The position numbers were made by a program, and so were the translations under genes. Below are positions 1-64,000 of a stretch of 64,000 nucleotides of DNA, piece after piece. Source of the stretch: an uncultured Bacilli bacterium (lineage in GTDB: Bacteria; Bacillota_I; Bacilli_A; RF39; UBA660); NCBI GenBank assembly GCA_944371905.1, contig CALVYA010000001.1, forward strand, positions 5,627-69,626. Reading direction: 5' to 3'. The notes beneath the pieces are model-generated. The model was not told where the DNA came from. It saw nothing but the letters and a program-made list of their open reading frames with translations, and did no database searches. The number at the start of each line of letters is the position of its first letter. Within the stretch, counting starts at the first letter, position 1.

Positions 1-1117
1 TGACAATCCATTTCAGTTATTAGAGGAACAAGGAATAATAAAAGGCGAATATGTTCTTAAAGATAAATCTACTATAGATCGTGCGATAATGTTGGATCAA
101 AATTTAAGAAAAATAATTACTCCTCAATTAGTAAGAGAATATCCTATTTTAAATTTAATATATGCTAATGGAAGAATGAAAAACTACGATGAAATTATGC
201 AGGAGAAAGAACAATTATTGCAGCAAGTTGGTAATGAAGAAATAAAAGTAGTAGAAAGTCCTAATTATGTTCCTGAAATAAGAACAAAACAACAACAAGT
301 AAAGGCTTTGTATGGGGTTATTATAAAAACTGATCCTATGTTATATTTTGAAGATTTATTATCTCAAGAAGAAATAAATTTTCAAGATATAGTACAGTTA
401 TTTACAGATCATCCTAAATTATCTATATATTATGAAAGTCAGATTAATGATATATTATCTAGAAAGTATCCAAAGATTTCAGAAGAACAAAGAGAAACTA
501 TGAAAGAGGTTTTTGAAAAATTGAATTTTAAATTACCTGTAATTGATAGTAATGTTTCTTCTAAAGAAACAAAATCTGAACCATCAAAACCTGTTTTACC
601 TAGTATTGATGAATTGATTAGTAGGAGATCTTTACTAGAAGAACAACTACAGCAGTTTCGAAGTATGAGTCAAAATATGAATGCTGAAACATTTTCTCAA
701 ATGGTTAGTATAGAAAATGAAATAAAAGCATTATCTAATAGGATAGGGGTTATTCAGTCCAATCAAAAAATAAAAGATTTAAATAATATTAAAGATACAT
801 TAGGGTTTAATTTTGATGATCATATTTATACAATAGCAGAAGATCAAACAAGTGTGAGAAAAATTCCTAAAACTTCATCACAAATTCAAAGAGAATATAT
901 GGCTTTTACTAGATTGTTAGATAAAAAATTAGATAGTAACTCCATTAGTGAACAAAGATATCAGGAAGTTTCTAATTCATTATCTAATCTTTATTATCGC
1001 TATAAAAGTGATGCTGTAAAAAGGGAACACATTAGTACACATACGAACGTTAGTGTGGAAAGTAATATTATTAGTGAAATAAATAATACTCAAATATCTA
1101 ATGGTAGAAAATTGTAA
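1..1117 (+). CDS. hypothetical protein, 3' portion (ORF is open to the window start)
   Basis: Frame 2 is open from nt 2 to the stop at 1117. The product is Gln/Glu/Lys-rich and coiled-coil-like. No recognisable motif. Confidence 0.45.
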   Translation, partial: DNPFQLLEEQGIIKGEYVLKDKSTIDRAIMLDQNLRKIITPQLVREYPILNLIYANGRMKNYDEIMQEKEQLLQQVGNEEIKVVESPNYVPEIRTKQQQVKALYGVIIKTDPMLYFEDLLSQEEINFQDIVQLFTDHPKLSIYYESQINDILSRKYPKISEEQRETMKEVFEKLNFKLPVIDSNVSSKETKSEPSKPVLPSIDELISRRSLLEEQLQQFRSMSQNMNAETFSQMVSIENEIKALSNRIGVIQSNQKIKDLNNIKDTLGFNFDDHIYTIAEDQTSVRKIPKTSSQIQREYMAFTRLLDKKLDSNSISEQRYQEVSNSLSNLYYRYKSDAVKREHISTHTNVSVESNIISEINNTQISNGRKL

Positions 1118-1203
1118 GAAATTAAAAGCATTTAGTTTTTAATTTCTTTATTTTTATTCTTGATAATAGAGTTATGCTATAATAAATAAAGGAAGTGGTT
1201 GGT

Positions 1204-1827
1204 TTGAAAAGAAATATATATATTATACGACATAGTAGTCCTTTTGTTGAAATAGATCAAAGTGATAAAATACCTTTTGAGGAACAAAATAGAAATATGA
1301 TTTTATCTGTTAGTGCAGAAAAAAAAGCAGAAAAAGTTTCTGGGATGAGTAAATTTAAAAATATTCGTTCAGTTTATTCTAGTAATTCGCCAAGAGCCAT
1401 CGCAACGGCCAAATATTTTGCTGATATTAATCACAGTAAAATTAAAGTTAATAATTTGTTAAACGAAAGACATTTTGGCATTATTTATTTGGAAGAATTA
1501 CCTAATGATTTTGTGATTAAACAATTCGAAGACAAAAATTATAAATTAAAAAATGGTGAATCTTTAAACGAGGTAAAGATTCGTCTTAAACAATTTATAA
1601 ACAATGTTTTAGTACAAGAGAAGGAAGAGAATATTGTTATTATATTACATGGTATTTGTTTTATGTGTTTTTTGGACTTGTATTGTAATGTAAGTTATGA
1701 TGGTAAGAATTTTAAAGTAATACATGATGGTAAAATGATTTTTAATAAAATGATAAAACCACTAGAAATGTTTAAATTAGAATTAGACGACGATAAACTT
1801 TTAAAGATTAGTAATATAATATACTAA
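1204..1827 (+). CDS. histidine phosphatase superfamily protein (phosphoglycerate-mutase-like)
   Basis: N-terminal IYIIRHSSP (RHG-type catalytic motif), downstream NSPRAIATA and ILHG motifs. The track start is GTG 1195, which abuts the SD AAGGAAG; an in-frame TTG at 1204 has better spacing. Confidence 0.55.
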   Translation: MKRNIYIIRHSSPFVEIDQSDKIPFEEQNRNMILSVSAEKKAEKVSGMSKFKNIRSVYSSNSPRAIATAKYFADINHSKIKVNNLLNERHFGIIYLEELPNDFVIKQFEDKNYKLKNGESLNEVKIRLKQFINNVLVQEKEENIVIILHGICFMCFLDLYCNVSYDGKNFKVIHDGKMIFNKMIKPLEMFKLELDDDKLLKISNIIY

Positions 1828-1907
1828 AAATTAATGTAAAGATTAGTAAATATATAAGTTATTTCAATTGAGTTATTACTATTAGTATCTTATAATTAAT
1901 ATAGGAG

Positions 1908-2792
1908 TTGAGAGTTATGTCAAAAAGTTTGTATGAATTATTAATTATGATAGAAAGTAGTAGGGAGATGTATGATCGTTCAATTACAGTAACAGGGAAT
2001 GAAAGAATTCATTTATTAGAATTAACGAATGCTACTTATGAGTTAATTTCACAATTATCTGATATTATTTCTCCTAATATTTCTTCCATTTATTCGGGTG
2101 ATATAGATTCTTTTTATAGTGATATGGAAAATTTTATTACGGGTAGTCACTATTCTATTCCAGAAGATAAAAAAGATGAATTATTGGCCATTAGTCGCGA
2201 AGCAGAAGTTATAGATGAGCAAATAGGATCTGATGAGGTTGTAAGAGAATATGATAATTTAAAATCTAATCCCTTATATATTAGAATTATGGGACAAAAT
2301 GCAATGAAGCAAATTTCAGATTTAGAAAAAATTGCAGGTGGAAATACAAGATTTTCTTTAGAATCGGCTGGGTATGATGAGGAAGAGATTAATGAAAGTT
2401 ATGATAAATGGAATGAAATTTTATCATCTAAATTAAAAAGCGGATCTTTGAATGAAAGAGAATATGATTACTATTCTAGGCAATTAGGGTATTTAAAAGA
2501 TTATTACGTTAGTACTAGAAAAGGTGAGCAGGAAAAATATAATAATGTCTCTAGAGTTAGTTTATCTTTCGAAGATCATCAAAAAGAACAAACACAAACT
2601 TCTTTTGCATCTAATTCATCTTTACCTAATTCTCCTCAAAATAATGAGGATAAATTTTGGGATGAATTAAGTGCAAGATATAATTTAGATGAATTTCCTG
2701 AAACAGTAAGAGAGCGTTTTATGAGAAGTTATATGGGAGAACAAGAGCCAGTAGAAGAAGTAGAACCTGTAGAAAGACATAGAGTCCGTTAA
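1908..2792 (+). CDS. hypothetical protein
   Basis: 294-aa ORF with good coding texture and an acidic C-terminus. No recognisable motif. Confidence 0.4.
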   Translation: MRVMSKSLYELLIMIESSREMYDRSITVTGNERIHLLELTNATYELISQLSDIISPNISSIYSGDIDSFYSDMENFITGSHYSIPEDKKDELLAISREAEVIDEQIGSDEVVREYDNLKSNPLYIRIMGQNAMKQISDLEKIAGGNTRFSLESAGYDEEEINESYDKWNEILSSKLKSGSLNEREYDYYSRQLGYLKDYYVSTRKGEQEKYNNVSRVSLSFEDHQKEQTQTSFASNSSLPNSPQNNEDKFWDELSARYNLDEFPETVRERFMRSYMGEQEPVEEVEPVERHRVR

Positions 2793-2943
2793 AAAATTGA
2801 ATGTTTAAGTTTAACTTCGTTTCTTAAAGATGAGAAACGATTTTTTATATGAAATTTAAATGAAAAAAAGGCGTTATTATGGATAAAAAAAATAAACTAT
2901 AGTATAATATTTTTGAATTAAAAATAGCAAAGAAGATGATTGT

Positions 2944-4482
2944 ATGAATAGAACAAAAAAATGGTTTAGAGATTTATTTAAAAGAAGGATGTTTGTTGCG
3001 TTTTTAATATTAATACAGCTTTTTTTAATTATTTATTTTATAATGAGTGGGAGTAGTTCTCTATTAATTAATATTTTGTTAAAATTAATAAGTATATTAG
3101 TAGCTCTTCATATAGTAGCCAAAAAAGATAAAAGTGCATATAAATTAACGTGGGTATTTTTGATATTATTGTTTCCAGTATTTGGAGGATTATTTTATTT
3201 ATTATTTAAATTTCAATCATCTACTAGAATATTTTCTAAAAAAATAGATGTAGTTGATGAACAGTCAAAGGAATTGTTTTTACTTCCTAATAATAATTAT
3301 GAAAAGGCTAGTAAAGCTCTTAAAGATTTTGTTCCTTTAATTAGTTATTTGCAAAATTTTTCTAATTTTCCAGTATATGAACATACTAAACCTACTTTTC
3401 TTGCCTCTGGTGAAAAGATGTTTGAAGAATTATTAAAAGAATTATCTAAGGCAGAAAAGTATATATTTTTAGAATATTTTATTATTCAAGAAGGATTAAT
3501 GTGGAATAGTATTTTAGAAATATTGAAAGAAAAGGTAAAACAAGGAGTCGAAGTTAGAATTATTTATGATGATATGGGATGTTTTCTATTACTCCCTAAT
3601 AATTACAATAAACGACTAGAGAGTTATGGTATAAAATGTGTAGTATTTAATAAATTTAGACCATTTTTAGCGTCTATTCAAAATAATAGAGATCACCGTA
3701 AAATAGCTATTATTGATGGAAAAGTGGCTTTTACTGGAGGAATAAATTTATCAGATGAATATATCAATGTTTATGAAAGATTTGGACATTGGAAAGATGC
3801 AGGAGTGATGATAAAAGGAGAAGCCGCATGGAGTTTTACTATGATGTTTTTACAACAATGGGCTATATGTAAAAGTTCTTATGAAAATTATCTTGATTAT
3901 TATCCTTGGCAAGATAAAAAATGTACTATTCATAGTGATGGATATGTTCAACCATATGCGGATAGTCCTATGGATAAGGAAAATATAGGAGAACATGTTT
4001 ATTTACATATAATTAATAATGCTAAGAAATATATTTATATAAATACTCCTTATTTAATAATAGATGATAGTATGGTTTCTTCCTTAGTGTTAGCAGCTAA
4101 AAGCGGAATAGATGTTAGAATTACAGTACCGTATCGAGCAGATAAAAAGTTAATTCATTTTACAACAAGATCATACTATAGAGATCTAATAAAAGCAGGA
4201 GTTAAAATTTATGAATATTCCAAAGGATTCATTCATTCAAAAAGTTTTATATCTGATGATAAAATAGCGACGATGGGCACTACTAATTTAGATTTTAGAA
4301 GTTTGTATTTACATTTTGAATGTGGTAGTTGTTTATACAATAATGATTGTATTCTTGAAATGAAAGAAGATTTTCTTAAAACGATTGAAGTTTGTAAAGA
4401 AATTACTATCGAAGATTGTAAAGGTAATTTTATTACAAGAATTCTTCAAGATATATGTAGATTATTCGCACCGTTGATGTAA
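2944..4482 (+). CDS. cls: cardiolipin synthase (phospholipase D family)
   Basis: Two N-terminal TM helices and two HKD motifs (HRKIAIIDGKVAFTGGINL and HSKSFISDDKIATMGTTNLD). Length 512 aa, typical of bacterial Cls. Confidence 0.85.
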   Translation: MNRTKKWFRDLFKRRMFVAFLILIQLFLIIYFIMSGSSSLLINILLKLISILVALHIVAKKDKSAYKLTWVFLILLFPVFGGLFYLLFKFQSSTRIFSKKIDVVDEQSKELFLLPNNNYEKASKALKDFVPLISYLQNFSNFPVYEHTKPTFLASGEKMFEELLKELSKAEKYIFLEYFIIQEGLMWNSILEILKEKVKQGVEVRIIYDDMGCFLLLPNNYNKRLESYGIKCVVFNKFRPFLASIQNNRDHRKIAIIDGKVAFTGGINLSDEYINVYERFGHWKDAGVMIKGEAAWSFTMMFLQQWAICKSSYENYLDYYPWQDKKCTIHSDGYVQPYADSPMDKENIGEHVYLHIINNAKKYIYINTPYLIIDDSMVSSLVLAAKSGIDVRITVPYRADKKLIHFTTRSYYRDLIKAGVKIYEYSKGFIHSKSFISDDKIATMGTTNLDFRSLYLHFECGSCLYNNDCILEMKEDFLKTIEVCKEITIEDCKGNFITRILQDICRLFAPLM

Positions 4483-4503
4483 GAAAATAAAAGGAGGACT
4501 GTT

Positions 4504-6216
4504 ATGTTTAATGTAAACAAAGAAGAAAAAGAAATAATGGAGGAAAAATTTAATAAACCATGGCTCAAATATTATCAAGGAGATTTTGAACATGTAGATT
4601 ATTTTGATGGATCTTTATATGAAAAGATTTTAGATGTTTCAAGTAGGTTTCCTAATAATTATGCTTTAGAGTATTTTGGTAAAAAATATACTTATAAGCA
4701 AATGATAAATGAAATAGATAGAGTATCAATATCTCTTAATAATCTGGGAATTAAAGAAAATGATTATGTAACTATTTGTATGGTAAATTGTCCAGAAGCA
4801 ATTTTTACTTTTTATGCAATTAATAAAATAGGTGCTATTGCTAATATTATTCATCCTCTATCTAGTGAGAATGAAATAAAGCAATATTTAAAAGGGACAA
4901 AATCAACATGCATTTTCATTAGTGATTTTGTATATTATAAGTTAAAAAATATTAAAGTTAAGCAAGTAATTGTGGTTCCTATTGCTAATAGTATGAATAT
5001 GGTAATGAAAACACTTTATAATATTACAACGAAAAAGAAAAATAAAATACATGATTTACAGTCAAATACTATAGTGTGGAAAAAGTTTTTAACTAAAGGT
5101 AATGATAAAAATATTGATACTTTTAAGAAAAGAGAAAAAGATGATGATGCTGTTATTTTATATAGCGGAGGAACAACGGGTAAACCTAAAGGTGTAATTC
5201 TTACTAATCTTTGTTTTAATGCTGTTAGTAAACATTGCGATTTAATGGTTGATAACACTGATCCTGGAAATAGTATTTTATCCTATTTACCTATTTTTCA
5301 TGGATTTGGGTTAGCTATTTGTATTCATACTCCTTTATCTATTGGTATGAAATGTATTTTAATTCCTAAGTTAAATGTAAAGAAAATTAATAAAATTGTG
5401 GAAAAGACTAAACCAAATTTTTTGCCAGTAATTCCTTCTTTATTAGAAGTGATGGTAAAGGATAAAAAGGCTAGTAAAAAAGCTTTAAAAAGTGTTTTAT
5501 GTGTTTTGTCAGGTGGAGATTTTTTAAATATTGATTTAAAAACTAGAGCAGAAAAGTATTTAAAAGAACATGGTGCTAAGGCAGTAATTAGGATTGGATA
5601 TGGATTAACAGAAGTCACGGCTGCAACTTGTGTTAGTTTAGTAGAGAATTATCAAAAAGGTAGTATAGGAATTCCTTTTCCAGATACTTTATATAAAATT
5701 GTAAAAACTAATACTAATATTACGGCAGATATAAATGAAATAGGAGAGATTTGTATATGTGGTCCTACAGTAATGAAGGGGTATTTAAATGATCAAAATG
5801 AGACTTATAAAGCGATAAGAGTGCATGAAGATGGAAAGAAATGGCTTCATACTGGAGATTTGGGTAGAATGGATGAAAATGGAATTTTCTATTTTGAAAC
5901 AAGACTGAAAAGAATGATTATCTCTAATGGATGTAATATTTATCCAAATTACTTAGAAGAAATTTATAACAAGCATCCTCTGATAGAAACTTCAATTGTA
6001 GTGGGAATTCAGGATGATATCAAACAACAAGTGGCAAAAGCAATTATTGTTTTAAAAAAGAATATTAAATTAACCGAAGAAGTAAAAAATAATATTATTG
6101 AATATGCCAAAAAAAATATTGTAAAATATGCTTTACCTAAAGAATATGAATATGTTGATAGTTTACCGAAAACTCCAATCGGAAAAGTAGATTATAAAAA
6201 ATTTGAAAAAAAATAA
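4504..6216 (+). CDS. AMP-dependent synthetase/ligase (acyl-CoA synthetase-like)
   Basis: AMP-binding signature YSGGTTGKPKGV. GYGLTE and DLGRMDENG motifs match the adenylate-forming enzyme family. Confidence 0.8.
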   Translation: MFNVNKEEKEIMEEKFNKPWLKYYQGDFEHVDYFDGSLYEKILDVSSRFPNNYALEYFGKKYTYKQMINEIDRVSISLNNLGIKENDYVTICMVNCPEAIFTFYAINKIGAIANIIHPLSSENEIKQYLKGTKSTCIFISDFVYYKLKNIKVKQVIVVPIANSMNMVMKTLYNITTKKKNKIHDLQSNTIVWKKFLTKGNDKNIDTFKKREKDDDAVILYSGGTTGKPKGVILTNLCFNAVSKHCDLMVDNTDPGNSILSYLPIFHGFGLAICIHTPLSIGMKCILIPKLNVKKINKIVEKTKPNFLPVIPSLLEVMVKDKKASKKALKSVLCVLSGGDFLNIDLKTRAEKYLKEHGAKAVIRIGYGLTEVTAATCVSLVENYQKGSIGIPFPDTLYKIVKTNTNITADINEIGEICICGPTVMKGYLNDQNETYKAIRVHEDGKKWLHTGDLGRMDENGIFYFETRLKRMIISNGCNIYPNYLEEIYNKHPLIETSIVVGIQDDIKQQVAKAIIVLKKNIKLTEEVKNNIIEYAKKNIVKYALPKEYEYVDSLPKTPIGKVDYKKFEKK

Positions 6217-6242
6217 TGATTTATAAGTCATTATTTTTTTTG
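6215..6242 (+). terminator. rho-independent terminator
   Basis: Palindrome aatgatttataagtcatt followed by a T-run. Confidence 0.5.
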
Positions 6243-6282
6243 TTTATATAGTCTATTATTATAGTTAATAATTTTTAATGCT

Positions 6283-7185
<903 letters not shown>

Positions 7186-7200
7186 AAGGATTTATTAAAA

Positions 7201-7232
7201 TAAACTACTGGATTTTCCGGTAGTTTATTATT
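7201..7232 (+). terminator. rho-independent terminator
   Basis: 11-bp stem taaactactgg / ccggtagttta with a weak T-run. Confidence 0.45.
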
Positions 7233-7270
7233 GTATTAATTTTATTGGTGTACATATTCGATTAATACTA

Positions 7271-7279
7271 CATAAATTA
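7271..7279 (+). promoter_or_regulatory. candidate sigma-K-type promoter (AC -35 at 7252..7253, -10 CATAAATTA)
   Basis: AC-N17-CATAAATTA arrangement 24 nt upstream of the ATG. Confidence 0.4.
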
Positions 7280-7302
7280 ATTTTGAAAGGATATGTTATG
7301 AA

Positions 7303-8094
7303 ATGAAAAGTGAAGATTTTAATAATTATTTGAAAAAATATCCAAGATTTTGTTACTTTATACTTCCTCATTTAACGGGTCCAACGGGAGCAATCGGACC
7401 AACAGGACCAACAGGACCAACGGGACCAACCGGAGCAACGGGAGCAATCGGACCAACCGGAGCAACGGGAGCAATTGGACCAACAGGACCAACCGGAGCA
7501 ACGGGAGCAACGGGAGCAATTGGACCAACAGGACCAACCGGAGCAATCGGACCAACAGGACCAATAGGAGCAACAGGACCAACCGGAGCAATTGGACCAA
7601 CAGGACCAACCGGAGCAACGGGAGCAACGGGAGCAATCGGACCAACCGGAGCAACAGGACCAATGGGAACTAGTGCAGTTCCTGAGTCGTTATCAACAGT
7701 AGATATTGCACCACAACCTGGTATTGCTAGTCAGCCATTATCTTTTAATATTAATACTGTAACATCAGGTCAATTGATTACACATGCTACGAATTCTCCT
7801 AATATTATAATTTCAGGTAATGGGATTTATCAAGTATTATTTAATGGAAGCATAGCCCCTTTCTCTAGTACTACTTTACCTGCTTCCATTGTTATTTATT
7901 TAACTACCAATGGTTCTATTAGTAATATAGGAGCTACACAAACGTTTACTTCTATAGAAACAGATACTATTTCTTTTCAGGGGTTAATTAAAATAACAAA
8001 TGCACCAGTTACTTTAAATGTTTTAGTAGAAAATTCTGGTTTTTTATTTAGCAATATTACTCTAACAGTTATTAGATTAGGAAATATTAGTTAA
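7303..8094 (+). CDS. BclA-like collagen-like exosporium glycoprotein, paralogue 2
   Basis: About 33 G-P/A-T and G-A-I triplets (9-bp tandem repeats 7378..7670), then a Thr/Ser/Asn-rich C-terminal beta domain. Tandem with 6313..7185. Confidence 0.75.
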
Positions 8095-8146
8095 TTAGTT
8101 TAGATGAAATAGTAGTTTTTTGTTATGATAATTCTTTTTTGATTAT

Positions 8147-8155
8147 CATAAATTA
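8147..8155 (+). promoter_or_regulatory. candidate sigma-K-type -10 element CATAAATTA
   Basis: CATAnnnTA match 20 nt upstream of the glycosyltransferase ATG. Confidence 0.3.
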
Positions 8156-8175
8156 AATTAGGAGTTGTTATAAAA

Positions 8176-9267
8176 ATGAGTAAAAAATATAAAATATGTG
8201 TTTATGCTATTTCTAAAAATGAAGAAAAGTTTGTAGATCGTTGGGTTGCTTCTATGAAGGAAGCAGATGCTATTTATGTATTGGATACTGGTTCAACAGA
8301 TAATACTGTCCAAAAGTTAAGAGAAAAAGGAGTTAATGTTAAAGTAGATTTTATCGTACCATGGCGATTTGATGTAGCAAGAAATAAATCTTTAGAATGG
8401 ATACCAGAAGATTTTGATATTTGTGTTTGTACAGATTTAGATGAAGTATTTAAAGAAGGATGGAGGGAAGAATTGGAGTCTAAATGGGATAAAGGTACTA
8501 CTAGAGCTTCTTATAATTATAATTGGAGTTTTGATGAATATGATCGTCCAAAGGTGAACTTTTATATTGAAAAAATTCATTCTAGAAATAATTATAGATG
8601 GGTTCATCCAGTTCATGAAGTATTAGAATATACTGGTCAAAAAAGTGAAACTAAAGTAGTAATAGATAAAATTACTTTAAATCATTATCCTGATCATCAA
8701 AAATCACGTAGTTCTTATTTGCCTTTATTGGAATTATCGGTAAAGGAAGATCCTACAGATGATAGAAATATGCATTATTTAGGAAGAGAATATATGTATT
8801 ATGGAAAATGGAATGAAGCGATTGATACTTTAATTCGTCATTTATCTCTACCTAAAGCTACATGGAAAGATGAACGAAGCGCATCTATGCGTTTTATTTC
8901 TAGATGCTATATTGAATTAGAAAGATATGAAGAGGCTCGAATGTGGTTATCTAAAGCTATTGTAGAAACTCCATATTTAAGGGATCCCTATGTAGAAATG
9001 GCTTTATTAGAGTACAGACTAAATCGTTGGGATAAAGTAGAATTTTATTGTAAAGAAGCCTTAAAAATAACTAAACATGAAAAGACATATATTAATGAAC
9101 CGTTTAGTTGGGATTATACCATTTATGATTTATTATCTTTAAGTTGCTTTTATCAACAAAAATTTGTGGATTCATTGGAATATATAAATAAAGCAATAAA
9201 AATGGATCCGAATAATCAAAGATTATTAAAAAATAAAGAGTTAATATTAAAACATTTAAATAATTAA
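8176..9267 (+). CDS. family 2 glycosyltransferase with C-terminal TPR-like repeats
   Basis: GT-A N-terminus (ICVYAISKNEEKFV, DTGSTDNT, DxD-like TDLDE). C-terminal helical repeats. Position directly after the collagen-like genes parallels bclA-associated glycosyltransferases. Confidence 0.7.
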   Translation: MSKKYKICVYAISKNEEKFVDRWVASMKEADAIYVLDTGSTDNTVQKLREKGVNVKVDFIVPWRFDVARNKSLEWIPEDFDICVCTDLDEVFKEGWREELESKWDKGTTRASYNYNWSFDEYDRPKVNFYIEKIHSRNNYRWVHPVHEVLEYTGQKSETKVVIDKITLNHYPDHQKSRSSYLPLLELSVKEDPTDDRNMHYLGREYMYYGKWNEAIDTLIRHLSLPKATWKDERSASMRFISRCYIELERYEEARMWLSKAIVETPYLRDPYVEMALLEYRLNRWDKVEFYCKEALKITKHEKTYINEPFSWDYTIYDLLSLSCFYQQKFVDSLEYINKAIKMDPNNQRLLKNKELILKHLNN

Positions 9268-9288
9268 TCAACATAACCGAACACTATT

Positions 9289-9297
9289 CATAAGTTA
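9289..9297 (+). promoter_or_regulatory. candidate sigma-K-type promoter (AC at 9271..9272, -10 CATAAGTTA)
   Basis: AC-N16-CATAAGTTA arrangement 14 nt upstream of the sod ATG. Confidence 0.3.
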
Positions 9298-9311
9298 TAT
9301 TAGGTGATAAA

Positions 9312-9923
9312 ATGTATAATCCGATTAATTTAAACTATTCTGTTAATGAATTAGAACCATATATTGATGGCGAAACTGTAATGATACATTATGAAAAACA
9401 TTATATGAATTATTTAAATAAATTAAACCAGATATTAAATAAATATAATTTTAATTTTGATATTGATAAAGAATTTATATTTGATAACATAGATAAATTT
9501 AATGAAGAAGATCGAGAAGACGTATTATATAATTTAGGCGGAGTAGTCAATCATGAACTTTATTTTTCGAATATGGATCCGTCATTAAATAACATTCCTA
9601 TGGGAAGTATAAAAAAAGCTATTGATACTAAATATGGAAATTATGAAAATTTTAAGAACGAATTTATCAAAAAAGCAATGGCATTTAGGGGTTCTGGGTA
9701 CGTATTTTTAGTTTTAACCCCAAATGGCGATATAGATATCGTTGCTCTTGACAATCAAGATAGCCCCTATAAGTATGGTTTAATTCCTATTATGGCTATG
9801 GATATATGGGAGCATTCTTATTACTTGAAACATCAAAATAGAAAAGAAGACTATTTTAATGATTTTTTCAAAGTAGTTAATTATTCTTATATTAATAATT
9901 TGTATGAAGATGAAAAAATATAA
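9312..9923 (+). CDS. sodA: Fe/Mn superoxide dismutase
   Basis: N-terminal HYEKHY metal-ligand region and C-terminal DIWEHSYYL motif of Fe/Mn SODs. 203 aa. Confidence 0.8.
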   Translation: MYNPINLNYSVNELEPYIDGETVMIHYEKHYMNYLNKLNQILNKYNFNFDIDKEFIFDNIDKFNEEDREDVLYNLGGVVNHELYFSNMDPSLNNIPMGSIKKAIDTKYGNYENFKNEFIKKAMAFRGSGYVFLVLTPNGDIDIVALDNQDSPYKYGLIPIMAMDIWEHSYYLKHQNRKEDYFNDFFKVVNYSYINNLYEDEKI

Positions 9924-10024
9924 TAAATATTAAAAAAACTATGTTCATATTTGCGTTTTCCTGTTATAATTATAATAGGGTATCGTAGAGGATACATTTT
10001 AAGAATGGTAAAGGGGCGCGCATT

Positions 10025-11461
10025 ATGAAGAATTTAATAGGAAATGATTGGAGAGATTCCTCTAATCTTAATGTAATAGAAGTATTTAATCCTGCTACTA
10101 AGAGTTTAATTGATACTATTCCAAATTCGACAGTGGATGATGTAGTATTAGCAGTTAATATTGCGAAAGATGCTCAACCTAGTTGGGAAGTAACACCAAT
10201 TTATGAACGAGGAGAAATATTAATTAAGTTTGCTAAAATCTTATGGGAAGAAAAAGATGACTTGGCTACTGTTTTATCAGAAGAGAGTGGTAAAGCTTTC
10301 AAAGAATCTTTAAAGGAATTAGAAAATTTACATGAAACCGTTTCAGCTTGCGTAGAACGTGCTAAACATTTATACGGAACAGCGATATCTTCTAGTTTAG
10401 AAATGTCTGGTGATAAATCTTTCCAGTTTACTAAAAGAGAGGCAATAGGAATAGTAGGAGTTATACTACCATATAATTTTAAATTTGATATATTGTCCCA
10501 AAAAATAGCTAGTGCTTTAATTATGGGAAATGCGGTAGTAGTAAAACCAAGTAAAAAAGTACCACTAACCATTACTAAAATTGTTTACATGTTAAGACAG
10601 GCTGGTGTATATGAAGGCGTTATTCAAGTTATTCATGGTGACGGTAAAACAGTAGGGCAAGCATTAGCTATGCATCCTGATGTTAATGTAGTAACATTTA
10701 ATGGTTCTACGGCCAATGGTATTAGAGTTATGGGATCAGCTTCTAAAAATTTAAGCAAAACAGTATTGAGTTTAGGCGGAAATAATGCTTTTATTCTTTG
10801 TAAAGATGGAAATGTTGATTTAGCTGTAGAAGAAGCTGCTAAAGGTAGATTTTACAATGCTGGACAATTAAGTTCTTGTAATAAAAGATTTTTAATTCAT
10901 AAGACGTTAAAAGAAGAATTTATTAATAAATTAATTAGAAAAATAGGATCCATAAAATTGGGAATTCCTACCGATAAAGATACTGATTTGGGTTGTTTGA
11001 TTAGCGAGAAGAATGCTCAAAAAGTAGAAAAACAAGTTAATGATATGGTTGCTATGGGTGCTAAATTAGTAATTGGTGGCGGTAGAAGTGGAGCTTTTTA
11101 TGAACCTACAATTATTTCTGATGTTCATAGAAATATGCCAGTAGCTTCTAATTTGGATATTTTAGGACCAGTAGTATCTATTATTGAATTTGAAAATATA
11201 AATGATGCTATTGATATTGTAAATCAGTCTGCCTATGGATGTGGAACTAGTATTTTTACTAATAATACTAATGTAGCTTTTCAAGTTGCAGATCTTATAA
11301 AGAACGGTAATATTGTAATTAATGGTTCAACTTTAAATGATATGGTTGAAATCAGTAGTGAAGGATGGAAATATTCTGGATTAGGGAAAGAAGGAATTAC
11401 CGCTTCTCTAGAAGAAATGTCCAAAAATAAAGTAATTATTTTAAATAATGTGTTAGAGTAA
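10025..11461 (+). CDS. NAD(P)-dependent aldehyde dehydrogenase family protein
   Basis: ALDH motifs LSLGGNNAFI (ELGG-like) and GQLSSC (catalytic Cys region). 478 aa. Confidence 0.8.
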   Translation: MKNLIGNDWRDSSNLNVIEVFNPATKSLIDTIPNSTVDDVVLAVNIAKDAQPSWEVTPIYERGEILIKFAKILWEEKDDLATVLSEESGKAFKESLKELENLHETVSACVERAKHLYGTAISSSLEMSGDKSFQFTKREAIGIVGVILPYNFKFDILSQKIASALIMGNAVVVKPSKKVPLTITKIVYMLRQAGVYEGVIQVIHGDGKTVGQALAMHPDVNVVTFNGSTANGIRVMGSASKNLSKTVLSLGGNNAFILCKDGNVDLAVEEAAKGRFYNAGQLSSCNKRFLIHKTLKEEFINKLIRKIGSIKLGIPTDKDTDLGCLISEKNAQKVEKQVNDMVAMGAKLVIGGGRSGAFYEPTIISDVHRNMPVASNLDILGPVVSIIEFENINDAIDIVNQSAYGCGTSIFTNNTNVAFQVADLIKNGNIVINGSTLNDMVEISSEGWKYSGLGKEGITASLEEMSKNKVIILNNVLE

Positions 11462-12017
11462 TATTATTGCCTAAACTTATGAAAGTAGCAATAATATCTA
11501 CAATAAATAATAGTACTAAAATATAAGTAATAAATTTTGGTACTTTTTTTATGAATTTATCCAGAAAAGGTTTTAACAGATATACGACTAAAATACTAGC
11601 TCCTCCCCAAAGCAGACACATTTTTAATGAAGTATATTTACCAATATGAAATTCTTCATAGGAGTAATCCCAAAATACTCTACCAAATAGAGATTCAATA
11701 ATAGTGCCACCTATATATTCTAAAGTGGATAAAAAAATAGCGCTAAAGACAAATAAAACTAATGGGAAAATATATTTATTTACTTTTAGTTTTCTTAAAA
11801 CATAATCAATGATTAAAATCAAAACCACTCCAAATCCATAAATAGGAGTCCAAAATCCGAAAAGAATGCCACTATCTACGTGAACATAAACAAAATTCTC
11901 AATGAAATGTCCAAGAATAGAGAATAAAAAGAAAATATTTAAATAGTAGTACATAATACTCACCATTATTAATATGTAAAATATATTTATAAATATACAA
12001 ATGTATTTGAATTTCAT
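11436..12017 (-). CDS. hypothetical polytopic membrane protein
   Basis: 193 aa, 5-6 predicted TM helices. Convergent with the ALDH gene; their 3' ends overlap. Confidence 0.45.
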   Translation of the reverse strand: MKFKYICIFINIFYILIMVSIMYYYLNIFFLFSILGHFIENFVYVHVDSGILFGFWTPIYGFGVVLILIIDYVLRKLKVNKYIFPLVLFVFSAIFLSTLEYIGGTIIESLFGRVFWDYSYEEFHIGKYTSLKMCLLWGGASILVVYLLKPFLDKFIKKVPKFITYILVLLFIVDIIATFISLGNNITLTHYLK

Positions 12018-12061
12018 TTTTATGTTTAGTATAATACTATTTATAGAAACGAGGAATTAGT

Positions 12062-12673
12062 ATGAGTAATTTAGAAATAATGGATAGAGCAACTTCATTT
12101 ACTACGGGTGCATATATGAGAGCATATTATCATGAAGTGCAAGAATCTAAAATAACTTATCAAGAGTTAGAACAATTAGCATTGGATTATTCAGCGGGAG
12201 CTTTGCAAAAAGTAATGTATGCTAGTGATGGAATGTGTAATGATTATACAAGGCAAGGAAATTTGAGATATGATATGGCTGCTGTTGGTACGGATGGAAT
12301 TAAAAATGAATTATTAAAAAATATAGTAAATGTTGCTACTTACAATAGAGAGAATGACACACGTGCTAGTAATGAGTTAGGATGTGTTTTTAGAGAAGGC
12401 ATGTCGGATGATCAAAGAGCGGTAGTAATATTTAATAATTTGGTTAATCATGGAATAGAGAGTGGATATACATTATTAAATGATCCAGAAATTTTAAATA
12501 GTGCTTGTAGGACGTTTGCTTATTATCGAAGAGAAGGAAAGAAAGAAATATTAGATAATATTGCTAGAACAAATAATGTTGCCATATATGTGAATAATGA
12601 ACTGGATACTTATTATGCTAGGTATGGAAAAAATACTTCTTTAGAAAGTAACAATTCCTATGGATTAAAATAG
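12062..12673 (+). CDS. hypothetical protein
   Basis: 203-aa ORF with SD GAGGAA upstream. No recognisable motif. Confidence 0.4.
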   Translation: MSNLEIMDRATSFTTGAYMRAYYHEVQESKITYQELEQLALDYSAGALQKVMYASDGMCNDYTRQGNLRYDMAAVGTDGIKNELLKNIVNVATYNRENDTRASNELGCVFREGMSDDQRAVVIFNNLVNHGIESGYTLLNDPEILNSACRTFAYYRREGKKEILDNIARTNNVAIYVNNELDTYYARYGKNTSLESNNSYGLK

Positions 12674-12699
12674 TTGAAAAAGAAAAGAAACTATGATAT

Positions 12700-12928
12700 A
12701 TTAAAAATCGTTAAAGCAAGTGCGAAAGACGTAGTTAAGGTTACAGTCTTATAAGAGAGTCTTTGTTGGTGAAAAAAGACAGACTAGTATTTAACTAAGA
12801 TCACTTTCAAGATGCGATTTATGGATAAGATAAATACGGTTACGCGTTATAGTAGTTAAGATAGAATATTCTATGAATTAAGGTGGTACCACGAAAATTT
12901 CGTCCTTATAGTATTCTATCTTTTTTAT
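12700..12928 (+). promoter_or_regulatory. T-box riboswitch leader with intrinsic terminator, upstream of ileS
   Basis: T-box sequence AATTAAGGTGGTACCACG (12876..12893) versus consensus AATTAGGGTGGNACCGCG. Overlapping terminator stem agatagaatattctat / atagtattctatc plus TTTTTT (12921..12926). Sigma-A-like TTGAAA-17-TATATT promoter at 12677..12705. Confidence 0.8.
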
Positions 12929-12944
12929 TTTAAGGAGGGATAAT

Positions 12945-15900
12945 ATGAAATTTAAAGAATTATCTAAAGATAATGTACATGTATTTGAAAATAATATTAG
13001 TAAGGATTGGAAAAGAAATCATATTTTAGATAAAAGTATTGAACAAGGAAAAGACTATTTTGTTTTCTATGATGGGCCTGCTACTGCTAATGGAATGCCA
13101 GGAGTACATCATATTTTAGCTAAGTTATTAAAAGATACTTTTTGTAAGTACAAGTCTATGAAGGGTTATAAAGTATTACGAAAAGTAGGATGGGATACTC
13201 ATGGTTTACCAGTAGAAGTGCAAGTGGAAAAAGAATTAGGATTTTCTGGTAAATTAGATATTGAAAAGTATGGAATTAAAGAGTTCAATGAGAAGTGTCG
13301 CGAATCTGTTTGGAAAAATGAAGAAGCTTTTAGAAAATTTACAGAAGAAATAGGTCAATTTATTGATCTAGAGCATCCTTATGTTACTTATGATAATGAT
13401 TATATTGAGACTGAATGGTGGATTTTAAAAAAGTTTTTTGATGAAGGATTTATTTATGATGGTTTAAAAATTTTACCATATTGTCCAAGATGTGGTACTG
13501 GGCTTGCTAGTCATGAAGTAGCACAAGGATATAAAGAAGTTAGTGTCAATACAGTTACTGTTCCTTTTAAATTGAAGAATGAAGAAAATACTTATCTATT
13601 AGTGTGGACAACAACTCCTTGGACTTTAATGGCAAATGTAGCTGCCTGTGTAAATCCAAAAGAGAAATATGTAAAGTGTTTGTCTAAAGGTTATTATTTT
13701 ATTGTTGCTGAAAAATTAGCTCATAAAGTATTAGGAGATGAGTTTGAAGTAGTAGAAGAGTATATAGGTAAAGATTTAGAGTATAAAGAATATGAACAAT
13801 TGTTACCAATTCTAAAAGTAAATAAAAAAGCATTTTATATTACTTGTGCTGATTATGTAACTATGGAAGATGGTACTGGTATTGTTCATATTGCCCCTGC
13901 TTTTGGTCAAGATGACTATGAAGTGGGATTAAAATACAATTTACCAATATTAAATCCTGTAGATGAGCAAGGATGTTATACTGAAGGTCCATGGAAGGGA
14001 AGATTAGTAGTAGATTCTGATCTAGAAATAGAAATTATTAAATATTTGGCTAAAGAAGATAAATTATTTAAAAAGCAAAAAATGGAACACAATTATCCAC
14101 ATTGTTGGAGATGCAAAACACCACTCGTTTATTATTCAAAGCCTAGTTTATATATTAAAACTACAGCATTTAAAGATAAAATTATCGAAGAAAATAAAAA
14201 GGTTCATTGGTATCCTGAATATGTTGGCGAAAAAAGATTTGGTAATTGGTTAGAAAATATGAATGATTGGGCGATTTCTAGAAATAGATATTGGGGAACA
14301 CCGATTCCTTTGTGGAGATGTAGCTGTGGCCATGATGAAATGATAGGTTCTAGAAAAGAATTAGTAGAAAAATCGATCGAAAAAATTGATGAATCGATCG
14401 AATTACATCGTCCTTATGTAGATGATATTCATATTAAATGTCCAATTTGTGGAAAGAAAATGACTAGAGTAAAAGATGTAATTGATTGTTGGTTTGATTC
14501 TGGTTCTATGCCTTTTGCTCAATATCATTATCCTTTTGAGAATGAAGAATTATTCCATAATCAATTTCCAGCAGATTTTATTTCTGAAGGAATTGATCAA
14601 ACTAGGGGATGGTTCTATTCCTTATTAGTAATTTCAACTTTTGTCAAGGGATGTTCTCCTTATAAAAATGTTTTAGTGAATGATTTAATATTAGATAAAT
14701 ATGGACAAAAAATGCACAAGAGTAAAGGAAATGCTGTGGAACCATTTGGTATATTAGAAAAATATGGTGCAGATGCTACTAGATTTTATATGTTACATGC
14801 ATCTCCTGTTTGGACACCTTTAAAATTTGATGAAGATGGAATTAAAGAAATTCAATCTAAATTTTTTGGAACATTAAAAAATACTTATACATTTTTCCAA
14901 TTGTATGCTAATACCGATAATTTAGATCCTAGAGAATTTAAAGTAGAATATAAGAAGTTAGAAGAGATTGATAAATGGTTATTATCAAAATATAATAAGT
15001 TAATTGATTATGTGACTGTCGCTATGGAAGAATACGACTTAAACAAAGCATGTAAGGCTATTAATTCTTTTGTTAATGAAGATTTATCTAATTGGTATAT
15101 AAGACGTAATAGAAGAAGATTCTGGGCTAGTAAGTTAGACGATAACAAAAAAGCTGTTTATCAAACTACTTATGAAGTATTAGTTGGTTTATGCAAATTG
15201 ATAGCACCTATCGCACCATTTACAGTGGAAGAGATATATCGCAATTTGACTGGGGAAGAAAGTGTACACTTAGCAAGCTATCCTGTTTGCAATAAAAAAA
15301 TGTTTAATGATGTAATTGAGACTAGAATGGATTTAGTAAGAGATTTGATATCTTTAGGTAGAAATGCTCGAGAAGAAGTAAAAATTAAAGTAAGACAACC
15401 GATCAGTGAAGTTATATTAGACGGTAAAAATAAGGATACCATTAGCGATTTGGTTGATTTAATCAAAGAAGAATTGAATGTGAAAGATGTAGTATTTGAA
15501 AATGATTTAGGTAAATATATGAATTTTAATGTTAAACCTAATTTTAAAGAAGTAGGAAAAATATTAGGAGCTAAAATTAAGCTATTCCAAGAAGAACTAA
15601 CTAAATTATCTTTGAATGATATTAATAAATTAAAAAATGAAGAAGATATTACACTTGTATTAGAAGGTGAAGATTTTGTTGTTAGTCCTAATATGGTAGA
15701 TATCAGAGTAGAATCTAAAGAGGGATTTAATGCTTCTTCTCTTGGAAATAATTTTATTATTTTGAATACAACATTAACCAAAGATTTGATAAATGAAGGA
15801 ATTGCTAGAGAATTGATTAGTAAAGTACAACAATTAAGAAAAAATTATGATTTTGATATATTGGATCGCATCGATATTTTGTACGAGGAAAATAAAGAGT

Positions 15901-16037
15901 TTGAAGAAGCAATTCATGATTATGTTGATTTCGTTAAAAAAGAAACTTTATGTGATAATTTAGTAAAAGTAGATAATTTATCAGAAGTTACTAATTTAAA
16001 TGGAATAGAAGTTAAATTTGACGTATTAAAAAAATAA
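12945..16037 (+). CDS. ileS: isoleucyl-tRNA synthetase (long type-2 form)
   Basis: Class I signatures PGVHHIL (HIGH) and KMHKSKGN (KMSKS). CW/C editing-domain and anticodon-binding regions. 1030 aa. Preceded by the T-box leader. Confidence 0.95.
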   Translation: MKFKELSKDNVHVFENNISKDWKRNHILDKSIEQGKDYFVFYDGPATANGMPGVHHILAKLLKDTFCKYKSMKGYKVLRKVGWDTHGLPVEVQVEKELGFSGKLDIEKYGIKEFNEKCRESVWKNEEAFRKFTEEIGQFIDLEHPYVTYDNDYIETEWWILKKFFDEGFIYDGLKILPYCPRCGTGLASHEVAQGYKEVSVNTVTVPFKLKNEENTYLLVWTTTPWTLMANVAACVNPKEKYVKCLSKGYYFIVAEKLAHKVLGDEFEVVEEYIGKDLEYKEYEQLLPILKVNKKAFYITCADYVTMEDGTGIVHIAPAFGQDDYEVGLKYNLPILNPVDEQGCYTEGPWKGRLVVDSDLEIEIIKYLAKEDKLFKKQKMEHNYPHCWRCKTPLVYYSKPSLYIKTTAFKDKIIEENKKVHWYPEYVGEKRFGNWLENMNDWAISRNRYWGTPIPLWRCSCGHDEMIGSRKELVEKSIEKIDESIELHRPYVDDIHIKCPICGKKMTRVKDVIDCWFDSGSMPFAQYHYPFENEELFHNQFPADFISEGIDQTRGWFYSLLVISTFVKGCSPYKNVLVNDLILDKYGQKMHKSKGNAVEPFGILEKYGADATRFYMLHASPVWTPLKFDEDGIKEIQSKFFGTLKNTYTFFQLYANTDNLDPREFKVEYKKLEEIDKWLLSKYNKLIDYVTVAMEEYDLNKACKAINSFVNEDLSNWYIRRNRRRFWASKLDDNKKAVYQTTYEVLVGLCKLIAPIAPFTVEEIYRNLTGEESVHLASYPVCNKKMFNDVIETRMDLVRDLISLGRNAREEVKIKVRQPISEVILDGKNKDTISDLVDLIKEELNVKDVVFENDLGKYMNFNVKPNFKEVGKILGAKIKLFQEELTKLSLNDINKLKNEEDITLVLEGEDFVVSPNMVDIRVESKEGFNASSLGNNFIILNTTLTKDLINEGIARELISKVQQLRKNYDFDILDRIDILYEENKEFEEAIHDYVDFVKKETLCDNLVKVDNLSEVTNLNGIEVKFDVLKK

Positions 16038-16044
16038 AACTAAA

Positions 16045-16085
16045 AGTAAAATAGCTAAGTGGTAAAGTTATTTTGCTTTTTTTTA
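16045..16085 (+). terminator. rho-independent terminator of ileS
   Basis: Stem agtaaaata / tattttgct followed by an 8-T run. Confidence 0.6.
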
Positions 16086-16119
16086 TATTTAAATGATATA
16101 CTGGTAGTAGGAGGTAACA

Positions 16120-16779
16120 ATGAAGAAGTATGTTTGTAAAATTTGTGGATATATTTATGATGAAGCAAATGAAAAAGTAAAGTTTGATGATTTACCAGAC
16201 GATTGGAAATGTCCATTATGTGGTGCACCTAAGAGTATGTTTCAATTATTAGAAGAAGAAAGTGAAAATATTAAGGAAAAAAATATCGAAAATAATCCAG
16301 TAGTAGAAGAAGATATGAGAGAAATGACTTATGGAGAATTAAGTGCTTTATGTTCTAATCTTAGTCGTGGATGTGAGAAACAATATCTATCAAGAGAATC
16401 CGAATTATTTAAAAAGTTAAGCGATTATTATGATAAAAAGAGTAAAGAAAAAAACGAGGATAATTATAATATCGATGCTTTAATAGATAAGATCAATAAC
16501 GATCTAGAGACTAATTATAAAAAAGCAAGGGAAATCAGTGAAAAAGAAAAAGATCGTGGGGCATTAAGAATTATTACTTGGGGAGAAAAAGTTACACTGA
16601 TTTTAAAATCATTATTAACATCATATCAAAGTAAAGGAGAGGATTCCTTTAAGGATAAGAAAATATATGTTTGTGATATTTGTGGTTTTATTTATGTAGG
16701 TAATGAAGTTCCTAGTATTTGTCCGATTTGTAAAGTGCCTAGTTTTAAAATATTAGAAATAGGTAAGGAGGTAAGATAA
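16120..16779 (+). CDS. rubredoxin-domain protein (N-terminal canonical rubredoxin, C-terminal rubrerythrin-type CxxC-x12-CxxC)
   Basis: [10 protein letters not shown]...[10 protein letters not shown] rubredoxin signature, a second CDICGF...CPICKVP zinc/iron ribbon at the C-terminus, and a roughly 130-aa charged linker. Confidence 0.6.
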
Positions 16780-17286
16780 ATGAAGACTCAAAAAATACGT
16801 GCAGTAAGAAATTTAAGGTTATGTAGTAAAGATTGCTTATGTTTATATGTTTGTCCTACGGGTGCTACAGATACAGAAACAGGGCAGATAGATTTTCAAA
16901 AATGTATAGGTTGTGGTAAGTGTGCAATGGCGTGTCCTGCTGGTGCTATTTCTATGGTTCCTTATCAATATCCAAAGCAACAGGAAAAAAGCAATAGAGT
17001 TGTTCAACGATTAAATACTGTTTTAAAAAGTAAAGTAGAACAAGAGCATATAGCGTATCAATTATATCAAAATAGTTCTTCTCAAGTAGAAAAACAATTT
17101 TTAAAAGCTATCATTCGTTCTAATCGTTTACTAGCAGAAGATACTGTAAGAGAAGCAGGGTATATGCTTCCTCAAAGTAGAAATACTCATGAGTTTTTAA
17201 AGCCTTTATTAGATAGTAAAGAAGAAGATTTTCCAAAAGATATCGTGAATGAGTTATTAGAAATTCTAGAATGTAATGAATCATAG
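16780..17286 (+). CDS. 4Fe-4S dicluster ferredoxin-domain protein
   Basis: Two CxxCxxCxxxCP-type cluster motifs (CPTGA...; CIGCGKCAMACPAGA). Start codon abuts the stop of the rubredoxin gene, suggesting an operon. Confidence 0.6.
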   Translation: MKTQKIRAVRNLRLCSKDCLCLYVCPTGATDTETGQIDFQKCIGCGKCAMACPAGAISMVPYQYPKQQEKSNRVVQRLNTVLKSKVEQEHIAYQLYQNSSSQVEKQFLKAIIRSNRLLAEDTVREAGYMLPQSRNTHEFLKPLLDSKEEDFPKDIVNELLEILECNES

Positions 17287-17350
17287 TAAGAAATGATTGT
17301 GAATTGTTTTTGAATAGATTATAATAAATTTAGTTTGAGGTGGTGATATC

Positions 17351-18652
17351 ATGAATACTATTTTACCAGCAGATACTTATATTGTAGTTAATAAGACGAT
17401 TACAGATGATATAGATCGCAAAATAGTTACCATGTTATATCAGCCAATTATTGGGCATACTGCTACTAATTTATATTTTACATTGTTTGATGATTTGTTA
17501 AAAAAAGATGTTATGAGTGAAGAATTAACCCATCATCATTTAATGGCTACTATGCAATTAAAATTAGAAGACATATTGATTGCAAGAGAAAAATTAGAAG
17601 CAGTAGGACTTTTAAAAACTTATGTAAAGAAAGATCATGTTAATAATTTTGTTTATTTATTATATGCACCTTTATCAGCCAGCGAATTTTTAAACCATCC
17701 TATTTTAAATATTGTTCTTTATAATAATCTAGGAAAAAAAGAGTACGATAAAATAGTTAATTATTTTCGAATTCCTAAAATTAATCTGAAAGATTATGAA
17801 GATATTACTAAATCATTTAATCATGTTTTTACTAGTGTTAGTGGTAATTCTTTTCTTGGAAACGATAATATTGTTAAGAAAAATAAAGGAAAAATTGAAC
17901 TTACTAGTGGAATTGATTTTAATTTATTAATTTCTTCTATACCTCGTAGTATGGTTAATGAAAAATGTTTTAATGAGGAAGTGAAAGATCTAATTAATTC
18001 GCTAGCATTTGTGTATAATATAGATGATTTAAATATGCAAGGTTTAGTTAGAAATAGTTTAAATGAAAAAGGATTAATAGATAAAACTGAATTACGTCGC
18101 AGTGCTAGAAATTTCTATCAATTTGAACAAGGAGGAAAATTACCAACTTTGATATACAGTAAACAACCGGATTATTTAAAAACTCCTAGTGGTGACACTT
18201 CTAATTGGGCTAAGCAAGTTTATACTTTTGAGAATATTACACCTTATGATTATTTGAGAAGTAAATATAAAAATGGGGAGCCAACGTTAAGAGAGTTACA
18301 AATCATTGAAGATTTAATGGTAAAACAAAAGATGAAACCAGGAGTAGTTAATGTGTTAATTGATTATGTATTAAAAGTAAATAATCAAAAATTTACAAGA
18401 AGTTATGTTGAGACAGTGGCAAGTCAGTGGAGTAGATTGAATATTGAAACCGTAGAAGGAGCTATGCGAACTGCTGAAAAGGAGCATAAAAAATTAAAGA
18501 AAATGTTAAGTAAAGATAAAATAGTTACTAACAATAAATATAAACAAAAAGAAGAAGTACTACCTTCCTGGTTCGATAAAGAGATAGAAAATAAAGAAAT
18601 GAGTAAAGAAGAAGAAGAAGAACTAGATAATTTATTAAAGGAATTTAGTTAG
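17351..18652 (+). CDS. DnaD/DnaB-family replication initiation / membrane attachment protein
   Basis: 433 aa. C-terminal DnaD-like (DDBH2) region DYVLKVNNQKFTRSYVETVASQW. Size and layout resemble the Firmicutes primosomal DnaB/DnaD. Confidence 0.55.
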   Translation: MNTILPADTYIVVNKTITDDIDRKIVTMLYQPIIGHTATNLYFTLFDDLLKKDVMSEELTHHHLMATMQLKLEDILIAREKLEAVGLLKTYVKKDHVNNFVYLLYAPLSASEFLNHPILNIVLYNNLGKKEYDKIVNYFRIPKINLKDYEDITKSFNHVFTSVSGNSFLGNDNIVKKNKGKIELTSGIDFNLLISSIPRSMVNEKCFNEEVKDLINSLAFVYNIDDLNMQGLVRNSLNEKGLIDKTELRRSARNFYQFEQGGKLPTLIYSKQPDYLKTPSGDTSNWAKQVYTFENITPYDYLRSKYKNGEPTLRELQIIEDLMVKQKMKPGVVNVLIDYVLKVNNQKFTRSYVETVASQWSRLNIETVEGAMRTAEKEHKKLKKMLSKDKIVTNNKYKQKEEVLPSWFDKEIENKEMSKEEEEELDNLLKEFS

Positions 18653-18668
18653 ATCGAGGGATATATTT

Positions 18669-18980
18669 ATGGATAATATAAAAGTAGTAACCATTTGTGG
18701 AAGTATGAAATTTAAAGAAAAAATGCTACAAATAGCAGAGGAGTTAGAATTAAAAAATGGATATGCTGTACTTCAAGTTGTTTTCATAAATGAAAATAAC
18801 AATTATAGTGAAAAAGAATTAGAAAGAATAGGAAGCCTTCATTTAAAAAGAATAGAAATTAGTGATGCTATTTACGTAGTCAATGTAGGAGGATATATAG
18901 GAGAATCAACTAGAAGAGAAATAGAATATGCTAAAAAGTTACATAAAGAGATTTTATCACTGGAACCTTTGAATTATTAA
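18669..18980 (+). CDS. hypothetical protein (possible nucleoside 2-deoxyribosyltransferase-like / SLOG-type Rossmann fold)
   Basis: 103 aa. Pattern SDAIYVVNVGGYIGESTRREIEYA resembles the deoxyribosyltransferase/LOG-like motif. Weak assignment. Confidence 0.35.
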   Translation: MDNIKVVTICGSMKFKEKMLQIAEELELKNGYAVLQVVFINENNNYSEKELERIGSLHLKRIEISDAIYVVNVGGYIGESTRREIEYAKKLHKEILSLEPLNY

Positions 18981-19006
18981 TAGAGAATTGCTTTCTCTAT
19001 TTTTAT
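18981..19006 (+). terminator. rho-independent terminator
   Basis: Hairpin tagagaattgctttctcta followed by a T-run. Confidence 0.55.
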
Positions 19007-19027
19007 TTGCTATAATAGAGCTTACTT

Positions 19028-19396
19028 TTGAAAGGAGTAGTTATGAAATCAATTATTTTTGTAACACCTATAGATATGAAACTGGTAGAAAAATTATCTT
19101 ATATGGATTATACTGTTATCTATTACGATAAAGAAAACAACTTAATTAAAAGAGCAATTCCAGATTATAATGAGTATTTTATTTCTGATGCTAATATAAA
19201 TGATGCTATCCGTTCTAATAGAGTAGCATGTTTTAAAAATGTGAGTTATCGTAATATAGATAAAGTAGATAATTTAATTACTTTAACAATTGATGATGGT
19301 ATAGTAGTCGATATGGCTAGTAATAATTATAATGATATACAATTTGTTAGTTTATTATCTAATCGTGGTAAAAAATTAGTGAAAAGATTGAAATAA
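19028..19396 (+). CDS. hypothetical protein
   Basis: 122-aa ORF. The true start is more likely the internal ATG at 19043 (MKSIIFV). Confidence 0.4.
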   Translation: MKGVVMKSIIFVTPIDMKLVEKLSYMDYTVIYYDKENNLIKRAIPDYNEYFISDANINDAIRSNRVACFKNVSYRNIDKVDNLITLTIDDGIVVDMASNNYNDIQFVSLLSNRGKKLVKRLK

Positions 19397-19419
19397 TAAT
19401 TAATTTATGTTAGTATAAT

Positions 19420-19630
19420 TTTATAAATCGTTGATTGAGACTAGTAGGTATTTGTTTATTAGAAAGAGACTTAGTGGAAGGTGTAAACTAAGAATAAGAA
19501 TACGCGAATCAACTCATGAGTGAAATAGGGAAATATAGTATCTATTTCCGGGTAACCGTTATCTAAAGTAAGACTAAAGTAGGATGGCACCGCAATTATT
19601 TTGCTCCTATTGTTAGTCTTTTTATTTTTA
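19420..19630 (+). promoter_or_regulatory. T-box riboswitch leader with terminator, upstream of a small ORF and serS
   Basis: T-box-like AGGATGGCACCGC (19580..19592). Terminator stem aagactaa (19570..19577) / ttagtctt (19613..19620) plus T-run. -10 TATAAT at 19416..19421. It shares the 5' motif AAATCGTT with the ileS leader. Confidence 0.65.
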
Positions 19631-19639
19631 GGAGGAGCT

Positions 19640-19927
19640 ATGGTAAAAGATATTTTAAATGAATATTATGATTGCGTTTTAAACGAAGTAGACCTTTATC
19701 AAAAAAGTAAAATATTAATTAATTTTTTATTCAAAGATATAAAGGATAAAGAGAAAGAACTTTATATTGGACATTTAGAAAGAGTTAGTAATAAAATGTC
19801 TAGTGAAGAGACTAAAATAGCCTTGGAAGATTTAAAAGAAATGGGTTATACTGATAATATCACAGTAGCAACAGATGTCGTCTCGATGCGTCATGAGAAA
19901 GACTATGATACTTATATAGATAAGTAA
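19640..19927 (+). CDS. small hypothetical protein (95 aa) between the T-box leader and serS
   Basis: ATG 19640 lies 4 nt after a perfect SD GGAGGAG. The track ORF (19601) starts inside the terminator hairpin and is unlikely. Confidence 0.5.
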   Translation: MVKDILNEYYDCVLNEVDLYQKSKILINFLFKDIKDKEKELYIGHLERVSNKMSSEETKIALEDLKEMGYTDNITVATDVVSMRHEKDYDTYIDK

Positions 19928-20026
19928 TAAGTAGTGGAAATGCGATAGCATTAGAGCTAAAAAAATTAGAGAAAAAATATAAAAAAGCTTATGAAAAAAT
20001 TATGAATGGTTTAAAGGAGAAATAAT

Positions 20027-21316
20027 ATGATAGATATTAAATTAATAAGAGAAAATAAAGAATTAGTAAAAGAAAATATTAAGAAGAAATTTCAAGATGA
20101 GAAATTACCTATCGTGGATGAAATCTATGAGATGGATAAAAGAGTTCGTGAAGTACAAACTAAAGTAGATGGATTAAAAGCAGATAAAAATAAAAAAAGT
20201 AGCGAAATAGGTAAATTAATGAAAGATAAAAAAATAGATGAAGCTAATAAAATTAAGGAAGAAATAGCTAATATGGCTTCTTCAATTACAGAGTTAGAAG
20301 AAGAGTTTACTTCTCTTTCAAAAGAGATTCACGATCGTATGATGGTAATACCAAATATTATGGATAAATCTGTACCAATAGGTAAGGATGACTCTGAAAA
20401 TGTAGAAATTGAAAGATTTGGGGAGCCCTTTGTTCCAGATTATGAAATACCATATCATTCTGATATATGTGAATCATTTAATGGCTTAGATAAAGAAAGT
20501 GCAGGAAGAACTAGTGGTAATGGTTTTTATTATTTAGTAGGGGATATTGCAAGACTTCATGAAGCAACGATTGCTTATGCAAGAGATTTTATGATTAATA
20601 AAGGTTTTACTTATTGCATTCCACCATTTATGATTAGAAGTGATGTAGTTACCGGTGTTATGTCTTTTGCTGAAATGGAAAACATGATGTATAAAATAGA
20701 AAATGAAGATTTATATTTAATTGGTACAAGCGAACACTCTATGATAGGTAAATTTAAGGGACAATTAATTAATGAAAAAGAATTACCAATAGCAATGACT
20801 TCTTATTCTCCATGTTTCAGAAAAGAAGTAGGAGCTCATGGATTAGAAGAAAGGGGACTTTATCGAGTTCATCAATTTGAGAAACAAGAGATGGTTGTTC
20901 TTTGTAAACCGGAAGAGGCAATGGATTGGTATAACAAAATGTGGAGTTATACAGTTGAATTTTTTAGAAGTTTAGACGTGCCTGTTAGAACTCTTGAATG
21001 TTGTAGTGGAGATTTAGCTGATTTAAAAGTGAAATCTTGTGATGTTGAGGCTTGGAGTCCAAGACAACAAAAGTATTTTGAGGTGGGATCTTGTTCTACT
21101 TTAGGAGATGCACAAGCAAGAAGATTAGGAATTAGAATGAAAACTGAAAACGGAAATCAATTCCTAGCGACTTTAAATAATACAGTAATTGCTAGTCCGA
21201 GATCACTTATTGCAATTCTAGAATGTGGTTATCAAAAGGACGGTAGTGTAAAAATACCAAAAGTTTTACAGCCTTATATGGGTGGTTTAGAAATCATAAA
21301 ACCAAAACAAAAATAA
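20027..21316 (+). CDS. serS: seryl-tRNA synthetase
   Basis: N-terminal coiled-coil arm and class II motifs (FRKEVGAHGLEERGLYRVHQFEKQE). 429 aa. Confidence 0.95.
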   Translation: MIDIKLIRENKELVKENIKKKFQDEKLPIVDEIYEMDKRVREVQTKVDGLKADKNKKSSEIGKLMKDKKIDEANKIKEEIANMASSITELEEEFTSLSKEIHDRMMVIPNIMDKSVPIGKDDSENVEIERFGEPFVPDYEIPYHSDICESFNGLDKESAGRTSGNGFYYLVGDIARLHEATIAYARDFMINKGFTYCIPPFMIRSDVVTGVMSFAEMENMMYKIENEDLYLIGTSEHSMIGKFKGQLINEKELPIAMTSYSPCFRKEVGAHGLEERGLYRVHQFEKQEMVVLCKPEEAMDWYNKMWSYTVEFFRSLDVPVRTLECCSGDLADLKVKSCDVEAWSPRQQKYFEVGSCSTLGDAQARRLGIRMKTENGNQFLATLNNTVIASPRSLIAILECGYQKDGSVKIPKVLQPYMGGLEIIKPKQK

Positions 21317-21325
21317 TAATTTTAC

Positions 21326-21352
21326 GAGTATGATTACCATACTCTTTTTTTT
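21326..21352 (+). terminator. rho-independent terminator of serS
   Basis: Stem gagtatg / catactc followed by an 8-T run. Confidence 0.65.
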
Positions 21353-21509
21353 AAATATTAGAGATATAAAATAAATATCTTTATAGTTTTAGGGGTACTT
21401 TTTTAGTTAATAAAATTTTTACTTTAAGTTGTATTTTTTATGAACATTTATGTACAATTATGATAAAATAAAGTTGTTAATATAAGGAATTGTTCATGGA
21501 GTAACTTAA

Positions 21510-24500
21510 ATGAAAGGGAGTAGGGGTATGTTTAAGAAGAGATATTTTTTTGTATTTATTATAATTGTAGGTGTTTTAATAGGAGGAAAGCTATTATATC
21601 AAAGTACTATTAGTAAAAATTTATCTATAAATAGTATATTGTCAAGTTCCTCTTATTCTTATTTACCGAATGAAGCGAAAGAATATGTAATGGATGTTTA
21701 TAATGAGACAGGAGAGTTGATTTTAACAGAGAAGAATAAGAAAGCAAATACTCCCTATTTAAATCCACAGTATGTAGAATATTTGAAATTAAGTAAGCAA
21801 GAAAGAGCAGAACTTGATTTAATTCCTAATGTTTATAGCATAGATTATTTTGCTAGTTCTTCATCTGAGGTGTCAGAGTTACCAGAATCATATGATTTAA
21901 GAAATGTTGATGGTAATAATTACGTCGGTCCTTTAGAAAATCAAGCTAGTTCAGGATTGTGTTGGGCTTTTGCTACTTTAGGACAAGCAGAAAGTTATCT
22001 TATGATTCAAAATAATCAACCATATAATGATGCTACACAGACTTTTTCAGAAAGACAATTAGATTATGCAACTAGTAATAATGGAATATTAGATTATAAT
22101 AATAAATTTGGTAGTAGAGAGTTATTAGATGATGGAGCTAATTTTTCTGATGCCATAGAAATAATGGCGTATGGTTTGTCTTTAGTGGATGAAAGTTTAA
22201 TGCCGTTTGATGAGAATTCGGAACCTAAAAAATTAAGTGATGTTTTAAATTTCAACAATTCTTTATATGAGGTGGAACAAACAATTGAATTAGGTACTGC
22301 TGCTGGAAAAACAAGTTTGGAATATCAATATGGTAATATATGTTCAGAATATGATGCCGTTGATGAGTATGAAGAATTTGAGAACTGTATCAATGAGTAT
22401 CAAAACTCATTACAAGAGAGAATTTTATATGAGGCTAAGGATAATATCATGAAATACGGAGGCGCTTATGCTGGAACGATAAGTCCAAATTCTAGTTGTG
22501 CTTTTCAAAATAGTGATGGAAGTTATGTTATCAATGTTTCTTCGTCATGCTATTCCATTCAGGAAGGACATGCTATGCATGTTATTGGTTGGGATGATAA
22601 TTATGAGTATGAGTATTGTGATGCAGGTAAACATAATACATCTTTAGTAAATGGTGGTTGTGAAGAAGGGGAATTAACGAAAGGAAAAGGCGCTTTTATT
22701 TTAAAAAACTCTTGGGGTAATACAACAGACTATGGATATGTGTATTTAACGTATAATTCCTTTGATACTAGTGCATCAGCACCTCAATTTTCATATATTA
22801 CCTCTATGTCTAGTAACGAATTAAAAAATTGGGATAATTTTTATCCGATGGAACAAGATTATGGTAGTTATGTAGGATATAGCAAGAACGTTTCCGAAAC
22901 TTTTGAAAACAAACTAGGTGGAACAGAAAAACTAGAAAAAATAAAGTTTATTATTGGCTCATATGATTCTTCTTTTACTTTAACTATAACTTCTGGTGAA
23001 ACTGTTTATAGTGAAGAGATAACAAAAGAACATCCAGGAATTTATACAGTAGATTTATCTGATAAAGATATTTATATAGATAGTTTAGAAACTTTTACCG
23101 TAAGTATAAGTAGTGATGTTTCATATTTAACTAATGATTCTATTTCTGCCTATACTTCAAATGTGGATGAGATTCCAATTATACAAACAGAGGAGATCGT
23201 AACAGACGATTTGTCTTTTGTTGTTTATTCTGATACGAAAAATATAGATTCAGATGAATTAATTACGTATAAACTATATGATGGCAAGACAGAACTTGAA
23301 AATTATTTGGTAGTTAAAAATAATGAGGTAGCCGCTAACAATGTTAATGCCTCTATAGAAATTGTTGGAAAAATTGAAAAGGGCGAATATACATTAGTAC
23401 AAAGTTATCATGATTATTCATATCAAACAAAGTTAACATTGACAAAATCATATAATTTGGAGGGGGATGGCACCATTGATAGTCCTTATATTATAAACAA
23501 TCAAGATGAATTAAAATTAATGTCAGATAATTTGTCAGCTTATTATAAACTGAATAGCGATATTGTATTAACGGAAGATTGGACACCGGTAGGGACAATG
23601 GAAGAACCATTTACAGGTGGATTTGATGGTAATGGGCACACCATATCTAATTTAACATCAAATAGTACTAATTTAGATTATGTCGGCTTATTTGGATATG
23701 TTAATGCTTTAGAAAATAGACCTATATATTTTAAAAATATAACTATAAAAGATGCCAATATCAGTGGAACTAATGAAGCAGGAATATTGATAGGACATCT
23801 ACAAATTCAAAACAACTCTAATATTTTAATAGATTCTATTTATATGATTGATGGTTTTCTATCCGGTAATGATGCTGGTTCTCTCATTGGTTATATTCTT
23901 AATGAGGGATATAGTGAAATACCTGAATCATTCGTAGTAAATAATGTATTTTCTTCTGTTAACATATATAATTCTACTAATTCTGGAGTAATTGGGGTTA
24001 ATTATGCAGTTGATTGTAATATTGATTTTTCAAATATTCAAAATATAGGTATTACTTCAAGTAATATTGTTGGATTACCCGCAATGAATAAAAATAATGC
24101 ATTTATAGGGCAATTTGCTAAAAATTCTTATCATATTAATAGTTTTATATTTAGTGGTTTTACTAAAACGAATGATAGTATTTTCAATCACTTAATTCAA
24201 AGTTCAGATTTTAATGGTTCTAATGGATATTATCTAAAAATGAAAAATAATTCTTGGGATAGTAGTAATAGTAGTGTATATGCAGTAGATTCGGTATTAA
24301 ATTTAAAGAATAAGGACAACTATCAATCTTGGGAAAATTTTGATAAATATTGGAAAATAGAAGTTATTGATGGAATAACTAGGATACCAATATTAAAAGG
24401 TGTTAATATTCCATATACTACAATATCTGATATTAGTATTAATATTGGTGATACAGTATCACTTCTTGAATATATTACTCCAACAACTGATGCCAATAGA

Positions 24501-26276
24501 ATTTCTTATCAAATAAAAGATAATGATAATATAATCGAATTTAAGAATGTATATCAAGACGATAGTACTATTCCTACAGATATAACAATGAAAGGATTAG
24601 AATATGGAGAAGCAACAATACATATTGTAAGTAATTATGATGGATATGAAAAGGATATAAAAATTACTGTTGCTGACCCAGAAAAGACAACTATTATTTA
24701 TCATTCAAATGATAATAATGATGAAACATATATCCAAAAAGTTGAATTAAATACCAATTATCAGTTAATTGAAAATCCATTTGTAAATAACGGATATAAA
24801 TTTAAAAATTGGAATACTTCTGCTGATGGTAGTGGGGATGAGTATCACCCTTATAAAGAAATGAATGGAACAGAAGGTACTGTTCATTTATATGCCCAAT
24901 GGGAACCTATTACATATAAAGTGATTTTTCACTCAAATTATGATACTGATGAATTTATAGAACAAACCTTTACCTATAATAAAGAAGAGAAATTAATGAA
25001 AAACCCATTTACCAATGATGGAAGTGTATTTCTTGGATGGAATACAAAACCTGATGGTACAGGCGATTCTTATTCGGATAATCAATTGGTTAGTAATTTA
25101 GTATCCATAAATAATGGTGAAATTCATTTATATGCTAAGTGGTCTAAAAAAACATATGATGTAAATTATTTTTATAACTTAAAAGATAAGAGAGAATTGA
25201 TTGATTATGACACTTATGAGTACGATGAAGAATTTAAATTACTAGATATAGAAGATGAAACTGGTTATAAATTTATTGGTTGGGGAACAAATCCGGATGG
25301 AACAGGAACAAATTATTTAGTAAATGAAACTGTAAAAAACCTTACAACAAATTCCGAGATTAATTTATATACTATTTTTGAACCTATAACATATAAAGTA
25401 GTGTTTCATTCTAATCATAGTCTAGAAGAGGTAAAAGAACAAATATTTACTTACGATAACGAAGAAGAGTTATCTTCGAATACATTTGAAAGAATTGGTT
25501 ATAAATTTGTTGGATGGAATACCAAAAAAGATGGAAGTGGAACAACCTATAGCGATGAGCAAATTATAAAGAACTTAACTAACAATGATAATGAAACAAT
25601 AACTTTATATGCAATGTGGGAGAAAGAAATAAGAAAGATTATATATAACGCTAATAATGAAACAGACGAGTCAATAACAAAAGAATATCATTACGATGAG
25701 AAAATCACATTAGAAAAGAATCCGTTTACAAAAGAAGGTTATACCTTTAAAGAGTGGAATACTAAACAAGATGGAAGTGGAACGGCATATCAAAGCGAAG
25801 AAATTATTACAATAACCAAAGATATTACTTTATATGCCATATGGGAAGAAGAATTTGATTATATAATTAATAATTATCATGTAGATTATACTAATAATTA
25901 TATAAGTAAAGTGATTGTTAATACTACTGTTGATAAATTTAAAAACAATATTATTTTAGGTAGCGGATATAGCATAGATATTGAATATAGAGAAATAAAT
26001 AATAATAGAATAATATATACGGGAAGTAAAACTCAAATATATAAAGGAGATAAAATATATAAGGAATTTACTAATGTTGTAATAGGTGATATTAATGGTG
26101 ATGGTATGATTAATTCAGCAGATTTGCTTAGAGTAAGACAACATTTATTAGGTAGTATTTCATTAACTGGAATATATTTCTTATCTTCAGATATTAATTA
26201 TGATAATTCTATTAATTCAGCAGATTTGCTTAGAATAAGACAACATTTATTAGGTAGTAAGCCTATATCAGAATAA
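21510..26276 (+). CDS. large secreted multidomain protein: papain-like (C1) cysteine peptidase domain, middle beta-rich region, five Listeria-Bacteroides (Flg_new) repeats, and a C-terminal type-I dockerin
   Basis: N-terminal TM/signal helix. QASSGLCWAFATLGQ (papain Cys site) and NSWGNTTDYGYVYL (Asn-Ser-Trp). Repeats of the form YK(V/I)xFHSN...GYKFxGWNT...DGSG...LYAxW, x5. Terminal DINGDGMINSADLLRVRQHLLG and DINYDNSINSADLLRIRQHLLG, which are the two Ca-binding dockerin segments. Confidence 0.8.
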   Translation: MKGSRGMFKKRYFFVFIIIVGVLIGGKLLYQSTISKNLSINSILSSSSYSYLPNEAKEYVMDVYNETGELILTEKNKKANTPYLNPQYVEYLKLSKQERAELDLIPNVYSIDYFASSSSEVSELPESYDLRNVDGNNYVGPLENQASSGLCWAFATLGQAESYLMIQNNQPYNDATQTFSERQLDYATSNNGILDYNNKFGSRELLDDGANFSDAIEIMAYGLSLVDESLMPFDENSEPKKLSDVLNFNNSLYEVEQTIELGTAAGKTSLEYQYGNICSEYDAVDEYEEFENCINEYQNSLQERILYEAKDNIMKYGGAYAGTISPNSSCAFQNSDGSYVINVSSSCYSIQEGHAMHVIGWDDNYEYEYCDAGKHNTSLVNGGCEEGELTKGKGAFILKNSWGNTTDYGYVYLTYNSFDTSASAPQFSYITSMSSNELKNWDNFYPMEQDYGSYVGYSKNVSETFENKLGGTEKLEKIKFIIGSYDSSFTLTITSGETVYSEEITKEHPGIYTVDLSDKDIYIDSLETFTVSISSDVSYLTNDSISAYTSNVDEIPIIQTEEIVTDDLSFVVYSDTKNIDSDELITYKLYDGKTELENYLVVKNNEVAANNVNASIEIVGKIEKGEYTLVQSYHDYSYQTKLTLTKSYNLEGDGTIDSPYIINNQDELKLMSDNLSAYYKLNSDIVLTEDWTPVGTMEEPFTGGFDGNGHTISNLTSNSTNLDYVGLFGYVNALENRPIYFKNITIKDANISGTNEAGILIGHLQIQNNSNILIDSIYMIDGFLSGNDAGSLIGYILNEGYSEIPESFVVNNVFSSVNIYNSTNSGVIGVNYAVDCNIDFSNIQNIGITSSNIVGLPAMNKNNAFIGQFAKNSYHINSFIFSGFTKTNDSIFNHLIQSSDFNGSNGYYLKMKNNSWDSSNSSVYAVDSVLNLKNKDNYQSWENFDKYWKIEVIDGITRIPILKGVNIPYTTISDISINIGDTVSLLEYITPTTDANRISYQIKDNDNIIEFKNVYQDDSTIPTDITMKGLEYGEATIHIVSNYDGYEKDIKITVADPEKTTIIYHSNDNNDETYIQKVELNTNYQLIENPFVNNGYKFKNWNTSADGSGDEYHPYKEMNGTEGTVHLYAQWEPITYKVIFHSNYDTDEFIEQTFTYNKEEKLMKNPFTNDGSVFLGWNTKPDGTGDSYSDNQLVSNLVSINNGEIHLYAKWSKKTYDVNYFYNLKDKRELIDYDTYEYDEEFKLLDIEDETGYKFIGWGTNPDGTGTNYLVNETVKNLTTNSEINLYTIFEPITYKVVFHSNHSLEEVKEQIFTYDNEEELSSNTFERIGYKFVGWNTKKDGSGTTYSDEQIIKNLTNNDNETITLYAMWEKEIRKIIYNANNETDESITKEYHYDEKITLEKNPFTKEGYTFKEWNTKQDGSGTAYQSEEIITITKDITLYAIWEEEFDYIINNYHVDYTNNYISKVIVNTTVDKFKNNIILGSGYSIDIEYREINNNRIIYTGSKTQIYKGDKIYKEFTNVVIGDINGDGMINSADLLRVRQHLLGSISLTGIYFLSSDINYDNSINSADLLRIRQHLLGSKPISE

Positions 26277-26292
26277 TTAGGAGGAGTTAGAA

Positions 26293-27645
26293 GTGAAGAA
26301 AATAAAAATTCTATTCATGGGAATAGTTACAATAATTACCTTATTTATCTTAAATACAGATGTGTTTGCTGCATCAGCTAGTTTATCCGCTAGTACTAGT
26401 AGTGTGTATGTTGGAGATCGATTTACGGTATCTGTTCATGTGAATGCGGCTGCTTGGAATGTGCATACCTCTGTTAGTGGGCCTGTAAGTGGTTGTATCA
26501 TTAATCAAGCAGATGCATCTATGGATGCAATGAATACTAATAAAACATTTACAGCTACTTGTACAGCAACAGGGGAAGGTACAATTACTGTTACTTTATA
26601 TGGTGATGTAACGGGTGATACAGATATTTATGCTACGCAGGTATCAGGTACTAGGAAGGTAACTGTATCTAAAAGACCTACTTCATCTGGTAATAATAAC
26701 AATAATAACCATAATACAAATACAACTGGAGGCAATAATTATAATAATAATACGCCTTCAAAATCTACTAATAACAAAATAAAAGAAATTTCTGTAGAAG
26801 GTTATGATTTAGTTAAAAAAGATGCTAATCATTATACATTAACTGTACCTACGGATGTAACAAGTATTAATGTTAAAGTAACTGCAGAAGATGCTAAAGC
26901 TAAAGTAACAGGAGTAGGGAATCATAATTTAAATATAGGAGATAATAATATTGAAGTTATTATTACTTCCGAGTCTGGTAGCCAAAACAAAATAAATATT
27001 AAAGTTATAAGAAAAGATGGATATTATTTGGAAGACTTAGAAGATGTATTAAATAATGATACTATTGATGAAGTTAATGTTAATATTTTATCAGATACTA
27101 TCATCAGTTCTGAAGAATTAAATAAAATAAAGAGTAGTAAAAAAATAGTTCATTTCAATTATAATAATAATGGTCGGTTACTGTATTCTTGGATTATAGA
27201 TGGTTCCTTAATAGATAATACTGTTGATATATTAACTACTATTTCTTATGATAGTGATAATAAGGCTACTATGTTAAGATTATCTAATTATGCAGATGGT
27301 TTATTTATAAGTGCTAGTGGTTCTAATAATATGCCTAAGGAAACGAAAATCAAATTATATGTTGGTGATAAATATAGTGATGGAGAATTAGTTAATGTTT
27401 ATTCTTATTCTAAGGATAATGAAAAATTAATTTTAGGACAAAGTGATTTAAAAGTGAAGGATGGTTATATAGTATTTGATGCTAGCGAAGCAGACGATTA
27501 TCTAGTTACTATGTCTAATATTTCTTCTGTTGATGACACTACTTCATCTAGTAATTTAGTTTATATAATAATTATTAGTTTGCTATTGTTAGTAATAGCG
27601 GTGCTTTCCTTCTTTCTAATTAAAAAGATGAAAAATAAGAAATAA
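26293..27645 (+). CDS. C-tail-anchored surface protein with cadherin-like beta-sandwich domain(s) and possible N-terminal cohesin-like domain
   Basis: Signal peptide, Asn-rich linker, cadherin-like repeat (KEISVEGYDL...TAEDAKAKVTGVG...NNIEVIITSESGSQNKINIKVIRKD). C-terminal TM helix followed by KKMKNKK. Starts 17 nt after the dockerin protein's stop. Confidence 0.55.
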   Translation: MKKIKILFMGIVTIITLFILNTDVFAASASLSASTSSVYVGDRFTVSVHVNAAAWNVHTSVSGPVSGCIINQADASMDAMNTNKTFTATCTATGEGTITVTLYGDVTGDTDIYATQVSGTRKVTVSKRPTSSGNNNNNNHNTNTTGGNNYNNNTPSKSTNNKIKEISVEGYDLVKKDANHYTLTVPTDVTSINVKVTAEDAKAKVTGVGNHNLNIGDNNIEVIITSESGSQNKINIKVIRKDGYYLEDLEDVLNNDTIDEVNVNILSDTIISSEELNKIKSSKKIVHFNYNNNGRLLYSWIIDGSLIDNTVDILTTISYDSDNKATMLRLSNYADGLFISASGSNNMPKETKIKLYVGDKYSDGELVNVYSYSKDNEKLILGQSDLKVKDGYIVFDASEADDYLVTMSNISSVDDTTSSSNLVYIIIISLLLLVIAVLSFFLIKKMKNKK

Positions 27646-27838
27646 CTGTTTATCATTTAGAAAAGTTATGAAGTAAGTAATAAAAAAACTGATATTTTAT
27701 ATGTCGGTTTTTTATATTTAGATTACCATAAAGATATAGTGCATTTATTTTTTTAGTGTAAAGTTTTAAGTTATTTTTCTAATAAATAATTAATTATTAG
27801 TATTTCTATGCTACAATTAAATAAAGATAGGAGGATAT

Positions 27839-28711
27839 ATGAAGGATTATTTTGGTTATAAAGATAAGGTATGTGTAGTAACAGGTGCAGCTAGTGGAAT
27901 GGGAAAAGCTACCACGGAAATGTTAGTCGATTTAGGAGCAGTAGTATATGCTTTGGATTGCAATCCAGTGGAGGTAGATGGCATTACTAAGTTTATCCAA
28001 GTAGATTTAGGTAATAAGGAATCTATTGATTCTGCTTTTAAAGAAATTCCGGATAAAATAAATTCTTTCTTTGGAATTGCAGGTGTGTCAGGAATAAAAA
28101 CGGATTTTAATACTACAGTAACTATTGATTTTATTGCTAATAAATATATTTGTGAAGAATATTTAATAAATCGTATGGATAGTGGTTCTTCTATTGCGTT
28201 TATTACTTCTACGGGAGGAAATTATTGGGAGAAGGATGCTAATAGAGGCGAATATATGCCATTAATTCAGACTAGTGGTTGGGATAATTCAGTAACAGTT
28301 TTAACTTCTTTGAATTTAAATCATTTACCAGGTCCATTAGGATATATGTTTGCTAAAATGGCGATGAATTATTATACAGCTTATTTGCAAACAATATTTG
28401 CTAGCAAACACATAAGGGTAAATGCAGTATTACCAGGTTCCACAGAAACAGGAATGAAAAGCGAATTTTCTATAGCAGCAGGTGGAGATGATAATCTATT
28501 AAAAGCTACAGGTTTTGCAGGTAGATTAGCTACTTCTAAAGAAATGGCAGAGCCAGTTGTATTTTTGAATAGTGATATGGCAAGTTTTATTTCTGGAGAG
28601 TTATTAATTGTTGATTATGGATGTTCTATTATGTCACAAGCTAAACTTCAAGAAGATCCTATGGGAGCAGTTACTTTTGATGTGATAAAGAATAACTTTA
28701 GTAAAAAATAA
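27839..28711 (+). CDS. short-chain dehydrogenase/reductase (SDR) family oxidoreductase
   Basis: N-terminal VCVVTGAASGMGKA (TGxxxGxG) Rossmann motif. 290 aa. Confidence 0.7.
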   Translation: MKDYFGYKDKVCVVTGAASGMGKATTEMLVDLGAVVYALDCNPVEVDGITKFIQVDLGNKESIDSAFKEIPDKINSFFGIAGVSGIKTDFNTTVTIDFIANKYICEEYLINRMDSGSSIAFITSTGGNYWEKDANRGEYMPLIQTSGWDNSVTVLTSLNLNHLPGPLGYMFAKMAMNYYTAYLQTIFASKHIRVNAVLPGSTETGMKSEFSIAAGGDDNLLKATGFAGRLATSKEMAEPVVFLNSDMASFISGELLIVDYGCSIMSQAKLQEDPMGAVTFDVIKNNFSKK

Positions 28712-28771
28712 GAGTTAGATTTTCTAATTCTTTTTTTTAATTTATATCTATGTTATAATTAGATTATCGAG

Positions 28772-29188
28772 GTGAATCGAATGAATGAAGAAGCTTTAAC
28801 AGAACAGGAAATTGCAAAAAAACTAGATGTAATGCGTGAGAAAGCGATACTAGAGTTACATGAGTGGGATTCTACAAAAGGACAAGGTTTTATTATTAAT
28901 CCAGATGGTTCTATTTACGATTATAGTTGGTTTTTAGGATTTAATTCTAAGGAAAATAGATTTGGTATGTGCACTTCTTTTGAGAAAAGAGATAAAGTTA
29001 TTGATTGTGATTTAGTTAAGTCTTATTTAGAAAATGATTTAATGATTTTTACCATGGAGTACGATACTAATTTTAGAAGTGATGGAGGTTGTGATATCGT
29101 AGTAAAATTTGATGAGAAGAATAAATATTCTAATAATATAAAATTATATAAAAAGATTAATGCCAAAATAAAAGAAATGGTTAAATAA
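28772..29188 (+). CDS. hypothetical protein
   Basis: 138-aa ORF ending 9 nt upstream of galE, so probably co-transcribed. Confidence 0.4.
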   Translation: MNRMNEEALTEQEIAKKLDVMREKAILELHEWDSTKGQGFIINPDGSIYDYSWFLGFNSKENRFGMCTSFEKRDKVIDCDLVKSYLENDLMIFTMEYDTNFRSDGGCDIVVKFDEKNKYSNNIKLYKKINAKIKEMVK

Positions 29189-29197
29189 GGAGGAAAT

Positions 29198-30196
29198 ATG
29201 AAAATATTAGTAACTGGTGGTTGTGGTTATATTGGAAGCCATACATGTGTTGAATTATTAGAGGGAGGATATGAGATTGTTGTTGTTGATAATTTTTCTA
29301 ATTCTAAACCTGAAGTAATTGATAAAATTAAGGAAATTACGAAAAAAGATTTTAAATTTTATGAAGGTAATGTCTGTGATAAAACGTTGATGAACAAAAT
29401 TTTTGATGAAGAAAACATAGACGCAGTAATTCATTTTGCTGGATATAAGGCGGTAGGAGAATCCGTAAAATATCCATTAATGTATTATCGTAATAACATA
29501 GATTCTACTCTTACTTTATGCGAAGTTATGAATAGTCATAATGTCAAAAAGTTAGTTTTTTCATCTAGTGCTACAGTATATGGTAAACCTAAGGTTCTAC
29601 CAATTAAGGAAGACTTTCCACTATCTACAACTAATCCATACGGATCCACTAAATTGATGATCGAGGGAATATTAAAAGATATATATATATCAGATAATAG
29701 TTGGAGTATAGCTATTTTAAGATATTTTAATCCTATTGGGGCACATGAGTCTGGTCTTATTGGAGAAAATCCTAATGATATTCCCAATAATTTAATGCCA
29801 TATATTATGAAGGTAGCAACAGGGAAATTAGAGTGTTTAAGTGTTTTTGGTAATGATTATGATACTAAAGATGGAACTGGTGTTAGAGATTATATTCACG
29901 TAGTTGATTTAAGTAAAGGACATTTAAAAGCAATTGAAAAAATTAAAGATACTACGGGGATAGATTATTATAATCTAGGTACTGGTAAAGGTTATAGTGT
30001 ATTAGAAATAGTAGATAATTTTTCTAAAGTAAATAATGTAAAAATAAATTATAAAATAGCACCACGCCGTCCTGGAGATATTGATGCTTGTTATGCTGAT
30101 CCTAGTTATGCTAAAGAACAATTAGGATGGACCGCTGAAAAAGGAATTGAAGAGATGTGTAGAGATTCATATCGCTTTGTAATGAAAAATAAATAA
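29198..30196 (+). CDS. galE: UDP-glucose 4-epimerase
   Basis: MKILVTGGCGYIGSH NAD-binding motif and YxxxK region. 332 aa typical of GalE. Confidence 0.9.
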   Translation: MKILVTGGCGYIGSHTCVELLEGGYEIVVVDNFSNSKPEVIDKIKEITKKDFKFYEGNVCDKTLMNKIFDEENIDAVIHFAGYKAVGESVKYPLMYYRNNIDSTLTLCEVMNSHNVKKLVFSSSATVYGKPKVLPIKEDFPLSTTNPYGSTKLMIEGILKDIYISDNSWSIAILRYFNPIGAHESGLIGENPNDIPNNLMPYIMKVATGKLECLSVFGNDYDTKDGTGVRDYIHVVDLSKGHLKAIEKIKDTTGIDYYNLGTGKGYSVLEIVDNFSKVNNVKINYKIAPRRPGDIDACYADPSYAKEQLGWTAEKGIEEMCRDSYRFVMKNK

Positions 30197-31221
30197 TGAG
30201 CAAGATAAAGTTTCAAAGAAAAAACGGATGGATTGAACTTGATTCATGGATAGAGGAAAGATTAGGGCGTCCACTTACTAGTGAAGAATATCATAGTGAC
30301 TCTTTGATGATAGAGGGATTAATAGAACCTAATATTTCTGGAAATCATGATAATTACATTATAACTACAGAAGAAGGGCAACTCTTTTATAAAAGTGAAC
30401 AATTTAATTCTGATGAAGCCTATGCTGAACTATTAGCAGAAGAGATATCTAAACTTTTGGACATACCGACCGCTCATTATGATTTAGCTATTTTTAGAGG
30501 GAAAAAAGGAGTTATTAGTTATAGTTTTATAAAAGAATATGATACTTATTATCCTGGGACTGATATATTGCTAGATTTTTGTGAACAAAATTTAGACAAT
30601 AATTCTGAAAAGAGAAAACTTTATAATATTAGTAATCGTGATTCTATAGAAAGAACTTTAGATAAATTAAATAATTTAGAAGATATATGGAGTATTTTAG
30701 AGGATAGATTTAAAAATAATTATAATAAAGATATTATTATTCCTAGAATTATTCATGGATTAGTAAATAAACTTATTTTTGACATTTTAACAATAAATAT
30801 TGATGATCACACAGAAAATTGGGGAATCTTAGATGATAATGAATTAGGAAAAATATTAGCTCCACAATTTGATAATGCTAGAATTCTTAATCTTCATCGA
30901 AATATTTTAGTAGAAAGATTTGCTTCTAAAGAGACTTTACAAGATAAAAAGTTGGATCTTACGGTAGATAATTCTACTGCTAGAAAGCCGCTTGAGGTTT
31001 TAAAACGTTTTTTAGATATCTCTAGTAGTGAGTATCGGGATTTAGTAATTGATAAGGTGAATAAATTACAAGAGGGAATTCATGATATTCCCGAAATAAT
31101 AGAACAAAGAACAGAACATCCTATGCCTAGTTATTTAAAAGATTACTTTATAACAACAATGAAGGATCATTTACAAAAAGTAAATGAAGTGATTTATGAC
31201 ACAAAAGGTAAGAAAAAATAA
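30196..31221 (+). CDS. HipA-like Ser/Thr kinase-fold protein
   Basis: C-terminal LTINIDDHTENWGIL resembles the HipA catalytic loop (NxDDHxKN). Start ATG overlaps the galE stop (TAATG), indicating translational coupling. Confidence 0.45.
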   Translation: MSKIKFQRKNGWIELDSWIEERLGRPLTSEEYHSDSLMIEGLIEPNISGNHDNYIITTEEGQLFYKSEQFNSDEAYAELLAEEISKLLDIPTAHYDLAIFRGKKGVISYSFIKEYDTYYPGTDILLDFCEQNLDNNSEKRKLYNISNRDSIERTLDKLNNLEDIWSILEDRFKNNYNKDIIIPRIIHGLVNKLIFDILTINIDDHTENWGILDDNELGKILAPQFDNARILNLHRNILVERFASKETLQDKKLDLTVDNSTARKPLEVLKRFLDISSSEYRDLVIDKVNKLQEGIHDIPEIIEQRTEHPMPSYLKDYFITTMKDHLQKVNEVIYDTKGKKK

Positions 31222-31250
31222 AAGATCTTAAAATTAAGATCTTTTTATAT
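31221..31250. terminator. bidirectional terminator shared by the convergent HipA-like and Fic genes
   Basis: Palindrome aaaagatcttaaaattaagatctttt flanked by A- and T-runs. Confidence 0.6.
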
Positions 31251-32393
31251 AAACTTTTCTAGTTTTAATCGTTTTATTTTTTTAGGATTATTATCTATCA
31301 TAGTAGAATTTAGAGAATATTCATAATTAGTTAATTGTGGGGGTGCAATTCCTTTGGAAGTTTTACGTTTTATTTCAATGATTCCTAGATCTGTTAAAGG
31401 AACCATCATTTCTTCTTCAAATGATTTTGCTTTCTTTTTGGGGTTAAATCTGTTATATAGTGTGACTAAATCAAGTAGAGTATTTCCAGCATTATTGCTT
31501 AAAATGTATTGTAATGTTTGTCTATTAATTGGCGATAATTCTCCATGAATAGAAGAATTAATAGAGTTTATAATATATTCTTTTTCTAATTCTGTTTTAG
31601 TTTGTTCTAACATATATAATAAAAAAGGAGTAAGATCTGTATATTTTTTTACAGTTCTTATTATTTCGTAATATTTTCCTTTTTTTAAATTAATACCTCG
31701 GTTAAAAAGAGTGTAAGGATAAGCTTTGTTATTATTTAAATACCATATTCCTGTAGTTCTTGAGGTTCTACCATTAATATCAAAATAAGGATGGATATAA
31801 ACAAAATAGAAGTGAATGATTTGCGATTTTATAAATTTATCTGTGGTAGATAAATTTTCGTTGTCAGTGTTGATATATTCAAATAACATTTGCATATAAG
31901 TAGGTATTTTTGTGTAATCAGCACCATGATCTGGCTTTACATCTAGATTACTAGAAAAAAAGATAAAAACTTCATCTCTACGATAATGACATCCTTTTTG
32001 TAATCTATCTGTCCCTTCTAATAAATTTTTAGATAAAATACGATAAAGGTTATAAAGATTTTCTTCTGTTAGATTGGGCTTTCTTAAAATATATTGATAT
32101 CCCTTGTATAAATTAGCTATTCTTTGATATTCTGAATTCATATCGTCCTTTTTTAGATTAGGTTCGTCCATAACACTGATGATAGAAGCGATATCTTCAT
32201 GATATCCTTCAATAGCATTGTTACTTTTTACTTCATATGGAAATAATACTTGATTAGTAAAAGCCTCATGATTTACAAAATCAGTATTTTCTACAAAATA
32301 TTCTAATTCTTCCTTAATTGCTTTTAATTTTTCGATTTTATATCTAAAAAATAAATTATTTTCAGATGGTAAAGGAGTATAAATTGTCTTCAT
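31245..32393 (-). CDS. Fic/DOC family protein (probable AMPylase)
   Basis: Fic motif HPYFDINGRTSR (HPFx[DE]GNGR). 382 aa. SD is a G7 tract (AAGGGGGGG) 5 nt upstream of the ATG. Confidence 0.8.
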   Translation of the reverse strand: MKTIYTPLPSENNLFFRYKIEKLKAIKEELEYFVENTDFVNHEAFTNQVLFPYEVKSNNAIEGYHEDIASIISVMDEPNLKKDDMNSEYQRIANLYKGYQYILRKPNLTEENLYNLYRILSKNLLEGTDRLQKGCHYRRDEVFIFFSSNLDVKPDHGADYTKIPTYMQMLFEYINTDNENLSTTDKFIKSQIIHFYFVYIHPYFDINGRTSRTTGIWYLNNNKAYPYTLFNRGINLKKGKYYEIIRTVKKYTDLTPFLLYMLEQTKTELEKEYIINSINSSIHGELSPINRQTLQYILSNNAGNTLLDLVTLYNRFNPKKKAKSFEEEMMVPLTDLGIIEIKRKTSKGIAPPQLTNYEYSLNSTMIDNNPKKIKRLKLEKFI

Positions 32394-32491
32394 ATTTTCC
32401 CCCCCTTAGTAAGGTCTTATTATAACAAAATAGAGTATTTTCGTCAATTTGTATAAAAGATGCCTATTTTTATCAATATAAAATAGGAGGG

Positions 32492-33277
32492 ATGAGAGAA
32501 GTGGCACGTCACAAAGTGGAAATCAGTGGCGTGAATACAGCAAATATCAAAGTATTAACGAGCGAAGAAATGGAAGAACTATTCAAAAAAATGCAAAATG
32601 GTGATCTGGCAGCTCGTGATGAATTAGTTAGCGGTAATTTGAAATTAGTTTTGTCTATATTAAAAAAATTCTCAAGGAAAGATGAAAATATGGATGATTT
32701 ATTTCAAATAGGATGTATTGGGCTTTTAAAGGCAATCGATAATTTTGATTTATCTTATGGTGTAAAATTTTCTACTTATTGTGTTCCTATGATTCAAGGA
32801 GAAGTAAGAAGATATTTAAGAGATAATAATAGTATTAGAGTAAGTAGATCTTTAAAAGATCTAGCTTATAAAGCGATGAAGACAAAAGATGAATGGATCT
32901 TAGAAAAAGGAGTAGAACCGTCGATAGAAGAATTAGCTAAAGTATTAGAAGTATCTACTTTTGATCTTATCAATGCATTGGATTCAATGAGAGATCCGAT
33001 TAGTATATTTGAACCTATTTATTCTGATGGAGGAGATACTATCTACTTATTTGATCAAATAGAAGATAAACATGTAAAAAATGATGATTTAGATATAAAA
33101 TTATCGGTAAATGAAGCTATTGATAATTTAAGTGAACGCGAGAAGTTCATTTTGGATCAACGATTTGTCATTGGAAAAACACAAATGGAAATAGCTAGTG
33201 AATTAGGAATAAGTCAAGCCCAAATATCTAGAATTGAAAAAAATGCTATAGATAATTTGAAATCTACTTTAAAATGA
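32492..33277 (+). CDS. sigG: sporulation sigma factor SigG-like (forespore sigma-70 family)
   Basis: Recalled from memory, near-colinear with B. subtilis SigG (ISGVNTANIKVLTSEEMEELFKKMQNGD, DLFQIGCIGLLKAIDNFDLSYGVKFSTYCVPMIQGEVRRYLRDNNSIRVSRS, SQAQISRIEKNA). 261 aa. Confidence 0.85.
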   Translation: MREVARHKVEISGVNTANIKVLTSEEMEELFKKMQNGDLAARDELVSGNLKLVLSILKKFSRKDENMDDLFQIGCIGLLKAIDNFDLSYGVKFSTYCVPMIQGEVRRYLRDNNSIRVSRSLKDLAYKAMKTKDEWILEKGVEPSIEELAKVLEVSTFDLINALDSMRDPISIFEPIYSDGGDTIYLFDQIEDKHVKNDDLDIKLSVNEAIDNLSEREKFILDQRFVIGKTQMEIASELGISQAQISRIEKNAIDNLKSTLK

Positions 33278-33298
33278 CGCATTGTGCGTTATTTTTTC
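33276..33298 (+). terminator. rho-independent terminator of sigG
   Basis: Hairpin acgcattgtgcgt followed by a T-run. Confidence 0.6.
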
Positions 33299-33392
33299 TT
33301 TGTATGTCTATTACAATAATGTAATATAAATGAATTTTGTGGACTTTTTTGTATCCTGTGTATATAATTAATATATAAATATGAGGTGAATC

Positions 33393-34490
33393 ATGAAAGT
33401 ATTATTATATACAGAAGGAATAGAACAAATAGGGAAAAGTGGATTAGGAAAAGCGATAAAACATCAAATGAAAGCTTTAGATTACGCTAAAGTAGAGTAC
33501 ACTTTAGATGTAGATGATGATTATGATATTGTTCATATTAATACTTATGGACCAAAATCATATGCTTTAGCAAAAACAGCCAAAAAAAATGGTAAAAAAG
33601 TTATTTATCATGCTCATTCCACAGAAGAAGATTTTAGAAATAGTTTTGTTCTATCTAACCAAATAGCACCTATTTTTAAAAAATGGATTGTAACTTGTTA
33701 TAAATTAGGTGATCATATTATTACTCCAACTCCTTACTCTAAAAGATTATTAGAAGGATACCATATGCATCGAGATATTACAGCCATTTCTAATGGAATT
33801 GAAATAGATAAGTTTACCGTATCTAAAAAGTTAGGGGATGAGTTTAGAAAAACTTATGGTTATAGTAAAAAAGATAAAATCGTAATGGGAATCGGTTTAT
33901 ATTTGGAGCGAAAAGGGATTCTTGACTTTGTCGAATTAGCAAAAAGGTTACCAGAATATCAATTTATCTGGTTTGGATATACTCCTTTATATGCAATTCC
34001 TGAAAAAATAAGAAAAGCAGTAAAAACAGAATTACCTAATTTAAAGTTTGCAGGATATGTAGAACCGGAAATGATTATTAGTGCTATGAATGGGGCAGAT
34101 TTATATATTTTCCCAACATTAGAAGAAACAGAAGGGATTCCTATCTTAGAAGCATGTGCATGTAAACAAAAAGCATTAATTAGAGATATACCTGTTTTTG
34201 AAGGATGGCTAGAAGATGGAGTTAATGTTTACAAAGCAAAGGATATTGATGAATTCGAAGAAAAAATAAAATTAATCTTGAATAATAAATTGCCTGATTT
34301 AACTGAAGAAGGATATAAAGTAGCATGTGCTAGAGATTTAAAAGTAATAGGTCAACAATTAAAAGAAGTTTATGAAAAAGTATTAAATAGTCCTTCTATT
34401 GATAAAAAAGAAAGTAGAAAAAGAGATAAAGAATTTAAAAAAAGTGAAAAAGATAGGAAAACACAAGCAAAAGATCGTAGTTTAAAATAA
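33393..34490 (+). CDS. GT4-family glycosyltransferase (glycolipid-synthase-like) with basic C-terminal tail
   Basis: GT-B fold signature EETEGIPILEA (EX7E). 365 aa. Confidence 0.65.
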   Translation: MKVLLYTEGIEQIGKSGLGKAIKHQMKALDYAKVEYTLDVDDDYDIVHINTYGPKSYALAKTAKKNGKKVIYHAHSTEEDFRNSFVLSNQIAPIFKKWIVTCYKLGDHIITPTPYSKRLLEGYHMHRDITAISNGIEIDKFTVSKKLGDEFRKTYGYSKKDKIVMGIGLYLERKGILDFVELAKRLPEYQFIWFGYTPLYAIPEKIRKAVKTELPNLKFAGYVEPEMIISAMNGADLYIFPTLEETEGIPILEACACKQKALIRDIPVFEGWLEDGVNVYKAKDIDEFEEKIKLILNNKLPDLTEEGYKVACARDLKVIGQQLKEVYEKVLNSPSIDKKESRKRDKEFKKSEKDRKTQAKDRSLK

Positions 34491-34522
34491 CTAAGATCTT
34501 TTTTTATTATTCGTAATTTATA

Positions 34523-35650
34523 TTAATATTTTATTCTTTTTTCTTTTGTATTGTTTATATTGAGCACTAAACCAATCAATATCATATAAGATAGAAGACT
34601 ACTACCTCCATAACTAATAAATGGTAAAGTAATTCCTGTAATGGGTAATAATCCAATTGTCATCCCAATATTTTGAACTTGTTGATATAAGAAGATACCA
34701 ATAATACCAGCGATAGTATATTTATCGATCTTGTTAATAGTAGATCTACCTATTTGAATAATGTGTAGATCAAAAAGCAACAAAAATATTACTAAAAAAA
34801 TGGATCCTATTAAACCAAAGTTAGAGGCAAAGACAGAGAAAATAAAATCGGTTCCTGATTCTGGAAAATAAATAGGAGTATTTTTAAACCCATGTCCTAA
34901 GATAAAACTAGAACCAATAGCAGCTAAAGAATTTTCCAGTTGCATCCCACTGCCACTACGCCAATTGATAATTCGATCCATTCGATAGAAAAAACTACTG
35001 CCAAATATTTCAATAAATAAATCTTGTTGTAGAAAATATAAGTATAAAAATCCACTTATTAAACTAATTCCTATGATCCCTAATAATATATACCAAAATG
35101 GTTTGATTCCGCTAATAAAAAGCATAGTAAATGTAATAATCAAATAGATAATAACAGCTCCAGTATCAGGTTCTAAAAAAGTTAATACACTAGGAATTAC
35201 TACTATGATAAATACTTGAACTAAGAGTAAAAATTCATCTTTTAAAGTAGGATTTTTATGTTTTTTATGAAAAGAATCGATACATCTTGCAAGCATTAGA
35301 ATAAGACTTATTTTCATAAATTCACTAGGTTGAATACTACCAATTCCTTTAATAATATACCAACATTTACTACCATTGATATCAGGAGCCAAAAACAATA
35401 ATCCTAAAAGTAATATTACATTAGCTAAATAAATATACCAAGCATATTTATAAAAAAAAGGATTGTCTAGTTTGATAACAAGAAAAATAATAATAAAGCC
35501 GATAGCATACCATAGTGCTTGTTTTAAAGCAAGATTTCCTAAAGTAGGAGATAGATAAGTTAAGGCTGAATAAATAGAAGTAGTACTTATTATAAAAAAT
35601 ATAAATAAAGAAAAAATCATAAATTTGTCAAATTTATATTTTTTAAACAT
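34523..35650 (-). CDS. SEDS-family peptidoglycan polymerase (FtsW/RodA/SpoVE)
   Basis: About 10 TM helices and conserved SEDS segments (SEFMKISLILMLA, PFISYGGSSLL). The ATG at 35650 (MFKKYKF) has SD GGTGA; the track start 35662 is less likely. Confidence 0.8.
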   Translation of the reverse strand: MFKKYKFDKFMIFSLFIFFIISTTSIYSALTYLSPTLGNLALKQALWYAIGFIIIFLVIKLDNPFFYKYAWYIYLANVILLLGLLFLAPDINGSKCWYIIKGIGSIQPSEFMKISLILMLARCIDSFHKKHKNPTLKDEFLLLVQVFIIVVIPSVLTFLEPDTGAVIIYLIITFTMLFISGIKPFWYILLGIIGISLISGFLYLYFLQQDLFIEIFGSSFFYRMDRIINWRSGSGMQLENSLAAIGSSFILGHGFKNTPIYFPESGTDFIFSVFASNFGLIGSIFLVIFLLLFDLHIIQIGRSTINKIDKYTIAGIIGIFLYQQVQNIGMTIGLLPITGITLPFISYGGSSLLSYMILIGLVLNINNTKEKRIKY

Positions 35651-35731
35651 AAATATCACCATTATTATTATGATTTATTTGGTAATTTTTATTTACTAAA
35701 TACATAAAATATTGGTAGGAAGAGTGATATT

Positions 35732-36082
35732 ATGAGTAAACAACTACCATCTATTTTTAAAAATTCATCTGATAAAAGAATTAATAATAATAAGCGTGTT
35801 TTTTATTCCAAATATGAAAGTATAGGAAATGTAGTAGAAAAAAGTGATAATCGTAGCAATAATAATATAAATAACTTGGATTCTCCTAGTAGTTTTACTA
35901 ATTCTATAGATAATTTATTCAAAAGAAAACAATTTATATTTAATGTTCCTGTAGAAATAGTAACGAAGGAGAATACGTTTAATACTAAAATAGTAAGTAA
36001 GGTAGATGATCATATATTAACTAGTAATGGAAAAATAATTCAATTAGAAGATATTTTATCAATAAAAATAAATGGTGAATAA
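35732..36082 (+). CDS. hypothetical protein
   Basis: 116 aa, Asn/Ser-rich N-terminus, small C-terminal beta domain. Confidence 0.4.
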   Translation: MSKQLPSIFKNSSDKRINNNKRVFYSKYESIGNVVEKSDNRSNNNINNLDSPSSFTNSIDNLFKRKQFIFNVPVEIVTKENTFNTKIVSKVDDHILTSNGKIIQLEDILSIKINGE

Positions 36083-36110
36083 TAACAATCTTTGAATTGT
36101 TATTTTTTTT
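36083..36110 (+). terminator. rho-independent terminator
   Basis: Hairpin taacaatctttgaattgtta followed by an 8-T run. Confidence 0.6.
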
Positions 36111-36112
36111 AA

Positions 36113-36140
36113 TAAAAAAACCGTAATGATTACGGTTTTA
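36113..36140 (-). terminator. terminator for the minus-strand cotZ-like operon (bidirectional hairpin)
   Basis: ccgtaat-gat-tacgg stem flanked by an A7 run (T-run on the minus strand). Confidence 0.55.
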
Positions 36141-36143
36141 ATT

Positions 36144-36560
36144 TTATATTCCACTAACGAATGTATCTGTTAAACATCTTAATGCTCCAACACAGTTTAA
36201 GTTAATTGTAAAGAAATCATTGGTTGAAATATATGGAAAACTAGTTGCTTCGTTAGTATCTGGATTAGGTGCTAATACTCTAAATGTTGCACAATTGTCA
36301 TCTAAGTTTTCAATTCTAAATACGGTACTTGTACCAGTAGTTCCATTTAATGTGTATGGTAATGACCAAAGTTCATTATTAGAACAATTATATAGAGTAA
36401 TAGGTCTAGTATTTAGGCATATACCACTTGGAGTAGGCCCTAGAAATGGTTTGGTACATCCTGTTGGACAATCGCAATCTTCTCCTTTTTGTTGTAATGT
36501 CAGAATTAATTCTAAAGTTTTAATAAAAGAACAAGAACATTCATTATTATTTCCACACAT
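36144..36560 (-). CDS. CotZ/CotY/ExsY-family cysteine-rich spore coat / exosporium protein
   Basis: Cys-rich 138 aa. EDCDCPTGC, NTRPIT..Y.C.NN, STVFRIENLDDNCATFRVL and INLNCVGALRCL align with recalled B. subtilis CotZ (EDCPTGC...NTVFFRVERV...C...DCFCAINCL). Confidence 0.7.
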   Translation of the reverse strand: MCGNNNECSCSFIKTLELILTLQQKGEDCDCPTGCTKPFLGPTPSGICLNTRPITLYNCSNNELWSLPYTLNGTTGTSTVFRIENLDDNCATFRVLAPNPDTNEATSFPYISTNDFFTINLNCVGALRCLTDTFVSGI

Positions 36561-36575
36561 AATTATCCCCCTTTC

Positions 36576-36989
36576 TTATAAATCTACAATAGTATCAGCT
36601 AAACATTTTAATACACATACGCACCCTAAATTAATAGTTGCAGTATTTCTTGTTGTAATATATGGTCTTATAGTATCTGTGGTATCAGGATTAGGGATTA
36701 AGATAGATACTACTAAACATCCATCCTCTACACTTTCTACTCTAAAAATACTACTGGTTCCTGTTAATCTTTCTCCATTAATTACTGTATCATAATTAAG
36801 GGAAATTAAGTTATTGTTACATCCATAAAATGTGATGGGTCTTGTATTAAAACAAAGACTAGGCATATCTACACCTAAAAATGGTCTGCTACAAGTATTA
36901 TCAAAACATTCTTCTTTTTCTGAACTATGTTGTAAAATATCAATTACTTTTAAAATTTTAGTAAAGCAACAACAATTACTACTCATCAA
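36576..36989 (-). CDS. CotZ/CotY/ExsY-family cysteine-rich spore coat / exosporium protein, tandem paralogue
   Basis: 137 aa, same motif series (CSRPFLG, NTRPITFYGC, SSIFRVESVEDGC, INLGCVCVLKCL). 15 nt upstream of its paralogue, so an operon. Confidence 0.7.
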   Translation of the reverse strand: MMSSNCCCFTKILKVIDILQHSSEKEECFDNTCSRPFLGVDMPSLCFNTRPITFYGCNNNLISLNYDTVINGERLTGTSSIFRVESVEDGCLVVSILIPNPDTTDTIRPYITTRNTATINLGCVCVLKCLADTIVDL

Positions 36990-37187
36990 ATCAACTCCTT
37001 TTTATGTTTTTCTATTATAGGATATTCTATATATTGTATCTGGTGTCGTATTAACACCTATAATTTATCATATTCTTTTACTTTTCTAATAATGAAATCG
37101 TTTATAAATTTAGTTTAAATAATTTACATTTATCTTATTTTTTGATATTATTTTTATAGAATAGGATAAGAAGGTAAGGAAAGCAGT

Positions 37188-38780
37188 ATGAAAAGATTTT
37201 ATATAAGTTTTTTATTGATGTTTTTACTAGTGATTCCTCTTAATGTAGAGGCAGAGTCAAAATTAACTTTGGAATGCGATAATAATAATGTTGCAGGAGA
37301 GACTTTAAGTTGTATAGTAAAGTCTAGTAGTGATATAGCTTATAATAAATTAGAAAGTAATATAGAATTGCCTAATAGTGCTAGTGTTACATTTAAAGCT
37401 ACTAGTGGTATTACAGGTGCTATTTCTAATAATAAATTAATTGTTACTAGTACTAGTAATATTTCTAATGGTAATTTAGGAACACTTCAAATAAAATTTT
37501 CCAGTGATACGACAGGAAATAATGTAATTAAATTATCTAATATAAAAATTTTTAATAATCAAGAGGAAGTAGATATTACTAGTGATGTAAGTGCTACTGT
37601 CAAAGTAAAATCTACGGTGAATACTTTATCTTCTCTTACATTAGAAGATTGTGGATCTTGTAGTTTAAGTCCAGCTTTTAAAGAAAATTTAACAATTTAT
37701 ATTGTTAATACAGAATCTAATAAAATTACTTTTAATGCTAAAGCAAATGGAAATGCCAAAATAGTTGGAGCGGGTACTAAAACTTTAACTAAAGATAGTG
37801 AAACGTTTAGAATTATTGTTACGTCTGAAGTAGGAGAGTCTAGAGAATATAGTATTACAGTGAAAAGAAATATAAAAAAATCTAATGATAATGCTTTAAA
37901 AGAATTATCTATTGATAAGGGAGAATTAAAATTAAAAGAGTCGAATGGTATTAGTAGTTATAATGCTGTTGTAGATAGCGATGAAGTAACTATTATAGCT
38001 GTTGCTAATGATAGTAAAGCAACAATTACAGGAGTTGGTAAGAAAACTCTTGATTATGGAAAGAATGAATTTACTATTATTGTTACTGCAGAAGATGGAA
38101 CTTCCAGAAGCTATTTGATTGTGATTAATCGTACGGATACTAGGAATGCAAATGCATATCTTAAAGATTTAACTATTGATGGTGAAGATATTGATTTTGA
38201 AAAAGATATTATTGAATATGAGTATTATGTTAGTGATGATATTACTGAAATAGAGATCGATGCTATTCCAGAGTTAGAAAGTTCTACTGTTGAAATAGAA
38301 GGAAATAAAGATTTCAAAGAAGGAGAGAATATTGTTACTATTACTGTGAAAGCAGAAGATGGTAGTGAAAAAATTTATACCATTGTAGTTATTAAAGGTA
38401 AAATTATTAATGATGATATTTATTTAGATGATTTAACAATTCATGGATATGATATTGACTTTAAACAAGATAAATTTGGTTATACTCTTACGATCGGAAA
38501 AGAAGATCATCTAGATATTAATACTATATTTGATACGGATAAATATACAGTTGAAATCGTAGGAAATGAAGAATTGCAGGATGGTAGTATTATAAAAATA
38601 ATAATTACGGACGAAGATGGTAATAGTAATATTTATAAAATAAAGATTGAAAAAAGCCAAGAAAAAGAAGGTATAAAAAAAGAAGATATCAATTATATTC
38701 CTATCATTATGAGTGGTATATTGGGATTATTAGTAATTTTAAATATTATGCAAATTGTAAAAAAAGTTCGTAATAAATAA
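37188..38780 (+). CDS. C-tail-anchored surface protein: N-terminal cohesin-like domain plus about 4 cadherin-like beta-sandwich repeats
   Basis: Signal peptide. About 80-aa repeats ending ...TxxxxTGxGxKTL..G.N.FTIxVTAEDGxSxxYxIxI. C-terminal TM helix followed by KKVRNK. Divergent from the cotZ-like operon. Confidence 0.6.
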   Translation: MKRFYISFLLMFLLVIPLNVEAESKLTLECDNNNVAGETLSCIVKSSSDIAYNKLESNIELPNSASVTFKATSGITGAISNNKLIVTSTSNISNGNLGTLQIKFSSDTTGNNVIKLSNIKIFNNQEEVDITSDVSATVKVKSTVNTLSSLTLEDCGSCSLSPAFKENLTIYIVNTESNKITFNAKANGNAKIVGAGTKTLTKDSETFRIIVTSEVGESREYSITVKRNIKKSNDNALKELSIDKGELKLKESNGISSYNAVVDSDEVTIIAVANDSKATITGVGKKTLDYGKNEFTIIVTAEDGTSRSYLIVINRTDTRNANAYLKDLTIDGEDIDFEKDIIEYEYYVSDDITEIEIDAIPELESSTVEIEGNKDFKEGENIVTITVKAEDGSEKIYTIVVIKGKIINDDIYLDDLTIHGYDIDFKQDKFGYTLTIGKEDHLDINTIFDTDKYTVEIVGNEELQDGSIIKIIITDEDGNSNIYKIKIEKSQEKEGIKKEDINYIPIIMSGILGLLVILNIMQIVKKVRNK

Positions 38781-38826
38781 TTTGGTATTTTTAATATATT
38801 ATAGTATAATGTTAGTGGTGAATGAA

Positions 38827-39138
38827 ATGAAATTAGAATACATAATTATTTTAGTTATAATTTTTATTATACTGTTAGCTATTTTAAAAGCAGGGAGAAA
38901 GGATGCACATCTACAATTAAATAAATTGGTAGACTATCTAGGTGGTAAAGATAATATTATCTCTACAGAAACCAATTTATCTCGTTTTAAAGTAACATTA
39001 AAGGATGTCTCTTTGGTTGATAAAGAAGCAATTCAAAAATTAGGAGCTAAAGGTATTGTAGAAATTGATAATCAATTAAAAATAATTTTAGGTGCTAATT
39101 CTAAGCAGTTGAAAAAATATATTGATGATCTAAAATAA
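38827..39138 (+). CDS. membrane-anchored PTS EIIB(Glc)-like domain protein lacking the phospho-Cys
   Basis: One TM helix, then LVDYLGGKDNIISTETNLSRFKVTLKD...GIVEIDNQLKIILG, which follows the glucose-family EIIB fold (LGGKENI..CITRLR) with Cys replaced by Asn. The track start 38782 overlaps the upstream gene; ATG 38827 has SD GTGGTGA. Confidence 0.45.
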   Translation: MKLEYIIILVIIFIILLAILKAGRKDAHLQLNKLVDYLGGKDNIISTETNLSRFKVTLKDVSLVDKEAIQKLGAKGIVEIDNQLKIILGANSKQLKKYIDDLK

Positions 39139-39160
39139 AAATCGAGATATTTAGACATAA

Positions 39161-39177
39161 TTCGACAAAATTCGACA
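39161..39177 (+). promoter_or_regulatory. tandem Spo0A-box-like repeats (TTCGACAAAA x2, reverse complement of the 0A box TGTCGAA)
   Basis: Perfect 10-bp direct repeat aattcgacaa/aattcgacaa centred about 45-55 nt upstream of the kinase start, overlapping the -35 region. -10 TATAAT at 39189..39194. Confidence 0.45.
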
Positions 39178-39216
39178 AATTAATCTCATATAATGTTAAT
39201 AGAAAGAAGGCATTAT

Positions 39217-40476
39217 ATGAGATTTTTTGATGGTTTTTTATTAAATACAATTTTACTTTTATTTCCATTATTTTTATATCTTATTTATGTAGCATACCAA
39301 AAAACAACAAATCGTGAAACGACGAATCAATTTTTTGAAATTGCATTATTTTTATCTATATTTTTAATTAGTCGTTATGGATATTTTAAAGATAATTGTT
39401 ATATATCAATTTTAATTAACATTCCTTTATTGTTTGCTTATTTGAAAGGAAGAAAATTAATTGCGATCATTATTTCTATTATTTTGATTTTTCACTATAT
39501 TATTGTATTTAATTATAGTCCTAGTATTGTTATTTTTGAATACTGTACTTATTTTATATTGTATATTCTATCAAGAAAAAAGAATATTACTTCTAATTAT
39601 ATTATTAATAGTTTTACAATTATTAAAGCTTTTATTTTATCTTTTTTTACGTTTTACTTTATTGCTCCTACTAATGTAGTATGGTTAAATCTTTTGAATA
39701 TTATTTTATCCATTGGCGTTTTTTATGTAGCCGCTATCTTTTATTATAAATTAATCGGAAAAATAGAAGATATGGTAACGATTAATAATACTTTGAAAGA
39801 ATTAGAAAAGGAAAAAACAATTAGAAATTCGTTATTTAAAATCACTCACGAAATAAAAAATCCAATCGCAGTATGTAAAGGATATCTAGATATGATGGAT
39901 CTAGATAATAAAAAGAAAGTAAATAAATATATTCCTATTATTAAAAGTGAAATTAATAGGACTTTATCTCTGATGGATGATTATTTAGATTTTTCAAGGG
40001 TAAAAATAGAGAAAGATATTATAGATATCATTATGTTAATAGAAGATACTGCTAGATCGATGGATTTATTATTAAAAGATAAAAATATCAATACTTGTTT
40101 TGATATTATAGATGATGAAGTATATATGATGGCTGATTATAATAGATTAAAGCAGGTTTTAGTTAACATCTTAAAAAATAGTATGGAAGCAAAAATAGAA
40201 AATCAATTATTAACAATAAATATAAAAACTGAATTGACTAAAGATAAAATAAAAATAATAATTAGCGACGATGGCATTGGTATGACTAGAGAAGAATTAG
40301 AACATTTAGGAGAAGTTTTCTATACTACGAAATACAACGGAACTGGAATAGGAGTCAATTTATCTAAAGAGATTATTGAAAGACATAATGGAACACTTAC
40401 TTATGAGTCAGAGAAGTATATTGGTACTAATGTAATTATCGAGTTACCTATCGATCCAGAACTAAATAGTTGTTAG
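39217..40476 (+). CDS. orphan membrane sensor histidine kinase
   Basis: Polytopic N-terminal domain. H-box ITHEIKNPIAVCKGYLDMM. HATPase_c N, G1 and G2 boxes (IISDDGIGM, GTGIGVNL). ATG 39217 has SD GAAGG; the track start 39193 overlaps the -10 element. No cognate response regulator adjacent. Confidence 0.8.
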   Translation: MRFFDGFLLNTILLLFPLFLYLIYVAYQKTTNRETTNQFFEIALFLSIFLISRYGYFKDNCYISILINIPLLFAYLKGRKLIAIIISIILIFHYIIVFNYSPSIVIFEYCTYFILYILSRKKNITSNYIINSFTIIKAFILSFFTFYFIAPTNVVWLNLLNIILSIGVFYVAAIFYYKLIGKIEDMVTINNTLKELEKEKTIRNSLFKITHEIKNPIAVCKGYLDMMDLDNKKKVNKYIPIIKSEINRTLSLMDDYLDFSRVKIEKDIIDIIMLIEDTARSMDLLLKDKNINTCFDIIDDEVYMMADYNRLKQVLVNILKNSMEAKIENQLLTINIKTELTKDKIKIIISDDGIGMTREELEHLGEVFYTTKYNGTGIGVNLSKEIIERHNGTLTYESEKYIGTNVIIELPIDPELNSC

Positions 40477-40478
40477 TA

Positions 40479-40507
40479 TTGACAAAATCGACAAAATGGT
40501 GTATAAT
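40479..40507 (+). promoter_or_regulatory. sigma-A-type promoter TTGACA-17-TATAAT with an embedded 0A-box-like TCGACAA
   Basis: Canonical -35/-10 with exactly 17-nt spacing, 28 nt upstream of the 40535 start. Confidence 0.55.
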
Positions 40508-40534
40508 AACAACTATCTTTAAGGGGGAGTTTTA

Positions 40535-40894
40535 ATGAACGTAAAAAGATTAAAAGCTAACGTTTCAAAAATAGCAAGAGAAAAATATCATCTTAGTGAA
40601 AAAGGTATTGAAGGATATTGGGATAATAAAGTTAAAGAGGAAAATTATCAAAACAAAAAGAATGCTATTACATATTTAGGTGCTGGAGGTATAGTTGGCA
40701 CAGCTATATTTAGTTGTTATGATGCGTTTGCAGCTGGTTTTGATTGCTTAATTCCTATTGCTATTGCAGGAGGAGTATCTGTTTTAACTACAGCTATCTC
40801 TTTAGCTAAGAAAAATCCTTATACTAAAGCTAAATATGAAGAAATAGACGAAGTTTATGAAGAAGAAAAAGCAAAATTAAAAAGAAGAAAATAA
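40535..40894 (+). CDS. hypothetical small membrane protein
   Basis: 119 aa with a central Gly/Ala-rich TM hairpin and charged termini. Confidence 0.4.
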   Translation: MNVKRLKANVSKIAREKYHLSEKGIEGYWDNKVKEENYQNKKNAITYLGAGGIVGTAIFSCYDAFAAGFDCLIPIAIAGGVSVLTTAISLAKKNPYTKAKYEEIDEVYEEEKAKLKRRK

Positions 40895-40899
40895 AGTAT

Positions 40900-40934
40900 A
40901 GAAGTGAATTCTTGATGGAATTCACTTTTTTATA
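40900..40934 (+). terminator. rho-independent terminator
   Basis: Stem aagtgaattc / gaattcactt followed by a T-run. Confidence 0.6.
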
Positions 40935-41001
40935 TATGTTTTGATCTTTCATATAAAAAATAGTATAATATTAATGAATATATAATAAGGGATAGATACT
41001 T

Positions 41002-42108
41002 ATGGAAAAAGAAAAAAAAGGAAAGAAAATTTGGAAATATTTAATTATAATATTATTAATATTATTGGTAATTTCTTTAATAATAGGAGGTTATTTTTTA
41101 AAATTATATTTATATCCTACAGTATCATTTTCATTAAAGGGAGAAGAGAAGTATCTATTATCTTATGGTGATAAATATGAAGAAGCAGGAGCAGAAGCTA
41201 AAGTTAATGGGAAGGATTATAATAATAAAATAAAAATAGATGATAGCAAAGTTAAAATAGATGAATTAGGCGAATATAAAATTAATTATAGTATTACTTT
41301 ACCAAATGGGAAACAAGAAAATTTAGAGAGAATTATAAAAGTAGTGGATGATATTAAACCAGAAATTAAATTAAAAGGAGATAATCCTATAAAAATAAGT
41401 TATGGATCTACTTTTACTGAACCTGGATATGAAGTATCAGATAACTATGATGAAAGTGATACTCTAAAAGTAGAAGTTACTTATGACAGGACAATTAATA
41501 CTAAAGAGTCAGGGACTTATCAAATTACTTATACAGTTACAGATAGTAATCATAATTCTAATAGTATAGTGCGTGAGGTTATTGTAAGCCCTAGAATTGT
41601 AGTAATAAATGGAATTACTTATGTAGAAGGAATATTAATTGTAAACAAGAAGTATTCTCTTCCTGCTAATTATAATCCAGGTGAGAATAAGGAAGCAGCA
41701 AACCAATTATATTTAATGAGGATGGAAGCTGCTAAATATGGATATGATTTAAGATATTGTTCAGGATTTAGATCTTATAATTATCAAACTAATTTATATA
41801 ACAATTATGTAAAAAAATATGGTCAAGCTATGACGGATACTTTCTCAGCAAAACCAGGTCACTCTGAACATCAAACAGGACTTGCCTTTGATATTGGTGC
41901 AATTGATGATAATTTTGGTGATACAGAAACTGGTAAATGGTTAGCGATTAATGCTCATAAATATGGTTTTATTATTCGCTATCCAAAAGGAAAACAGGAT
42001 GTAACAGGATATAAATATGAACCTTGGCATGTAAGATATTTAGGAGTAGAACTAGCTACTAAAGTATACAAAAGTGGATTAACCTTGGAAGAATATTTAA
42101 ATATTTAG
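41002..42108 (+). CDS. membrane-anchored D-Ala-D-Ala carboxypeptidase (peptidase M15B / VanY-like) with Ig-like (DUF5011-type) domains
   Basis: N-terminal TM helix, two Ig-like repeats (KPEIKLKGDNPIKISYGSTFTEPGYEVSDNYD...). C-terminal M15 motifs SGFRSYNYQ, HSEHQTGLAFDI and EPWHVRY. Confidence 0.75.
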   Translation: MEKEKKGKKIWKYLIIILLILLVISLIIGGYFLKLYLYPTVSFSLKGEEKYLLSYGDKYEEAGAEAKVNGKDYNNKIKIDDSKVKIDELGEYKINYSITLPNGKQENLERIIKVVDDIKPEIKLKGDNPIKISYGSTFTEPGYEVSDNYDESDTLKVEVTYDRTINTKESGTYQITYTVTDSNHNSNSIVREVIVSPRIVVINGITYVEGILIVNKKYSLPANYNPGENKEAANQLYLMRMEAAKYGYDLRYCSGFRSYNYQTNLYNNYVKKYGQAMTDTFSAKPGHSEHQTGLAFDIGAIDDNFGDTETGKWLAINAHKYGFIIRYPKGKQDVTGYKYEPWHVRYLGVELATKVYKSGLTLEEYLNI

Positions 42109-42136
42109 AATTGATGAATATCAATTCTTTTTTTAT
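42107..42136 (+). terminator. rho-independent terminator
   Basis: Hairpin agaattgatgaatatcaattct followed by a T7 run. Confidence 0.6.
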
Positions 42137-42256
42137 TCAATTTTATAATATGATGAGTATTGAAAAAGTTATTTTTGGTTAAAAATATTATTCTCTGTCA
42201 AGCAAGATGTAAAGAGAGAGATCCTTTAAAAATTATATTGAAAATTATCTGGTTGA

Positions 42257-42268
42257 GGGGGGGGGGGG
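42257..42268 (+). repeat. G12 homopolymeric tract immediately 5' of a TATAAT -10 hexamer
   Basis: ggttgaGGGGGGGGGGGGtataatg. An extreme outlier in a genome this AT-rich. Classic contingency-locus architecture. Confidence 0.8.
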
Positions 42269-42342
42269 TATAATGTATATGAGATAAACTAAAGCGGAGT
42301 GATAAAGATGTATAGAAGTAAGAAAATATAAACATAGGAGTT

Positions 42343-43797
42343 ATGTGTGCCTTGGTGCTAGTAATGGTAGTAGTGTATGCTGCATTTATGACCAGATTAA
42401 CAATTAATGGAACAGGTAATATAACAAGTACTTGGAGTATAGAAATAACTTCTATCACTAGTAGTATTACAGGAACAGCTTATAACATAAGTGAACCAAG
42501 TTATAATAGTACCAGTGCTACTTTTAATGCAGGATTAAGAAAGCCAGGAGATAAGATAGAATATAGTATAACCATAAAGAACAGTGGAAGTGTAGATGCC
42601 ATCATCAATGAAGTAAATATTAAAACCACAGGAAGTTATGTAATCATATACACAATAGAAGAAATACAGAATCAAGAAAGATTAACGTCAGGTGCTAGTA
42701 AGACATTTAAAATCATAGTAGAATTTGATAGAGAGGCAACTTCTATACCAAGTGATACAACAAAAGAATTAATCATGGATATTGAGTGTATTCAAGATGA
42801 TGGTCAACAATTAACTCCAAGTGATCCTAATATAGATAATGAAGATACGGGAAAACCAACATTAGTAAATGCAATATTAAAGAATAATCAAGCCCAAAGT
42901 GATGAGAATATAAATTTTATTTATACAAGTGAACAAGATGGAACGAAAGGATTATATTATACAAATACTAATACAGAAGACAACAAAACAACATATTACT
43001 TTAGAGGAGCAGTAGAGAATAACTATGTGAGCTTTGCAGGATTTTATTGGAGAATCATAAGAATCAATGAAGATGGAACAGTCAGATTAATCTATCAAGG
43101 AACAACACCAACAGCAACTGGAAACGAAGCAACAATAGGTAGTAGTGAATTTAACACTAACTCTCATGACAATGCGTATGTGGGATATATGTATGGAACA
43201 CCAGGAAGTAGCACATACGAAGAAACACACTCCAATATTAATAATAGTACCGTAAAAGGAGTAGTAGATACGTGGTATAAAAATAATTTGTTGAATAATT
43301 ATTCAGCTTATATAGCAGACTCAGGGGTTTGTGGAGATCGAAGTTTATTTACAGGAACAGGAGTTGGTGCTACTAATGAAACATCATATGGCCCATATAA
43401 GAGATTAAATGCAGGTACGGGTGATCGGGAGCCACAATTTTCCTGTCCACAAAGTAATGATTTATATACAACTTCTAGTAGCAATAAAGGAAATAAAGCA
43501 TTAGATTATCCAATAGGATTAATAACAGCGGATGAAGTAGCATATGCTGGTGGAAGTGCAAATTCTGAAAACAATAGCAATTATTTAAATTCCAGTGTTG
43601 GTTGGACCATGTCACCATATGAACTTCATTGGGTTCCAGATGAGTATATTGCTGTTAATTTTACGGAATTAACTACTAATAATGTGCATAACAGTGCTGG
43701 AATTAGGCCAGTCATCAATCTGAAATCAACTGTAGAAATAACTAGCGGAGACGGAACCAGTTCTAATCTATACGTAATTAAAACCGCAAATTTTTAG
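42343..43797 (+). CDS. TasA/camelysin (peptidase M73)-like N-terminal domain protein with large C-terminal extension; N-terminal signal peptide apparently disrupted by a frameshift
   Basis: VYA|AF junction and FNAGLRKPGDKIEYSITIKNSGSVDAIINEV resemble the TasA/CalY mature N-terminus (TWA|AF ...NLKPGDKLTKDFQFENNGSLAIKEV). The 6-aa ORF MYRSKKI at 42308..42331 in another frame would complete a SipW-type signal peptide. Confidence 0.5.
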   Translation: MCALVLVMVVVYAAFMTRLTINGTGNITSTWSIEITSITSSITGTAYNISEPSYNSTSATFNAGLRKPGDKIEYSITIKNSGSVDAIINEVNIKTTGSYVIIYTIEEIQNQERLTSGASKTFKIIVEFDREATSIPSDTTKELIMDIECIQDDGQQLTPSDPNIDNEDTGKPTLVNAILKNNQAQSDENINFIYTSEQDGTKGLYYTNTNTEDNKTTYYFRGAVENNYVSFAGFYWRIIRINEDGTVRLIYQGTTPTATGNEATIGSSEFNTNSHDNAYVGYMYGTPGSSTYEETHSNINNSTVKGVVDTWYKNNLLNNYSAYIADSGVCGDRSLFTGTGVGATNETSYGPYKRLNAGTGDREPQFSCPQSNDLYTTSSSNKGNKALDYPIGLITADEVAYAGGSANSENNSNYLNSSVGWTMSPYELHWVPDEYIAVNFTELTTNNVHNSAGIRPVINLKSTVEITSGDGTSSNLYVIKTANF

Positions 43798-44262
43798 ACT
43801 AAATTCCGTTTTTTAACGAAATTTTTTCTTTTTCATATTAATTACCGTTTTTATAACGATAAACGGAAATAAACTTGATAAAAATTCTAATTTTAACGAA
43901 TAATTATATAAATTATTCCACGACAAAAATACGGAGGTTATTTCCGTTTTTCAAACTTATTGCCGTTTTTTAAATATTACTAGAATAGTAAAGAGTTTAA
44001 AAACTGCATTTATCTATTGATAACAAACAAAGATGGACTTTGTTTGTGTTACTTATTATAATCAATGAAATTTAAAAATCAAGGGTTTTATAAACTCATT
44101 TCATTCGCCCTTGATTTTACATTTCATTATACTATAATCAGACTTATTGCCGTTTTTTTAATAAAGCGGAATTCCAAATGAAAATTAACGATACGTAATT
44201 AAAACTAATTAAAAGAGTAGTAATTACTCTTTTTTTTTGTTATAATTTTAAAAGGTGGTATT
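43798..44262. repeat. 465-bp non-coding region with at least five direct copies of ATTNCCGTTTTT and two strong hairpins
   Basis: Motif copies at about 43802, 43841, 43940, 43961 and 44146, plus an inverted copy at 43857. Hairpin acaaacaaag-atgga-ctttgtttgt near 44021..44050. Stem aatcaaggg / cccttgatt with a 24-nt loop at about 44077. Confidence 0.5.
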
Positions 44263-45390
44263 ATGATATATTTAGATTATTCTGCAACAACTCCTGTGAA
44301 TGAAGAAGTATTAGATACATTTGTAAAAGTATCACGTGATTTTCCAGGAAATCCTAATTCTCTACATAGTCTAGGAGTATCTTCAAGAGAGTTAATAGAT
44401 GCTTCTACTAAACAAATAGCAGATATCCTAAAAGTAAAACCTAGTGAAATTATTTATACTAGTGGAGCTAGCGAATCTAATAATACAGCAATCAAAGGAA
44501 TTTGCTTACAATATCAAAATAGAGGTAAACATATCATTACAACTAATTTTGAACATTCTTCTATTTATGGACCAATTAGTTATTTGCAAACATTAGGTTT
44601 TGAAGTAGATTTTGTAAAAACAGATGCTAATGGAATTGTTGATTTAGATGATCTAAAAAGTCTTTTAAGAGATGATACTATTTTAGTATCAATTACAGCT
44701 GTAAATAGTGAAATAGGAATTGTAGAACCTATTGAAGAGATAGGGAAAATATTAAAAGATTATCCTAAGTGTTTTTTTCATTCTGATTTAACTCAAATAA
44801 TAGGGAAAAAAGAAATTAATTTAGAAAATGTTGATTTAGCTAGTTTTTCTGCTCATAAATTCTTTGGATTAAAAGGAATAGGAGGACTTATAAAAAAAGA
44901 CAAGATAAATTTAGTACCGTTAATTCACGGGGGAAAGAGTACGACTATTTATAGAAGTGGAACCCCAGCAGTAGCACTTATTGCATCTTTTGCTAAAGCT
45001 TTAAGATTGGCTTATGTTGATATAGAGAAACATTATAATTATGTTACCAAACTAAATAATATGGTGAAAGAAGAACTTGAAAAATATTCAAACATCCATA
45101 TTAATAGTAATAATAAATGCTCACCATATATATTAAATCTTAGTGTGATGGGAATAAAACCGGAGACCATGCTTCATGCTTTGGAAGAAGAAGAGATATT
45201 TATATCAACACAGACAGCATGTTCTAGTGGTAATTCTTATTCGAAAGCAGTATATAGTTTAACTAATGATAAAGAATTAGCATCTAGCAGTATTCGTATA
45301 AGTTTATCTTATGTTACTAAAGAAGAAGAAATAAAAATATTTTTAGATAAATTTATCAAGATAGTCGATAAATTATCATTAAGGAGTTAA
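44263..45390 (+). CDS. cysteine desulfurase (class V aminotransferase, NifS/IscS-like)
   Basis: LDYSATTPV N-terminus, PLP-lysine motif SFSAHKFFG, active-Cys loop QTACSSGNS. 375 aa. Confidence 0.8.
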   Translation: MIYLDYSATTPVNEEVLDTFVKVSRDFPGNPNSLHSLGVSSRELIDASTKQIADILKVKPSEIIYTSGASESNNTAIKGICLQYQNRGKHIITTNFEHSSIYGPISYLQTLGFEVDFVKTDANGIVDLDDLKSLLRDDTILVSITAVNSEIGIVEPIEEIGKILKDYPKCFFHSDLTQIIGKKEINLENVDLASFSAHKFFGLKGIGGLIKKDKINLVPLIHGGKSTTIYRSGTPAVALIASFAKALRLAYVDIEKHYNYVTKLNNMVKEELEKYSNIHINSNNKCSPYILNLSVMGIKPETMLHALEEEEIFISTQTACSSGNSYSKAVYSLTNDKELASSSIRISLSYVTKEEEIKIFLDKFIKIVDKLSLRS

Positions 45391-45391
45391 T

Positions 45392-45655
45392 ATGAAAATA
45401 ATAAAAATAAATGCTATGTGGTGCAGTGGTTGTTTATCTATGCATAAAATATGGAAAAAAATTGAGGAAGAATATCAAGATATAGAAATTATTACTTATG
45501 ATTATGATATGGATGAAGATATTGTGAAAACATATAATGTGGGAAATATTTTGCCGGTTGCTATATTTTATGATAACAATGAAGAAGTAGCTAGATTAAA
45601 TGGTGAGAAGAGTAAAGAAGAAATAGAAGAAGTAATTAATAAATACAGTAGGTGA
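45392..45655 (+). CDS. small thioredoxin-fold protein (CSGC active site)
   Basis: 87 aa with WCSGC redox motif. Start is 1 nt after the desulfurase stop. Confidence 0.6.
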   Translation: MKIIKINAMWCSGCLSMHKIWKKIEEEYQDIEIITYDYDMDEDIVKTYNVGNILPVAIFYDNNEEVARLNGEKSKEEIEEVINKYSR

Positions 45656-45660
45656 TGTTT

Positions 45661-46863
45661 GTGAAGAAATTTTTAATTTTATTAATTGCATTATTACTAG
45701 TAATACCAACAAGTGTAAATGCTAGCGAGACAGTAATTGATATTTATTTATTTTATTCTAATACCTGTCCTCATTGTGCTAGAGAAAAAGAATATTTAAG
45801 TGATTTGCAAGAGAATGATCCTAATATTAATGTCTATATGTATGAAGTAAGTGAGAATCAAGATAATAGTGATCTTTTGGATAAAGTACAAACATTAATT
45901 GATGGAGAGACTCCTTATATACCATATACAGTTATAGGTAGCCAGTATCGAGTTGGTTTTAATAATTCAACTAAATTAGAAATAGAGAATATTATAAAGA
46001 CATATCGTGAAGGTGGGTATGTTAATGTTGTTGGAGGAATCATTGATGGCAGTATAACCGAAGATAATATAAATACTTATTTGGAAGAAAGTGAAGTAGA
46101 GGTGGATGATACTGTAGATATTCCACTTTTAGGTAAGGTAGATCCAAAAAGTGTTAGCCTACCAATTCTTTCTATAGTAATGGGGCTTGTTGATGGATTT
46201 AATCCATGTGCTATGTGGGTATTAATATTTTTAATTAGTATGTTACTTAATATGAAAGATAAGAAAAGAATGTGGTTTTTAGGGGTATCTTTCTTACTAA
46301 CTTCATCGATGGTATATCTTTTATTTATGTTAGCATGGTTAAATATTGTTATGAGTATATCAGAAATAAGATGGGTTCAAATATTAATTGCTTTAGTTGC
46401 AGTAATAGGGGGATTAATCAATTTACGAAGTTATTATCGTGAACGTAAGAAAGACGCTGGATGTGTTGTAGTAAATGATGAGAAAAGAAAGAAAATATTT
46501 GATAGAATAAAGAAGTTTACGCATGAGAAAAGTATTATTTTAGCAACCATTGGTGTAATTGCTTTAGCGGTATCAGTAAATATTGTAGAACTTGCTTGTT
46601 CAGCAGGATTACCCGTGTTATTTACTAATATTTTAGCAATTAATAATTTAGATCAAACAGTCTCAATCATTTATATTTTAATTTATGTGTTCTTCTTTAT
46701 GTTAGATGACTTAATTGTTTTTGCTGTTGCTATGTTTACACTACAAGTTACAGGAGTAACTACGAAATATACAAAATATACTCACTTAATAGGTGGAATA
46801 ATCATGTTATTAATAGGATTATTACTAATTATTAAACCGGAGTGGATTATGTTTAATTTTTAG
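45661..46863 (+). CDS. extracytoplasmic thioredoxin-like domain fused to a CcdA/DsbD-type transmembrane electron-transfer domain
   Basis: Signal peptide. CPHC thioredoxin motif. Membrane domain with the two conserved CcdA cysteines (FNPCAMWVL and ELACSAGLP). The most plausible start is GTG 45661 (MKKFLILL...), 6 nt after SD AGGTGA. The track start at 45652 overlaps the upstream stop. Confidence 0.7.
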   Translation: MKKFLILLIALLLVIPTSVNASETVIDIYLFYSNTCPHCAREKEYLSDLQENDPNINVYMYEVSENQDNSDLLDKVQTLIDGETPYIPYTVIGSQYRVGFNNSTKLEIENIIKTYREGGYVNVVGGIIDGSITEDNINTYLEESEVEVDDTVDIPLLGKVDPKSVSLPILSIVMGLVDGFNPCAMWVLIFLISMLLNMKDKKRMWFLGVSFLLTSSMVYLLFMLAWLNIVMSISEIRWVQILIALVAVIGGLINLRSYYRERKKDAGCVVVNDEKRKKIFDRIKKFTHEKSIILATIGVIALAVSVNIVELACSAGLPVLFTNILAINNLDQTVSIIYILIYVFFFMLDDLIVFAVAMFTLQVTGVTTKYTKYTHLIGGIIMLLIGLLLIIKPEWIMFNF

Positions 46864-46912
46864 TTTACAAAAACAAAATTTCATGTTAAAATACGTATGA
46901 ATTTTAATTAAG

Positions 46913-46957
46913 AAAAGCGCTAGTACAGGCTTTAATAGGGTACTTGCGCTTTTTTGT
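46913..46957 (+). terminator. rho-independent terminator
   Basis: Stem aaagcgctagtac / gtacttgcgcttt followed by a T-run. Confidence 0.55.
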
Positions 46958-46975
46958 GTTGTAATAGGGGGATAT

Positions 46976-47956
46976 ATGAATATTTTAGCAAAGGAACAAA
47001 AGATGATTTTTGAAGAAGGAATCACTAGTGAAGAAAGAGAAAAACGTAAAGAAGAATTTTTAAAATTATATTATCAATTAAGAGAACAAAATGATGATAA
47101 GTTTTATAGTAAATTGACTTTGGCCCAAAGAGAGAAGATCCACAAATATATTCTTTTAGTATATAAAACAAAAAATAGATTTGGTGGTTTTTCCTATGAT
47201 TTAATCAAAGATGAAAGAGAAAAAACGGATAGACCAATTATTTTTGCTATAACTCATGTTGGAAAGTTTGATATAGAAGTTGTAAGTGAACCAATAAAAG
47301 AACATTATTACTTATTATCTGGAGATTTTGAACATATTCAGGGAATCATTGATGCACCTTTTTTGGGATTAAATGGGGTTATATATTTTAATGAAATAGT
47401 AAAAGAAGATCGCGTCAATGCAACAAATAAAATGATCGAACTTTTAAAAGAAAATGGGAATCTAATGTATTTTCCAGAAGGAACATGGAATCTTTCTCCT
47501 AATTTACCAGTTCTTCCATGTTATTGGGGAATTGTTGATGTAGCAAGAAAGGGGAATGCCATAATAGTCCCTGTTGCGGCTGAACAATATGGTAAGCATT
47601 TTAAAGTTAATATAGGTAAAAATATTGATATGAATTTGTATGGGGAAGGAACTCTTGAAAAAACAAGGGCAATTAATGATTTGAGAGATACTTTAGCTAC
47701 TTTAAAATGGGAAATATGGGAAAGTATGCCTATTCAAAAAAGAAATGAATTACCAGAAGATACTTGGACACAATACATTGAAAACAGATTTAGCGAATGG
47801 CCATATTTCAATACAGAGTACATTAATAGGTTAATTTACAAACCTAAAGATGTTGTAGAAAGAGAAGAAGTTTATGGTCCAGTAAAAAAACTAATACCGA
47901 ATAGAAATAATGCATTTTTATATAATAAAAGATTAAAAGATAATATTTTTGATTAG
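46976..47956 (+). CDS. lysophospholipid acyltransferase (LPLAT/PlsC-like) family protein
   Basis: HxxxxD motif (ITHVGKFD) and FPEGT motif (MYFPEGTWN) of glycerolipid acyltransferases. 326 aa. Confidence 0.55.
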   Translation: MNILAKEQKMIFEEGITSEEREKRKEEFLKLYYQLREQNDDKFYSKLTLAQREKIHKYILLVYKTKNRFGGFSYDLIKDEREKTDRPIIFAITHVGKFDIEVVSEPIKEHYYLLSGDFEHIQGIIDAPFLGLNGVIYFNEIVKEDRVNATNKMIELLKENGNLMYFPEGTWNLSPNLPVLPCYWGIVDVARKGNAIIVPVAAEQYGKHFKVNIGKNIDMNLYGEGTLEKTRAINDLRDTLATLKWEIWESMPIQKRNELPEDTWTQYIENRFSEWPYFNTEYINRLIYKPKDVVEREEVYGPVKKLIPNRNNAFLYNKRLKDNIFD

Positions 47957-47973
47957 TAGTAGGAGGAAGTAAA

Positions 47974-49731
47974 ATGGGGAATGGTTTTTTAACATGGTGT
48001 GCACTGGCTATAGCAATATTAATAAGTGTGGTTTTCTTTTCTAGAAAAGGAGTAAAAAACAATGAAACTACAATTTTTAAGTATATGTTGATAACCAATA
48101 TTATTGAATCTACCCTAACTAACCTAATTGTTTTAGTAGCACTTACTATAAATAGTAATGAGATATTAGTTTTATTAAATAGATTTGATGTAATTACTGT
48201 TATAACTTGGTGTAGTTTAATGTTTTTTTATATTTATAATGTTTCAAAAAAGAATAAAAACAAAAAATTAATATTAACATTTGTTCTCATTAATATTATT
48301 ATGTATTTATTAGCTTTAATCCTTGATGTTAATATTATTAATTCTAATGGAATTATGGATTCACAAGGGACATTAACTATTCTTGGACTAGTAGGAGCCA
48401 TATTCTATATAATAGCTATGGTTATAACAGTACTATTAAAAAATAATAATCAAAATAAATCTAAATATACGCCACTATATTTTCTTATAATATTAATTAT
48501 AGCGGTAGCAATATTAAGAGCGGTTATTCCAGAAATTAATTTTATTTCTTTAATGATTAGTTTTATTAATTTAATCATGATTTTTACTATTGAAAATCCT
48601 GATATCAAATTAGTGGAAGAACTAATAGAAAATAGAAAAATAATCGAAAGAAGTAGTGAAGAAAAATCTGCGTTTCTATTTAAGATATCTCAAGGAATAA
48701 GAGAACCAGTTCATAATATAGATAGAGAAATAGAAAGATATAAAAACAGTAGTAAAACTAAAAAGGATACAAATATAATTATAAATAACATATACAATAA
48801 TAATCGAAAAATTGATTATTTGATAAATGATGTTTTAGGTATTACTTCTTTTGATCGAAGTAATATTAAAAAGAGTGAAAGCACTTATAATATATATTCT
48901 TTATTGGAAGATATTAAAAGAAGAGGTAAGACTTATATAGAGGGAAAAATAGATTATAATTTTTCTGTAGTAGATAATATACCGACAGAATTATATGGAG
49001 ATAAAATAAAGATCAAACAAGTATTAATGTCGGTGATTATAAATGCAATAAAAAATACGAAAGAAGGATATGTTCATGTAGATGTAAGTTCATTTACCAA
49101 ATATGATGTGTGCCGTCTTGTAATAACTGTTGAAGATTCCGGATGTGGAATGGATATAGTGAAAATAAATAATATACTAGAGCAAGATCTAGAAATAACA
49201 GAAAAGGAGTATTTAAAAATACAAAGATTAGATGTAGATTTACCACTTTCCTATAAAATTATAAAATCTTTAGGTGGTACTATGTATATAAAAAGTGATA
49301 TAAATAAAGGAACAGAATTAATAATAACATTAGATCAATATATTGCTAATTATCTGAACAATAAAAATAGTGAATATTTACTAAATATAAAAAGAGTATT
49401 AATAGTGGATGATAACGATAGTGAAATAAGAAAAATAAAGACTAGCTTAGAGCATAAAGGATATGATGTGTCAGTATCTATGTATGGAGATGACTGTATA
49501 GAAAAAATATCTAATAGAGAATATTACGATATTATTTTAATCAATGATGAAATGTCTATTATGAATGGAATAGAAATAGTGGACAAACTAAATGCATTGA
49601 ATAACCAAAGTAAGAAAATAGTGTTATTAAACAAAGATAAATTATTTATAGCAGATCATTATTTAGAAGATGGTTTTGATGATTTTATAGATAAAACCAA
49701 TTTGCTTGAAGAATTGAATAACAAATTATAG
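47974..49731 (+). CDS. hybrid sensor kinase-like protein (polytopic membrane domain, degenerate HisKA, HATPase_c, C-terminal receiver domain)
   Basis: H-box-like FLFKISQGIREPVHNI in which the phospho-His is replaced by Gln. ATP-binding boxes (NAIKNT, DSGCGMD, GGTMYI). Receiver-like VLIVDDND...DIILINDEMSIMNG. Confidence 0.6.
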   Translation: MGNGFLTWCALAIAILISVVFFSRKGVKNNETTIFKYMLITNIIESTLTNLIVLVALTINSNEILVLLNRFDVITVITWCSLMFFYIYNVSKKNKNKKLILTFVLINIIMYLLALILDVNIINSNGIMDSQGTLTILGLVGAIFYIIAMVITVLLKNNNQNKSKYTPLYFLIILIIAVAILRAVIPEINFISLMISFINLIMIFTIENPDIKLVEELIENRKIIERSSEEKSAFLFKISQGIREPVHNIDREIERYKNSSKTKKDTNIIINNIYNNNRKIDYLINDVLGITSFDRSNIKKSESTYNIYSLLEDIKRRGKTYIEGKIDYNFSVVDNIPTELYGDKIKIKQVLMSVIINAIKNTKEGYVHVDVSSFTKYDVCRLVITVEDSGCGMDIVKINNILEQDLEITEKEYLKIQRLDVDLPLSYKIIKSLGGTMYIKSDINKGTELIITLDQYIANYLNNKNSEYLLNIKRVLIVDDNDSEIRKIKTSLEHKGYDVSVSMYGDDCIEKISNREYYDIILINDEMSIMNGIEIVDKLNALNNQSKKIVLLNKDKLFIADHYLEDGFDDFIDKTNLLEELNNKL

Positions 49732-49903
49732 ATTAACATGTAATTAAATCTAATCTCTTGCATATTTTATAGTAGTGTGCTACACTTAACTAGTGATTAG
49801 TTCACTGAACTTGTATTTTGGCTATATTCTCTCTTAATTTAAAAAAAAGATAAGAAAATGTCTAAAAGAACGTTCTAATTAGTTTGATTAAGGAGGGAAG
49901 AAG

Positions 49904-50083
49904 ATGGCTGAGTATAAAGATAAGACTATCAAATGTGTAGACTGCGGTACTGAATTTATATTTTCTGCAAGAGATCAAGAGTTCTATGCTGAAAAAGGTT
50001 TTACTAATGAACCAAAAAGATGTAAAGCTTGCCGTGATAAAAGAAAAGCAGAAAAAAGAAATTTAAATACTAATGCTAATTAA
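49904..50083 (+). CDS. small zinc-ribbon protein (59 aa, CxxC...CxxC), absent from the ORF track
   Basis: ATG preceded by SD AAGGAGGGAAG. Product MAEYKDKTIKCVDCGTEFIFSARDQEFYAEKGFTNEPKRCKACRDKRKAEKRNLNTNAN. Followed by a strong terminator. Confidence 0.6.
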   Translation: MAEYKDKTIKCVDCGTEFIFSARDQEFYAEKGFTNEPKRCKACRDKRKAEKRNLNTNAN

Positions 50084-50084
50084 G

Positions 50085-50110
50085 AAAGACTTTTAAGTCT
50101 TTTTTTTTCT
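50085..50110 (+). terminator. rho-independent terminator
   Basis: Stem aagact-ttta-agtctt followed by a T9 run. Confidence 0.7.
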
Positions 50111-50153
50111 TCATTTATAGCGTATAATATAAAAGAAACAGGTGGAAGGGAAG

Positions 50154-51587
50154 ATGTATATGAATGATAAGCAAGTAAAAGAGATTACAAGTCGTGATGA
50201 AGATTTTGGTAAATGGTATACAGATGTTTGCAGAAAGGCGGATTTAGTTGATTATTCTAACGTTAAAGGAAGTATGATCATAAGACCTTATGGATATGCT
50301 ATTTGGGAAAATATTCAAAAAGTATTAGATAAAAAGTTTAAAGATACCGGACACGAGAATATTCAAATGCCTATGTTTATACCAGAGAGTCTTTTAAATG
50401 TTGAAAAAGAACATGTGGAAGGATTTGCTCCAGAAGTAGCGTGGGTTACTTATGGTGGTAGTGAAAAACTAGATGAAAGAATGTGCGTGAGACCTACTAG
50501 TGAAGTTTTGTTTTGCGAACATTATAGTAAAATTATAAAGTCTTATCGTGATTTACCTAAATTGTATAATCAATGGTGTACTATTGTGAGATGGGAAAAA
50601 GAAACTAGGCCATTCTTAAGAAGTAGAGAAATATTGTGGCAAGAAGGTCATACTATGCATGCTACTAGTGAAGAAGCTAGGAAAGAGACTCTAAGAATGT
50701 TAGGTGTTTATGAAGATTTACAAAGAAATTATTTGGCCCTTCCAGTAATAGTGGGTAGAAAAACAGATAAAGAAAAATTTGCAGGAGCAGAAGAAACTTA
50801 TTCACTAGAGGCTATGATGTATAATGGAGTAGCATTACAAAATGGTACTAGTCATTATTTTGGCAATCACTTTGCTAAGGCTTTCAATATTACTTTTTTA
50901 AATAAAGAAAATAAGTTAGAAACCCCTTATCAAACTTCGTGGGGAGTCTCTACTAGAATGATAGGTTCTATTATTATGACTCATGGTGATGATAGAGGAT
51001 TAGTATTACCTCCTAAAATTGCTCCTATTCAAGTAATTATTATTCCTATAGGTAATAGTGATGAAATTATTAATTTGTCTAATGATATAAAAGAGAAATT
51101 AAATAATCAAAATATTTCTAATAAAATAGATAATAGTGATAAAACACCAGGATTTAGATTTGCTGAAGCAGAGGTCAAAGGATATCCGATTAGAATAGAA
51201 ATTGGTAAAAGGGACTTAGAAAACAAAGTTGTCACTCTAGTAAGACGTGATACTTTAGAAAAGATTCAAGTTGGAATCGATGAAGTAACTACAAGTGTTA
51301 TTAAGTTATTAGAACAAATTCAAGAGGATATGTATAATCGAGCTCTAAATAGACGTAATAGTATGATTTATGAAGCTAAGAATTATAAAGACATGACAGA
51401 AATTGCTAATAATAAACCGGGATTTATTAAGGTTAATTGGTGTGGTAATGTTTCTTGTGAAGATAAAATTAAAGAAGATTTAGGATTAAAATCTCGTTGT
51501 ATTATTGAAGAAGAAGAAGTAGATGGACCATGTGTATGTTGTGGAGAAAAGGCAACTACTAGAATTTATTTTGGAAAGCAGTATTAG
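50154..51587 (+). CDS. proS: prolyl-tRNA synthetase, archaeal/eukaryote-like (type II, no insertion/editing domain)
   Basis: About 480 aa. N-terminus DFGKWYTDVC...IIRPYGYAIWENIQ and a C-terminal zinc-binding CxxC..CxxC, typical of the archaeal-type ProRS common in Clostridia. The ATG at 50154 has better SD spacing than the track GTG at 50142. Confidence 0.9.
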   Translation: MYMNDKQVKEITSRDEDFGKWYTDVCRKADLVDYSNVKGSMIIRPYGYAIWENIQKVLDKKFKDTGHENIQMPMFIPESLLNVEKEHVEGFAPEVAWVTYGGSEKLDERMCVRPTSEVLFCEHYSKIIKSYRDLPKLYNQWCTIVRWEKETRPFLRSREILWQEGHTMHATSEEARKETLRMLGVYEDLQRNYLALPVIVGRKTDKEKFAGAEETYSLEAMMYNGVALQNGTSHYFGNHFAKAFNITFLNKENKLETPYQTSWGVSTRMIGSIIMTHGDDRGLVLPPKIAPIQVIIIPIGNSDEIINLSNDIKEKLNNQNISNKIDNSDKTPGFRFAEAEVKGYPIRIEIGKRDLENKVVTLVRRDTLEKIQVGIDEVTTSVIKLLEQIQEDMYNRALNRRNSMIYEAKNYKDMTEIANNKPGFIKVNWCGNVSCEDKIKEDLGLKSRCIIEEEEVDGPCVCCGEKATTRIYFGKQY

Positions 51588-51589
51588 AA

Positions 51590-51618
51590 AATAACCGAAA
51601 GGTTATTTTTTTTAATTA
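51590..51618 (+). terminator. rho-independent terminator of proS
   Basis: Stem aataacc-gaaa-ggttatt followed by a T8 run. Confidence 0.65.
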
Positions 51619-51646
51619 GTATGAAATTTATCTTTTTTCGACAAAA

Positions 51647-51662
51647 GTCGATTATCAATTTT
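51647..51662 (+). promoter_or_regulatory. Spo0A-box-like inverted pair TTCGACA-aaa-GTCGAT
   Basis: TTCGACA (51647..51653) and a partial inverted copy, about 30 nt upstream of the 51686 ATG. Confidence 0.35.
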
Positions 51663-51685
51663 TGTATGATCATACTGGTGATAAT

Positions 51686-52135
51686 ATGAATAAAAAATTT
51701 CTAGTATGGATTGGTATTGCTATTTTATCTGGATTAATTATGGGAAATATTTTTTATAGACAATATGAAAAAGAACAACATTTAGATAATGATTATAATT
51801 CATATTTATTACAACTAGGAGTATATGATTCTAAAGAGGAAATGGATATAGCACTAAAAAAAGTGGAAAACTATATGGTAGTAGAAAAAGATAATAAATT
51901 TTATGTTTATTTAGGAATTAGTACCAAAAAGAATAATGCGGAAAAAGTAGCAGATGTTTTTAGTAAAGAAGATATTGATGTTTCAATAAAAAAAACAGTG
52001 ATAGATGATATAGAGTTTATTAGCAACTTAGAACAATTTGATATATTACTAGATAATGCTTCTAGTAGTGAAGATATTAAATCTATCAATGAAGTAATAT
52101 TATCTAGTTATGAAGAAATGGTTTTAACTAATTAG
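51686..52135 (+). CDS. membrane-anchored SPOR-like domain protein
   Basis: MNKKF plus a TM helix. The C-terminal segment LQLGVYDSKEEMDIALKKV...KFYVYLGISTKKNNAEKV fits the SPOR repeat pattern. The track start is a TTG at 51662; the ATG at 51686 has SD GGTGA. Confidence 0.45.
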   Translation: MNKKFLVWIGIAILSGLIMGNIFYRQYEKEQHLDNDYNSYLLQLGVYDSKEEMDIALKKVENYMVVEKDNKFYVYLGISTKKNNAEKVADVFSKEDIDVSIKKTVIDDIEFISNLEQFDILLDNASSSEDIKSINEVILSSYEEMVLTN

Positions 52136-52177
52136 GAAATAGGTAGAAAAGAGATAATTATTTATTAGGTGGTTTAT

Positions 52178-52858
52178 ATGAACTATTTAATAAAAGATAT
52201 AAAAAAGGAAGAACGTCCAAGAGAACGATTCATTAGAGATGGTGTTGAATCATTATCTAATGAAGAACTATTGTCAATTATCCTAAAAACTGGTACTAAA
52301 GATAGATCTGTGAAAACTTTAGCAATGGATCTTTTAAATTCTATTGATAATATTAGTGAGTTAAAAAATATTACGGTTAATAAATTATTATCTATCAAAG
52401 GAATAGGAATGGTAAAAGCAATTGAAATTATTTCATCTATTGAACTTGGAAGAAGAATTTATATTGAGAAAAAAGTAATGAAGAAGAAGTTTACTAATTC
52501 CTATGACATATATTTAGAAAATAAATATTTATTTTTAGACAAAAAACAGGAATATTTTTATTGCTTATATTTAAATAATAAAAATGAACTTATAGAAAGG
52601 AGATTATTATTTATGGGAACAGTTAATAAAAGTGTAGTTCACCCGAGAGAAGTTTTTAAACATGCATATTTAACATCAGCATCTAGTATTGTATGCATGC
52701 ATAATCATCCCAGTGGTGATGTAACACCATCTAAAGATGATATTATGTTTACTAAAGCTTTAGTAGAAGTAGGAAGGATTCAAAGTATTCCAATAATAGA
52801 TCATATTATTGCAGGAAGCGATAATTATTACAGTTTTTCTGATAATGGAATAATATAG
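52178..52858 (+). CDS. radC: RadC-like JAB-domain protein (UPF0758)
   Basis: Helix-hairpin-helix N-terminus and JAMM-like MHNHPSGDVTPSKDD motif. ATG 52178 follows SD TAGGTGG. Confidence 0.85.
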   Translation: MNYLIKDIKKEERPRERFIRDGVESLSNEELLSIILKTGTKDRSVKTLAMDLLNSIDNISELKNITVNKLLSIKGIGMVKAIEIISSIELGRRIYIEKKVMKKKFTNSYDIYLENKYLFLDKKQEYFYCLYLNNKNELIERRLLFMGTVNKSVVHPREVFKHAYLTSASSIVCMHNHPSGDVTPSKDDIMFTKALVEVGRIQSIPIIDHIIAGSDNYYSFSDNGII

Positions 52859-52869
52859 GAGAAATAAAC

Positions 52870-53610
52870 ATGAAAAAAATAGATTTCAAATATCAATTTA
52901 TAATATTTATTATAAGTGGAGGAATACTTTTTTCCTTACTATTTTTTTCTATTAAATACAATTGGAATTACTCTTTTATTTTAAGAGATATTTTATATTT
53001 TCCTATTAATGTCATAGTTCCTGATAATGAACAAGATATAGTTTTAGAAGGAAGAGAGCTAGAACTTCAAAAAGAAGTGAATGAATTAAAAGAATTATTA
53101 GAAATAAATAATAGTTTAACCGACTTTACTTCTGTAAATGCCACGGTTGTTAATAGAAATACAGCTTATTGGAATAGCCAGATTACTATCAATAAAGGTA
53201 GTAATTCAAAAATAAAAGAAGGAATGGCAGTAATAGATGGTAATGGATTAGTTGGAAGAGTTGAAAAAGTTGGTTTTAATACATCGGTTGTTAAATTAAT
53301 TACTAATAATTCTAGTAATAATAAAATTTCAGTAAAAATATGGGCAAACGGGGAAGAAATTAATAAAGTACTTACTATTGATGAAGATAATAATATGATT
53401 ATTTCTGGAATTGATAATAGTTTTAAATTAGAAGAGGGAGCTTTAGTTACTACTAGTGGTTTAAGTGATATTTATCCTAGTGGAATTATTATTGGTTATG
53501 TAGATAAAGTAGAAAATGATAAATTTGGTATTAGTAAAAGAGCTTATATTAAACATAAAAGTAATTTAGACAACATCAGATTTGTATCTGTATTAATAAG
53601 GAGTTCCTAA
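52870..53610 (+). CDS. mreC: rod shape-determining protein MreC
   Basis: N-terminal TM, coiled coil (ELQKEVNELKELLE), beta-domain motifs (GMAVIDGNGLVGRVEKV). Position after radC as in Firmicutes. Confidence 0.8.
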   Translation: MKKIDFKYQFIIFIISGGILFSLLFFSIKYNWNYSFILRDILYFPINVIVPDNEQDIVLEGRELELQKEVNELKELLEINNSLTDFTSVNATVVNRNTAYWNSQITINKGSNSKIKEGMAVIDGNGLVGRVEKVGFNTSVVKLITNNSSNNKISVKIWANGEEINKVLTIDEDNNMIISGIDNSFKLEEGALVTTSGLSDIYPSGIIIGYVDKVENDKFGISKRAYIKHKSNLDNIRFVSVLIRSS

Positions 53611-54092
53611 TGAAAAAGTATATAATGTTTATAATTTCTATAATGATTGACGGACTGATACCAAATGTTACTTTATTTAATTATAATAATATTACTTATT
53701 TTAATCCGTTATGTACGGTTGTTAGCTTAGTTTTTTTATATAATGATAAAAAAGATTTTGTAAAATTGTGGCTCATGTCTAGTATTATATATGGTGCCTT
53801 ATATATTAATAATTTGTTTTTAAGTTTTATTATTTTCTTCATTGTTCTAATGACTATAAAGGGATTAAAAAAATTATTTAGCGATAATCTTATTATTAAT
53901 TTAATTCAAGTTATGTTAGTTATTTGTATATATGATTTTATATTTTTTAGCATTAATTCTTTAATTATTACTAATAAATTTATTTGGGAAGATTATTTTT
54001 ACAAAGTTTTTCATTCTATTATTTTAAATTTTATTTATGGAATCATCCTTTTCTTTGTTTTTCCTAAAAAAAGTTCTAAATTAAATTATTAG
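53610..54092 (+). CDS. mreD: rod shape-determining protein MreD (polytopic membrane)
   Basis: 160 aa, 4-5 TM helices. ATG overlaps the mreC stop (TAATG). Confidence 0.6.
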   Translation: MKKYIMFIISIMIDGLIPNVTLFNYNNITYFNPLCTVVSLVFLYNDKKDFVKLWLMSSIIYGALYINNLFLSFIIFFIVLMTIKGLKKLFSDNLIINLIQVMLVICIYDFIFFSINSLIITNKFIWEDYFYKVFHSIILNFIYGIILFFVFPKKSSKLNY

Positions 54093-54109
54093 TTAATAAT
54101 GTTTAATGG

Positions 54110-54721
54110 GTGATATTAGTGGAGGAATATAAAAGTTTAAGTAAATTTTATAATAAGAAAAATAATAGTAGTAATAAAAAGAATTATAAGTTTTTATATA
54201 AAGTTATTACTAAGATACTAATATGTTTGATTATTTTTGTTACTTTGTTAATTGTGGTAAAAGTAAAACCGGAATTAAAAGACAAAATATATGATTTTGT
54301 GTATGAAGATCAGTTTTCTTTCTCATATGTGAATAATTTATATAAAAAATACTTTGGAGATATTTTACCTTTTGAAAATATAGCACCAGAGGATGAAAAA
54401 GTTTTTAATGAGAAATTAGAGTACGATAATGCAAGTTTATATAAGGATGGAGTTGCTTTGGAAGTTAATAATAATTACTTAGTTCCAATTATTGAAAGTG
54501 GTATTGTGGTATTCATAGGTGAAAAAGAAAATTATGGTAATACTGTTATTGTACAACAAATAGATGGTATTGATGTTTGGTATGGTAATGTTAATATTTC
54601 TGATATAAAAATATATGATTATGTTCAAAAAGGCACTTTATTAGGTGAAGTATTAGATAATAATTTATATCTTGTATTTCAAAAAGAAGGGAAGTATTTA
54701 GATTATAAAGACTATATCTAA
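54110..54721 (+). CDS. SpoIVFA-like membrane protein with degenerate LytM/M23-like C-terminal domain
   Basis: Cytoplasmic N-terminus, one TM helix, C-terminal beta domain (VPIIESGIVVFIGEKENYGNTVIVQQIDGIDVWYGN) lacking catalytic His residues. Immediately upstream of the S2P protease. Confidence 0.5.
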   Translation: MILVEEYKSLSKFYNKKNNSSNKKNYKFLYKVITKILICLIIFVTLLIVVKVKPELKDKIYDFVYEDQFSFSYVNNLYKKYFGDILPFENIAPEDEKVFNEKLEYDNASLYKDGVALEVNNNYLVPIIESGIVVFIGEKENYGNTVIVQQIDGIDVWYGNVNISDIKIYDYVQKGTLLGEVLDNNLYLVFQKEGKYLDYKDYI

Positions 54722-55463
54722 AAATATTTATATTCATCCACTTTTTTGGACAATAATAATTATTAGTTTAGCGTCTGGTTTATTTAAAAATATTATTTTT
54801 TTTACTAGTATTATTTTCATTCATGAATTAGGCCATTTTTTAATGGCAAAAGTTTTAAATTGGAAGGTCGATAAAATATATTTTTATCCCTATGGAGGAT
54901 ATACTAAATTCAATGATGATTTAAATAGACCTAAGAAAGAAGAGTTACTAATAATGATAATGGGGCCCATTTTTCAAACTGTTTATTATTTATTAATATC
55001 TAATTTTTTAACAATAAATGAATTATCTTTGTTTAAGAATTATCATTATTCAATTCTTTTTTTTAATTTATTACCAATTTATCCACTAGATGGTGGTAAA
55101 CTTTTAAATATTATTATTAATTATTTTGTATCATTTAGAAAAAGTTTTCGCCTAACTATTTTGATTTCCTATATGTGTATTGTGGTAATTAGTTATTTTT
55201 TTATTTTCAAAAATATTAATGTTTCTTTAAGTTTATTTTTGATTGTTATTTTAATAATTTGTAAATTGACAAATGAGTTAAAAAAAGAACGATTTTATTT
55301 TAATAAATTTTTATTAGAACGACATTTAAATGATTATAAATTCCCGAAAATAAAGGTAATAAGTGATTTACAGTATATGTCAAGAGATTATAAACATGTT
55401 ATCTTTAGAAAAGGAAAAACAAGAAGTGAAAAAGAAGAATTATCCAATTACTTTCGACATTAA
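54702..55463 (+). CDS. spoIVFB: SpoIVFB-like site-2 (M50) intramembrane metalloprotease; N-terminal TM1 and HELGH motif lie upstream of the first ATG (non-canonical start or ATG-to-ATA change)
   Basis: The frame is open from the stop at 54699. The segment ..KNIYIHPLFWTIIIISLASGLF...FIHELGHFLMAKVL...YPYGGYTKFNDDLNRPKKEELLIMIMGP is colinear with recalled B. subtilis SpoIVFB (IHVHPFLW...HELGH...LPFGG...RPLKEEF..IAGP). The track ORF starts at ATG 54843, after HELGH. Candidate starts are ATT 54702 or ATA 54705, 11-14 nt after GAAGGGAAG. Confidence 0.65.
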   Translation: MIKTISKNIYIHPLFWTIIIISLASGLFKNIIFFTSIIFIHELGHFLMAKVLNWKVDKIYFYPYGGYTKFNDDLNRPKKEELLIMIMGPIFQTVYYLLISNFLTINELSLFKNYHYSILFFNLLPIYPLDGGKLLNIIINYFVSFRKSFRLTILISYMCIVVISYFFIFKNINVSLSLFLIVILIICKLTNELKKERFYFNKFLLERHLNDYKFPKIKVISDLQYMSRDYKHVIFRKGKTRSEKEELSNYFRH

Positions 55464-55563
55464 AATACATTTTTTGTAAAGTTTGTGTAAAGTGTATTGA
55501 CTTATAAATAAGACGTTGCTAGAATGAAATTACAGTAATGATAATAGTCGAGGGGGAAGTACT

Positions 55564-57570
55564 ATGGATAAAGATGATAAAAAGAAAAAAAATAATGAAC
55601 CAAAAAAGAAACAGCAAGTAATCAAAGAGGAGGATATGATTAAAGATAGTGACTACGAAGATTCTGGTGAAGGTAAGAAAATAGTTATAGTTGCTTTGAT
55701 TTTGGCACTTTTAATTGGTGGTTTTGCTTATGTTAGAAGTCTGGAAAAAAAGAAAGATGATAGTCTAAATATAGAAGAACCACAGGATGAAGAAAATGAT
55801 AACGATGATGAAGAAGAAGAATTGCCAAACGAAGAAGAAACAACTAGTGATACAACTACTAATTATCAACCAACACCTGTACCTAATAATACTGAAGAGA
55901 ATCCTGTTGATATTTGGAAGAGTTTAAAAGATGTTCCTACTTTAGTAGAAGCAGGTACAGTTATGTCTTTACCTACAGTAACGGTAGATGATAATGGGAC
56001 TAAAGTAGAAGCGCTTATTACTTATAAATTTAGAAGTAATATAGAAGAGGAATATGTAACTGTTAGTAGTTTTGATACAACTAAAATTGGTGAATATTTA
56101 ATTACTTATACAATAAGTTTTAAAGATGGTAAGGTAGAGACTAAAGATTTAGTTATCACAGTTAATGATACTGTAGAACCAATTATTAATAATGTTGTAG
56201 ATGGAGAATACTATAATAGTGATATATTGTTAGATATTACTGAGTATAGTCCATATATTGTTGAGTTGAATGGTGTTATTTATGATGCTAGTAAACCAAT
56301 AACTGAAGATGGTGAGTATACTTTAGTAGTGACTGAGGATAAAACAAATGGTAAGAGTATTACTGTGTCATTTGTACTTGATAAAAGTGTTCCTACTATT
56401 TTAGGAGTAGAAGATAAAGCATATTATAATAGTGGAGTAGTAATTGAAGTAGGTGATGATAATCTTTTAGACATTTTATTAACTAAAGATGGTGTAGAAT
56501 ATAGTTTTGTTAATGGAGTTACTAATATAACAGAAGATGGAACTTATCAAATAGTTGCATCAGATAAAGCAGGAAATATTAATTCATATACTTTTGTAAT
56601 AGATAATGTTGCTCCAACAGTAGAAGTGACTTATACACCTAATAGTGAGGAATTAACTAGTGAAGATGTATTAGTAACAATTACTTCTAATGAAGCATTG
56701 CAAGAATTAGAAGGATGGACATTATTAGAAGATAAATTAACATTAACAAAAGAATTTAGTGAAAATATTACAACTACATTTGAAGTAAAAGATTTAGCTG
56801 GAAATCCAGTTGACGTTACTATCGTTATTGATTTTATTGATCATAATGTTAGTTATTCACCAAAATTAACAATTGAAAATCTAGTAGCAAATAAAGTAAA
56901 AGCTACTATCACATCATTAAAACAATTGATAATTAATGATGATAGTTGGATAGAAATAGTAGAAGATGGACTATATAAATATGAAAAAATTTATAGTGAA
57001 TCTGTAACTGAAATAGTTCAATATGAAGATCTAGAAGGAAATGCTGGAACAATAGAAGTTAAAATTGATATGGAATTAAATGATTTATTTGTAACTTATC
57101 AAGAAGATCCAGATACTCAAAACGTAACAGCATATGTTACAACAGAAGAAGAAGTATTAGAAGTTCCAGAAGGATGGGCACTAGATACTGAATATCAAGA
57201 AGATTATAGATATTATAAGGTTTATACAGAAAATGTAGATTATGAATTAGTTGAATTTGTAACTAATAGTAAATATTATGTTGCAACTATAATTATTGAT
57301 TCAATAGATAGAGATGCACCTGTGGCAACTGCTAGTGTTACTTATATAACTGAAGAAGAAGAGAAGAAACAAGTAGTTATTACAGTTTCTGCTAATGAAG
57401 TTATTAATGGTATGGACGGATGGAGTTTATCAGAAGATAAAAAAACATTAGTGAAAATAATTGATAAACCAACTGTTGATATTCCAACAGATGAACTAAA
57501 TGAGAGCATTACTATAACGGATTTAAAAGGTAATGAGACTATAATAAGTTATACATATAATTGGAATTAA
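55564..57570 (+). CDS. membrane-anchored surface protein with acidic linker and repeated Ig-like/beta domains
   Basis: Lys-rich cytoplasmic N-terminus, one TM helix, DEEND acidic stretch, then several about 90-aa beta-rich repeats (..TDxVxPxI..). No catalytic motif. Confidence 0.5.
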   Translation: MDKDDKKKKNNEPKKKQQVIKEEDMIKDSDYEDSGEGKKIVIVALILALLIGGFAYVRSLEKKKDDSLNIEEPQDEENDNDDEEEELPNEEETTSDTTTNYQPTPVPNNTEENPVDIWKSLKDVPTLVEAGTVMSLPTVTVDDNGTKVEALITYKFRSNIEEEYVTVSSFDTTKIGEYLITYTISFKDGKVETKDLVITVNDTVEPIINNVVDGEYYNSDILLDITEYSPYIVELNGVIYDASKPITEDGEYTLVVTEDKTNGKSITVSFVLDKSVPTILGVEDKAYYNSGVVIEVGDDNLLDILLTKDGVEYSFVNGVTNITEDGTYQIVASDKAGNINSYTFVIDNVAPTVEVTYTPNSEELTSEDVLVTITSNEALQELEGWTLLEDKLTLTKEFSENITTTFEVKDLAGNPVDVTIVIDFIDHNVSYSPKLTIENLVANKVKATITSLKQLIINDDSWIEIVEDGLYKYEKIYSESVTEIVQYEDLEGNAGTIEVKIDMELNDLFVTYQEDPDTQNVTAYVTTEEEVLEVPEGWALDTEYQEDYRYYKVYTENVDYELVEFVTNSKYYVATIIIDSIDRDAPVATASVTYITEEEEKKQVVITVSANEVINGMDGWSLSEDKKTLVKIIDKPTVDIPTDELNESITITDLKGNETIISYTYNWN

Positions 57571-57576
57571 AAATTT

Positions 57577-57602
57577 AGACATCGAAAGATGTCTTTTTTT
57601 AT
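57577..57602 (+). terminator. rho-independent terminator
   Basis: Stem agacatc-gaaa-gatgtct followed by a T8 run. Confidence 0.7.
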
Positions 57603-57667
57603 GCAATATTGCTTTCATTTAAGCACACTCTAATAAATTTAACCTTATAATATAGTGGTGATATATA

Positions 57668-59074
57668 ATGAAGAAAATTAATGATATATACAATTGTCCA
57701 TATGATATTGAAATAAATGATATAAAAATAAATTCTAAAGAAATAAAGCCAGGAGATTTATTTGTATGTACGAAAGGTGTTAATACCGATCGTCACGATT
57801 TTATAGATGAAGCAATAGATAATGGAGCTTCTTTCTTAATTGTAAAAAAAGATGGAAATTATAGAGTTCCATATATTAAAGTTGATGATCCTAACAAAGA
57901 ATTGTATTCTTTGTCAGCTAAATTTTATAATTATCCTGATCAAAAATTAAAGTTAATCGGCATAACTGGTACTGATGGTAAAACTACAACAGCAACTATT
58001 ATTAGAGATTTATTAGGTAGTGATATTTGTGGTTACATTGGTACTAATGGTATAGAAGGTAAAAAAATTAGTGATACATCTTCTAATACTACACCGGAAT
58101 GTCATTTAATATATAAATATTTATATTTATTTTCTTGTGAGGATTTAAAATATGTTAGTATGGAAACTTCCAGTGAAGCGTTTTATCGTAAAAGACTAGA
58201 ACCATTTAAATTTGATATAGGAATATTAACTAATGTTACTGAAGATCATTTAAATATTCATAAGACAATAGATAACTATATTAATAGTAAAAAACAATTA
58301 TTTAGACAACTAAAAGATAGAGGGACCGCTGTTTTAAATAGGGATGACAAATATTACAAAGATTTTAAAGATTTATCTCGAAATGTTTTAACCTACGGGA
58401 AGAGTAAAAAAGCTGATTTAATAATTGAAAATTTTTATGAAGATAGTGATTATACTAAAATAATTTTTAAATATAAAAATAGAGAGTATGAAGTTTTAAG
58501 TCCTCTTTTAGGAGAATTTAATGTTTATAATTTGAGTGCGGCTATTTTATGTCTTATTGTTTTAGGTTTTTCTTTTGAGGATATTATTAGTAGAATTAGT
58601 AATATTAGTACTCCTTCTGGTAGATGTGAATTTTTAAATTTTAATCAGAAGTATAAAGTAGTATTAGATTATGCTCATACTCCTAATGGCCTTAATAACA
58701 TTTTAAATTATTTAAATAAGATTAAAAGAAACCGTATTATTACGGTAGTTGGTAGTGCTGGTGGAAGAGAAAAAGAAAAGCGTAGTAAAATGGGAGAAGT
58801 GGTTTTAGAGAAATCAGATATTGTTATTTTCACTATGGATGATCCAAGAAATGAGGATCCAAAGGATATAATTAAAGAAATGATTAATGATAGAGAAGGG
58901 TGTTATGAAATTATTGTTGATAGAGAAGAAGCTATAAAGTATGCTTTGGAACATGCTAAAAAAGAAGACATTATTTTAATTGCGGGTAAAGGAAGAGATA
59001 ATTATATGGCAATAGGTGACAAATATATTCCTTATTGTGACTATGACGTTATAAAAAAATATTTTAATCAATAA
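57668..59074 (+). CDS. Mur ligase family protein, MurE-like (UDP-MurNAc-tripeptide synthetase)
   Basis: ATP-binding P-loop GITGTDGKTTTA, central Mur ligase domain, C-terminal DDPR(N) motif region. 468 aa. Confidence 0.75.
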   Translation: MKKINDIYNCPYDIEINDIKINSKEIKPGDLFVCTKGVNTDRHDFIDEAIDNGASFLIVKKDGNYRVPYIKVDDPNKELYSLSAKFYNYPDQKLKLIGITGTDGKTTTATIIRDLLGSDICGYIGTNGIEGKKISDTSSNTTPECHLIYKYLYLFSCEDLKYVSMETSSEAFYRKRLEPFKFDIGILTNVTEDHLNIHKTIDNYINSKKQLFRQLKDRGTAVLNRDDKYYKDFKDLSRNVLTYGKSKKADLIIENFYEDSDYTKIIFKYKNREYEVLSPLLGEFNVYNLSAAILCLIVLGFSFEDIISRISNISTPSGRCEFLNFNQKYKVVLDYAHTPNGLNNILNYLNKIKRNRIITVVGSAGGREKEKRSKMGEVVLEKSDIVIFTMDDPRNEDPKDIIKEMINDREGCYEIIVDREEAIKYALEHAKKEDIILIAGKGRDNYMAIGDKYIPYCDYDVIKKYFNQ

Positions 59075-59115
59075 AAGAATTTAAAGAAACATATATTTAA
59101 GTAGGAGTTGAGTAT

Positions 59116-59814
59116 ATGTTTTTTTCATTAATAGAATTAATTAAAAGCCTTATGTTTTTTACTGCGTCATATTCTAATAATATTTTTCCCGATCCACTAA
59201 CAAAAGAAGAAGAAGATAAATATATAGAATTATCAAGATTAGGTGATAAAGATGCTAGGAATAAATTAATTGAACATAATTTGAGATTGGTTGCGCATAT
59301 TGTTAAAAAATTTGATTATAAGAATGTTGATCAAGATGATCTTATTAGTATAGGGACGATTGGACTCATTAAGGGAGTAGATTCTTATTCTTATAAGCAT
59401 GGCACTAAAATAACTACATATTGTGCAAAATGTATTGAAAATGAAATCTTAATGTTTTTTAGAACAAATAATAAAAATAATAAGAATATCTCAATTAATG
59501 AACCGATAGGATTTGATAAAGAAGGTAATGAAATAACTATTTTAGATGTATTAAAAATGCCAAAACCAGATTTTGCTGAAGAATTGCAAATAAAAGATAA
59601 TATTGAGTTATTAAAAAAATATATTAAATGTTTAAATGCACGTGAAAAAGAGATATTAATAAGACGATATGGACTTAATAATACTTCTGAACAAACCCAA
59701 AAGGAAATTGCAAAAGATTTAAAAATTTCAAGGAGTTATGTTTCGAGGATAGAAAAAAGAGCTTTAACTAAAATTTTTAGAGAATTTATGAGGAATAAAA
59801 AATGTGACAATTAA
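59116..59814 (+). CDS. sigK: pro-sigma-K (late mother-cell sporulation sigma factor), uninterrupted
   Basis: Recalled from memory, near-colinear with B. subtilis pro-SigK (S|YSNNIFPDPLTKEEEDKYIELSRLGDKDARNKLIEHNLRLVAHIVKKF, TKITTYCAKCIENEILM, ISRSYVSRIEKRAL). About 20-aa pro-sequence retained. No intervening element. Confidence 0.85.
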   Translation: MFFSLIELIKSLMFFTASYSNNIFPDPLTKEEEDKYIELSRLGDKDARNKLIEHNLRLVAHIVKKFDYKNVDQDDLISIGTIGLIKGVDSYSYKHGTKITTYCAKCIENEILMFFRTNNKNNKNISINEPIGFDKEGNEITILDVLKMPKPDFAEELQIKDNIELLKKYIKCLNAREKEILIRRYGLNNTSEQTQKEIAKDLKISRSYVSRIEKRALTKIFREFMRNKKCDN

Positions 59815-59909
59815 GGTAGTGTTTACTATCTTTTTTTGACTTTTATTAGAATAGAGATTATAATATGATATATAAAATATAGAATGGACATAATAAAAAT
59901 GGTGGTACT

Positions 59910-61361
59910 ATGGAGAAAGATACAATAAGAAAGGTAAAAAGAGTCAAAAAAAGGATCAAAATTCATAAAAAAGCAGTTGCTATGACCGCTATTTCATTAA
60001 TTTTAATTGCGGTGATTATTGCTGTTTGTTTTATATTTTTTGTTCCTAATATTAAATTATTAGGAGATAAAGTAATAACGTTGAAATTAGATGACACTTA
60101 TAAAGATAGTGGAATAGTTGCAACTTATCGCGGTAAAGATGTAACTGATGAAGTAAAAATAGAAGATAATATTGAATATGGTAAAGTAGGTACTTATAAA
60201 ATAACTTACAGTATTAAAAAAGGAATTTTTGAAACTGTGAAAAAACGAACAATTAAAATAATTGATGATATAAAACCAGAAATTATTTTAGAAGGTGAAG
60301 AAGAAGTTACTATTTGCCCAGGCAAAGAATTTGAGGAAATAGGTTATAAAGCTACAGATAATTATGATGGGGATATTACCAAAAAAGTGGAAGTTAAAGA
60401 GTCTGATGATAAAATCACTTATACAGTAGAAGATAGTAGTGGTAATAAGGCAACTGTTACTAGAAAAATTGTACGAAACGATAAGGAAGGTCCAAAAATA
60501 ACTTTAAAAGGTGATGAAACAATATACATCAAGAAAGGAGAAACTTTTAAAGATCCTGGATATACTGCTATGGATAATTGTGATGGAGATGTATCTAAAA
60601 ATATCGAAGTAGAAGGTGAAGTAGATACTAGTCAAATAGGGACACAGATTATTACTTATAAAGTTAAAGATAAAAAAGGAAATGAAACTAAAACAACTAG
60701 GGAAATTTATGTTACTAGTCCGAATGGTCAAGGTGGAATGATTTATTTAACCTTTGATGATGGACCTAGCAATGTCACAGGACCAATATTAGATGTACTG
60801 AAAAAAAGAGGAGTAAAAGCTACGTTCTTTGTTATTAATCAATCAGATAATCTTAATTATTTAATTAAAAGAGCTTATGATGAAGGACATACGATAGGAC
60901 TTCATTCTTATAGTCATCAATATAATTTGGTATATAAATCTACAAATGCTTATTTTGATGATTTAAATGCTATTAGTGAAAAAGTAGAAAAAATAACTGG
61001 TGAGAAATCTAAGATTATTCGATTCCCTGGTGGAGGTTCTAATACTATTAGTAAAAAGTATTCTCAAGGGATCATGACAGTGTTAACTAATGAAGTGTTA
61101 TCACGGGGATATCATTATTTCGATTGGAATGTTGATTGTAATGATGCAGGTGGAGCTAAAACCAAAGAGCAAGTATATAGTAATGTAGTTAATAATTTAA
61201 GACATAATCAAGCCAATGTGGTTTTAATGCATGATTTTCAAAATAATTACAAGACATTAGAAGCATTAGATGATATAATAAGTTATGGATTAGCAAAAGG
61301 TTATACATTTGCAGCAATAGATATGAGCACGCCGTTAGTTAGGCATAGAGTAAATAATTAA
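59910..61361 (+). CDS. membrane-anchored polysaccharide deacetylase (NodB/CE4) with two Ig-like (DUF5011-type) domains
   Basis: N-terminal TM. Ig-like repeats (KPEIILEGEEEVTICPGKEFEEIGYKATDNYDGD). CE4 motifs TFDDGP and HSYSHQ. Confidence 0.8.
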   Translation: MEKDTIRKVKRVKKRIKIHKKAVAMTAISLILIAVIIAVCFIFFVPNIKLLGDKVITLKLDDTYKDSGIVATYRGKDVTDEVKIEDNIEYGKVGTYKITYSIKKGIFETVKKRTIKIIDDIKPEIILEGEEEVTICPGKEFEEIGYKATDNYDGDITKKVEVKESDDKITYTVEDSSGNKATVTRKIVRNDKEGPKITLKGDETIYIKKGETFKDPGYTAMDNCDGDVSKNIEVEGEVDTSQIGTQIITYKVKDKKGNETKTTREIYVTSPNGQGGMIYLTFDDGPSNVTGPILDVLKKRGVKATFFVINQSDNLNYLIKRAYDEGHTIGLHSYSHQYNLVYKSTNAYFDDLNAISEKVEKITGEKSKIIRFPGGGSNTISKKYSQGIMTVLTNEVLSRGYHYFDWNVDCNDAGGAKTKEQVYSNVVNNLRHNQANVVLMHDFQNNYKTLEALDDIISYGLAKGYTFAAIDMSTPLVRHRVNN

Positions 61362-61364
61362 GGA

Positions 61365-62912
61365 GTGAGTTATATGAAAAGGAAAAAGGGGATTTTATTA
61401 TTAGTAGTAGGATTACTTATATTAATTCCATCTATTGTTTTAGCAGCGCAACCGACAGTTGAATTATCAGGAGTTTTAAATGCTAAACCTGGTGATACTG
61501 TAGCGTATGATATTAAGATTAATTCTTCAGGGGATACACGTGCTTCTAAATATGAAGCTAATTTAGAGTATGATCAGAATATTCTTGAATTAAAAAGTAT
61601 AACCGCTAAATCTTGGACGAAAGAAAGCGGTTCTAGTGATTTAAATTTCTCATATCAAGATGGAATTTCTGGAAGTTCTACTATTGCTACTATCACTTTT
61701 AAAGTTAAGGATAACGTTCCAAAACAAACAACTAATATTGCTTTAAAAGATATTAAGATTACAACTTTAGATGAAGAAGATAGTTCAAGTATTGTCACTA
61801 TTTCGGAAAATGCTTCTCATAAGGTATCTTTATCTGTTAAGTCAACAGATAATACTTTAAAAGATTTAAAAGTCGATGGTAAAACAATAGAAGATTTTAA
61901 AAAAGATAATTATGAGTATGAATTATCGGTTTCTTCTGATACTGATGAAGTAGAAATAAAAGCAACACCAACAAACGCTAATGCAACATTTGAAGAGGGA
62001 TTTGGTAATAGAGATGTTAAATTAGACTATGGAGAAAATGAAGTTTTAATAAAAGTGAAAGCAGAATCTGGTGAAATTCAGGTATATAAATTACTAATTA
62101 CTCGTGAAGATGATCGTAATACTAATAATGATTTAAAAGAAATTATTATTAATTCTGGTAGAATAAAATTAGAACTATCTAAAAATAAAGTTAATTATAC
62201 AATTAAAACTTACAAATTAAAAGAGTTAGAAATCGATGCTGTGCCAGTGGATGAAAAAGCAAAAGTAGAAATAGAAATACCTGATGAAATAATAGTTGGA
62301 GATAATGTAGTTACTATAACAGTAACTAGTGAAACTGGTGAGGAAAAAGTTTATACTTTAACATTTGAAAATAGTGATAAAGAATTAGATACTAAATTAA
62401 AAAATTTATATATCAAAGGTTATAATATTGATTTTGATAAAAATACGATGGTTTACCAAATTGTGTACAATAAAAAATATAAAAATGGATTAGATTTTAG
62501 TATTGTTACAGCTGATGATGAAGAGTTAGTTGGATATACTATTTTCTATAATGGAGAAGAAGTAACAGATGATACTAATATTTCTTTAAAACCTGGAGAT
62601 AAGTATGAAATTCGAGTATATCCACTAGGTTTGGAAGAAGGAGATAGTAGTGAGACTACTACTTATACAATTGAAATAGTAAAAGATAAACGTGTTAGCT
62701 TTTTCTTAATTTTAGAAATTTTAATTGCTTTAGTATTGTTTGTATTAATAATTGTTCAAGTTGTAAAAAGAAATAAAAAACGTAAAAACAACGCTAATCA
62801 AGAGAACAATAATAATGTAGTATCTAATGAAAAATTGCAAGAAGAAGTAAATAAAACAAAAGTAATTGATACAGATGAATTAAATAAAATAAATGAATTA
62901 GATAAAGAATAG
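61365..62912 (+). CDS. C-tail-anchored surface protein: N-terminal cohesin domain plus cadherin-like beta-sandwich repeats
   Basis: Signal peptide. The segment TVELSGVLNAKPGDTVAYDIKIN...LEYDQNILEL...IATITFKVKDN matches the type-I cohesin pattern (compare recalled CipA NAKPGDTVRIPV...YDPNVLEI...FATIVAKVK). Then about 4 cadherin-like repeats. C-terminal TM followed by KRNKKRKNN. Confidence 0.65.
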   Translation: MSYMKRKKGILLLVVGLLILIPSIVLAAQPTVELSGVLNAKPGDTVAYDIKINSSGDTRASKYEANLEYDQNILELKSITAKSWTKESGSSDLNFSYQDGISGSSTIATITFKVKDNVPKQTTNIALKDIKITTLDEEDSSSIVTISENASHKVSLSVKSTDNTLKDLKVDGKTIEDFKKDNYEYELSVSSDTDEVEIKATPTNANATFEEGFGNRDVKLDYGENEVLIKVKAESGEIQVYKLLITREDDRNTNNDLKEIIINSGRIKLELSKNKVNYTIKTYKLKELEIDAVPVDEKAKVEIEIPDEIIVGDNVVTITVTSETGEEKVYTLTFENSDKELDTKLKNLYIKGYNIDFDKNTMVYQIVYNKKYKNGLDFSIVTADDEELVGYTIFYNGEEVTDDTNISLKPGDKYEIRVYPLGLEEGDSSETTTYTIEIVKDKRVSFFLILEILIALVLFVLIIVQVVKRNKKRKNNANQENNNNVVSNEKLQEEVNKTKVIDTDELNKINELDKE

Positions 62913-62950
62913 ACTTATAGTTTATTCTTTACTTTTCTAGGAGGGATAAT

Positions 62951-63475
62951 ATGACTTTAAACAAATTTGCTCCTAGTATGTACAAAAAGAGTATTTTTGA
63001 TGTTAATTATGATTTATTAAAGAAAAAAGGAATCAAATGTTTAATATTTGATTTTGATAACACTGTATCTAGTGTTAATACTAAAAGTACTCCAAAGGAA
63101 AATTTACAATTATTAAAAAAATTAAAAGAAAATTTTAAAATAATAATAGTATCTAATAATTTTAAAAGAAAGATTAAACCAATTTGTGATAAAATAGAAA
63201 TTGAATTTATTTCTTTTGCTTTAAAACCATTAGCTCGAAGTTTTAAGAAAGTAATTAAAAAATATAAGTTTTCAAAAGATGAAATTTGTATCATAGGGGA
63301 TCAATTAGTATCTGATATTTTAGGTGGAAATAAGTTTGGTATTATGACAATATTAATAGAACCTTTAAGTACAAAGGATTTAAAAATTACTAAATTCAAC
63401 CGTTTTATAGAAAAGAAAATTTTAGCAAGGCTTGAAGAAAGTAATATTTTAGAAAGAGGTAAATATTATGAGTAA
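62951..63475 (+). CDS. yqeG: HAD-superfamily phosphatase, YqeG family (subfamily IIIA)
   Basis: IKCLIFDFDNTV catalytic motif I. 174 aa. Followed by yqeH, as in the B. subtilis yqeG-yqeH operon. Confidence 0.75.
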   Translation: MTLNKFAPSMYKKSIFDVNYDLLKKKGIKCLIFDFDNTVSSVNTKSTPKENLQLLKKLKENFKIIIVSNNFKRKIKPICDKIEIEFISFALKPLARSFKKVIKKYKFSKDEICIIGDQLVSDILGGNKFGIMTILIEPLSTKDLKITKFNRFIEKKILARLEESNILERGKYYE

Positions 63476-64000
63476 TGAGAAAAAATACTGTATTGGATGT
63501 GGAGTATTGCTGCAGGATGAAAATATGACGATGGAAGGTTATACTACTAGTATTGAAAATGATATATGTAGTAGATGTTTCAGAATGAAAAATTATGGTG
63601 AATATCAAATTGTTACAAAATCTAATGAAGATTATATTGATATTTTAAAAACTGTTAATAAAACTAATGATTTAGTATTATATATTGTTGATTTATTAAA
63701 TTTAGAACGTGATTTAAAATATATAAGAAATTATATTAATAATAAAGTAATACTAGTTTTAAGCAAAAGAGATGTTTTACCTAAAAGTGTTAAAGATGAT
63801 AAGTTGATAGATTATTTTAAAAAGATGGATTTAGATTATCAAGATATGATTGTAGTGAGTCCTAATAAAAATTATAATATAGATGCATTATTACTTATGA
63901 TTAAAAAATATAAAACAAGTAAGAATGTATATGTAGTAGGGCATACTAATGTTGGTAAATCCACTCTTATTAATAAATTAATGAAAAATTATTCAGATAA
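63468..64000 (+). CDS. yqeH: ribosome biogenesis GTPase YqeH (circularly permuted), 5' portion truncated by the window end
   Basis: N-terminal zinc ribbon CIGCG...CSRC, then GTPase motifs VGHTNVGKSTLIN. Overlaps the yqeG stop. Confidence 0.8.
   Translation, partial: MSNEKKYCIGCGVLLQDENMTMEGYTTSIENDICSRCFRMKNYGEYQIVTKSNEDYIDILKTVNKTNDLVLYIVDLLNLERDLKYIRNYINNKVILVLSKRDVLPKSVKDDKLIDYFKKMDLDYQDMIVVSPNKNYNIDALLLMIKKYKTSKNVYVVGHTNVGKSTLINKLMKNYSD

Follow-up and report, generated by a model that had tools for sequence, protein, structure and literature searches.

The textbook case of modular extracellular assembly is the pairing of cohesins with dockerins, which has also found wide use in engineering; to our knowledge, its receptors have so far been recognised through one family model. 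Type I dual-binding dockerins have near-identical segments, while the X-dockerin pairs of types II and III are represented by e.g. CipA XDoc-SdbA of C. thermocellum and CttA XDoc-CohE of Ruminococcus flavefaciens. There are earlier reports of dockerin-bearing peptidases in systems of the rumen and the gut (PMC6487960, PMC12997984, PMC3573020), and the dockerin proteins of the rumen include peptidases, e.g. of the C10 streptopain-like type (PMC6487960). Here we describe a dockerin-bearing protease from an uncultured Bacilli bacterium, encoded by the first gene (ORF1) of a pair located within the analysed window, i.e. the whole 64,000-nt stretch of DNA. The second gene, ORF2, which an earlier note on this DNA had listed merely as a neighbour, appears from its sequence and that of its relatives to be the most probable docking partner.

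Both ORFs were found where they had been reported. ORF1 (21510..26276; ORF list and Pfam; like all features below on the forward strand) encodes a secreted multidomain papain-family cysteine protease of 1588 aa; gene callers begin it at the second ATG at 21528, which has a GGGAG ribosome-binding site of its own and gives a protein of 1582 aa (P0001). A hydropathy scan revealed an N-terminal hydrophobic segment (residues 6-27, 21525..21590), which would be either a signal peptide or a signal anchor that stays uncleaved. The papain-type catalytic domain claimed for this protein is borne out by the profile check: Peptidase_C1 (PF00112) matches residues 124-417 (21879..22760; Pfam, PDB, family alignment) with 35.2 bits against a cutoff of 20.7. 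Within this domain Gln145, Cys151, His354 and Asn400 follow each other in this order and are invariant in 121 of 121 aligned family members, Trp402 is kept in 120 of the 121, and QASSGLCWAF and NSWG represent the regions of the catalytic Cys151 and of Asn400. The domain contains a large insertion relative to papain; its best PDB sequence matches (cathepsins C, K, H and L) lie around the catalytic Cys. By its domain content and conserved residues, ORF1 shows itself to be an exported, intact papain-family (C1) cysteine endopeptidase. The next ~660 aa (residues 431-1090, 22800..24779) have no domain assignment, there being neither a Pfam match above cutoff nor a PDB sequence match, and are followed by the five Listeria-Bacteroides repeats that had been claimed (approximately residues 1090-1447, 24777..25850), on which Pfam agrees with Flg_new in five stretches (134.8 bits). 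The complete Pfam yield for ORF1 consists of Peptidase_C1, Flg_new, Flg_new_2 and Dockerin_1; CWB2 cell-wall-binding repeats are absent from the scan. The view that such a protein is a rarity does not hold, as the architecture of C1 domain, Flg_new repeats and dockerin recurs in over 100 of the 120 homologs listed and dockerin-bearing peptidases have precedents (see above).

The two-segment dockerin proposed for the C-terminus was recovered with the Dockerin_1 profile (PF00404; Pfam) at residues 1526-1581 (26085..26252), with 50.2 bits in ORF1 and 53.5 bits for the isolated C-terminus (cutoff 22.9); it is the only dockerin within the window. Its two near-identical 22-residue calcium-loop/helix segments both have D-N-D-N-D at the calcium-ligand positions 1, 3, 5, 9 and 12. 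On the DNA level they are encoded by a direct repeat of two times 70 nt (26088..26259; DNA comparison), the copies of which (26088-26157 and 26190-26259) are 89% identical over 70 nt; the near-perfect 46-bp repeat noticed before is real and forms the core of this longer one. Of the designation "type-I dockerin" the second word stands, while "type I" is just the name of the Pfam model: the near-identical segments fit type I dual-binding dockerins, but the X module upstream recalls types II/III. This pre-dockerin module (approximately residues 1448-1522, 25851..26075), delimited by comparison with other cargos, has no Pfam match, and no similarity to X modules already known could be detected; a conserved module of ~75 aa precedes the dockerin on most of the unrelated cargos checked.

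Upstream of ORF1, a terminator-like hairpin with a T-run (21326..21344; terminator scan) follows a seryl-tRNA synthetase-like gene and marks the putative start of a separate transcription unit. The spacer between ORF1 and ORF2 comprises 16 nt and carries AGGAGG (ribosome-binding site AGGAGGAG, 26279..26286; spacer sequence), and no terminator-like site was found in these 16 nt. The close spacing recurs in five distant relatives, where the partner gene begins 1-20 nt behind the first gene or shares 4 nt with it; the surroundings of the pair are of at least four kinds. Judged by this arrangement, the pair is a conserved operon-like cassette and no oddity. ORF2 (26293..27645; ORF list, Pfam, hydropathy, predicted structure) encodes a 450-aa type I membrane protein, which we propose as anchor and receptor. 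It had been described as a tail-anchored cadherin-like protein; the Cadherin-like domain and the C-terminal transmembrane (TM) helix with a short basic tail (27550..27627; hydropathy) are indeed present, but ORF2 is not strictly tail-anchored because it also has an N-terminal signal peptide. The distal N-module (residues 28-128, 26374..26676; predicted structure, covariation), our candidate for dockerin binding, is predicted to form a compact nine-strand beta-sandwich and has the motif VYVGD.FTV...AAWNVH...GPVSGC. It is followed by an Asn-rich disordered linker (approximately residues 129-158, 26677..26766; predicted structure, pLDDT <50 across residues 132-155), by the Cadherin-like beta-sandwich domain (approximately residues 159-243, 26767..27021; Pfam and predicted structure; PF12733 with 31.5 bits against a cutoff of 24.2 at residues 177-241) and, before the TM helix, by a conserved membrane-proximal alpha/beta ectodomain (residues 246-412, 27028..27528; predicted structure), which is missing from some partner variants.

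Three cohesin-like tail-anchored proteins had been counted in the window, ORF2 being one of them. The claim stands for the ORF at 61365..62912, which comprises a signal peptide, a Cohesin (approximately residues 30-152), three Cadherin-like stretches and a TM helix (Pfam, hydropathy, family profile): Pfam Cohesin matches residues 32-143 with 43.7 bits (cutoff 24.1), and the family profile matches the solved cohesins 1g1k (E 9e-7), 2vn5, 4ums and 2xdh. It does not stand for ORF2 or for the ORF at 37188..38780 (a protein with a signal peptide, three Cadherin-like stretches, a TM helix at its C-terminus and 125 N-terminal aa that were not assigned to any domain; Pfam, hydropathy), neither of which has a Pfam Cohesin match. 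For ORF2, Pfam searches with the whole protein and its modules, NCBIfam, PDB phmmer and profile searches yielded no cohesin by sequence: Pfam Cohesin (PF00963) has no match to the isolated N-module at E up to 10, the PDB profile search with the N-module returned no cohesin, and hhalign gives a probability of 0.4% between the N-module profile and the lineage's cohesin profile, i.e. the two are unrelated. Among the best structural matches to the predicted N-module are cohesins of C. perfringens; Foldseek with the full-length ORF2 model returned just generic multi-domain Ig-like matches and was uninformative. By sequence the N-module is not a cohesin, and its modelled fold is a generic beta-sandwich. 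The receptor position is occupied in some lineages by a Big_2-like module, as at L005, L009 and L044. At one related locus (L063) we considered a canonical cohesin at the N-terminus of the partner and rejected it, since Pfam gives no support and pairwise BLAST alone, which is weak evidence, does.

The cohesin at 61365..62912 is nevertheless the obvious other candidate: the dockerin of ORF1 might dock on it (and possibly also on the protein at 37188..38780), with ORF2 being co-transcribed for a different reason, e.g. as a spacer, adhesin or cell-wall-passage helper. It is a true cohesin on an apparently exported membrane protein of a conserved family (~100 homologs), ORF1 carries the one dockerin of the window, no dockerin gene adjoins the cohesin ORF, and the partner N-module of L063 can be aligned with it at 27% identity (pairwise BLASTP, E 4e-8, in a stretch that includes the Cadherin-like region). 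However, the gene starts 3 nt past a membrane polysaccharide deacetylase gene, with which it is paired, at a distance of 35 kb from the cassette, and a cohesin of this type was found in no other fetched locus (762 kb scanned including the window, with dozens of cassettes). Docking at this site would also leave unexplained why the partner is present exactly with the dockerin, whatever the cargo, and why dockerin type and partner N-module switch jointly. We thus regard it as unlikely, and turn to the evidence from related loci that favours ORF2 as the docking partner.

The ORF2 family has 714 matches, and at 39 fetched loci with enough upstream sequence (our own count over the tabulated loci) a dockerin-ending ORF lies directly upstream of the partner. 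A C1 protease in front of every partner of the metagenome loci was considered and rejected: many of the ~1500-aa upstream genes encode S8 subtilases, so that the 'flg' control of the covariation test carries no meaning. S8 subtilase+LRR and metallo-beta-lactamase-fold cargos carry the same dockerin type, and behind each of them comes a partner that has the N-module in common with ORF2; the one behind the S8 subtilase is 56% identical to ORF2 over the ectodomain, and those behind the metallo-beta-lactamase-fold protein are shorter versions. Downstream of a SASA (sialate O-acetylesterase) cargo we found an N-module ORF, with no intact partner readable at that locus. Cargos thus comprise peptidases, a metallo-beta-lactamase-fold protein and an esterase, and there was no glycoside hydrolase among nine cargos scanned. 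Where protease homologs end in C-terminal ChW or choline-binding repeats, the partner is absent (3 of 3). As far as gene content tells, partner presence depends on the dockerin and not on the cargo. The N-module is the sole ectodomain common to all partners paired with this dockerin type: the partner of L065 lacks the C-ectodomain, and the ORF of L067 consists of N-module and linker only, with a TM-like stretch in another frame.

These loci also bear on the idea that ORF2 is the substrate of the protease, or its inhibitor, immunity or maturation factor, comparable to Cwp84/SlpA in C. difficile. The tight coupling of the genes would suit any of these roles, the exposed Asn-rich linker would offer an accessible cleavage site, and the processing of a surface protein by a C1 protease at the surface has a precedent (PMC4089489, PMC4414356). 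Yet with nearly the same partner behind an S8 subtilase, shorter ones behind a metallo-beta-lactamase-fold protein and an N-module ORF behind an esterase, a cargo-specific role would not generalise, and the partner is missing where the same protease has ChW or choline-binding anchors; we consider this idea very improbable.

The docking of ORF1 on ORF2 is further suggested by the way in which the two proteins vary. Dockerin identity follows N-module identity with a partial Mantel r of 0.91 (p 0.0002) when the C-ectodomain is controlled for, and of 0.86-0.89 (p 0.0003) when the junction-flanking modules are. The dockerin tracks neither the C-ectodomain (r -0.03) nor the X module in front of it (partial r 0.006), and the Cadherin-like domain does not follow the dockerin switch (partial r 0.195). 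Between L009 (C1 cargo) and L042 (S8 cargo), for instance, identity is 71% for the dockerin and 65% for the N-module, but 39% for the C-ectodomain. All 29 non-redundant dockerins of the type 'S[AT]DLL..RQHLL' are paired with the AAW N-module, which was found at none of the 6 loci with other dockerin types (three of the 6 are in the covariation set). Helix positions at which the dockerin types differ are 10-11 (Ser-Ala) and 17-18 (Arg-Gln) of the segment. What drives the covariation signal is a small number of discrete type switches, at least four. Inside the common dockerin type, the partial r is 0.46 for dockerin and N-module and 0.67 for dockerin and Cadherin-like domain; fine-scale coevolution at this level is not specific to the N-module, and we dropped it. 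As the dockerin type switches together with the N-module, and the N-module is the only ectodomain that is always kept, the N-module of ORF2 is most likely the docking site for the ORF1 dockerin. Least probable of all is that the co-switching is a mere by-product of linkage, the dockerin having some role other than docking, such as calcium-dependent stabilisation or wall-polymer binding: encoded at the 3' end of the first gene and the 5' end of the second, the dockerin and the N-module are only ~100 nt apart, so that recombination tracts could move both without any interaction, covariation within the dominant dockerin type is not N-module-specific, and Peer et al. in 2009 are said to have described many non-cellulosomal dockerins without a known partner, but the flanking X module and Cadherin-like domain do not switch, so that the exchanged unit matches module boundaries, and replacement of the dockerin by a ChW or choline-binding anchor coincides with loss of the partner, as would be expected if the partner supplies anchoring.

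Our main reading, to which we assign a probability of roughly 0.6, is that ORF1 and ORF2 form a two-gene cassette of an enzyme plus its own anchor. The protease is borne on a long stalk made up of the unassigned region, the five Flg_new repeats and the X module, and the dockerin at the end would bind the ORF2 N-module non-covalently and probably calcium-dependently. In this way the active protease would be kept at the cell surface, and the near-identical dockerin segments would permit either binding orientation. In related gut Bacilli, S8 subtilases and a metallo-beta-lactamase-fold protein would be held by the same kind of plug and socket, with matching dockerin and N-module types being swapped jointly between lineages. 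With regard to the substrate, the weakest step of the model, the cargo types in relatives lead us to guess at host or dietary (glyco)proteins, which would be cut at the cell surface and the products of which might feed a gut bacterium with a possibly small genome.

If the N-module is the receptor, surveys based on Pfam Cohesin would overlook many dockerin partners, of which the ORF2 family alone has 714 matches, and the "orphan" dockerins of non-cellulolytic gut bacteria would be explained. Co-switching dockerin and N-module types would be candidate orthogonal binding pairs, and the cassettes hint that uncultured gut Bacilli display a set of proteases and esterases on their surface, with glycoproteins from the host or the diet as possible targets. 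A broader generalisation, which we put forward tentatively and hold to be somewhat doubtful, is that dockerins of gut Bacilli pair with non-cohesin receptors (AAW or Big_2-like), that these pairs are exchanged as units, and that they provide, in place of cellulosome-style assembly, a scaffoldin-free display of one enzyme per anchor, probably for foraging on host glycoproteins. If this were true, the cassettes would each display a different enzyme (C1, S8, metallo-beta-lactamase-fold, sialate esterase) on a TM-anchored stalk.

With a single N-module per partner, a partner gene of its own for each cargo and no multi-cohesin scaffoldin, the locus does not encode a cellulosome-type complex, and we rate the cassette as a variant of cohesin-dockerin surface display. 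It resembles non-cellulosomal systems of Firmicutes, both gut and pathogenic, such as the toxin complexes of C. perfringens, the amylosome of R. bromii and the Limousia "mucinolysome" (PMC12997984, PMC4611034), in the secreted hydrolases or peptidases with a two-segment calcium-type dockerin, in the proposed beta-sandwich receptor on a cell-associated protein and in the non-cellulolytic gut organism. In contrast to these systems, each enzyme gene is followed here by its own single-receptor partner gene in place of a multi-cohesin scaffoldin, neither the Pfam Cohesin model nor profile comparison detects the proposed receptor module, and the anchor is a C-terminal TM helix, with no SLH- or sortase-type anchor in the domain scans. 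R. flavefaciens likewise has a cysteine-peptidase-type module on a dockerin-carrying protein (PMC3573020), but its peptidases and those of rumen metagenomes belong to cellulosome producers or to contigs without assignment and bind to the cohesins of scaffoldins, whereas ORF1 belongs to family C1 and has a complete catalytic set, a stalk of ~1100 aa and a membrane partner of its own encoded by the adjacent gene. Cwp84 of Clostridioides difficile is also a C1-family protease of a Firmicute held non-covalently at the surface via a C-terminal module (PMC4089489); it is anchored by CWB2 repeats and has a defined substrate, SlpA, whereas ORF1 uses a dockerin and has no CWB2, and Cwp84 is not among the PDB sequence matches of ORF1. 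With the type II/III X-dockerin pairs the cassette shares a conserved module directly before the dockerin on most proteins checked and a putative receptor on a cell-anchored protein; it differs from them in an X module without detectable similarity and in dockerin segments that are near-identical, as in type I dual-binding dockerins.

The papain-family protease gene (ORF1; 21510-26276, forward strand, 1588 aa) and the gene directly 3' of it, coding for a Cadherin-like membrane protein (ORF2, the partner; 26293-27645, 450 aa), lie where the earlier note had placed them. In the domain search that it asked for, three Pfam families exceeded their curated cutoffs in ORF1: Peptidase_C1 at residues 124-417, Flg_new in five stretches, and Dockerin_1 at residues 1526-1581; the isolated C-terminus scored 53.5 bits against the last of these. 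Around the catalytic Cys the nearest likeness is to cathepsins C, K, H and L; Gln145, Cys151, His354 and Asn400 are the same in all 121 aligned sequences (ORF1 and 120 homologs), which shows the enzyme to be intact and under purifying selection. The direct DNA repeat coding for both dockerin segments is real, but longer than the 46 bp described before: 70 nt occur twice (26088-26157 and 26190-26259) with 89% identity. ORF1 has two in-frame ATGs (21510 and 21528), each preceded by a plausible ribosome-binding site, and public gene calls choose the start at 21528 (1582 aa). Residues about 641-990 (23430-24479), for which no Pfam match was found, carry the motif 'FTGGFDGNGHTISNL', which resembles repeats of surface proteins of the IgA-protease/GLUG type; an ORF1 homolog, P0108, has Peptidase_M26_N in its precomputed Pfam list.

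ORF2 combines a signal peptide with the expected Cadherin-like domain (Pfam) and C-terminal TM helix. In its AlphaFold model (pLDDT 81) the N-module (residues 28-128) is joined through a disordered Asn-rich linker to the Cadherin-like domain, after which come a membrane-proximal alpha/beta domain (246-412, the C-ectodomain) and the TM helix. The N-module itself is modelled as a nine-strand beta-sandwich (pLDDT 93.5). Two N-module cysteines (ORF2 residues 68 and 90, GPVSGC ... ATC; 26494-26562), invariant in a 68-sequence family alignment, could possibly form a structural disulfide. A terminator-like hairpin precedes ORF1, and the 16-nt spacer between the genes contains AGGAGG and no terminator-like site, an arrangement that fits a two-gene operon.

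With ORF1 as query, 322 homologous proteins were retrieved; of the 120 matches listed, more than 100 combine C1, Flg_new and dockerin (31-89% identity). Those listed are almost throughout unnamed metagenome or MAG proteins, the few named ones bearing the NCBI label 'InlB B-repeat-containing protein [Bacilli bacterium]', and the nearest genome locus belongs to a MAG labelled 'uncultured Bacilli bacterium'. Sources include human gut metagenomes. The ORF2 family (714 matches, 55-62% identity) is larger and better conserved than that of ORF1. A dockerin-ended cargo gene and its adjacent partner gene form a conserved cassette. Five distant relatives, which between them show at least four different flanking contexts, encode a Cadherin-like membrane protein of 461-529 aa either 1-20 nt 3' of the protease gene or with a 4-nt overlap, and a dockerin-terminated ORF lies directly 5' of the partner in 39 fetched loci (counted among tabulated loci with enough upstream sequence). 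In the cluster of homolog P0017, on a 1,458,723-bp 'Bacilli bacterium' MAG contig that hints at a small genome, the protease gene is annotated as several short fragments (UKI27696-UKI27701), one of them a 'dockerin type I repeat-containing protein'; this would be either a pseudogene or the result of assembly frameshift errors.

Gene neighbourhoods indicate that the presence of the partner follows the dockerin, not the protease. A downstream partner was found in 0/3 protease homologs with ChW or choline-binding repeats replacing the dockerin. In an exhaustive search with the dockerin, its type (59-86% identical) also turned up on S8 subtilases with BspA-type LRRs, on metallo-beta-lactamase-fold proteins and on a SASA sialate O-acetylesterase, and the ~75-aa module before the ORF1 dockerin (X module) is common to most of these cargos. 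Partner genes lie 3' of both subtilase and metallo-beta-lactamase-fold genes, the subtilase partner being 56% identical to ORF2 over the entire ectodomain; 3' of the esterase gene, where the contig is short and no intact partner is readable, an ORF codes for N-module and linker, with a TM-like stretch then in another frame. Many of the fetched metagenome cassettes carry an S8, not a C1 cargo. Cassettes can follow one another in tandem: an S8 subtilase gene begins immediately after a partner gene (L013:3227-4087), and the C1 protease and the S8+LRR subtilase, both in choline-binding-anchored form, stand side by side in L060:816-10232, so that the two enzymes look like a functional pair in bacteria carrying such cassettes. 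A partner-like ORF with neither signal peptide, N-module nor upstream dockerin gene (L045:2449-3525) may be a decayed cassette remnant. The dockerin search also returned unusual poly-dockerin proteins (P0366-P0377; 315-1868 aa, 4 to 18 dockerin-like stretches apiece, about 30-40% identity).

Partner variants behind other cargos keep the N-module and lack the membrane-proximal domain. Dockerins sort into discrete sequence types, and the N-module type switches together with the dockerin type: 29/29 non-redundant dockerins of the 'S[AT]DLL..RQHLL' type occur with a 'VYVGD.FTV..AAW' module, and the remaining types with Big_2-like modules at the partner N-terminus, except for locus L063, whose partner module aligns weakly with a cohesin. 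Mantel tests on pairwise-identity matrices, our measure of co-switching, gave a partial r of 0.91 (p 0.0002) for dockerin against N-module with the C-ectodomain as control, and r of 0.86-0.89 (p 0.0003) with the modules flanking the gene junction as control, a correlation that stems from a few discrete switches (at least four). The dockerin tracks neither the C-ectodomain (r -0.03) nor the X module that precedes it (r 0.006). Loci L009 (C1 cargo) and L042 (S8 cargo) have dockerin and N-module types in common (71% and 65% identity), with unrelated enzymes and C-ectodomains only 39% identical. Within the common dockerin type alone, covariation with the dockerin is not specific to the N-module, and since about 100 nt of DNA separate dockerin and N-module, linkage contributes to the signal.

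As the likeliest mechanism, with a probability of roughly 0.6, the dockerin would hold the active cysteine protease on the adjacent membrane partner and thereby display it. The main rival is that it binds, instead of or besides ORF2, the product of 61365-62912, which has a true cohesin, three Cadherin-like domains and a TM anchor, belongs to a conserved family (about 100 homologs) and would be the principal competing receptor or an additional one. This ORF, however, sits 35 kb off, 3 nt after the gene (59910-61361) of a polysaccharide deacetylase that has a membrane anchor and three Bact_surface_Ig-like domains, and a scan of 762 kb, made up of the window and the other fetched loci, showed no cohesin of its type outside the window; no dockerin gene was found near it. 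It bears out one of the three cohesin-like proteins of the earlier note, whereas the ORF2 N-module is no cohesin by sequence: it has no Pfam match, scored an hhalign probability of 0.4% against the cohesin profile of its own lineage, and a profile search of the PDB with it retrieved no cohesin. Among structural matches to its fold, generic Ig-like domains score just as well. On these grounds we do not class it as a cohesin, and propose only that it acts like one. The third candidate (37188-38780) has a signal peptide, three Cadherin-like stretches, a C-terminal TM helix and a ~125-aa N-terminal module without assigned family, which aligns weakly with the L063 partner N-terminus (pairwise BLASTP E 3e-5).

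This last gene stands alone and adjoins a tandem pair of CotZ-like genes that run in the opposite direction and code for Cys-rich paralogs (36144-36560 and 36576-36989, reverse strand; 36144-36989 overall). The first, on which the Pfam scan was made, matched spore coat protein CotZ with 46.8 bits, which supports a spore-forming host. Two adjoining proteins with collagen (GPT) repeats, whose ends weakly resemble the BclA C-terminal/C1q-like type (6313-8094), look like exosporium-filament proteins and cause a local GC spike (0.38 versus about 0.27). A membrane-anchored VanY D-Ala-D-Ala carboxypeptidase (41002-42108) is fused with two Bact_surface_Ig-like domains, the type also present in the deacetylase at 59910.

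Taken together, the observation of the earlier note is confirmed and its interpretation partly supported. Its view of a dockerin protease as unusual does not hold, given the homologs of the same architecture and the non-cellulosomal cohesin-dockerin systems and dockerin-bearing peptidases documented already (PMC12997984, PMC4611034, PMC6487960, PMC3573020); Cwp84 is a precedent for a surface-anchored C1 protease (PMC4089489). The literature searched, partial in its coverage, yielded no earlier description of the C1-protease/partner cassette. Compared with known cohesin-dockerin systems, the cassette is scaffoldin-free, with one gene for one anchor, and its anchoring is by TM; its putative receptor module lies beyond the recognised cohesin family, and its matched module pairs are exchanged between lineages.

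Follow-up and report, generated by a model that had tools for sequence, protein, structure and literature searches.

Cohesin–dockerin docking is best known from cellulosomes, found in known cellulolytic clostridia, whose scaffoldins carry carbohydrate-active enzymes as cargo. The anchoring scaffoldins of these complexes (OlpA, OlpC and SdbA of C. thermocellum, ScaE of R. flavefaciens) bear SLH domains or LPXTG signals. Cohesin and dockerin modules also form a class outside cellulosomes, occurring in many lineages and in non-cellulolytic proteins; non-cellulosomal cohesin- and dockerin-like modules have reportedly been surveyed by Peer et al. in 2009 (FEMS Microbiol Lett 291:1; cited in PMC6030884). 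Among the non-cellulosomal cohesins, those of NagJ (GH84C) and NanJ (GH33) from C. perfringens are structurally closest to the protein domain described here.

The protein considered here is best placed in the latter class. It is encoded at positions 37188–38780 (plus strand) of a 64-kb stretch of DNA with the GC content of 27.4%; below, this whole stretch is referred to as the window, and genes are named by the first position. In C. perfringens, the cohesin is a single module of a large enzyme; in 37188, the cohesin-fold domain is placed at the N-terminus, as the head of a stalk protein of its own that is anchored in the membrane, and an invariant pair of cysteines is a feature of the 37188 family. 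The differences from the cellulosomal anchoring scaffoldins are in the anchor (a membrane helix takes the place of SLH or LPXTG), in the architecture (a single cohesin with a cadherin-like stalk), in the cargo found with the relatives (papain-like and subtilisin-like proteases instead of carbohydrate-active enzymes), and in the hosts, which are uncultured gut Bacilli known from metagenome-assembled genomes (MAGs). Having neither an SLH domain nor a sortase signal, and with proteases as the cargo of its relatives, 37188 is not a cellulosomal anchoring scaffoldin. A literature search found no published description of this architecture.

The open reading frame, Pfam matches, hydropathy and 388 homologues found for the protein define 37188 as a gene of a 530-aa type I membrane protein with an ATG start. 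Its parts are, in this order, a signal peptide, a cohesin-fold head, four cadherin-like repeats, a membrane helix and a basic tail. The signal peptide (residues 1–22, 37188–37253) lies in a hydrophobic segment spanning residues 2–24 and is predicted to be cleaved at NVEA|ES; residues P17, V20 and A22 are invariant among orthologues. It is followed by the head (residues 23–143, 37254–37616), a Pfam-negative domain with invariant Cys30 and Cys42. The repeats, all on the same strand, were delimited by repeat alignment: repeat 1 (residues 144–229, 37617–37874), recognized by invariant columns and containing an orthologue-invariant CxxC motif (C155, C158); repeat 2 (residues 233–315, 37884–38132), also found by Pfam and BLASTP; repeat 3 (residues 320–402, 38145–38393), with the best Pfam stretch at residues 325–402; and repeat 4 (residues 409–490, 38412–38657). 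The C-terminal part (residues 502–530, 38691–38777) comprises a juxtamembrane NYIP motif, the membrane helix and a KKVRNK tail.

Conservation is distributed unevenly along the protein. The mean pairwise identity among orthologues is 38% in the head, 56–63% in the repeats and 60% in the membrane segment, where the NYIP..IM residues are invariant. The head is thus the least conserved structured part, and this low conservation fits an exposed binding module.

Identification of the head as a cohesin depends on the level of comparison. The Cohesin family of Pfam (PF00963) matches neither 37188 nor any of 28 orthologous N-terminal domains (0/28), even at E 10; no cohesin was found for the head by phmmer or profile hmmsearch against PDB sequences, nor for the protein in NCBIfam. 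At the level of fold, its predicted structure, a beta jelly-roll sandwich, is closer in superposition to solved cohesins than to other Ig-like folds, the closest structures being the C. perfringens cohesins (PDB 2w1n, 2vo8 and 2o4e), with sequence identity of only 11–12%. As the sequence searches all failed, the head is called cohesin-like because of the fold comparison alone, made on the modelled structure. The link in sequence is weaker but seems to be present. In particular, a profile of the 37188-type N-terminal domain (A2) detects the cohesin of a second gene of the window, 61365, with hmmsearch E 6.9e-7 among 1,512 ORFs, that is, in a small database, and with hhalign probability of 80% (E 1.4e-5), though against the Pfam-positive cohesin of another locus (L018) the hhalign probability is only 12.7%.

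The 61365 gene (61365–62912, plus strand) encodes a protein of 515 aa with a GTG start, as judged from the ORF, Pfam, BLASTP and hydropathy, and starts 4 nt downstream of a gene for a membrane-bound polysaccharide deacetylase. It consists of a signal peptide, a Pfam-positive cohesin (residues 32–143, nt 61458–61793), three cadherin-like repeats, a membrane helix and a cytoplasmic tail of 45 aa. The cohesin scores 43.7 bits with PF00963, the gathering cut-off being 24.1. The two proteins have the same order of parts, with 32% identity across the repeats, and the BLASTP alignment (E 5e-29) continues collinearly into the N-terminal domains, hence 37188 and 61365 are, by sequence, clear paralogues. 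Compared with 37188, 61365 lacks the cysteine pair and repeat 1, and the 45-aa tail is its own.

The third protein of this kind, 26293 (26293–27645, plus strand, 450 aa, GTG start), was characterized by its ORF, Pfam, fold comparison and gene pairing. Its N-terminal domain of about 100 aa (nt 26365–26682) is followed by a poly-Asn linker, a single cadherin-like repeat, a domain of about 165 aa that has no assignment, and a membrane helix. The N-terminal domain has a generic Ig-like fold and no profile similarity to that of 37188, and its identification as a cohesin is not supported; the resemblance of 26293 to 37188 and 61365 is confined to one cadherin-like repeat. We therefore consider 26293 an analogous anchor with a different head.

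The sequence-only reading had ascribed one architecture to all three ORFs, and part of this holds: all three exist at their proposed positions, have a signal peptide, a C-terminal helix and basic residues after it, and have no LPXTG. In the hydropathy scan, each protein shows two hydrophobic segments and no more, the N-terminal signal and the C-terminal helix followed by Lys or Arg, and neither LPXTG nor [NS]PxTG sorting motifs occur near the C-termini. Because of the signal peptides, these are type I single-pass proteins and not strictly tail-anchored ones, as they had been described. The Cadherin-like family (PF12733, gathering score 24.2 bits) is found by Pfam in all three (70.4 bits in 37188, 31.5 in 26293 and 61.9 in 61365); in 37188 it forms tandem repeats of about 85 aa, all four of which align with the repeats of 61365 and 26293. 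The alignment gives 37188 four repeats, 61365 three and 26293 a single one, so that the expectation of several repeats per protein is borne out for the first two and fails for 26293. The same division applies to the architecture as a whole, 37188 and 61365 being paralogous and 26293 differing in its Ig-like head, single repeat and the additional domain. It applies also to the proposed single N-terminal cohesin, which is found in 61365 by Pfam, in 37188 by fold only, and not in 26293; the outcome that would speak against the same reading, heads folding as generic Ig domains, is not seen for 37188, whose head has the cohesin fold, while the N-terminal domain of 26293 is of the generic Ig-like kind. 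Finally, 61365 had been singled out as the most convincing cohesin, and indeed it is the only PF00963-positive ORF of the three.

Heads of the 37188 type are not limited to this neighborhood. An exhaustive profile search of 1.84 billion representatives yielded 827 proteins at E <= 1e-3, of which 304 remain at E <= 1e-10, and the head is almost always located directly behind the signal peptide. Among 101 representatives considered in detail, the cysteines equivalent to C30 and C42 are invariant, cadherin-like repeats are present in 67, a C-terminal hydrophobic segment in 65, and a sortase-type signal (NPKTG, NPQTG or SPxTG) just before the hydrophobic segment in 34; two proteins have a dockerin of their own, and none matches PF00963 (0/101). 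The family thus consists of proteins anchored at the cell surface, whose cohesin-fold head is missing from current domain libraries. It comprises at least 827 sequence clusters of Pfam-undetected heads with the invariant cysteine pair, on stalks anchored by the membrane or by sortase. Surveys based on PF00963 would have missed heads of this type, which suggests that PF00963-based inventories undercount cohesins. All relatives coming from genome collections are MAGs of uncultured gut "Bacilli bacterium" from human, goat, sheep, rabbit and chicken.

The genomic context of the relatives points to their partners. A dockerin HMM built from six modules was used to scan 41 loci and the window; since these few dozen loci were retrieved by similarity, the counts below do not describe a random sample. 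Outside the orthologue group of 37188, a dockerin-bearing gene immediately precedes the anchor with a 37188-type head in 5/5 loci, and in four of these the upstream partner is a papain-like C1 protease. In particular, in L004 it is a protein with Peptidase_C1, lectin-like and dockerin domains, whose stop codon overlaps the start codon of the anchor gene, and in L016, L017 and L021 the partners are papain-like peptidases, each about 1,000 aa long and ending with a dockerin. In L005, the order is a 262-aa dockerin protein, a stand-alone 192-aa head and the anchor. The Pfam-positive cohesin anchor of L018, which has five cadherin-like repeats, also follows a dockerin protein. Anchors of the 26293 type behave similarly, with a dockerin-bearing gene just before them in 4/4 loci (the window, L039, L040 and L041), with a gap of 16–19 nt in each. 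The preceding proteins have the Peptidase_S8 + LRR_5 + Dockerin_1 composition in L039 and L040; in L041, one of the results of a search for homologues of the 21510 dockerin module that returned only short fragment gene calls, the preceding gene ends with a dockerin.

Judging from these gene arrangements, it is very probable that proteins built in this way anchor dockerin-bearing proteins to the membrane. The earlier suggestion of a scaffoldin-like family that anchors dockerin proteins thus agrees with the pairing in relatives of 37188 (5/5), of 26293 (4/4) and in the one Pfam-positive locus, with the exception that 26293 does not enter it as a cohesin. Moreover, the repeated pairing with protease–dockerin genes suggests widespread surface retention of proteases in gut bacteria.

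The only dockerin of the window belongs to 21510 (21510–26276, plus strand), a secreted papain-like protease that carries Peptidase_C1 and Flg_new repeats and has a type I dockerin at its C-terminus (nt 26085–26252, Dockerin_1, 50.2 bits). Wherever a 26293-type gene follows, the preceding gene has a 21510-like dockerin module (54–71% identity), regardless of the protease class; the similarity covers the C-terminal 100 or so residues of the cargo, the dockerin included, even if the catalytic domain is different. The dockerins that accompany 37188-type heads differ considerably in sequence from those of the 21510 type. Matched pairs of dockerins and heads are the pattern expected from specific receptor–ligand couples. 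Since the matched dockerin accompanies 26293-type genes, the receptor of the 21510 dockerin is most likely 26293, rather than 37188, to which we have found no link from this dockerin. Anchoring of the 21510 protease by 37188 is accordingly not supported, the dockerin fitting the operon partner of its own gene. A parallel reading for the 26293 family is that a new type of dockerin receptor could reside in its Ig-like, non-cohesin head or in the domain next to the membrane, and 26293 with the 21510 dockerin makes a testable receptor–ligand pair.

For 37188 itself, the scan identified no dockerin gene within 8–10 kb of it or in the same vicinity of its five distinct orthologous loci, and for this reason it is regarded as an orphan receptor; with 61365, the window would contain two of these. 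With about even confidence, relying on the modelled fold, we propose that 37188 is a monovalent membrane-anchored display protein, whose cohesin-fold head retains a secreted, probably dockerin-bearing partner. The protein would be exported by the Sec pathway and held by its single membrane helix, while the stalk of four cadherin-like beta-sandwich repeats would lift the head from the membrane towards or through the cell wall. There the head could act as a monovalent receptor catching a secreted partner, most likely one with a dockerin, and keeping it on the surface, so that the protein would work like a minimal anchoring scaffoldin. The partner of this copy, if it still binds a dockerin, would be encoded elsewhere.

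This rating reflects strong evidence from the fold and from the family-wide gene pairing, weighed against the lack of a visible partner and the fact that fold is not equivalent to binding. Indeed, the only dockerin of the window fits 26293 better as its partner, the head goes unrecognized in all sequence-based tests for a cohesin, and the cohesin fold is no proof of dockerin binding. An adhesin is a rather unlikely alternative: the head would bind a non-dockerin ligand (for example from the host, the diet or a neighboring cell), with the cadherin-like repeats forming the stalk or serving as carbohydrate-binding modules, and the role of the protein would be in attachment in the gut and not in display of an enzyme.

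Orthologues of 37188 (45–76% identity) are found in the same neighborhood in five species-level loci (L006, L007, L001, L003 and L010; L001 is identical to L008, and L003 is nearly identical to L009). The genes keep the order sigG, glycosyltransferase gene, a gene of the FtsW/RodA/SpoVE family, a small CotO-like ORF, two minus-strand cotZ genes, the anchor, an EIIB-like gene and a histidine kinase; L010 begins inside the RodA-family gene, so the positions of sigG and the glycosyltransferase are outside its sequence. Identity to the window proteins is 84–95% for SigG, 83–96% for the glycosyltransferase, 74–91% for the RodA-family protein, 75–96% for CotZ (both copies; 76–94% for the 137-aa copy), 87–97% for the EIIB-like protein and 69–93% for the histidine kinase, the anchor being the fastest-evolving gene of its neighborhood. 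As these genomes are close relatives, the conserved order says little about functional linkage, and more distant members of the family reside in unrelated gene contexts.

Downstream of 37188, a membrane-anchored EIIB-like protein with the active-site Cys replaced (NLSRFK) is encoded at 38827–39138, and a histidine kinase whose N-terminal part is a multi-pass membrane region at 39193–40476, both on the plus strand. The gaps are 46 nt between 37188 and the EIIB-like gene and 54 nt between the latter and the kinase, with no terminator-like site in either. The statements on promoters and operons made here are based on consensus matches and conservation: 37188 and the EIIB-like gene probably belong to the same transcription unit, and all three genes may be co-transcribed. 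A further reading is that 37188 is a sensor co-receptor, forming one module with the pseudo-EIIB and the kinase, so that capture of a dockerin-bearing or other ligand by the head would be relayed via the membrane helix to the kinase, possibly into the sporulation decision. The order of the three genes is kept in all orthologous loci, no response regulator gene adjoins the kinase, the neighbors include sigG, the FtsW/RodA/SpoVE-family gene and cotZ, and the membrane and juxtamembrane segment of 37188 is unusually conserved for a simple anchor. However, this evidence comes from context alone, gene order carries little weight among such closely related genomes, and other members of the family lack these neighbors, making this role improbable. 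If true, it would mean that surface protein docking at 37188 is coupled to a developmental decision.

On the other side, 37188 is separated by 198 bp from two divergent CotZ-family genes on the minus strand, encoding proteins of 137 aa (36576–36989, PF10612, 29.4 bits) and 138 aa (36144–36560, PF10612, 47.1 bits), as the sequence-only reading had noted when describing the gene as divergent from a cotZ-like operon. Two antisense ORFs, at 36220–36795 and 36832–37020, were dismissed as shadows of cotZ. Conservation of the intergenic DNA among six aligned loci (the window and five orthologues) is striking, and the region has no Rfam match. In front of 37188 there is a candidate sigma-A-like promoter with an extended -10 element, TTTACA-17-TGnTATTAT (37123–37151, plus strand), whose function is suggested by its match to the consensus and whose key bases are invariant in 6/6 loci. 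An invariant inverted repeat GGTGTCGTaTTAAcACC (37042–37058), a candidate operator, is located nearer to cotZ, and a TATAAT box is present on the cotZ strand at the cotZ side of the region. Simple consensus patterns of sigma E, F, G and K have no conserved match in the six regions.

The sequence-only reading had speculated that 37188 shares a promoter region with cotZ and could function at the surface of the forespore or spore; it would then be a sporulation-specific protein co-regulated with the divergent pair. In favor of this are the divergent arrangement, kept in all orthologues, the conservation of the intergenic DNA with its inverted repeat, and the abundance of sporulation genes nearby. 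The two sides do have the intergenic region in common, but the conserved promoter-like element on the 37188 side is sigma-A-like. Coat and crust proteins of the CotZ type lack a signal peptide, their assembly taking place in the cytoplasm of the mother cell; the signal peptide and membrane anchor of 37188, unlike these, place its ectodomain outside the cytoplasm. In Pfam and NCBIfam, 37188 has no match to the CotZ/CotY/ExsY family of coat, crust and exosporium proteins (PF10612), to which only the two divergent neighbors belong. Moreover, the synteny is observed only among genomes with housekeeping neighbors 74–96% identical, distant family members being found in unrelated contexts. Weakened by the sigma-A-like element, Sec export and shallow synteny, the spore-surface role appears very improbable. 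Under the preferred reading of 37188 as a display protein, the gene would be transcribed during growth from its own sigma-A-type promoter, probably together with the EIIB-like and kinase genes, and its adjacency to cotZ is probably incidental, reflecting position and not function.

A gene for a protease-dockerin protein lies 16-19 nt upstream of the 26293-type anchor in all four loci concerned, namely the window and three loci from related gut MAGs, where gene and anchor together occupy positions 21510-27645 (window), 2483-8674 (L039), 3037-8494 (L040) and 7001-8858 (L041). The final ~100 residues of the cargo, including the dockerin, are 54-71% identical, and this C-terminus is kept although the catalytic domain is of the papain-like C1 type in some cargo proteins and of the subtilisin-like S8 type, joined to LRR, in others. 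As the head of the 26293-type anchor has a generic Ig-like fold, this protein is a candidate non-cohesin receptor, that is, it may bind dockerins while having no recognisable cohesin. In 26293 the head is connected to the cadherin-like repeat by an Asn-rich low-complexity linker (residues ~130-160, window 26680-26790), whose length ranges from ~20 to >50 residues across close homologues, and for the membrane-proximal domain of ~165 aa (residues ~245-410) a Pfam search gave no match.

In the family with the 37188-type head, dockerin and head also occur side by side. Locus L005 (6591-9617) contains a compact trio of genes, encoding a 262-aa protein with little beyond a dockerin, a free-standing cohesin-like head (192 aa; E 2.9e-13 in the profile search) and the full anchor P0044; the trio is preceded by a run of four further small genes, none of them matched by Pfam. 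Two representatives of the family (P0309-P0410) have a dockerin in addition to the head, and thus would be adaptor-like. Among the same representatives (alignment A8), about one third carry NPKTG, NPQTG or SPxTG near the C-terminal end, ahead of a hydrophobic segment and a tail of basic residues. Together these form a sortase-type signal, which resembles the sorting signals of clostridial SrtB substrates.

The only cysteines of the 37188 protein are C30, C42, C155 and C158. The last two belong to cadherin-like repeat 1, where they form a CxxC motif (window 37650-37661), which is invariant in 17 of 17 aligned orthologues and is found neither in the paralogue 61365 nor in more distant family members. 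The intergenic DNA between the divergent cotZ and 37188 genes (36990-37100, 37042-37058) is conserved far above the flanking anchor gene. It contains the inverted repeat GGTGTCGTnTTAAyACC (37042-37058), invariant in the aligned regions. Read on the cotZ strand, the intergenic DNA also has GAATATCyTATAATAG ahead of the ribosome-binding site; an Rfam search of this region gave no match.

Downstream, the order of the anchor, an EIIB-like gene (38827-39138, plus strand) and the adjacent histidine kinase gene is constant in orthologous loci, the EIIB-like gene being the most conserved of the neighbourhood (87-97% identity). Its 103-aa product is anchored by a membrane helix at the N-terminus and has a PTS EIIB-like domain, with NLSRFK at the place of the phospho-accepting Cys motif, which is CITRLR in EIIB-Glc.

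The upstream neighbours are SigG (32492-33277, plus strand; NF006071, 375.7 bits, cut-off 372), an FtsW/RodA/SpoVE-family protein scoring best as RodA (34523-35662, minus strand) and an ORF of 116 aa whose match to CotO falls below the threshold (35732-36082, plus strand; E 0.0027). Judged by these genes, the organism is a spore-former. Public records name some relatives 'uncultured Mycoplasma sp.', despite the spore-former gene content of the window.

The 61365 cohesin anchor begins 4 nt after the end of a plus-strand gene (59910-61361) whose membrane-anchored product combines three Bact_surface_Ig-like domains with a polysaccharide deacetylase domain and has no dockerin. The VanY carboxypeptidase encoded at 41002-42108 is similar to this product in build.

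Follow-up and report, generated by a model that had tools for sequence, protein, structure and literature searches.

Phase variation driven by simple repeats is well established in Neisseria, Haemophilus, Helicobacter, Treponema, and Mycoplasma; the phase variation known from gut commensals arises mostly by DNA inversion. Several genes are controlled by a G or C homopolymer in the promoter spacer, namely porA and opc of N. meningitidis (poly-G and poly-C, respectively) and tp0126, tprE, tprG, tprJ, and tprL of T. pallidum (all poly-G); the tracts of porA and tp0126 separate the -35 from the -10 element and act by changing the spacing between them (PMC7864442). A poly-A tract is found in the promoter of every vlp gene of Mycoplasma hyorhinis, and TA repeats lie in the promoter spacer of M. 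mycoides vmm (PMC10502178). The S. gallolyticus Pil1 locus is regulated through a leader peptide, which changes in a repeat can lengthen so that ribosomes melt a premature terminator (PMC3894217).

The window analyzed here, a 64-kb stretch of DNA from an uncultured Bacilli bacterium with a GC content of 27.4%, carries an uninterrupted run of 12 G residues directly upstream of a TATAAT hexamer and a gene of an exported-protein family. Judging from sequence comparison, this tract probably represents a promoter-spacer slippage switch in the family, with the window copy apparently now out of service. The features of the promoter region are as follows.

42238 to 42243, forward strand: putative -35-like hexamer TTGAAA, from sequence reading
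42244 to 42256, forward strand: fixed part of the putative spacer, ATTATCTGGTTGA, 13 nt, identical in all strains of the window locus
42257 to 42268, forward strand: G12 tract, which makes up the remaining, hypermutable portion of this spacer, from the sequence and strain comparison
42269 to 42274, forward strand: putative -10 hexamer TATAAT, directly 3' of G12, assigned by comparison
42296 to 42299, forward strand: ribosome-binding site GGAG, 21 nt after TATAAT and 8 nt before ATG 42308

The sequence-only reading had picked out G12 next to TATAAT as an extreme compositional outlier, and its description and coordinates were correct: the runner-up G run in the 64-kb window has 5 residues, the longest C run has 7, and composition predicts about 4e-5 runs of G12 or longer in 64 kb. 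The same reading had placed the tract where changes in length switch promoters on and off; the comparative geometry of related sequences supports a promoter position at which its length would set the -35/-10 spacing. We infer the promoter assignment largely from paralogs, in which the position equivalent to TTGAAA is occupied by TTGAAA, TTGCCA, or TTGCAA and GGAG is kept as cGGAGtga; in the window, the first base of TATAAT lies 39 nt upstream of ATG 42308.

The putative spacer between TTGAAA and TATAAT is 25 nt in the window and 20–27 nt over all alleles seen, and it is this long in every allele because its fixed part measures 13 nt instead of the 8–12 nt found in paralogs. A spacer of 17–18 nt would require G4–5 at this locus, and a promoter scan of the G12 state in the window did not find a canonical promoter with 16–18 nt spacing. 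Since no allele of the locus has a spacer of 16–18 nt, none of the observed states is predicted to be ON there. Two other arrangements were considered at the window locus and rejected: TTGA adjoining the tract as a -35 element, which would leave a spacer of only 10 nt, and a leader ORF running across the tract, for which there is no ribosome-binding site, no ATG, and no hairpin between the tract and the gene.

The tract recurs across the family. A total of 585 kb of sequence surrounding homologs in other uncultured gut Bacilli (17% G) contains 23 runs of at least 7 G or C residues, and all 23 consist of G on the same strand as a family gene, which they shortly precede. Lengths of G10–12 account for 21 of the 23, against 0.012 expected in 585 kb. 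Seventeen of the tracts adjoin a -10-like hexamer and start 45–62 nt before the initiation codon of a full-length family gene; this hexamer is TATAAT in 16 and TATAGT, preceded by TGG, in the remaining one (L045). The typical family promoter can be written TTGCCAAATCCCTA-Gn-TATAAT and the typical layout cTTGCCAAATCCCTA-G10/11-TATAAT-(about 30 nt)-GGAG-ATG; where TATAAT or GATAAT is recognizable, the first base of the -10 element precedes the start codon by 35–42 nt, mostly 38–40 nt. The tract in this main group occupies the 3' part of the predicted -35/-10 spacer, whose length was found to be:

Intact tracts: 19 nt (13 cases), 18 nt (5), 20 nt (2), and 17 nt (1)
Interrupted tracts GGGAGGAGGGG, G4TG4A, and G7TGG: 18 nt, with one of 20 nt (G5TG6)
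Tract-free paralogs: 17 nt (5 cases) and 18 nt (4)

The 19-nt majority suggests either that most of the population is in an OFF or low state, or that the -35 element has been assigned one or two bases away from its true position. A metagenome scan for GGGGGGGGGGTATAAA yielded 120 contigs, all unrelated and without a family gene.

Further assemblies of the window locus, from several projects, were found by exact look-up of the flanking VanY and aminotransferase proteins. Nine independent assemblies carry five different tract lengths:

G7: L002, L005, L008, and L011
G8: L001
G12: the window and L003
G13: L006
G14: L012

These lengths come from short-read assemblies, in which an error of about one base is possible, and the differences seen are differences between samples; contigs that stop within or beside the tract (see below) may hint at mixed lengths in one population. 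The intergenic flanks of the tract are identical across the assemblies, and the full-length alleles of the lineage to which the window belongs (A4, see below) are 0–1 SNP apart over the 1.44-kb gene. Identical flanks, at most one SNP, and five lengths together imply that the tract mutates far faster than ordinary sites. Such variability among orthologous loci had been anticipated from the window alone, and it is found here as a range of G7 to G14 among near-identical strains. The same behavior is seen elsewhere in the family: the tract is the sole difference between assemblies at the P0082 locus (G10/G11) and at the P0092 locus (G11/G12). Three paralogs that lack an intact tract served as a negative control, and their upstream regions are invariant over 2–8 assemblies each.

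The gene downstream of the tract is split near its start, as follows.

42308 to 42331, forward strand: true gene start, reduced to a stub of 7 codons, MYRSKKI (ATG TAT AGA AGT AAG AAA ATA TAA), with its stop codon at 42329 to 42331
42323 to 42326, forward strand: A4 run, site of a 1-nt deletion, aligned with A5 in an intact ortholog
42343 to 43797, forward strand: body of the family gene, 484 aa, in a frame that is open from 42322 and differs from that of the stub

The sequence-only reading had proposed that a frameshift divides the region coding for the signal peptide, and this is borne out by the N-terminus of an intact relative and by DNA alignment. The best database match, P0001 (494 aa, 99% identical), has the N-terminus MYRSKKNIIIGVMCALVLVMVVVYAAF, and more distant intact homologs start MYRNKKNIIIGV.... 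The contig that encodes P0001 (MAG GCA_944372315.1) is syntenic with the window, with a VanY carboxypeptidase upstream and a class-V aminotransferase and thioredoxin downstream, and alignment of the intergenic sequences contains only two length differences, G12 versus G8 and A4 versus A5; from the latter, the window allele lost one A. Addition of one A restores MYRSKKNINIGVMCALV..., which has a normal n-region, h-region, and VYA/A signal. Two repairs had been envisaged, a 1-nt insertion or a 2-nt deletion, and it is the insertion, in the form of one more A, that is seen in a relative; the deletion was not borne out.

Seven of the eight full-length alleles of the window locus carry A4. The only one with A5, L001, represents a separate lineage: its gene differs by at least six additional substitutions, five of which change an amino acid, and is without the 421-bp insertion described below. 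Because A5 is confined to this divergent allele, the A4/A5 difference is best read as a single fixed event on one branch; on the evidence of these alleles, A4 is a lineage-fixed frameshift and not a second switch. In L012 the protein seems to be split a second time, into 155 and 338 aa, but the cause is a scaffold gap of N's and not a mutation. Programmed -1 frameshifting or transcriptional slippage as a means of rescuing A4 was rejected on inspection of the sequence, which has no slippery heptamer and an A run of insufficient length.

The 3' end of the window copy is altered as well.

43785 to 44205: 421-bp insertion, flanked by a 15-bp direct repeat, ATACGTAATTAAAAC (43770 to 43784 and 44191 to 44205)
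44213 to 44238, forward strand: hairpin AAGAGTA-GTAAT-TACTCTT followed by T9, a candidate terminator, from sequence reading

The insertion exchanges the last two codons of the gene, so that the product ends in ..YVIKTANF instead of ..YVIKTN. It is identical in ten loci of the A4 lineage (nine distinct contigs) and missing in L001. It matched no Rfam family and no plasmid or phage, and no further copy was found in the window or in the loci compared at that stage. The hairpin at 44213 to 44238 is probably the original terminator of the gene, displaced by 421 bp from the stop codon; in L001 this hairpin follows directly after the stop codon. The terminator scan did not call this hairpin because its stem has too few G-C pairs. 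Both alleles also carry substitutions at positions that are invariant or nearly so in the family, such as F341V (window) and G35R (L001). With its spacer of 20–27 nt, frameshift, and 3' insertion, the window copy looks silenced or decaying, and we infer a loss of function. Taking the substitutions into account as well, the tract at this locus is probably drifting in length on such a gene.

The gene body encodes the remnant of the H-region and cleavage site, followed by an Ig-like beta-sandwich and, at the C-terminus, a domain of the DUF6273 type. The family is large: more than 7,700 of 8,000 candidates scored passed the threshold. A scan of species-representative genomes found carriers among uncultured gut Bacilli MAGs, Mycoplasma sp. 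CAG:776, an uncultured Tenericutes MAG, and Ca. Ventrenecus, with a dozen or more paralogs per genome. The samples originate from Hadza (human), from goat, from sources labeled "Lapin" and "BRZ" (animal-associated), and from ONAT22 metagenomes. Genes neighboring family members include those for CotZ, SpoVIF, and VanY, and the presence of CotZ and SpoVIF indicates that the hosts form spores.

A structure model built with an alignment of 22 sequences gave a poor C-terminal domain (pLDDT 50), and repetition with 104 sequences raised the pLDDT to 89. The modeled fold of the C-terminal domain appears to match the T. ramosa IgA peptidase (9qa6; aligned part not specified). In this peptidase, ThomasA, the N-terminal domain is DUF6273 (PF19789), which is dispensable for IgA cleavage (PMC12402451). 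Some paralogs, although not the window protein, pass the Pfam threshold for DUF6273. Conservation in the family alignment is lowest at residues 436–465 or thereabouts. Together, the profile, fold, and alignment results describe the product as an exported protein with an Ig-like and a DUF6273-type domain and a variable patch, plausibly a binding protein.

The gene had been read initially as a TasA/camelysin homolog with a novel C-terminal extension of roughly 350 aa. The supposed extension is a conserved, family-defining domain present in thousands of proteins, and the TasA/camelysin identity is not supported. The window ORF did not match Peptidase_M73 (PF12389) in Pfam, and the protein fails both curated thresholds: P0001 scored 15.0 bits against PF12389 (cut-off 22.5, E = 0.022), and the score for NCBIfam TasA NF046066 was 14.6 bits (cut-off 450). 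No TasA was found in a profile search of PDB sequences, and the matches listed by the fold search include no TasA or camelysin structure. The SGSMxP motif, a crude test for a SipW-type peptidase, is absent from all frames of the 64-kb window. The resemblance lies in a basic n-region, a hydrophobic helix, and a ...YA/AF... junction resembling the TasA signal end, followed by a KPGD-containing beta-sandwich, and in the two faint sub-threshold profile matches; unlike TasA and camelysin, the family protein is about twice as long and has a large DUF6273-type domain.

A second subgroup comprises seven loci at which family genes have other N-terminal domains (L059, L069, L072, L083, L087, L092, and L238; L072 is the same locus as L236 and L237). 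Here G10–11 is located not beside a promoter element but within a leader ORF of 17–23 codons that has its own promoter and ribosome-binding site; after the tract come a strong hairpin with a T-run and then the family gene. When tract lengths were simulated, two of the three length classes ended the leader 3–25 nt past the tract and the third kept it open until inside or beyond the terminator, at all seven loci. In shuffled sequences this pattern of leader stops has a chance of 0.08–0.13 per locus, by a criterion chosen post hoc. At one locus of the subgroup, two samples differ in tract length (G9 and G11).

We propose the following model for the main group. G12 would be the hypermutable portion of the -35/-10 spacer in a sigma-70-type promoter, and in uncultured gut Bacilli that form spores and are low in GC, the same promoter design would be common to many paralogs of a family of exported proteins, which have a signal/anchor helix, an Ig-like beta-sandwich, and a DUF6273-type domain that includes a hypervariable patch. 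Slipped-strand mispairing at replication would lengthen or shorten the tract, and the changed spacing could then toggle each paralog between stronger and weaker transcription. Since a genome has about six promoters of this kind, a population may come to have mixed surface-protein repertoires. Selection would keep the tract in many paralogs, and interruption would "lock" others. The tracts across the family, the geometry of the spacers, the invariance of tract-free paralogs, and the restriction of variation to the tract make up the signature of a promoter-spacer slippage switch.

The tract might instead be a fixed cis-element, either bound by a family-specific regulator or serving as a DNA-structural element next to the -10, in which case its differences in length would be neutral noise. 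Its length is tight across paralogs and species (G10 in 11 and G11 in 9), which would allow a sequence-specific role, its left flank is conserved (AATCCCTA), and the spacers are mostly 19 nt and not the canonical 17. A fixed element is hard to reconcile, however, with tracts that range from 7 to 14 at the window locus and stand at 9 versus 11 at the P0121 locus, in both cases between identical flanks, or with tract-less paralogs that have retained the spacing (17–18 nt) and not the G's; moreover, uninterrupted G10–12 in DNA of 28% GC fits selection for mutability itself. We therefore regard a cis-element as distinctly unlikely. Still less credence can be given to sequencing or assembly error as the origin of the G12 tract, the frameshift, or both. 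Illumina chemistry is known to cope poorly with poly-G, and contigs do end in or close to the tract (that of L004 breaks off within it and that of L003 stops 18 nt past it), yet a tract at the homologous position appears in independent projects (BRZ, ONAT22, Hadza, Lapin, goat, and Logan), G7 recurs in four assemblies, and A4 recurs in seven full-length assemblies, a run of 4 or 5 A's not being error-prone. We consider error extremely improbable.

Two further alternatives concern the frameshift. The A-rich stretch had been offered as a potential second, translational slippage switch, so that the locus would contain two reversible switches; the indel does fall within a run of a single base, and it either breaks the signal peptide or restores it exactly. 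Runs of 4–5 A's are much shorter than those in which slippage is frequent. A5 is known only from L001, which is otherwise diverged and has no 3' insertion, and the uniform A4 of seven otherwise near-identical alleles points to one event on one branch, which makes a second switch very unlikely. The frameshifted allele could also still be functional if translation restarted at ATG 42343 or TTG 42352, giving a product with a hydrophobic N-terminus and no basic n-region. All A4 assemblies keep the frame of 484 codons open, a protein of 481 aa is predicted by gene callers, and AGGAG (42336 to 42340) lies shortly upstream; the open frame is weak evidence for function, since the A4 strains are near-clonal. 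The AGGAG is 2 nt from ATG 42343 and 11 nt from TTG 42352, all intact homologs inspected begin with a basic n-region (MYRNKK, MEEKYMKSKK, MTKKK...), and a restart would leave the spacer at 20–27 nt and the 3' end disrupted. A functional restart is thus unlikely.

If the tracts are indeed promoter-spacer switches, an exported-protein family in abundant, uncultured gut Bacilli carries conserved candidate poly-G switches, and the prediction is stochastic, heritable heterogeneity of the surface, possibly for evasion of IgA or phage. The idea could be tested without cultivation, because tract lengths are readable from existing metagenomic reads, and G10–12 followed by TATAAT offers a simple signature by which to find loci. 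For annotation, the tracts carry a warning: family genes are often annotated with a wrong start or in pieces, and the tracts are points at which contigs break.

Among described systems, those of porA, opc, tp0126, and tpr share with the predicted promoters of the family a G or C homopolymer of about 7–14 nt ahead of an exported- or surface-protein gene, and the tpr genes likewise form a paralogous family of which several members have tracts. In those systems tract length varies between and within isolates, and in the family described here it varies between samples. The hosts of porA, tp0126, and tpr are Gram-negative or spirochaete pathogens, whereas those of the present family are low-GC (27–29%), spore-forming gut Bacilli; the tract here directly adjoins the putative -10 element, unlike those of porA, tp0126, and tpr, and the protein family is unrelated. 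Unlike for porA and tp0126, no allele of the window locus has permissive spacing, and the switch proposed here is a prediction from sequence.

The vlp system shares with the family a variable multigene family of surface proteins, a slippery repeat in each promoter, and combinatorial ON/OFF expression, which in the present case is predicted. Its Mycoplasma hosts are phylogenetic neighbors, several MAGs that carry the family being labeled Mycoplasma sp. CAG:776 or Tenericutes. Unlike in vlp and vmm, the repeat is G and not A or TA, the proteins have signal/anchor helices and not lipoboxes, and the hosts have genes for sporulation and the cell wall (CotZ, SpoVIF, and VanY).

The second subgroup resembles Pil1 (Danne et al. 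2014, PMC3894217) in its order of promoter, ribosome-binding site, repeat-bearing leader ORF, terminator, and gene, and by this analogy a similar mechanism is predicted for it. The Pil1 repeat is a GCAGA pentanucleotide, whereas the G10–11 of the subgroup encodes Gly-Gly-Gly, and Pil1 is a pilus operon, whereas each tract of the subgroup precedes a single family gene. The window gene differs from Pil1 in having no leader ORF or hairpin.

The class of mechanism is thus well known from porA, opc, tp0126, tpr, vlp, and vmm; in the open-access literature we found no description of the family or of its tracts. A broader reading, put forward only tentatively and on which we are close to evenly divided, is that Mollicutes-related gut Bacilli undergo Vlp-like combinatorial surface variation through an undescribed family with two types of G10–12 switch, in which interrupted tracts are locked. 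The two designs would be a promoter-spacer switch in the main group, including the window, and a Pil1-like leader-peptide/terminator attenuator in the second. The proposed use of one tract in two switch designs across a single family is the most interesting lead.

Conservation along the family protein is uneven. In family alignment A3, the mean top-residue frequency is 0.40-0.58 in two stretches of the DUF6273-type domain at the C-terminus (residue numbers are those of P0001, the intact 494-amino-acid ortholog), versus 0.65-0.89 elsewhere:

Window about 43340-43430: weakly conserved segment, residues ~346-375
Window about 43610-43700: weakly conserved segment, residues ~436-465

Because these segments are far less conserved than the remainder of the alignment, they suggest a diversifying surface patch. 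The window-lineage allele and that of L001, the ortholog with an intact frame, differ by six non-synonymous substitutions and one change at a third codon position. Family-invariant or near-invariant positions are substituted in both alleles, by F341V (codon 341, about 43325) and P488L in the window lineage and by R30G, G35R, T389I, and T434I (codons 30, 35, 389, and 434) in L001, which suggests that this copy of the gene is under relaxed constraint across the whole species.

The extreme end of the window gene carries an insertion that is absent from L001 and present, with the same sequence, in all other strains spanning the site:

Window 43785-44205: 421-bp insertion
Window 43770-84 and 44191-205: 15-bp direct repeats (ATACGTAATTAAAAC) on its two sides
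Window 44023-47: perfect 10-bp hairpin within it

Five or six copies of TTATTNCCGTTTTT lie inside the insertion, and the rest of the window is nearly devoid of this motif. Comparison with Rfam, plasmids, and phages yielded no match, and neither the window nor the family loci included in this comparison contain a second copy. The insertion may be a small element of mobile or iteron-like type.

Elsewhere in the window, the second-longest G/C homopolymer is a C7 run at 32399-32405. A block at 6001-8000 has 38% GC and a GC skew near zero (the rest of the window is 23-31% GC). Three of the window's G5 runs fall within this block, which probably encodes an rRNA or another structural RNA.

In several paralogs the G tract is interrupted:

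L021, ~2290-2340
L033, ~3935-3965
L035, ~3890-3910
L106, ~2410-2470
L111, ~2440-2465

The forms found among them are GGGAGGAGGGG, G4TG4A, G5AG5, G5TG6, and G7TGG, and the total spacer between -35 and -10 is mostly 18 nt, with two exceptions of 19 and 20 nt. Such promoters look as if the switch had been "locked" during evolution. The window promoter is clearly homologous to that of L106 and L107. At the tract-bearing P0082 locus, L109 (~2440-2470) has G10 and lacks the T of TATAAT when compared with L108 and L056; if GATAAT is taken as the hexamer, the spacer is exactly 17 nt. The difference may reflect a genuine ON-type allele, or the assembly may be wrong where the tract ends.

In a second subgroup of the family, a short leader ORF containing a G10-11 tract (example peptide: MVKNTNVRLFVRGGGYKLLPR, then stop) precedes a hairpin terminator, and the family gene lies beyond it:

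L059, 3239-3410
L069, 3208-3473
L072, 3215-3479 (L236 and L237 are the same locus)
L083, 2484-2651
L087, ~213-408
L092, ~3219-3485
L238, 1240-1501

At all seven loci, one of the three tract-length classes takes the leader into or beyond the terminator, and one locus has G9 or G11 depending on the sample. The arrangement looks like a homopolymer version of the attenuation switch of S. gallolyticus Pil1.

Follow-up and report, generated by a model that had tools for sequence, protein, structure and literature searches.

Elements of the IS30 family carry a single ORF, have a length of 1.0-1.7 kb and inverted repeats of 20-30 bp, and usually duplicate 2-3 bp of their target. Bacterial MITEs, such as the Correia elements, RUP and MIC231, are short, AT-rich and ORF-less, possess terminal inverted repeats and are flanked by a target duplication. 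Their presence varies between strains, their ends are homologous to those of an autonomous IS, and assemblies break at their positions. For IS30 itself, the formation of tandem (IS30)2 dimers and of circles with abutted ends has been described (PMC9330008). Long target duplications are documented in IS30-type elements of mycoplasmas. IS1630 of Mycoplasma fermentans M64 has inverted repeats of about 27 bp and is accompanied by duplications of 16, 23, 25 and 26 bp (PMC3317919); a paper by Calcutt et al. (1999), cited in PMC7648426, states in its title that IS1630 targets inverted repeats. ISMhom-1 of Mycoplasma hominis consists of one transposase ORF with untranslated regions (UTRs) of 108 bp on the 5′ side and 140 bp on the 3′ side and has 27-bp inverted repeats (PMC7648426). 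This element inserts intergenically and at the 3′-ends of genes, where ORFs are preserved, and its flanking repeats measure 6-15 bp (PMC7648426). In the literature searched, neither an ORF-less derivative nor a subterminal motif array is described for IS1630, and no publication on a MITE of IS30-family origin was found.

Here, we present the analysis of a 465-bp non-coding gap in the genome of an uncultured Bacilli bacterium, carried out within a stretch of 64 kb of DNA which is referred to as the window. Positions 43785-44190 very probably represent a 406-bp MITE which derives from an IS30-family IS of a divergent lineage and has no transposase ORF.

A 421-bp insertion absent from a near-identical strain

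The gap lies between the stop codon of the upstream gene (43795-43797) and the next ATG at 44263. The upstream ORF, whose stop ends at 43797, encodes a TasA-like protein of 484 aa. Downstream, the gene starting at 44263 encodes a class-V aminotransferase (cysteine desulfurase) and heads a cysteine desulfurase/thioredoxin operon. Homopolymer-tract variation was seen at the 5′-end of the same upstream surface-protein gene, where poly-G and poly-A tracts lie at 42257-42330; it may be phase variation or an assembly error. A look-up of its exact 484-aa product gave no match because gene callers choose other start codons. A scan of the window for tRNA and tmRNA genes found none, so the locus is not a tRNA-linked integration site.

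A preliminary description of the region, based on the letters alone, had reported an unusually long intergenic region with a repeated motif, two hairpins and a small ORF. All of these sequence features are real. It had overlooked an exact 15-bp direct repeat, ATACGTAATTAAAAC, at 43770-43784 and 44191-44205. When the region was simulated 3000 times by a Markov model, 0.8% of the runs produced an exact repeat of at least 15 bp. The stretch of 406 bp enclosed by the two copies starts with CGCAAATTTT and finishes with AAAATTAACG, and its 28-bp ends form imperfect inverted repeats (19 of 28 positions matching) in register with the duplication boundaries. The end on the IRL side is also found upstream of the transposase ORF at the metagenome loci L040, L041, L025 and L045 (see below). 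The features of the region, in positions of the window, are:

43770..43784: first copy of the target-site duplication, ATACGTAATTAAAAC; within the final codons of the TasA-like gene (484 aa); present once in the empty allele L002
43785..44190, minus strand: 406-bp element, very probably a MITE; the IS sense (IRL to IRR) runs on the minus strand of the window
43785..43812: terminal inverted repeat of the IRR side, 28 bp, CGCAAATTTTTAGACTAAATTCCGTTTT
43800..43813, plus strand: motif copy 1, TAAATTCCGTTTTT; inside IRR, 29 bp from the end; column identity 0.86
43839..43852, plus strand: motif copy 2, TAATTACCGTTTTT; 68 bp from the IRR end
43859..43872, minus strand: motif copy 3, inverted, with the minus-strand sequence TTATTTCCGTTTAT; distance to the IRR end 88 bp; column identity 0.90
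43938..43951, plus strand: motif copy 4, TTATTTCCGTTTTT; 167 bp from the IRR end; column identity 0.92
43957..43970, plus strand: motif copy 5, TTATTGCCGTTTTT; 186 bp from the IRR end
44023..44047, minus strand: perfect 10-bp hairpin in the 3′ UTR of the parent IS, just after the transposase stop codon; probable terminator
44075..44118, minus strand: second hairpin, in which the start codon and ribosome-binding site of the former transposase gene survive as relics
44144..44157, plus strand: motif copy 6, TTATTGCCGTTTTT; 34 bp from the IRL end
44163..44190: terminal inverted repeat of the IRL side, reverse complement CGTTAATTTTCATTTGGAATTCCGCTTT; includes a further motif copy, inverted and degenerate
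44191..44205: second copy of the target-site duplication; read in frame it leads to ..T N *, the stop at 44210-44212 being the ancestral gene end
44211..44238, plus strand: intrinsic terminator native to the upstream gene, AAAAGAGTA-GTAAT-TACTCTTTT with a run of T behind it

Public assemblies were searched with the exact cysteine desulfurase protein, which was found on 22 contigs, and 10 places were available among the matches listed. At eight of these 10 places the same 465-bp spacer is present, and the element together with 100 bp upstream and 80 bp downstream is 100% identical to the window; at the ninth (L006), the contig starts 31 nt inside the element. The remaining place, L002 (GCA_944372315.1, CALVYX010000012.1), belongs to a near-identical strain with a desulfurase protein 100% identical to that of the window and flanks of 93-97% identity, and it lacks exactly these 421 bp. 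It reads ..CCATACGTAATTAAAACTAATTAAAAGAGTAG.., that is, one copy of ATACGTAATTAAAAC followed by TAATTAA, the terminator and the downstream gene, and the 406 bp are absent. Its upstream gene ends with ...YVIKTN*, 50 bp before the desulfurase gene. The island is an insertion of 421 bp, made up of 406 bp of element and 15 bp of duplicated target. As for the intergenic region described as unusually long, its length of 465 bp is correct, but 408 of these 465 bp belong to a strain-polymorphic insertion missing in a close relative; with the insertion discounted, the native spacer amounts to about 50-57 bp. The island is not a conserved intergenic region of unusual length.

The direction of the change can be read from the upstream protein. 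Its homologues form a large paralogous family (7748 matches), many of which, several of the closest included, end in PYVIKTN. Since these homologues end like the empty allele, the short form is ancestral and the form in the window derived.

In the window, the second copy of the duplication runs on in frame straight into the canonical terminator AAAAGAGTAGTAATTACTCTTTTTTTTT, which in the empty-site allele L002 is located directly 3′ of the stop of the upstream gene. The insertion puts 421 bp between the upstream gene and its own terminator, and bases 43785-43797 of the element now encode the last codons and the stop of this gene (..T-ANF*). The C-terminus of the protein is thereby altered from ..KTN to ..KTANF (..YVIKTANF in the window allele), and the 3′-end of a surface-protein gene has been remodelled by a mobile element. 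On the desulfurase side, the terminator, the promoter region and the SD are unaltered, and no evidence for a regulatory role of the insertion was seen.

Copies at other sites were sought with a 21-mer of the left end in a set of genomes in which each species has one representative. This yielded five genome matches, three of them relevant loci; the two matches in Lewinella and Fibrobacter do not agree with the end pattern of the element. In the uncultured Bacilli bacterium E09__bin297 (L015), the identical 406 bp are located upstream of the rpsJ leader and are flanked by a different 15-bp direct repeat, TATTTTACAAAAATC. One further MAG contains the left end with other flanks at two loci (L016 and L017), where the contigs stop inside the element and the available 135 and 139 bp are identical to the window copy. 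The duplications differ from site to site, which rules out an att core and shows a mobile element whose insertion duplicates 15 bp of target. A presence/absence polymorphism was observed: the site is empty in L002, and two other MAGs contain identical copies, at three loci in all. The occurrence of the identical element in at least three MAG lineages indicates an apparently recent spread, and the element may still be active. A blastn comparison of the region with 50,697 phage records gave no match and that with 72,556 plasmid records only one 52-bp low-complexity match (E = 3e-3). Scans of IMG/VR for two motifs in tandem, for the two ends of the element and for the degenerate end pattern returned only two chance matches; these were a giant-virus tandem repeat and an unrelated contig.

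Full-length relatives and the subterminal motif

With a degenerate pattern for both ends, CGYWAATTTTYANNNNNAATTCCGYTTT, 40 metagenome loci were obtained. In 24 of 42 metagenome matches, the DNA retrieved breaks off 52-66 nt into the element. Contigs that stop inside an element are explained by a multicopy repeat and are a known signature in de Bruijn assemblies; as the element breaks metagenome assemblies, knowing it could aid the scaffolding of MAGs. Seven metagenome loci contain complete elements of 1434-1547 bp with both end types and a single ORF of 374-385 aa. Size, the single ORF and the 28-bp ends agree with the description of the IS30 family. All six ORFs tested match the NCBIfam model NF033563 (IS30 family transposase) over nearly its full length (model positions 12-267) with E-values from 1e-19 to 2e-25, the scores of 71-90 bits straddling the curated cut-off of 80. 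In addition, the three ORFs scanned against Pfam all have HTH_38 at the N-terminus (E = 7e-6 to 9e-13), and in tblastn searches against plasmids all matches are annotated as IS30 family transposases, with an identity of at most 32%. The candidate catalytic residues D214, D276 and E315 and the block CDP..Q..E..N..R are invariant with respect to three annotated IS30-family transposases. The transposases also have an extra Cys-rich segment, and those of different full-length copies are 66-76% identical to each other. The full-length relatives are thus assigned to the IS30 family by a predicted N-terminal HTH and a predicted DDE core.

Five full-length ISs (L031, L041, L040, L025 and L045) are 74-88% identical to the 406-bp element over both untranslated regions, as judged by blastn and global alignment; for the nearest full-length ISs, the identity in the shared parts is 74-86%. 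None of the full-length relatives sampled is an autonomous copy with ends identical to those of the MITE, and tblastn of the family transposases against the 64-kb window revealed no transposase gene. In IS orientation, positions 1-65 of the MITE correspond to positions 1-65 of L031 and positions 220-406 to the last 187 bp of L031, both with 85% identity. A global alignment to L031 extends the left block to the SD/ATG and the right block back to the hairpin behind the stop codon. The relic transposase start reads ATG AGT TTA TAA on the minus strand (44099 down to 44088) and includes an early stop. By this alignment, the window copy is the IS minus its ORF, retaining about 100 bp of 5′ UTR up to the relic start codon and about 280 bp of 3′ UTR. 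It has no transposase ORF, it is bounded by terminal inverted repeats and a duplication, and its ends are homologous to those of an autonomous element, as in MITEs. All of its motif copies but one are located on the side of the 3′ UTR, which carries five conserved copies within about 280 bp.

The motif had drawn the attention of the preliminary description. The sequence ATTNCCGTTTTT occurs in four exact copies (43841, 43940, 43959 and 44146), all within the gap region, compared to an expectation of 0.13 in the whole 64-kb window, and four copies were reached in none of 100 shuffles. Five direct copies had been listed: those at 43841, 43940 and 44146 are exact, the one placed at 43961 actually starts at 43959, and that at 43802 is the one-mismatch variant AATTCCGTTTTT. 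In its longer form, TTATTNCCGTTTTT, the motif is present in five direct copies (43800, 43839, 43938, 43957 and 44144) and one inverted copy at 43859-43872 on the minus strand, the inverted copy having been noticed before. Outside the region, the 64-kb window contains no exact and only one single-mismatch copy of TTATTNCCGTTTTT. The sequence TTTTAACGAA is indeed present twice, at 43811 and 43891.

The positions of the motif are fixed with respect to the element ends. Measured from the IRR end, the offsets in full-length ISs and MITEs are 29, 68, 88 (inverted), 167 and 186, the last two being replaced by 157 and 176 in some elements. The inverted copy recurs at 88-89 bp in every one of the seven full-length ISs that have two well-matched ends, and a copy lies 34-35 bp from IRL in nearly all full-length ISs. 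This spacing is kept even where the transposases are only 66-76% identical. Column identities were taken from an alignment of the IRR-proximal 200 bp of 11 elements: the means are 0.79-0.92 for motif positions, compared to 0.94 for the terminal 12 bp and 0.69 for the remaining positions. Copy 4 is preceded by a conserved half-palindrome, ACGGAGG. The motif core AATTCCGYTTT also forms the inner half of each terminal repeat. By these alignments, the motif is a conserved cis element of the IS. Since its core recurs as the inner half of both terminal repeats, it is probably a recognition sequence and candidate binding site of the transposase.

Iterated binding sites for a DNA-binding protein had indeed been suspected. 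What stands of this idea is the conserved cis element; a host regulator with a regulon is not indicated, and the most likely protein is the predicted transposase of the element. An operator array of the host controlling the cysteine desulfurase/thioredoxin operon or a wider regulon would account for the location of the array upstream of this operon and for the strong over-representation of the motif (four exact copies against 0.13 expected). However, the whole array is missing in a strain with an identical downstream protein, the same 406 bp are found at unrelated loci in other genomes, and the motif belongs to the ends of transposase-bearing elements. Moreover, the terminator of the upstream gene stands between the array and the operon promoter. 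We regard such host operators as very unlikely.

A structured RNA was the second suggestion, the motifs being taken as its arms. A structured non-coding RNA, a riboswitch-like leader or a type I toxin-antitoxin system (the 38-aa ORF with an antisense RNA) would fit the folding of the region, which is far stronger than that of shuffled sequence (z = -6.0 and -7.1 on the two strands), as well as two clean hairpins and a small hydrophobic ORF. Both hairpins exist as described, the perfect 10-bp one with arms at 44023-44032 and 44038-44047 and the second, AAAATCAAGGG / CCCTTGATTTT, at 44075-44118. The hydrophobic ORF of 38 aa, which has no SD, extends from 44065 to 44181. The Rfam scan of 43300-44800 at a permissive E-value gave only chance-level matches (best E = 2.4), with bit scores all far under the gathering scores, and the earlier remark had been that no riboswitch or T-box was recognised. 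Both strands fold equally well, and such equal, strong folding is explained by inverted repeats at the DNA level; the notion of RNA arms was not upheld. Furthermore, one hairpin coincides with the region of the relic ribosome-binding site and the other with the 3′ UTR that followed the lost transposase gene. In the L031 counterpart of the perfect 10-bp hairpin, a C>T exchange on one arm is matched by G>A on the other, so that the pairing is kept. The terminator of the upstream gene is again located between the island and the downstream gene, and part of the small ORF, besides having no SD, is a translated copy of the repeated motif (LIAVF). We regard an RNA or toxin-antitoxin function as very unlikely. 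For the annotation, a false lead is removed, as there is neither a new riboswitch nor an operator array upstream of the desulfurase operon.

Accepting the island as a MITE, we propose the following course of events. The MITE transposed into the last codons of the TasA-like gene, just 5′ of its terminator, and 15 bp of target were duplicated on insertion, the transposase cuts presumably being staggered by 15 bp. The terminator and the desulfurase promoter region were thereby shifted 421 bp downstream but not otherwise altered. The cis-acting sites of the element are its terminal inverted repeats of 28 bp together with six or seven copies of TTATTNCCGTTTTT; the protein most likely to bind them is an IS30-type transposase, by way of its N-terminal helix-turn-helix domain. 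This transposase would be supplied in trans from a full-length copy elsewhere. At 406 bp, the element offers a small substrate whose conserved candidate sites for transposase binding are clearly defined.

Target duplications and further alternatives

Clean 15-bp duplications were observed at four independent insertions, namely the MITE of the window, the MITE of L015, the full-length IS of L045 (1529 bp) and an 85-bp mini-derivative in L021. A search for duplications found none recognisable at the full-length elements of L025, L029, L031 and L057 and at the short derivatives of L043 and L056, and L035 shows only a degenerate flanking match (17 of 20 positions). The lack of a duplication at six elements is perhaps due to age or to recombination between copies. 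Among the four duplications, a target consensus or hairpin target was sought; the sites are AT-rich, and no rule is definable from four. A duplication of 15 bp in four insertions does not agree with the 2-3 bp usual in the IS30 family. It departs from the typical value and not from the family, since long duplications are documented in mycoplasma IS30-type elements.

The 15-bp repeat could also be read as the att core of an integrative-element remnant (an attL-attR scar, CIME-like) left by a tyrosine recombinase, with the motifs as arm-type sites. The position at the extreme 3′-end of a gene, the restored frame, and a 15-bp identity block with subterminal sites resembling attP would suit such a remnant. 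However, the flanking 15-mers differ at each of the four sites, which identifies them as target duplications and not as a shared core, and the full-length relatives encode a DDE IS30-type transposase and no integrase. The att-core and arm-site reading was dropped when a different 15-mer was found to flank the identical element in L015, and its probability is practically negligible.

Cas1-type casposases are the best-known source of 14-15-bp target duplications in combination with terminal inverted repeats. A casposon-derived MITE was considered because of the 15-bp duplication, which is constant at four sites, and the terminal inverted repeats. The idea was dropped, as the full-length copies encode an IS30-type transposase: the relatives measure only about 1.5 kb and contain a single IS30-family ORF, and Cas1 or polymerase B was found in none of those recovered. 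A casposon origin is extremely improbable.

Finally, it is extremely improbable that the island is ancestral and that L002 lost it through a deletion between 15-bp direct repeats present by chance: a deletion of this type would yield exactly the observed empty allele, but chance exact repeats of this length are rare (the above 0.8% of simulations), the homologues end with ..YVIKTN like the short allele, and the same 406 bp with the same boundary bases occur elsewhere with other 15-bp repeats.

Comparison with described elements

The finding is an ordinary mobile-element insertion, of modest interest for its constant 15-bp duplication, its ordered subterminal array and its apparent recent spread. 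It adds a previously uncatalogued MITE/IS pair, apparently recently active, in uncultured low-GC gut Bacilli.

With the prototype IS30 of E. coli, the full-length relatives share the HTH_38 N-terminal domain, the DDE core, the match to NF033563 and inverted repeats of similar length. In L031, two head-to-tail copies are separated by exactly 15 bp between IRL and IRR, a single case in which the contig ends 55 nt into the second copy; this single observation recalls the abutted-end dimers and circles of IS30. The relatives differ from the prototype in a transposase at most 32% identical to the IS30-family transposases annotated on plasmids and in a duplication of 15 bp instead of the 2-3 bp typical of the family. 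The spacing from the second D to the E is 38 residues, compared to 33 in an Edwardsiella IS30-family transposase in the same alignment, and the ends contain multiple subterminal repeats, in contrast to the simple inverted repeats of IS30.

A more specific view, possible but rather doubtful, would place these elements in a distinct IS30-type lineage of uncultured gut Bacilli with an unusual transposition complex. Its transposase would read the 28-bp ends together with an ordered set of five right-end and one or two left-end subterminal sites, cut with a fixed 15-bp stagger and pass through a junction intermediate of the form IRL-15 bp-IRR; the MITE would be the minimal substrate with all required cis sites. 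Under such a view, the ordered subterminal sites would be more like those of Tn7, Mu or IS21 than those of IS30.

The proposed MITE resembles bacterial MITEs in general in being short, AT-rich and ORF-less, in its inverted repeats and duplication, in its strain-variable presence and in the breaks that it causes in assemblies. Unlike other MITEs, it has retained both complete parental UTRs including the six-copy motif array.

The closest likeness is to the mycoplasma elements. Like IS1630, the present elements combine an IS30-type transposase, a host among the low-GC Bacilli/Mollicutes, inverted repeats of about 27 bp and long duplications; IS1630 is said to target inverted repeats, and the target in the window abuts a terminator. 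Compared by description only, they differ from IS1630 with its variable duplication in the constant 15 bp of four clean cases, and the full-length relatives are longer (1.43-1.55 kb versus 1.18-1.38 kb). With ISMhom-1 they share a single ORF between sizeable UTRs, insertion at a 3′-end which leaves the ORF intact, and repeats of up to 15 bp. In contrast to ISMhom-1 with its repeats of 6-15 bp and 140-bp 3′ UTR, they have a 3′ UTR of about 280 bp with five motif copies, and the window copy is ORF-less. Judged by these sequence features, the present elements would fit the long-duplication branch of the IS30 family, with IS1630 and ISMhom-1 as the closest described members, and would extend this branch beyond the mycoplasmas.

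Promoter and start region of the TasA-like gene

Two features were found in the 5' region of the TasA-like gene, the gene in whose last codons the 406-bp MITE is inserted:

Window 42257-42268: poly-G tract just upstream of the TATAAT hexamer (42269-42274)
Window 42308-42345: start region of the TasA-like gene, with the conserved start MYRSKKNIIIGV.. frameshifted

The homopolymeric G tract directly adjoins the -10 box of the promoter and is likewise present in L001-L010, the contig places encoding the same cysteine desulfurase as the window. Its length varies among assemblies of the same species, with G12 in the window, G7 in L001, L003, L009 and L010, G8 in L002 (the allele lacking the MITE), and G14 in L005. 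The tract looks like a phase-variable promoter spacer, the alternative being a homopolymer error in assembly.

Further downstream, the conserved start is intact in L002 and in homologues; the window carries it in frameshifted form, as does every MITE-bearing locus covering the region (6/6). Here, an A5 run is shortened to A4, leading to a stop at 42329-42331. Because the ORF picks up again only at the ATG at 42343, the signal peptide is left without its charged N-region. The gene may be a pseudogene or may be turned off through slippage in the A run.

Protein family and insertion target

A Pfam search with the upstream “TasA-like” protein (window 42343-43797) gave no match. Its paralogous family is very large, with 7748 hits found at E <= 1e-10, and PF19789 is present in a few of these. 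Compared with homologues P0001-P0120, it shows a conserved N-terminal half and a conserved ..PYVIKTN tail, together with a hypervariable C-terminal third. Since this tail is common to the family, the 15-bp target of the MITE probably recurs in paralogues of the gene.

Derivatives and full-length members of the IS/MITE family

Three features were found in metagenome loci:

L021 10346-10430 (OLNZ01001045.1): 85-bp mini-derivative flanked by the 15-bp duplication ATAATCGACAAAATG
L031 5200-5334 (OIYS01003957.1): head-to-tail pair of full-length IS copies
Transposases of L025, L040, L041, L031 and L057, residues about 57-80 (alignment): Cys-rich segment C..RWPYVC.GC..RY...C

The mini-derivative comprises hardly more than both element ends; the family therefore yields non-autonomous derivatives of several sizes, namely 85, 278, 316 and 406 bp. 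Many metagenome contigs among L019-L055 break off 52-66 nt into the element, and one Logan contig from the same species as the window (L006 1-31) begins at a point 31 nt within it. In these gut metagenomes, assemblies repeatedly break because of the IS/MITE family.

In L031, the left inverted repeat of the first copy is followed, after a spacer of exactly 15 bp (GATTAATAAATTATA), by the right inverted repeat of the second; the spacer is as long as the target duplication. This arrangement may represent an IS30-type intermediate, either a tandem dimer or a circle junction.

The Cys-rich segment of the transposases follows the HTH domain, precedes the catalytic core and may constitute a zinc-binding module. 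In the alignment, it is also present in IS30-family transposases of Clostridium and Butyrivibrio and is absent from an IS30-like protein of Edwardsiella.
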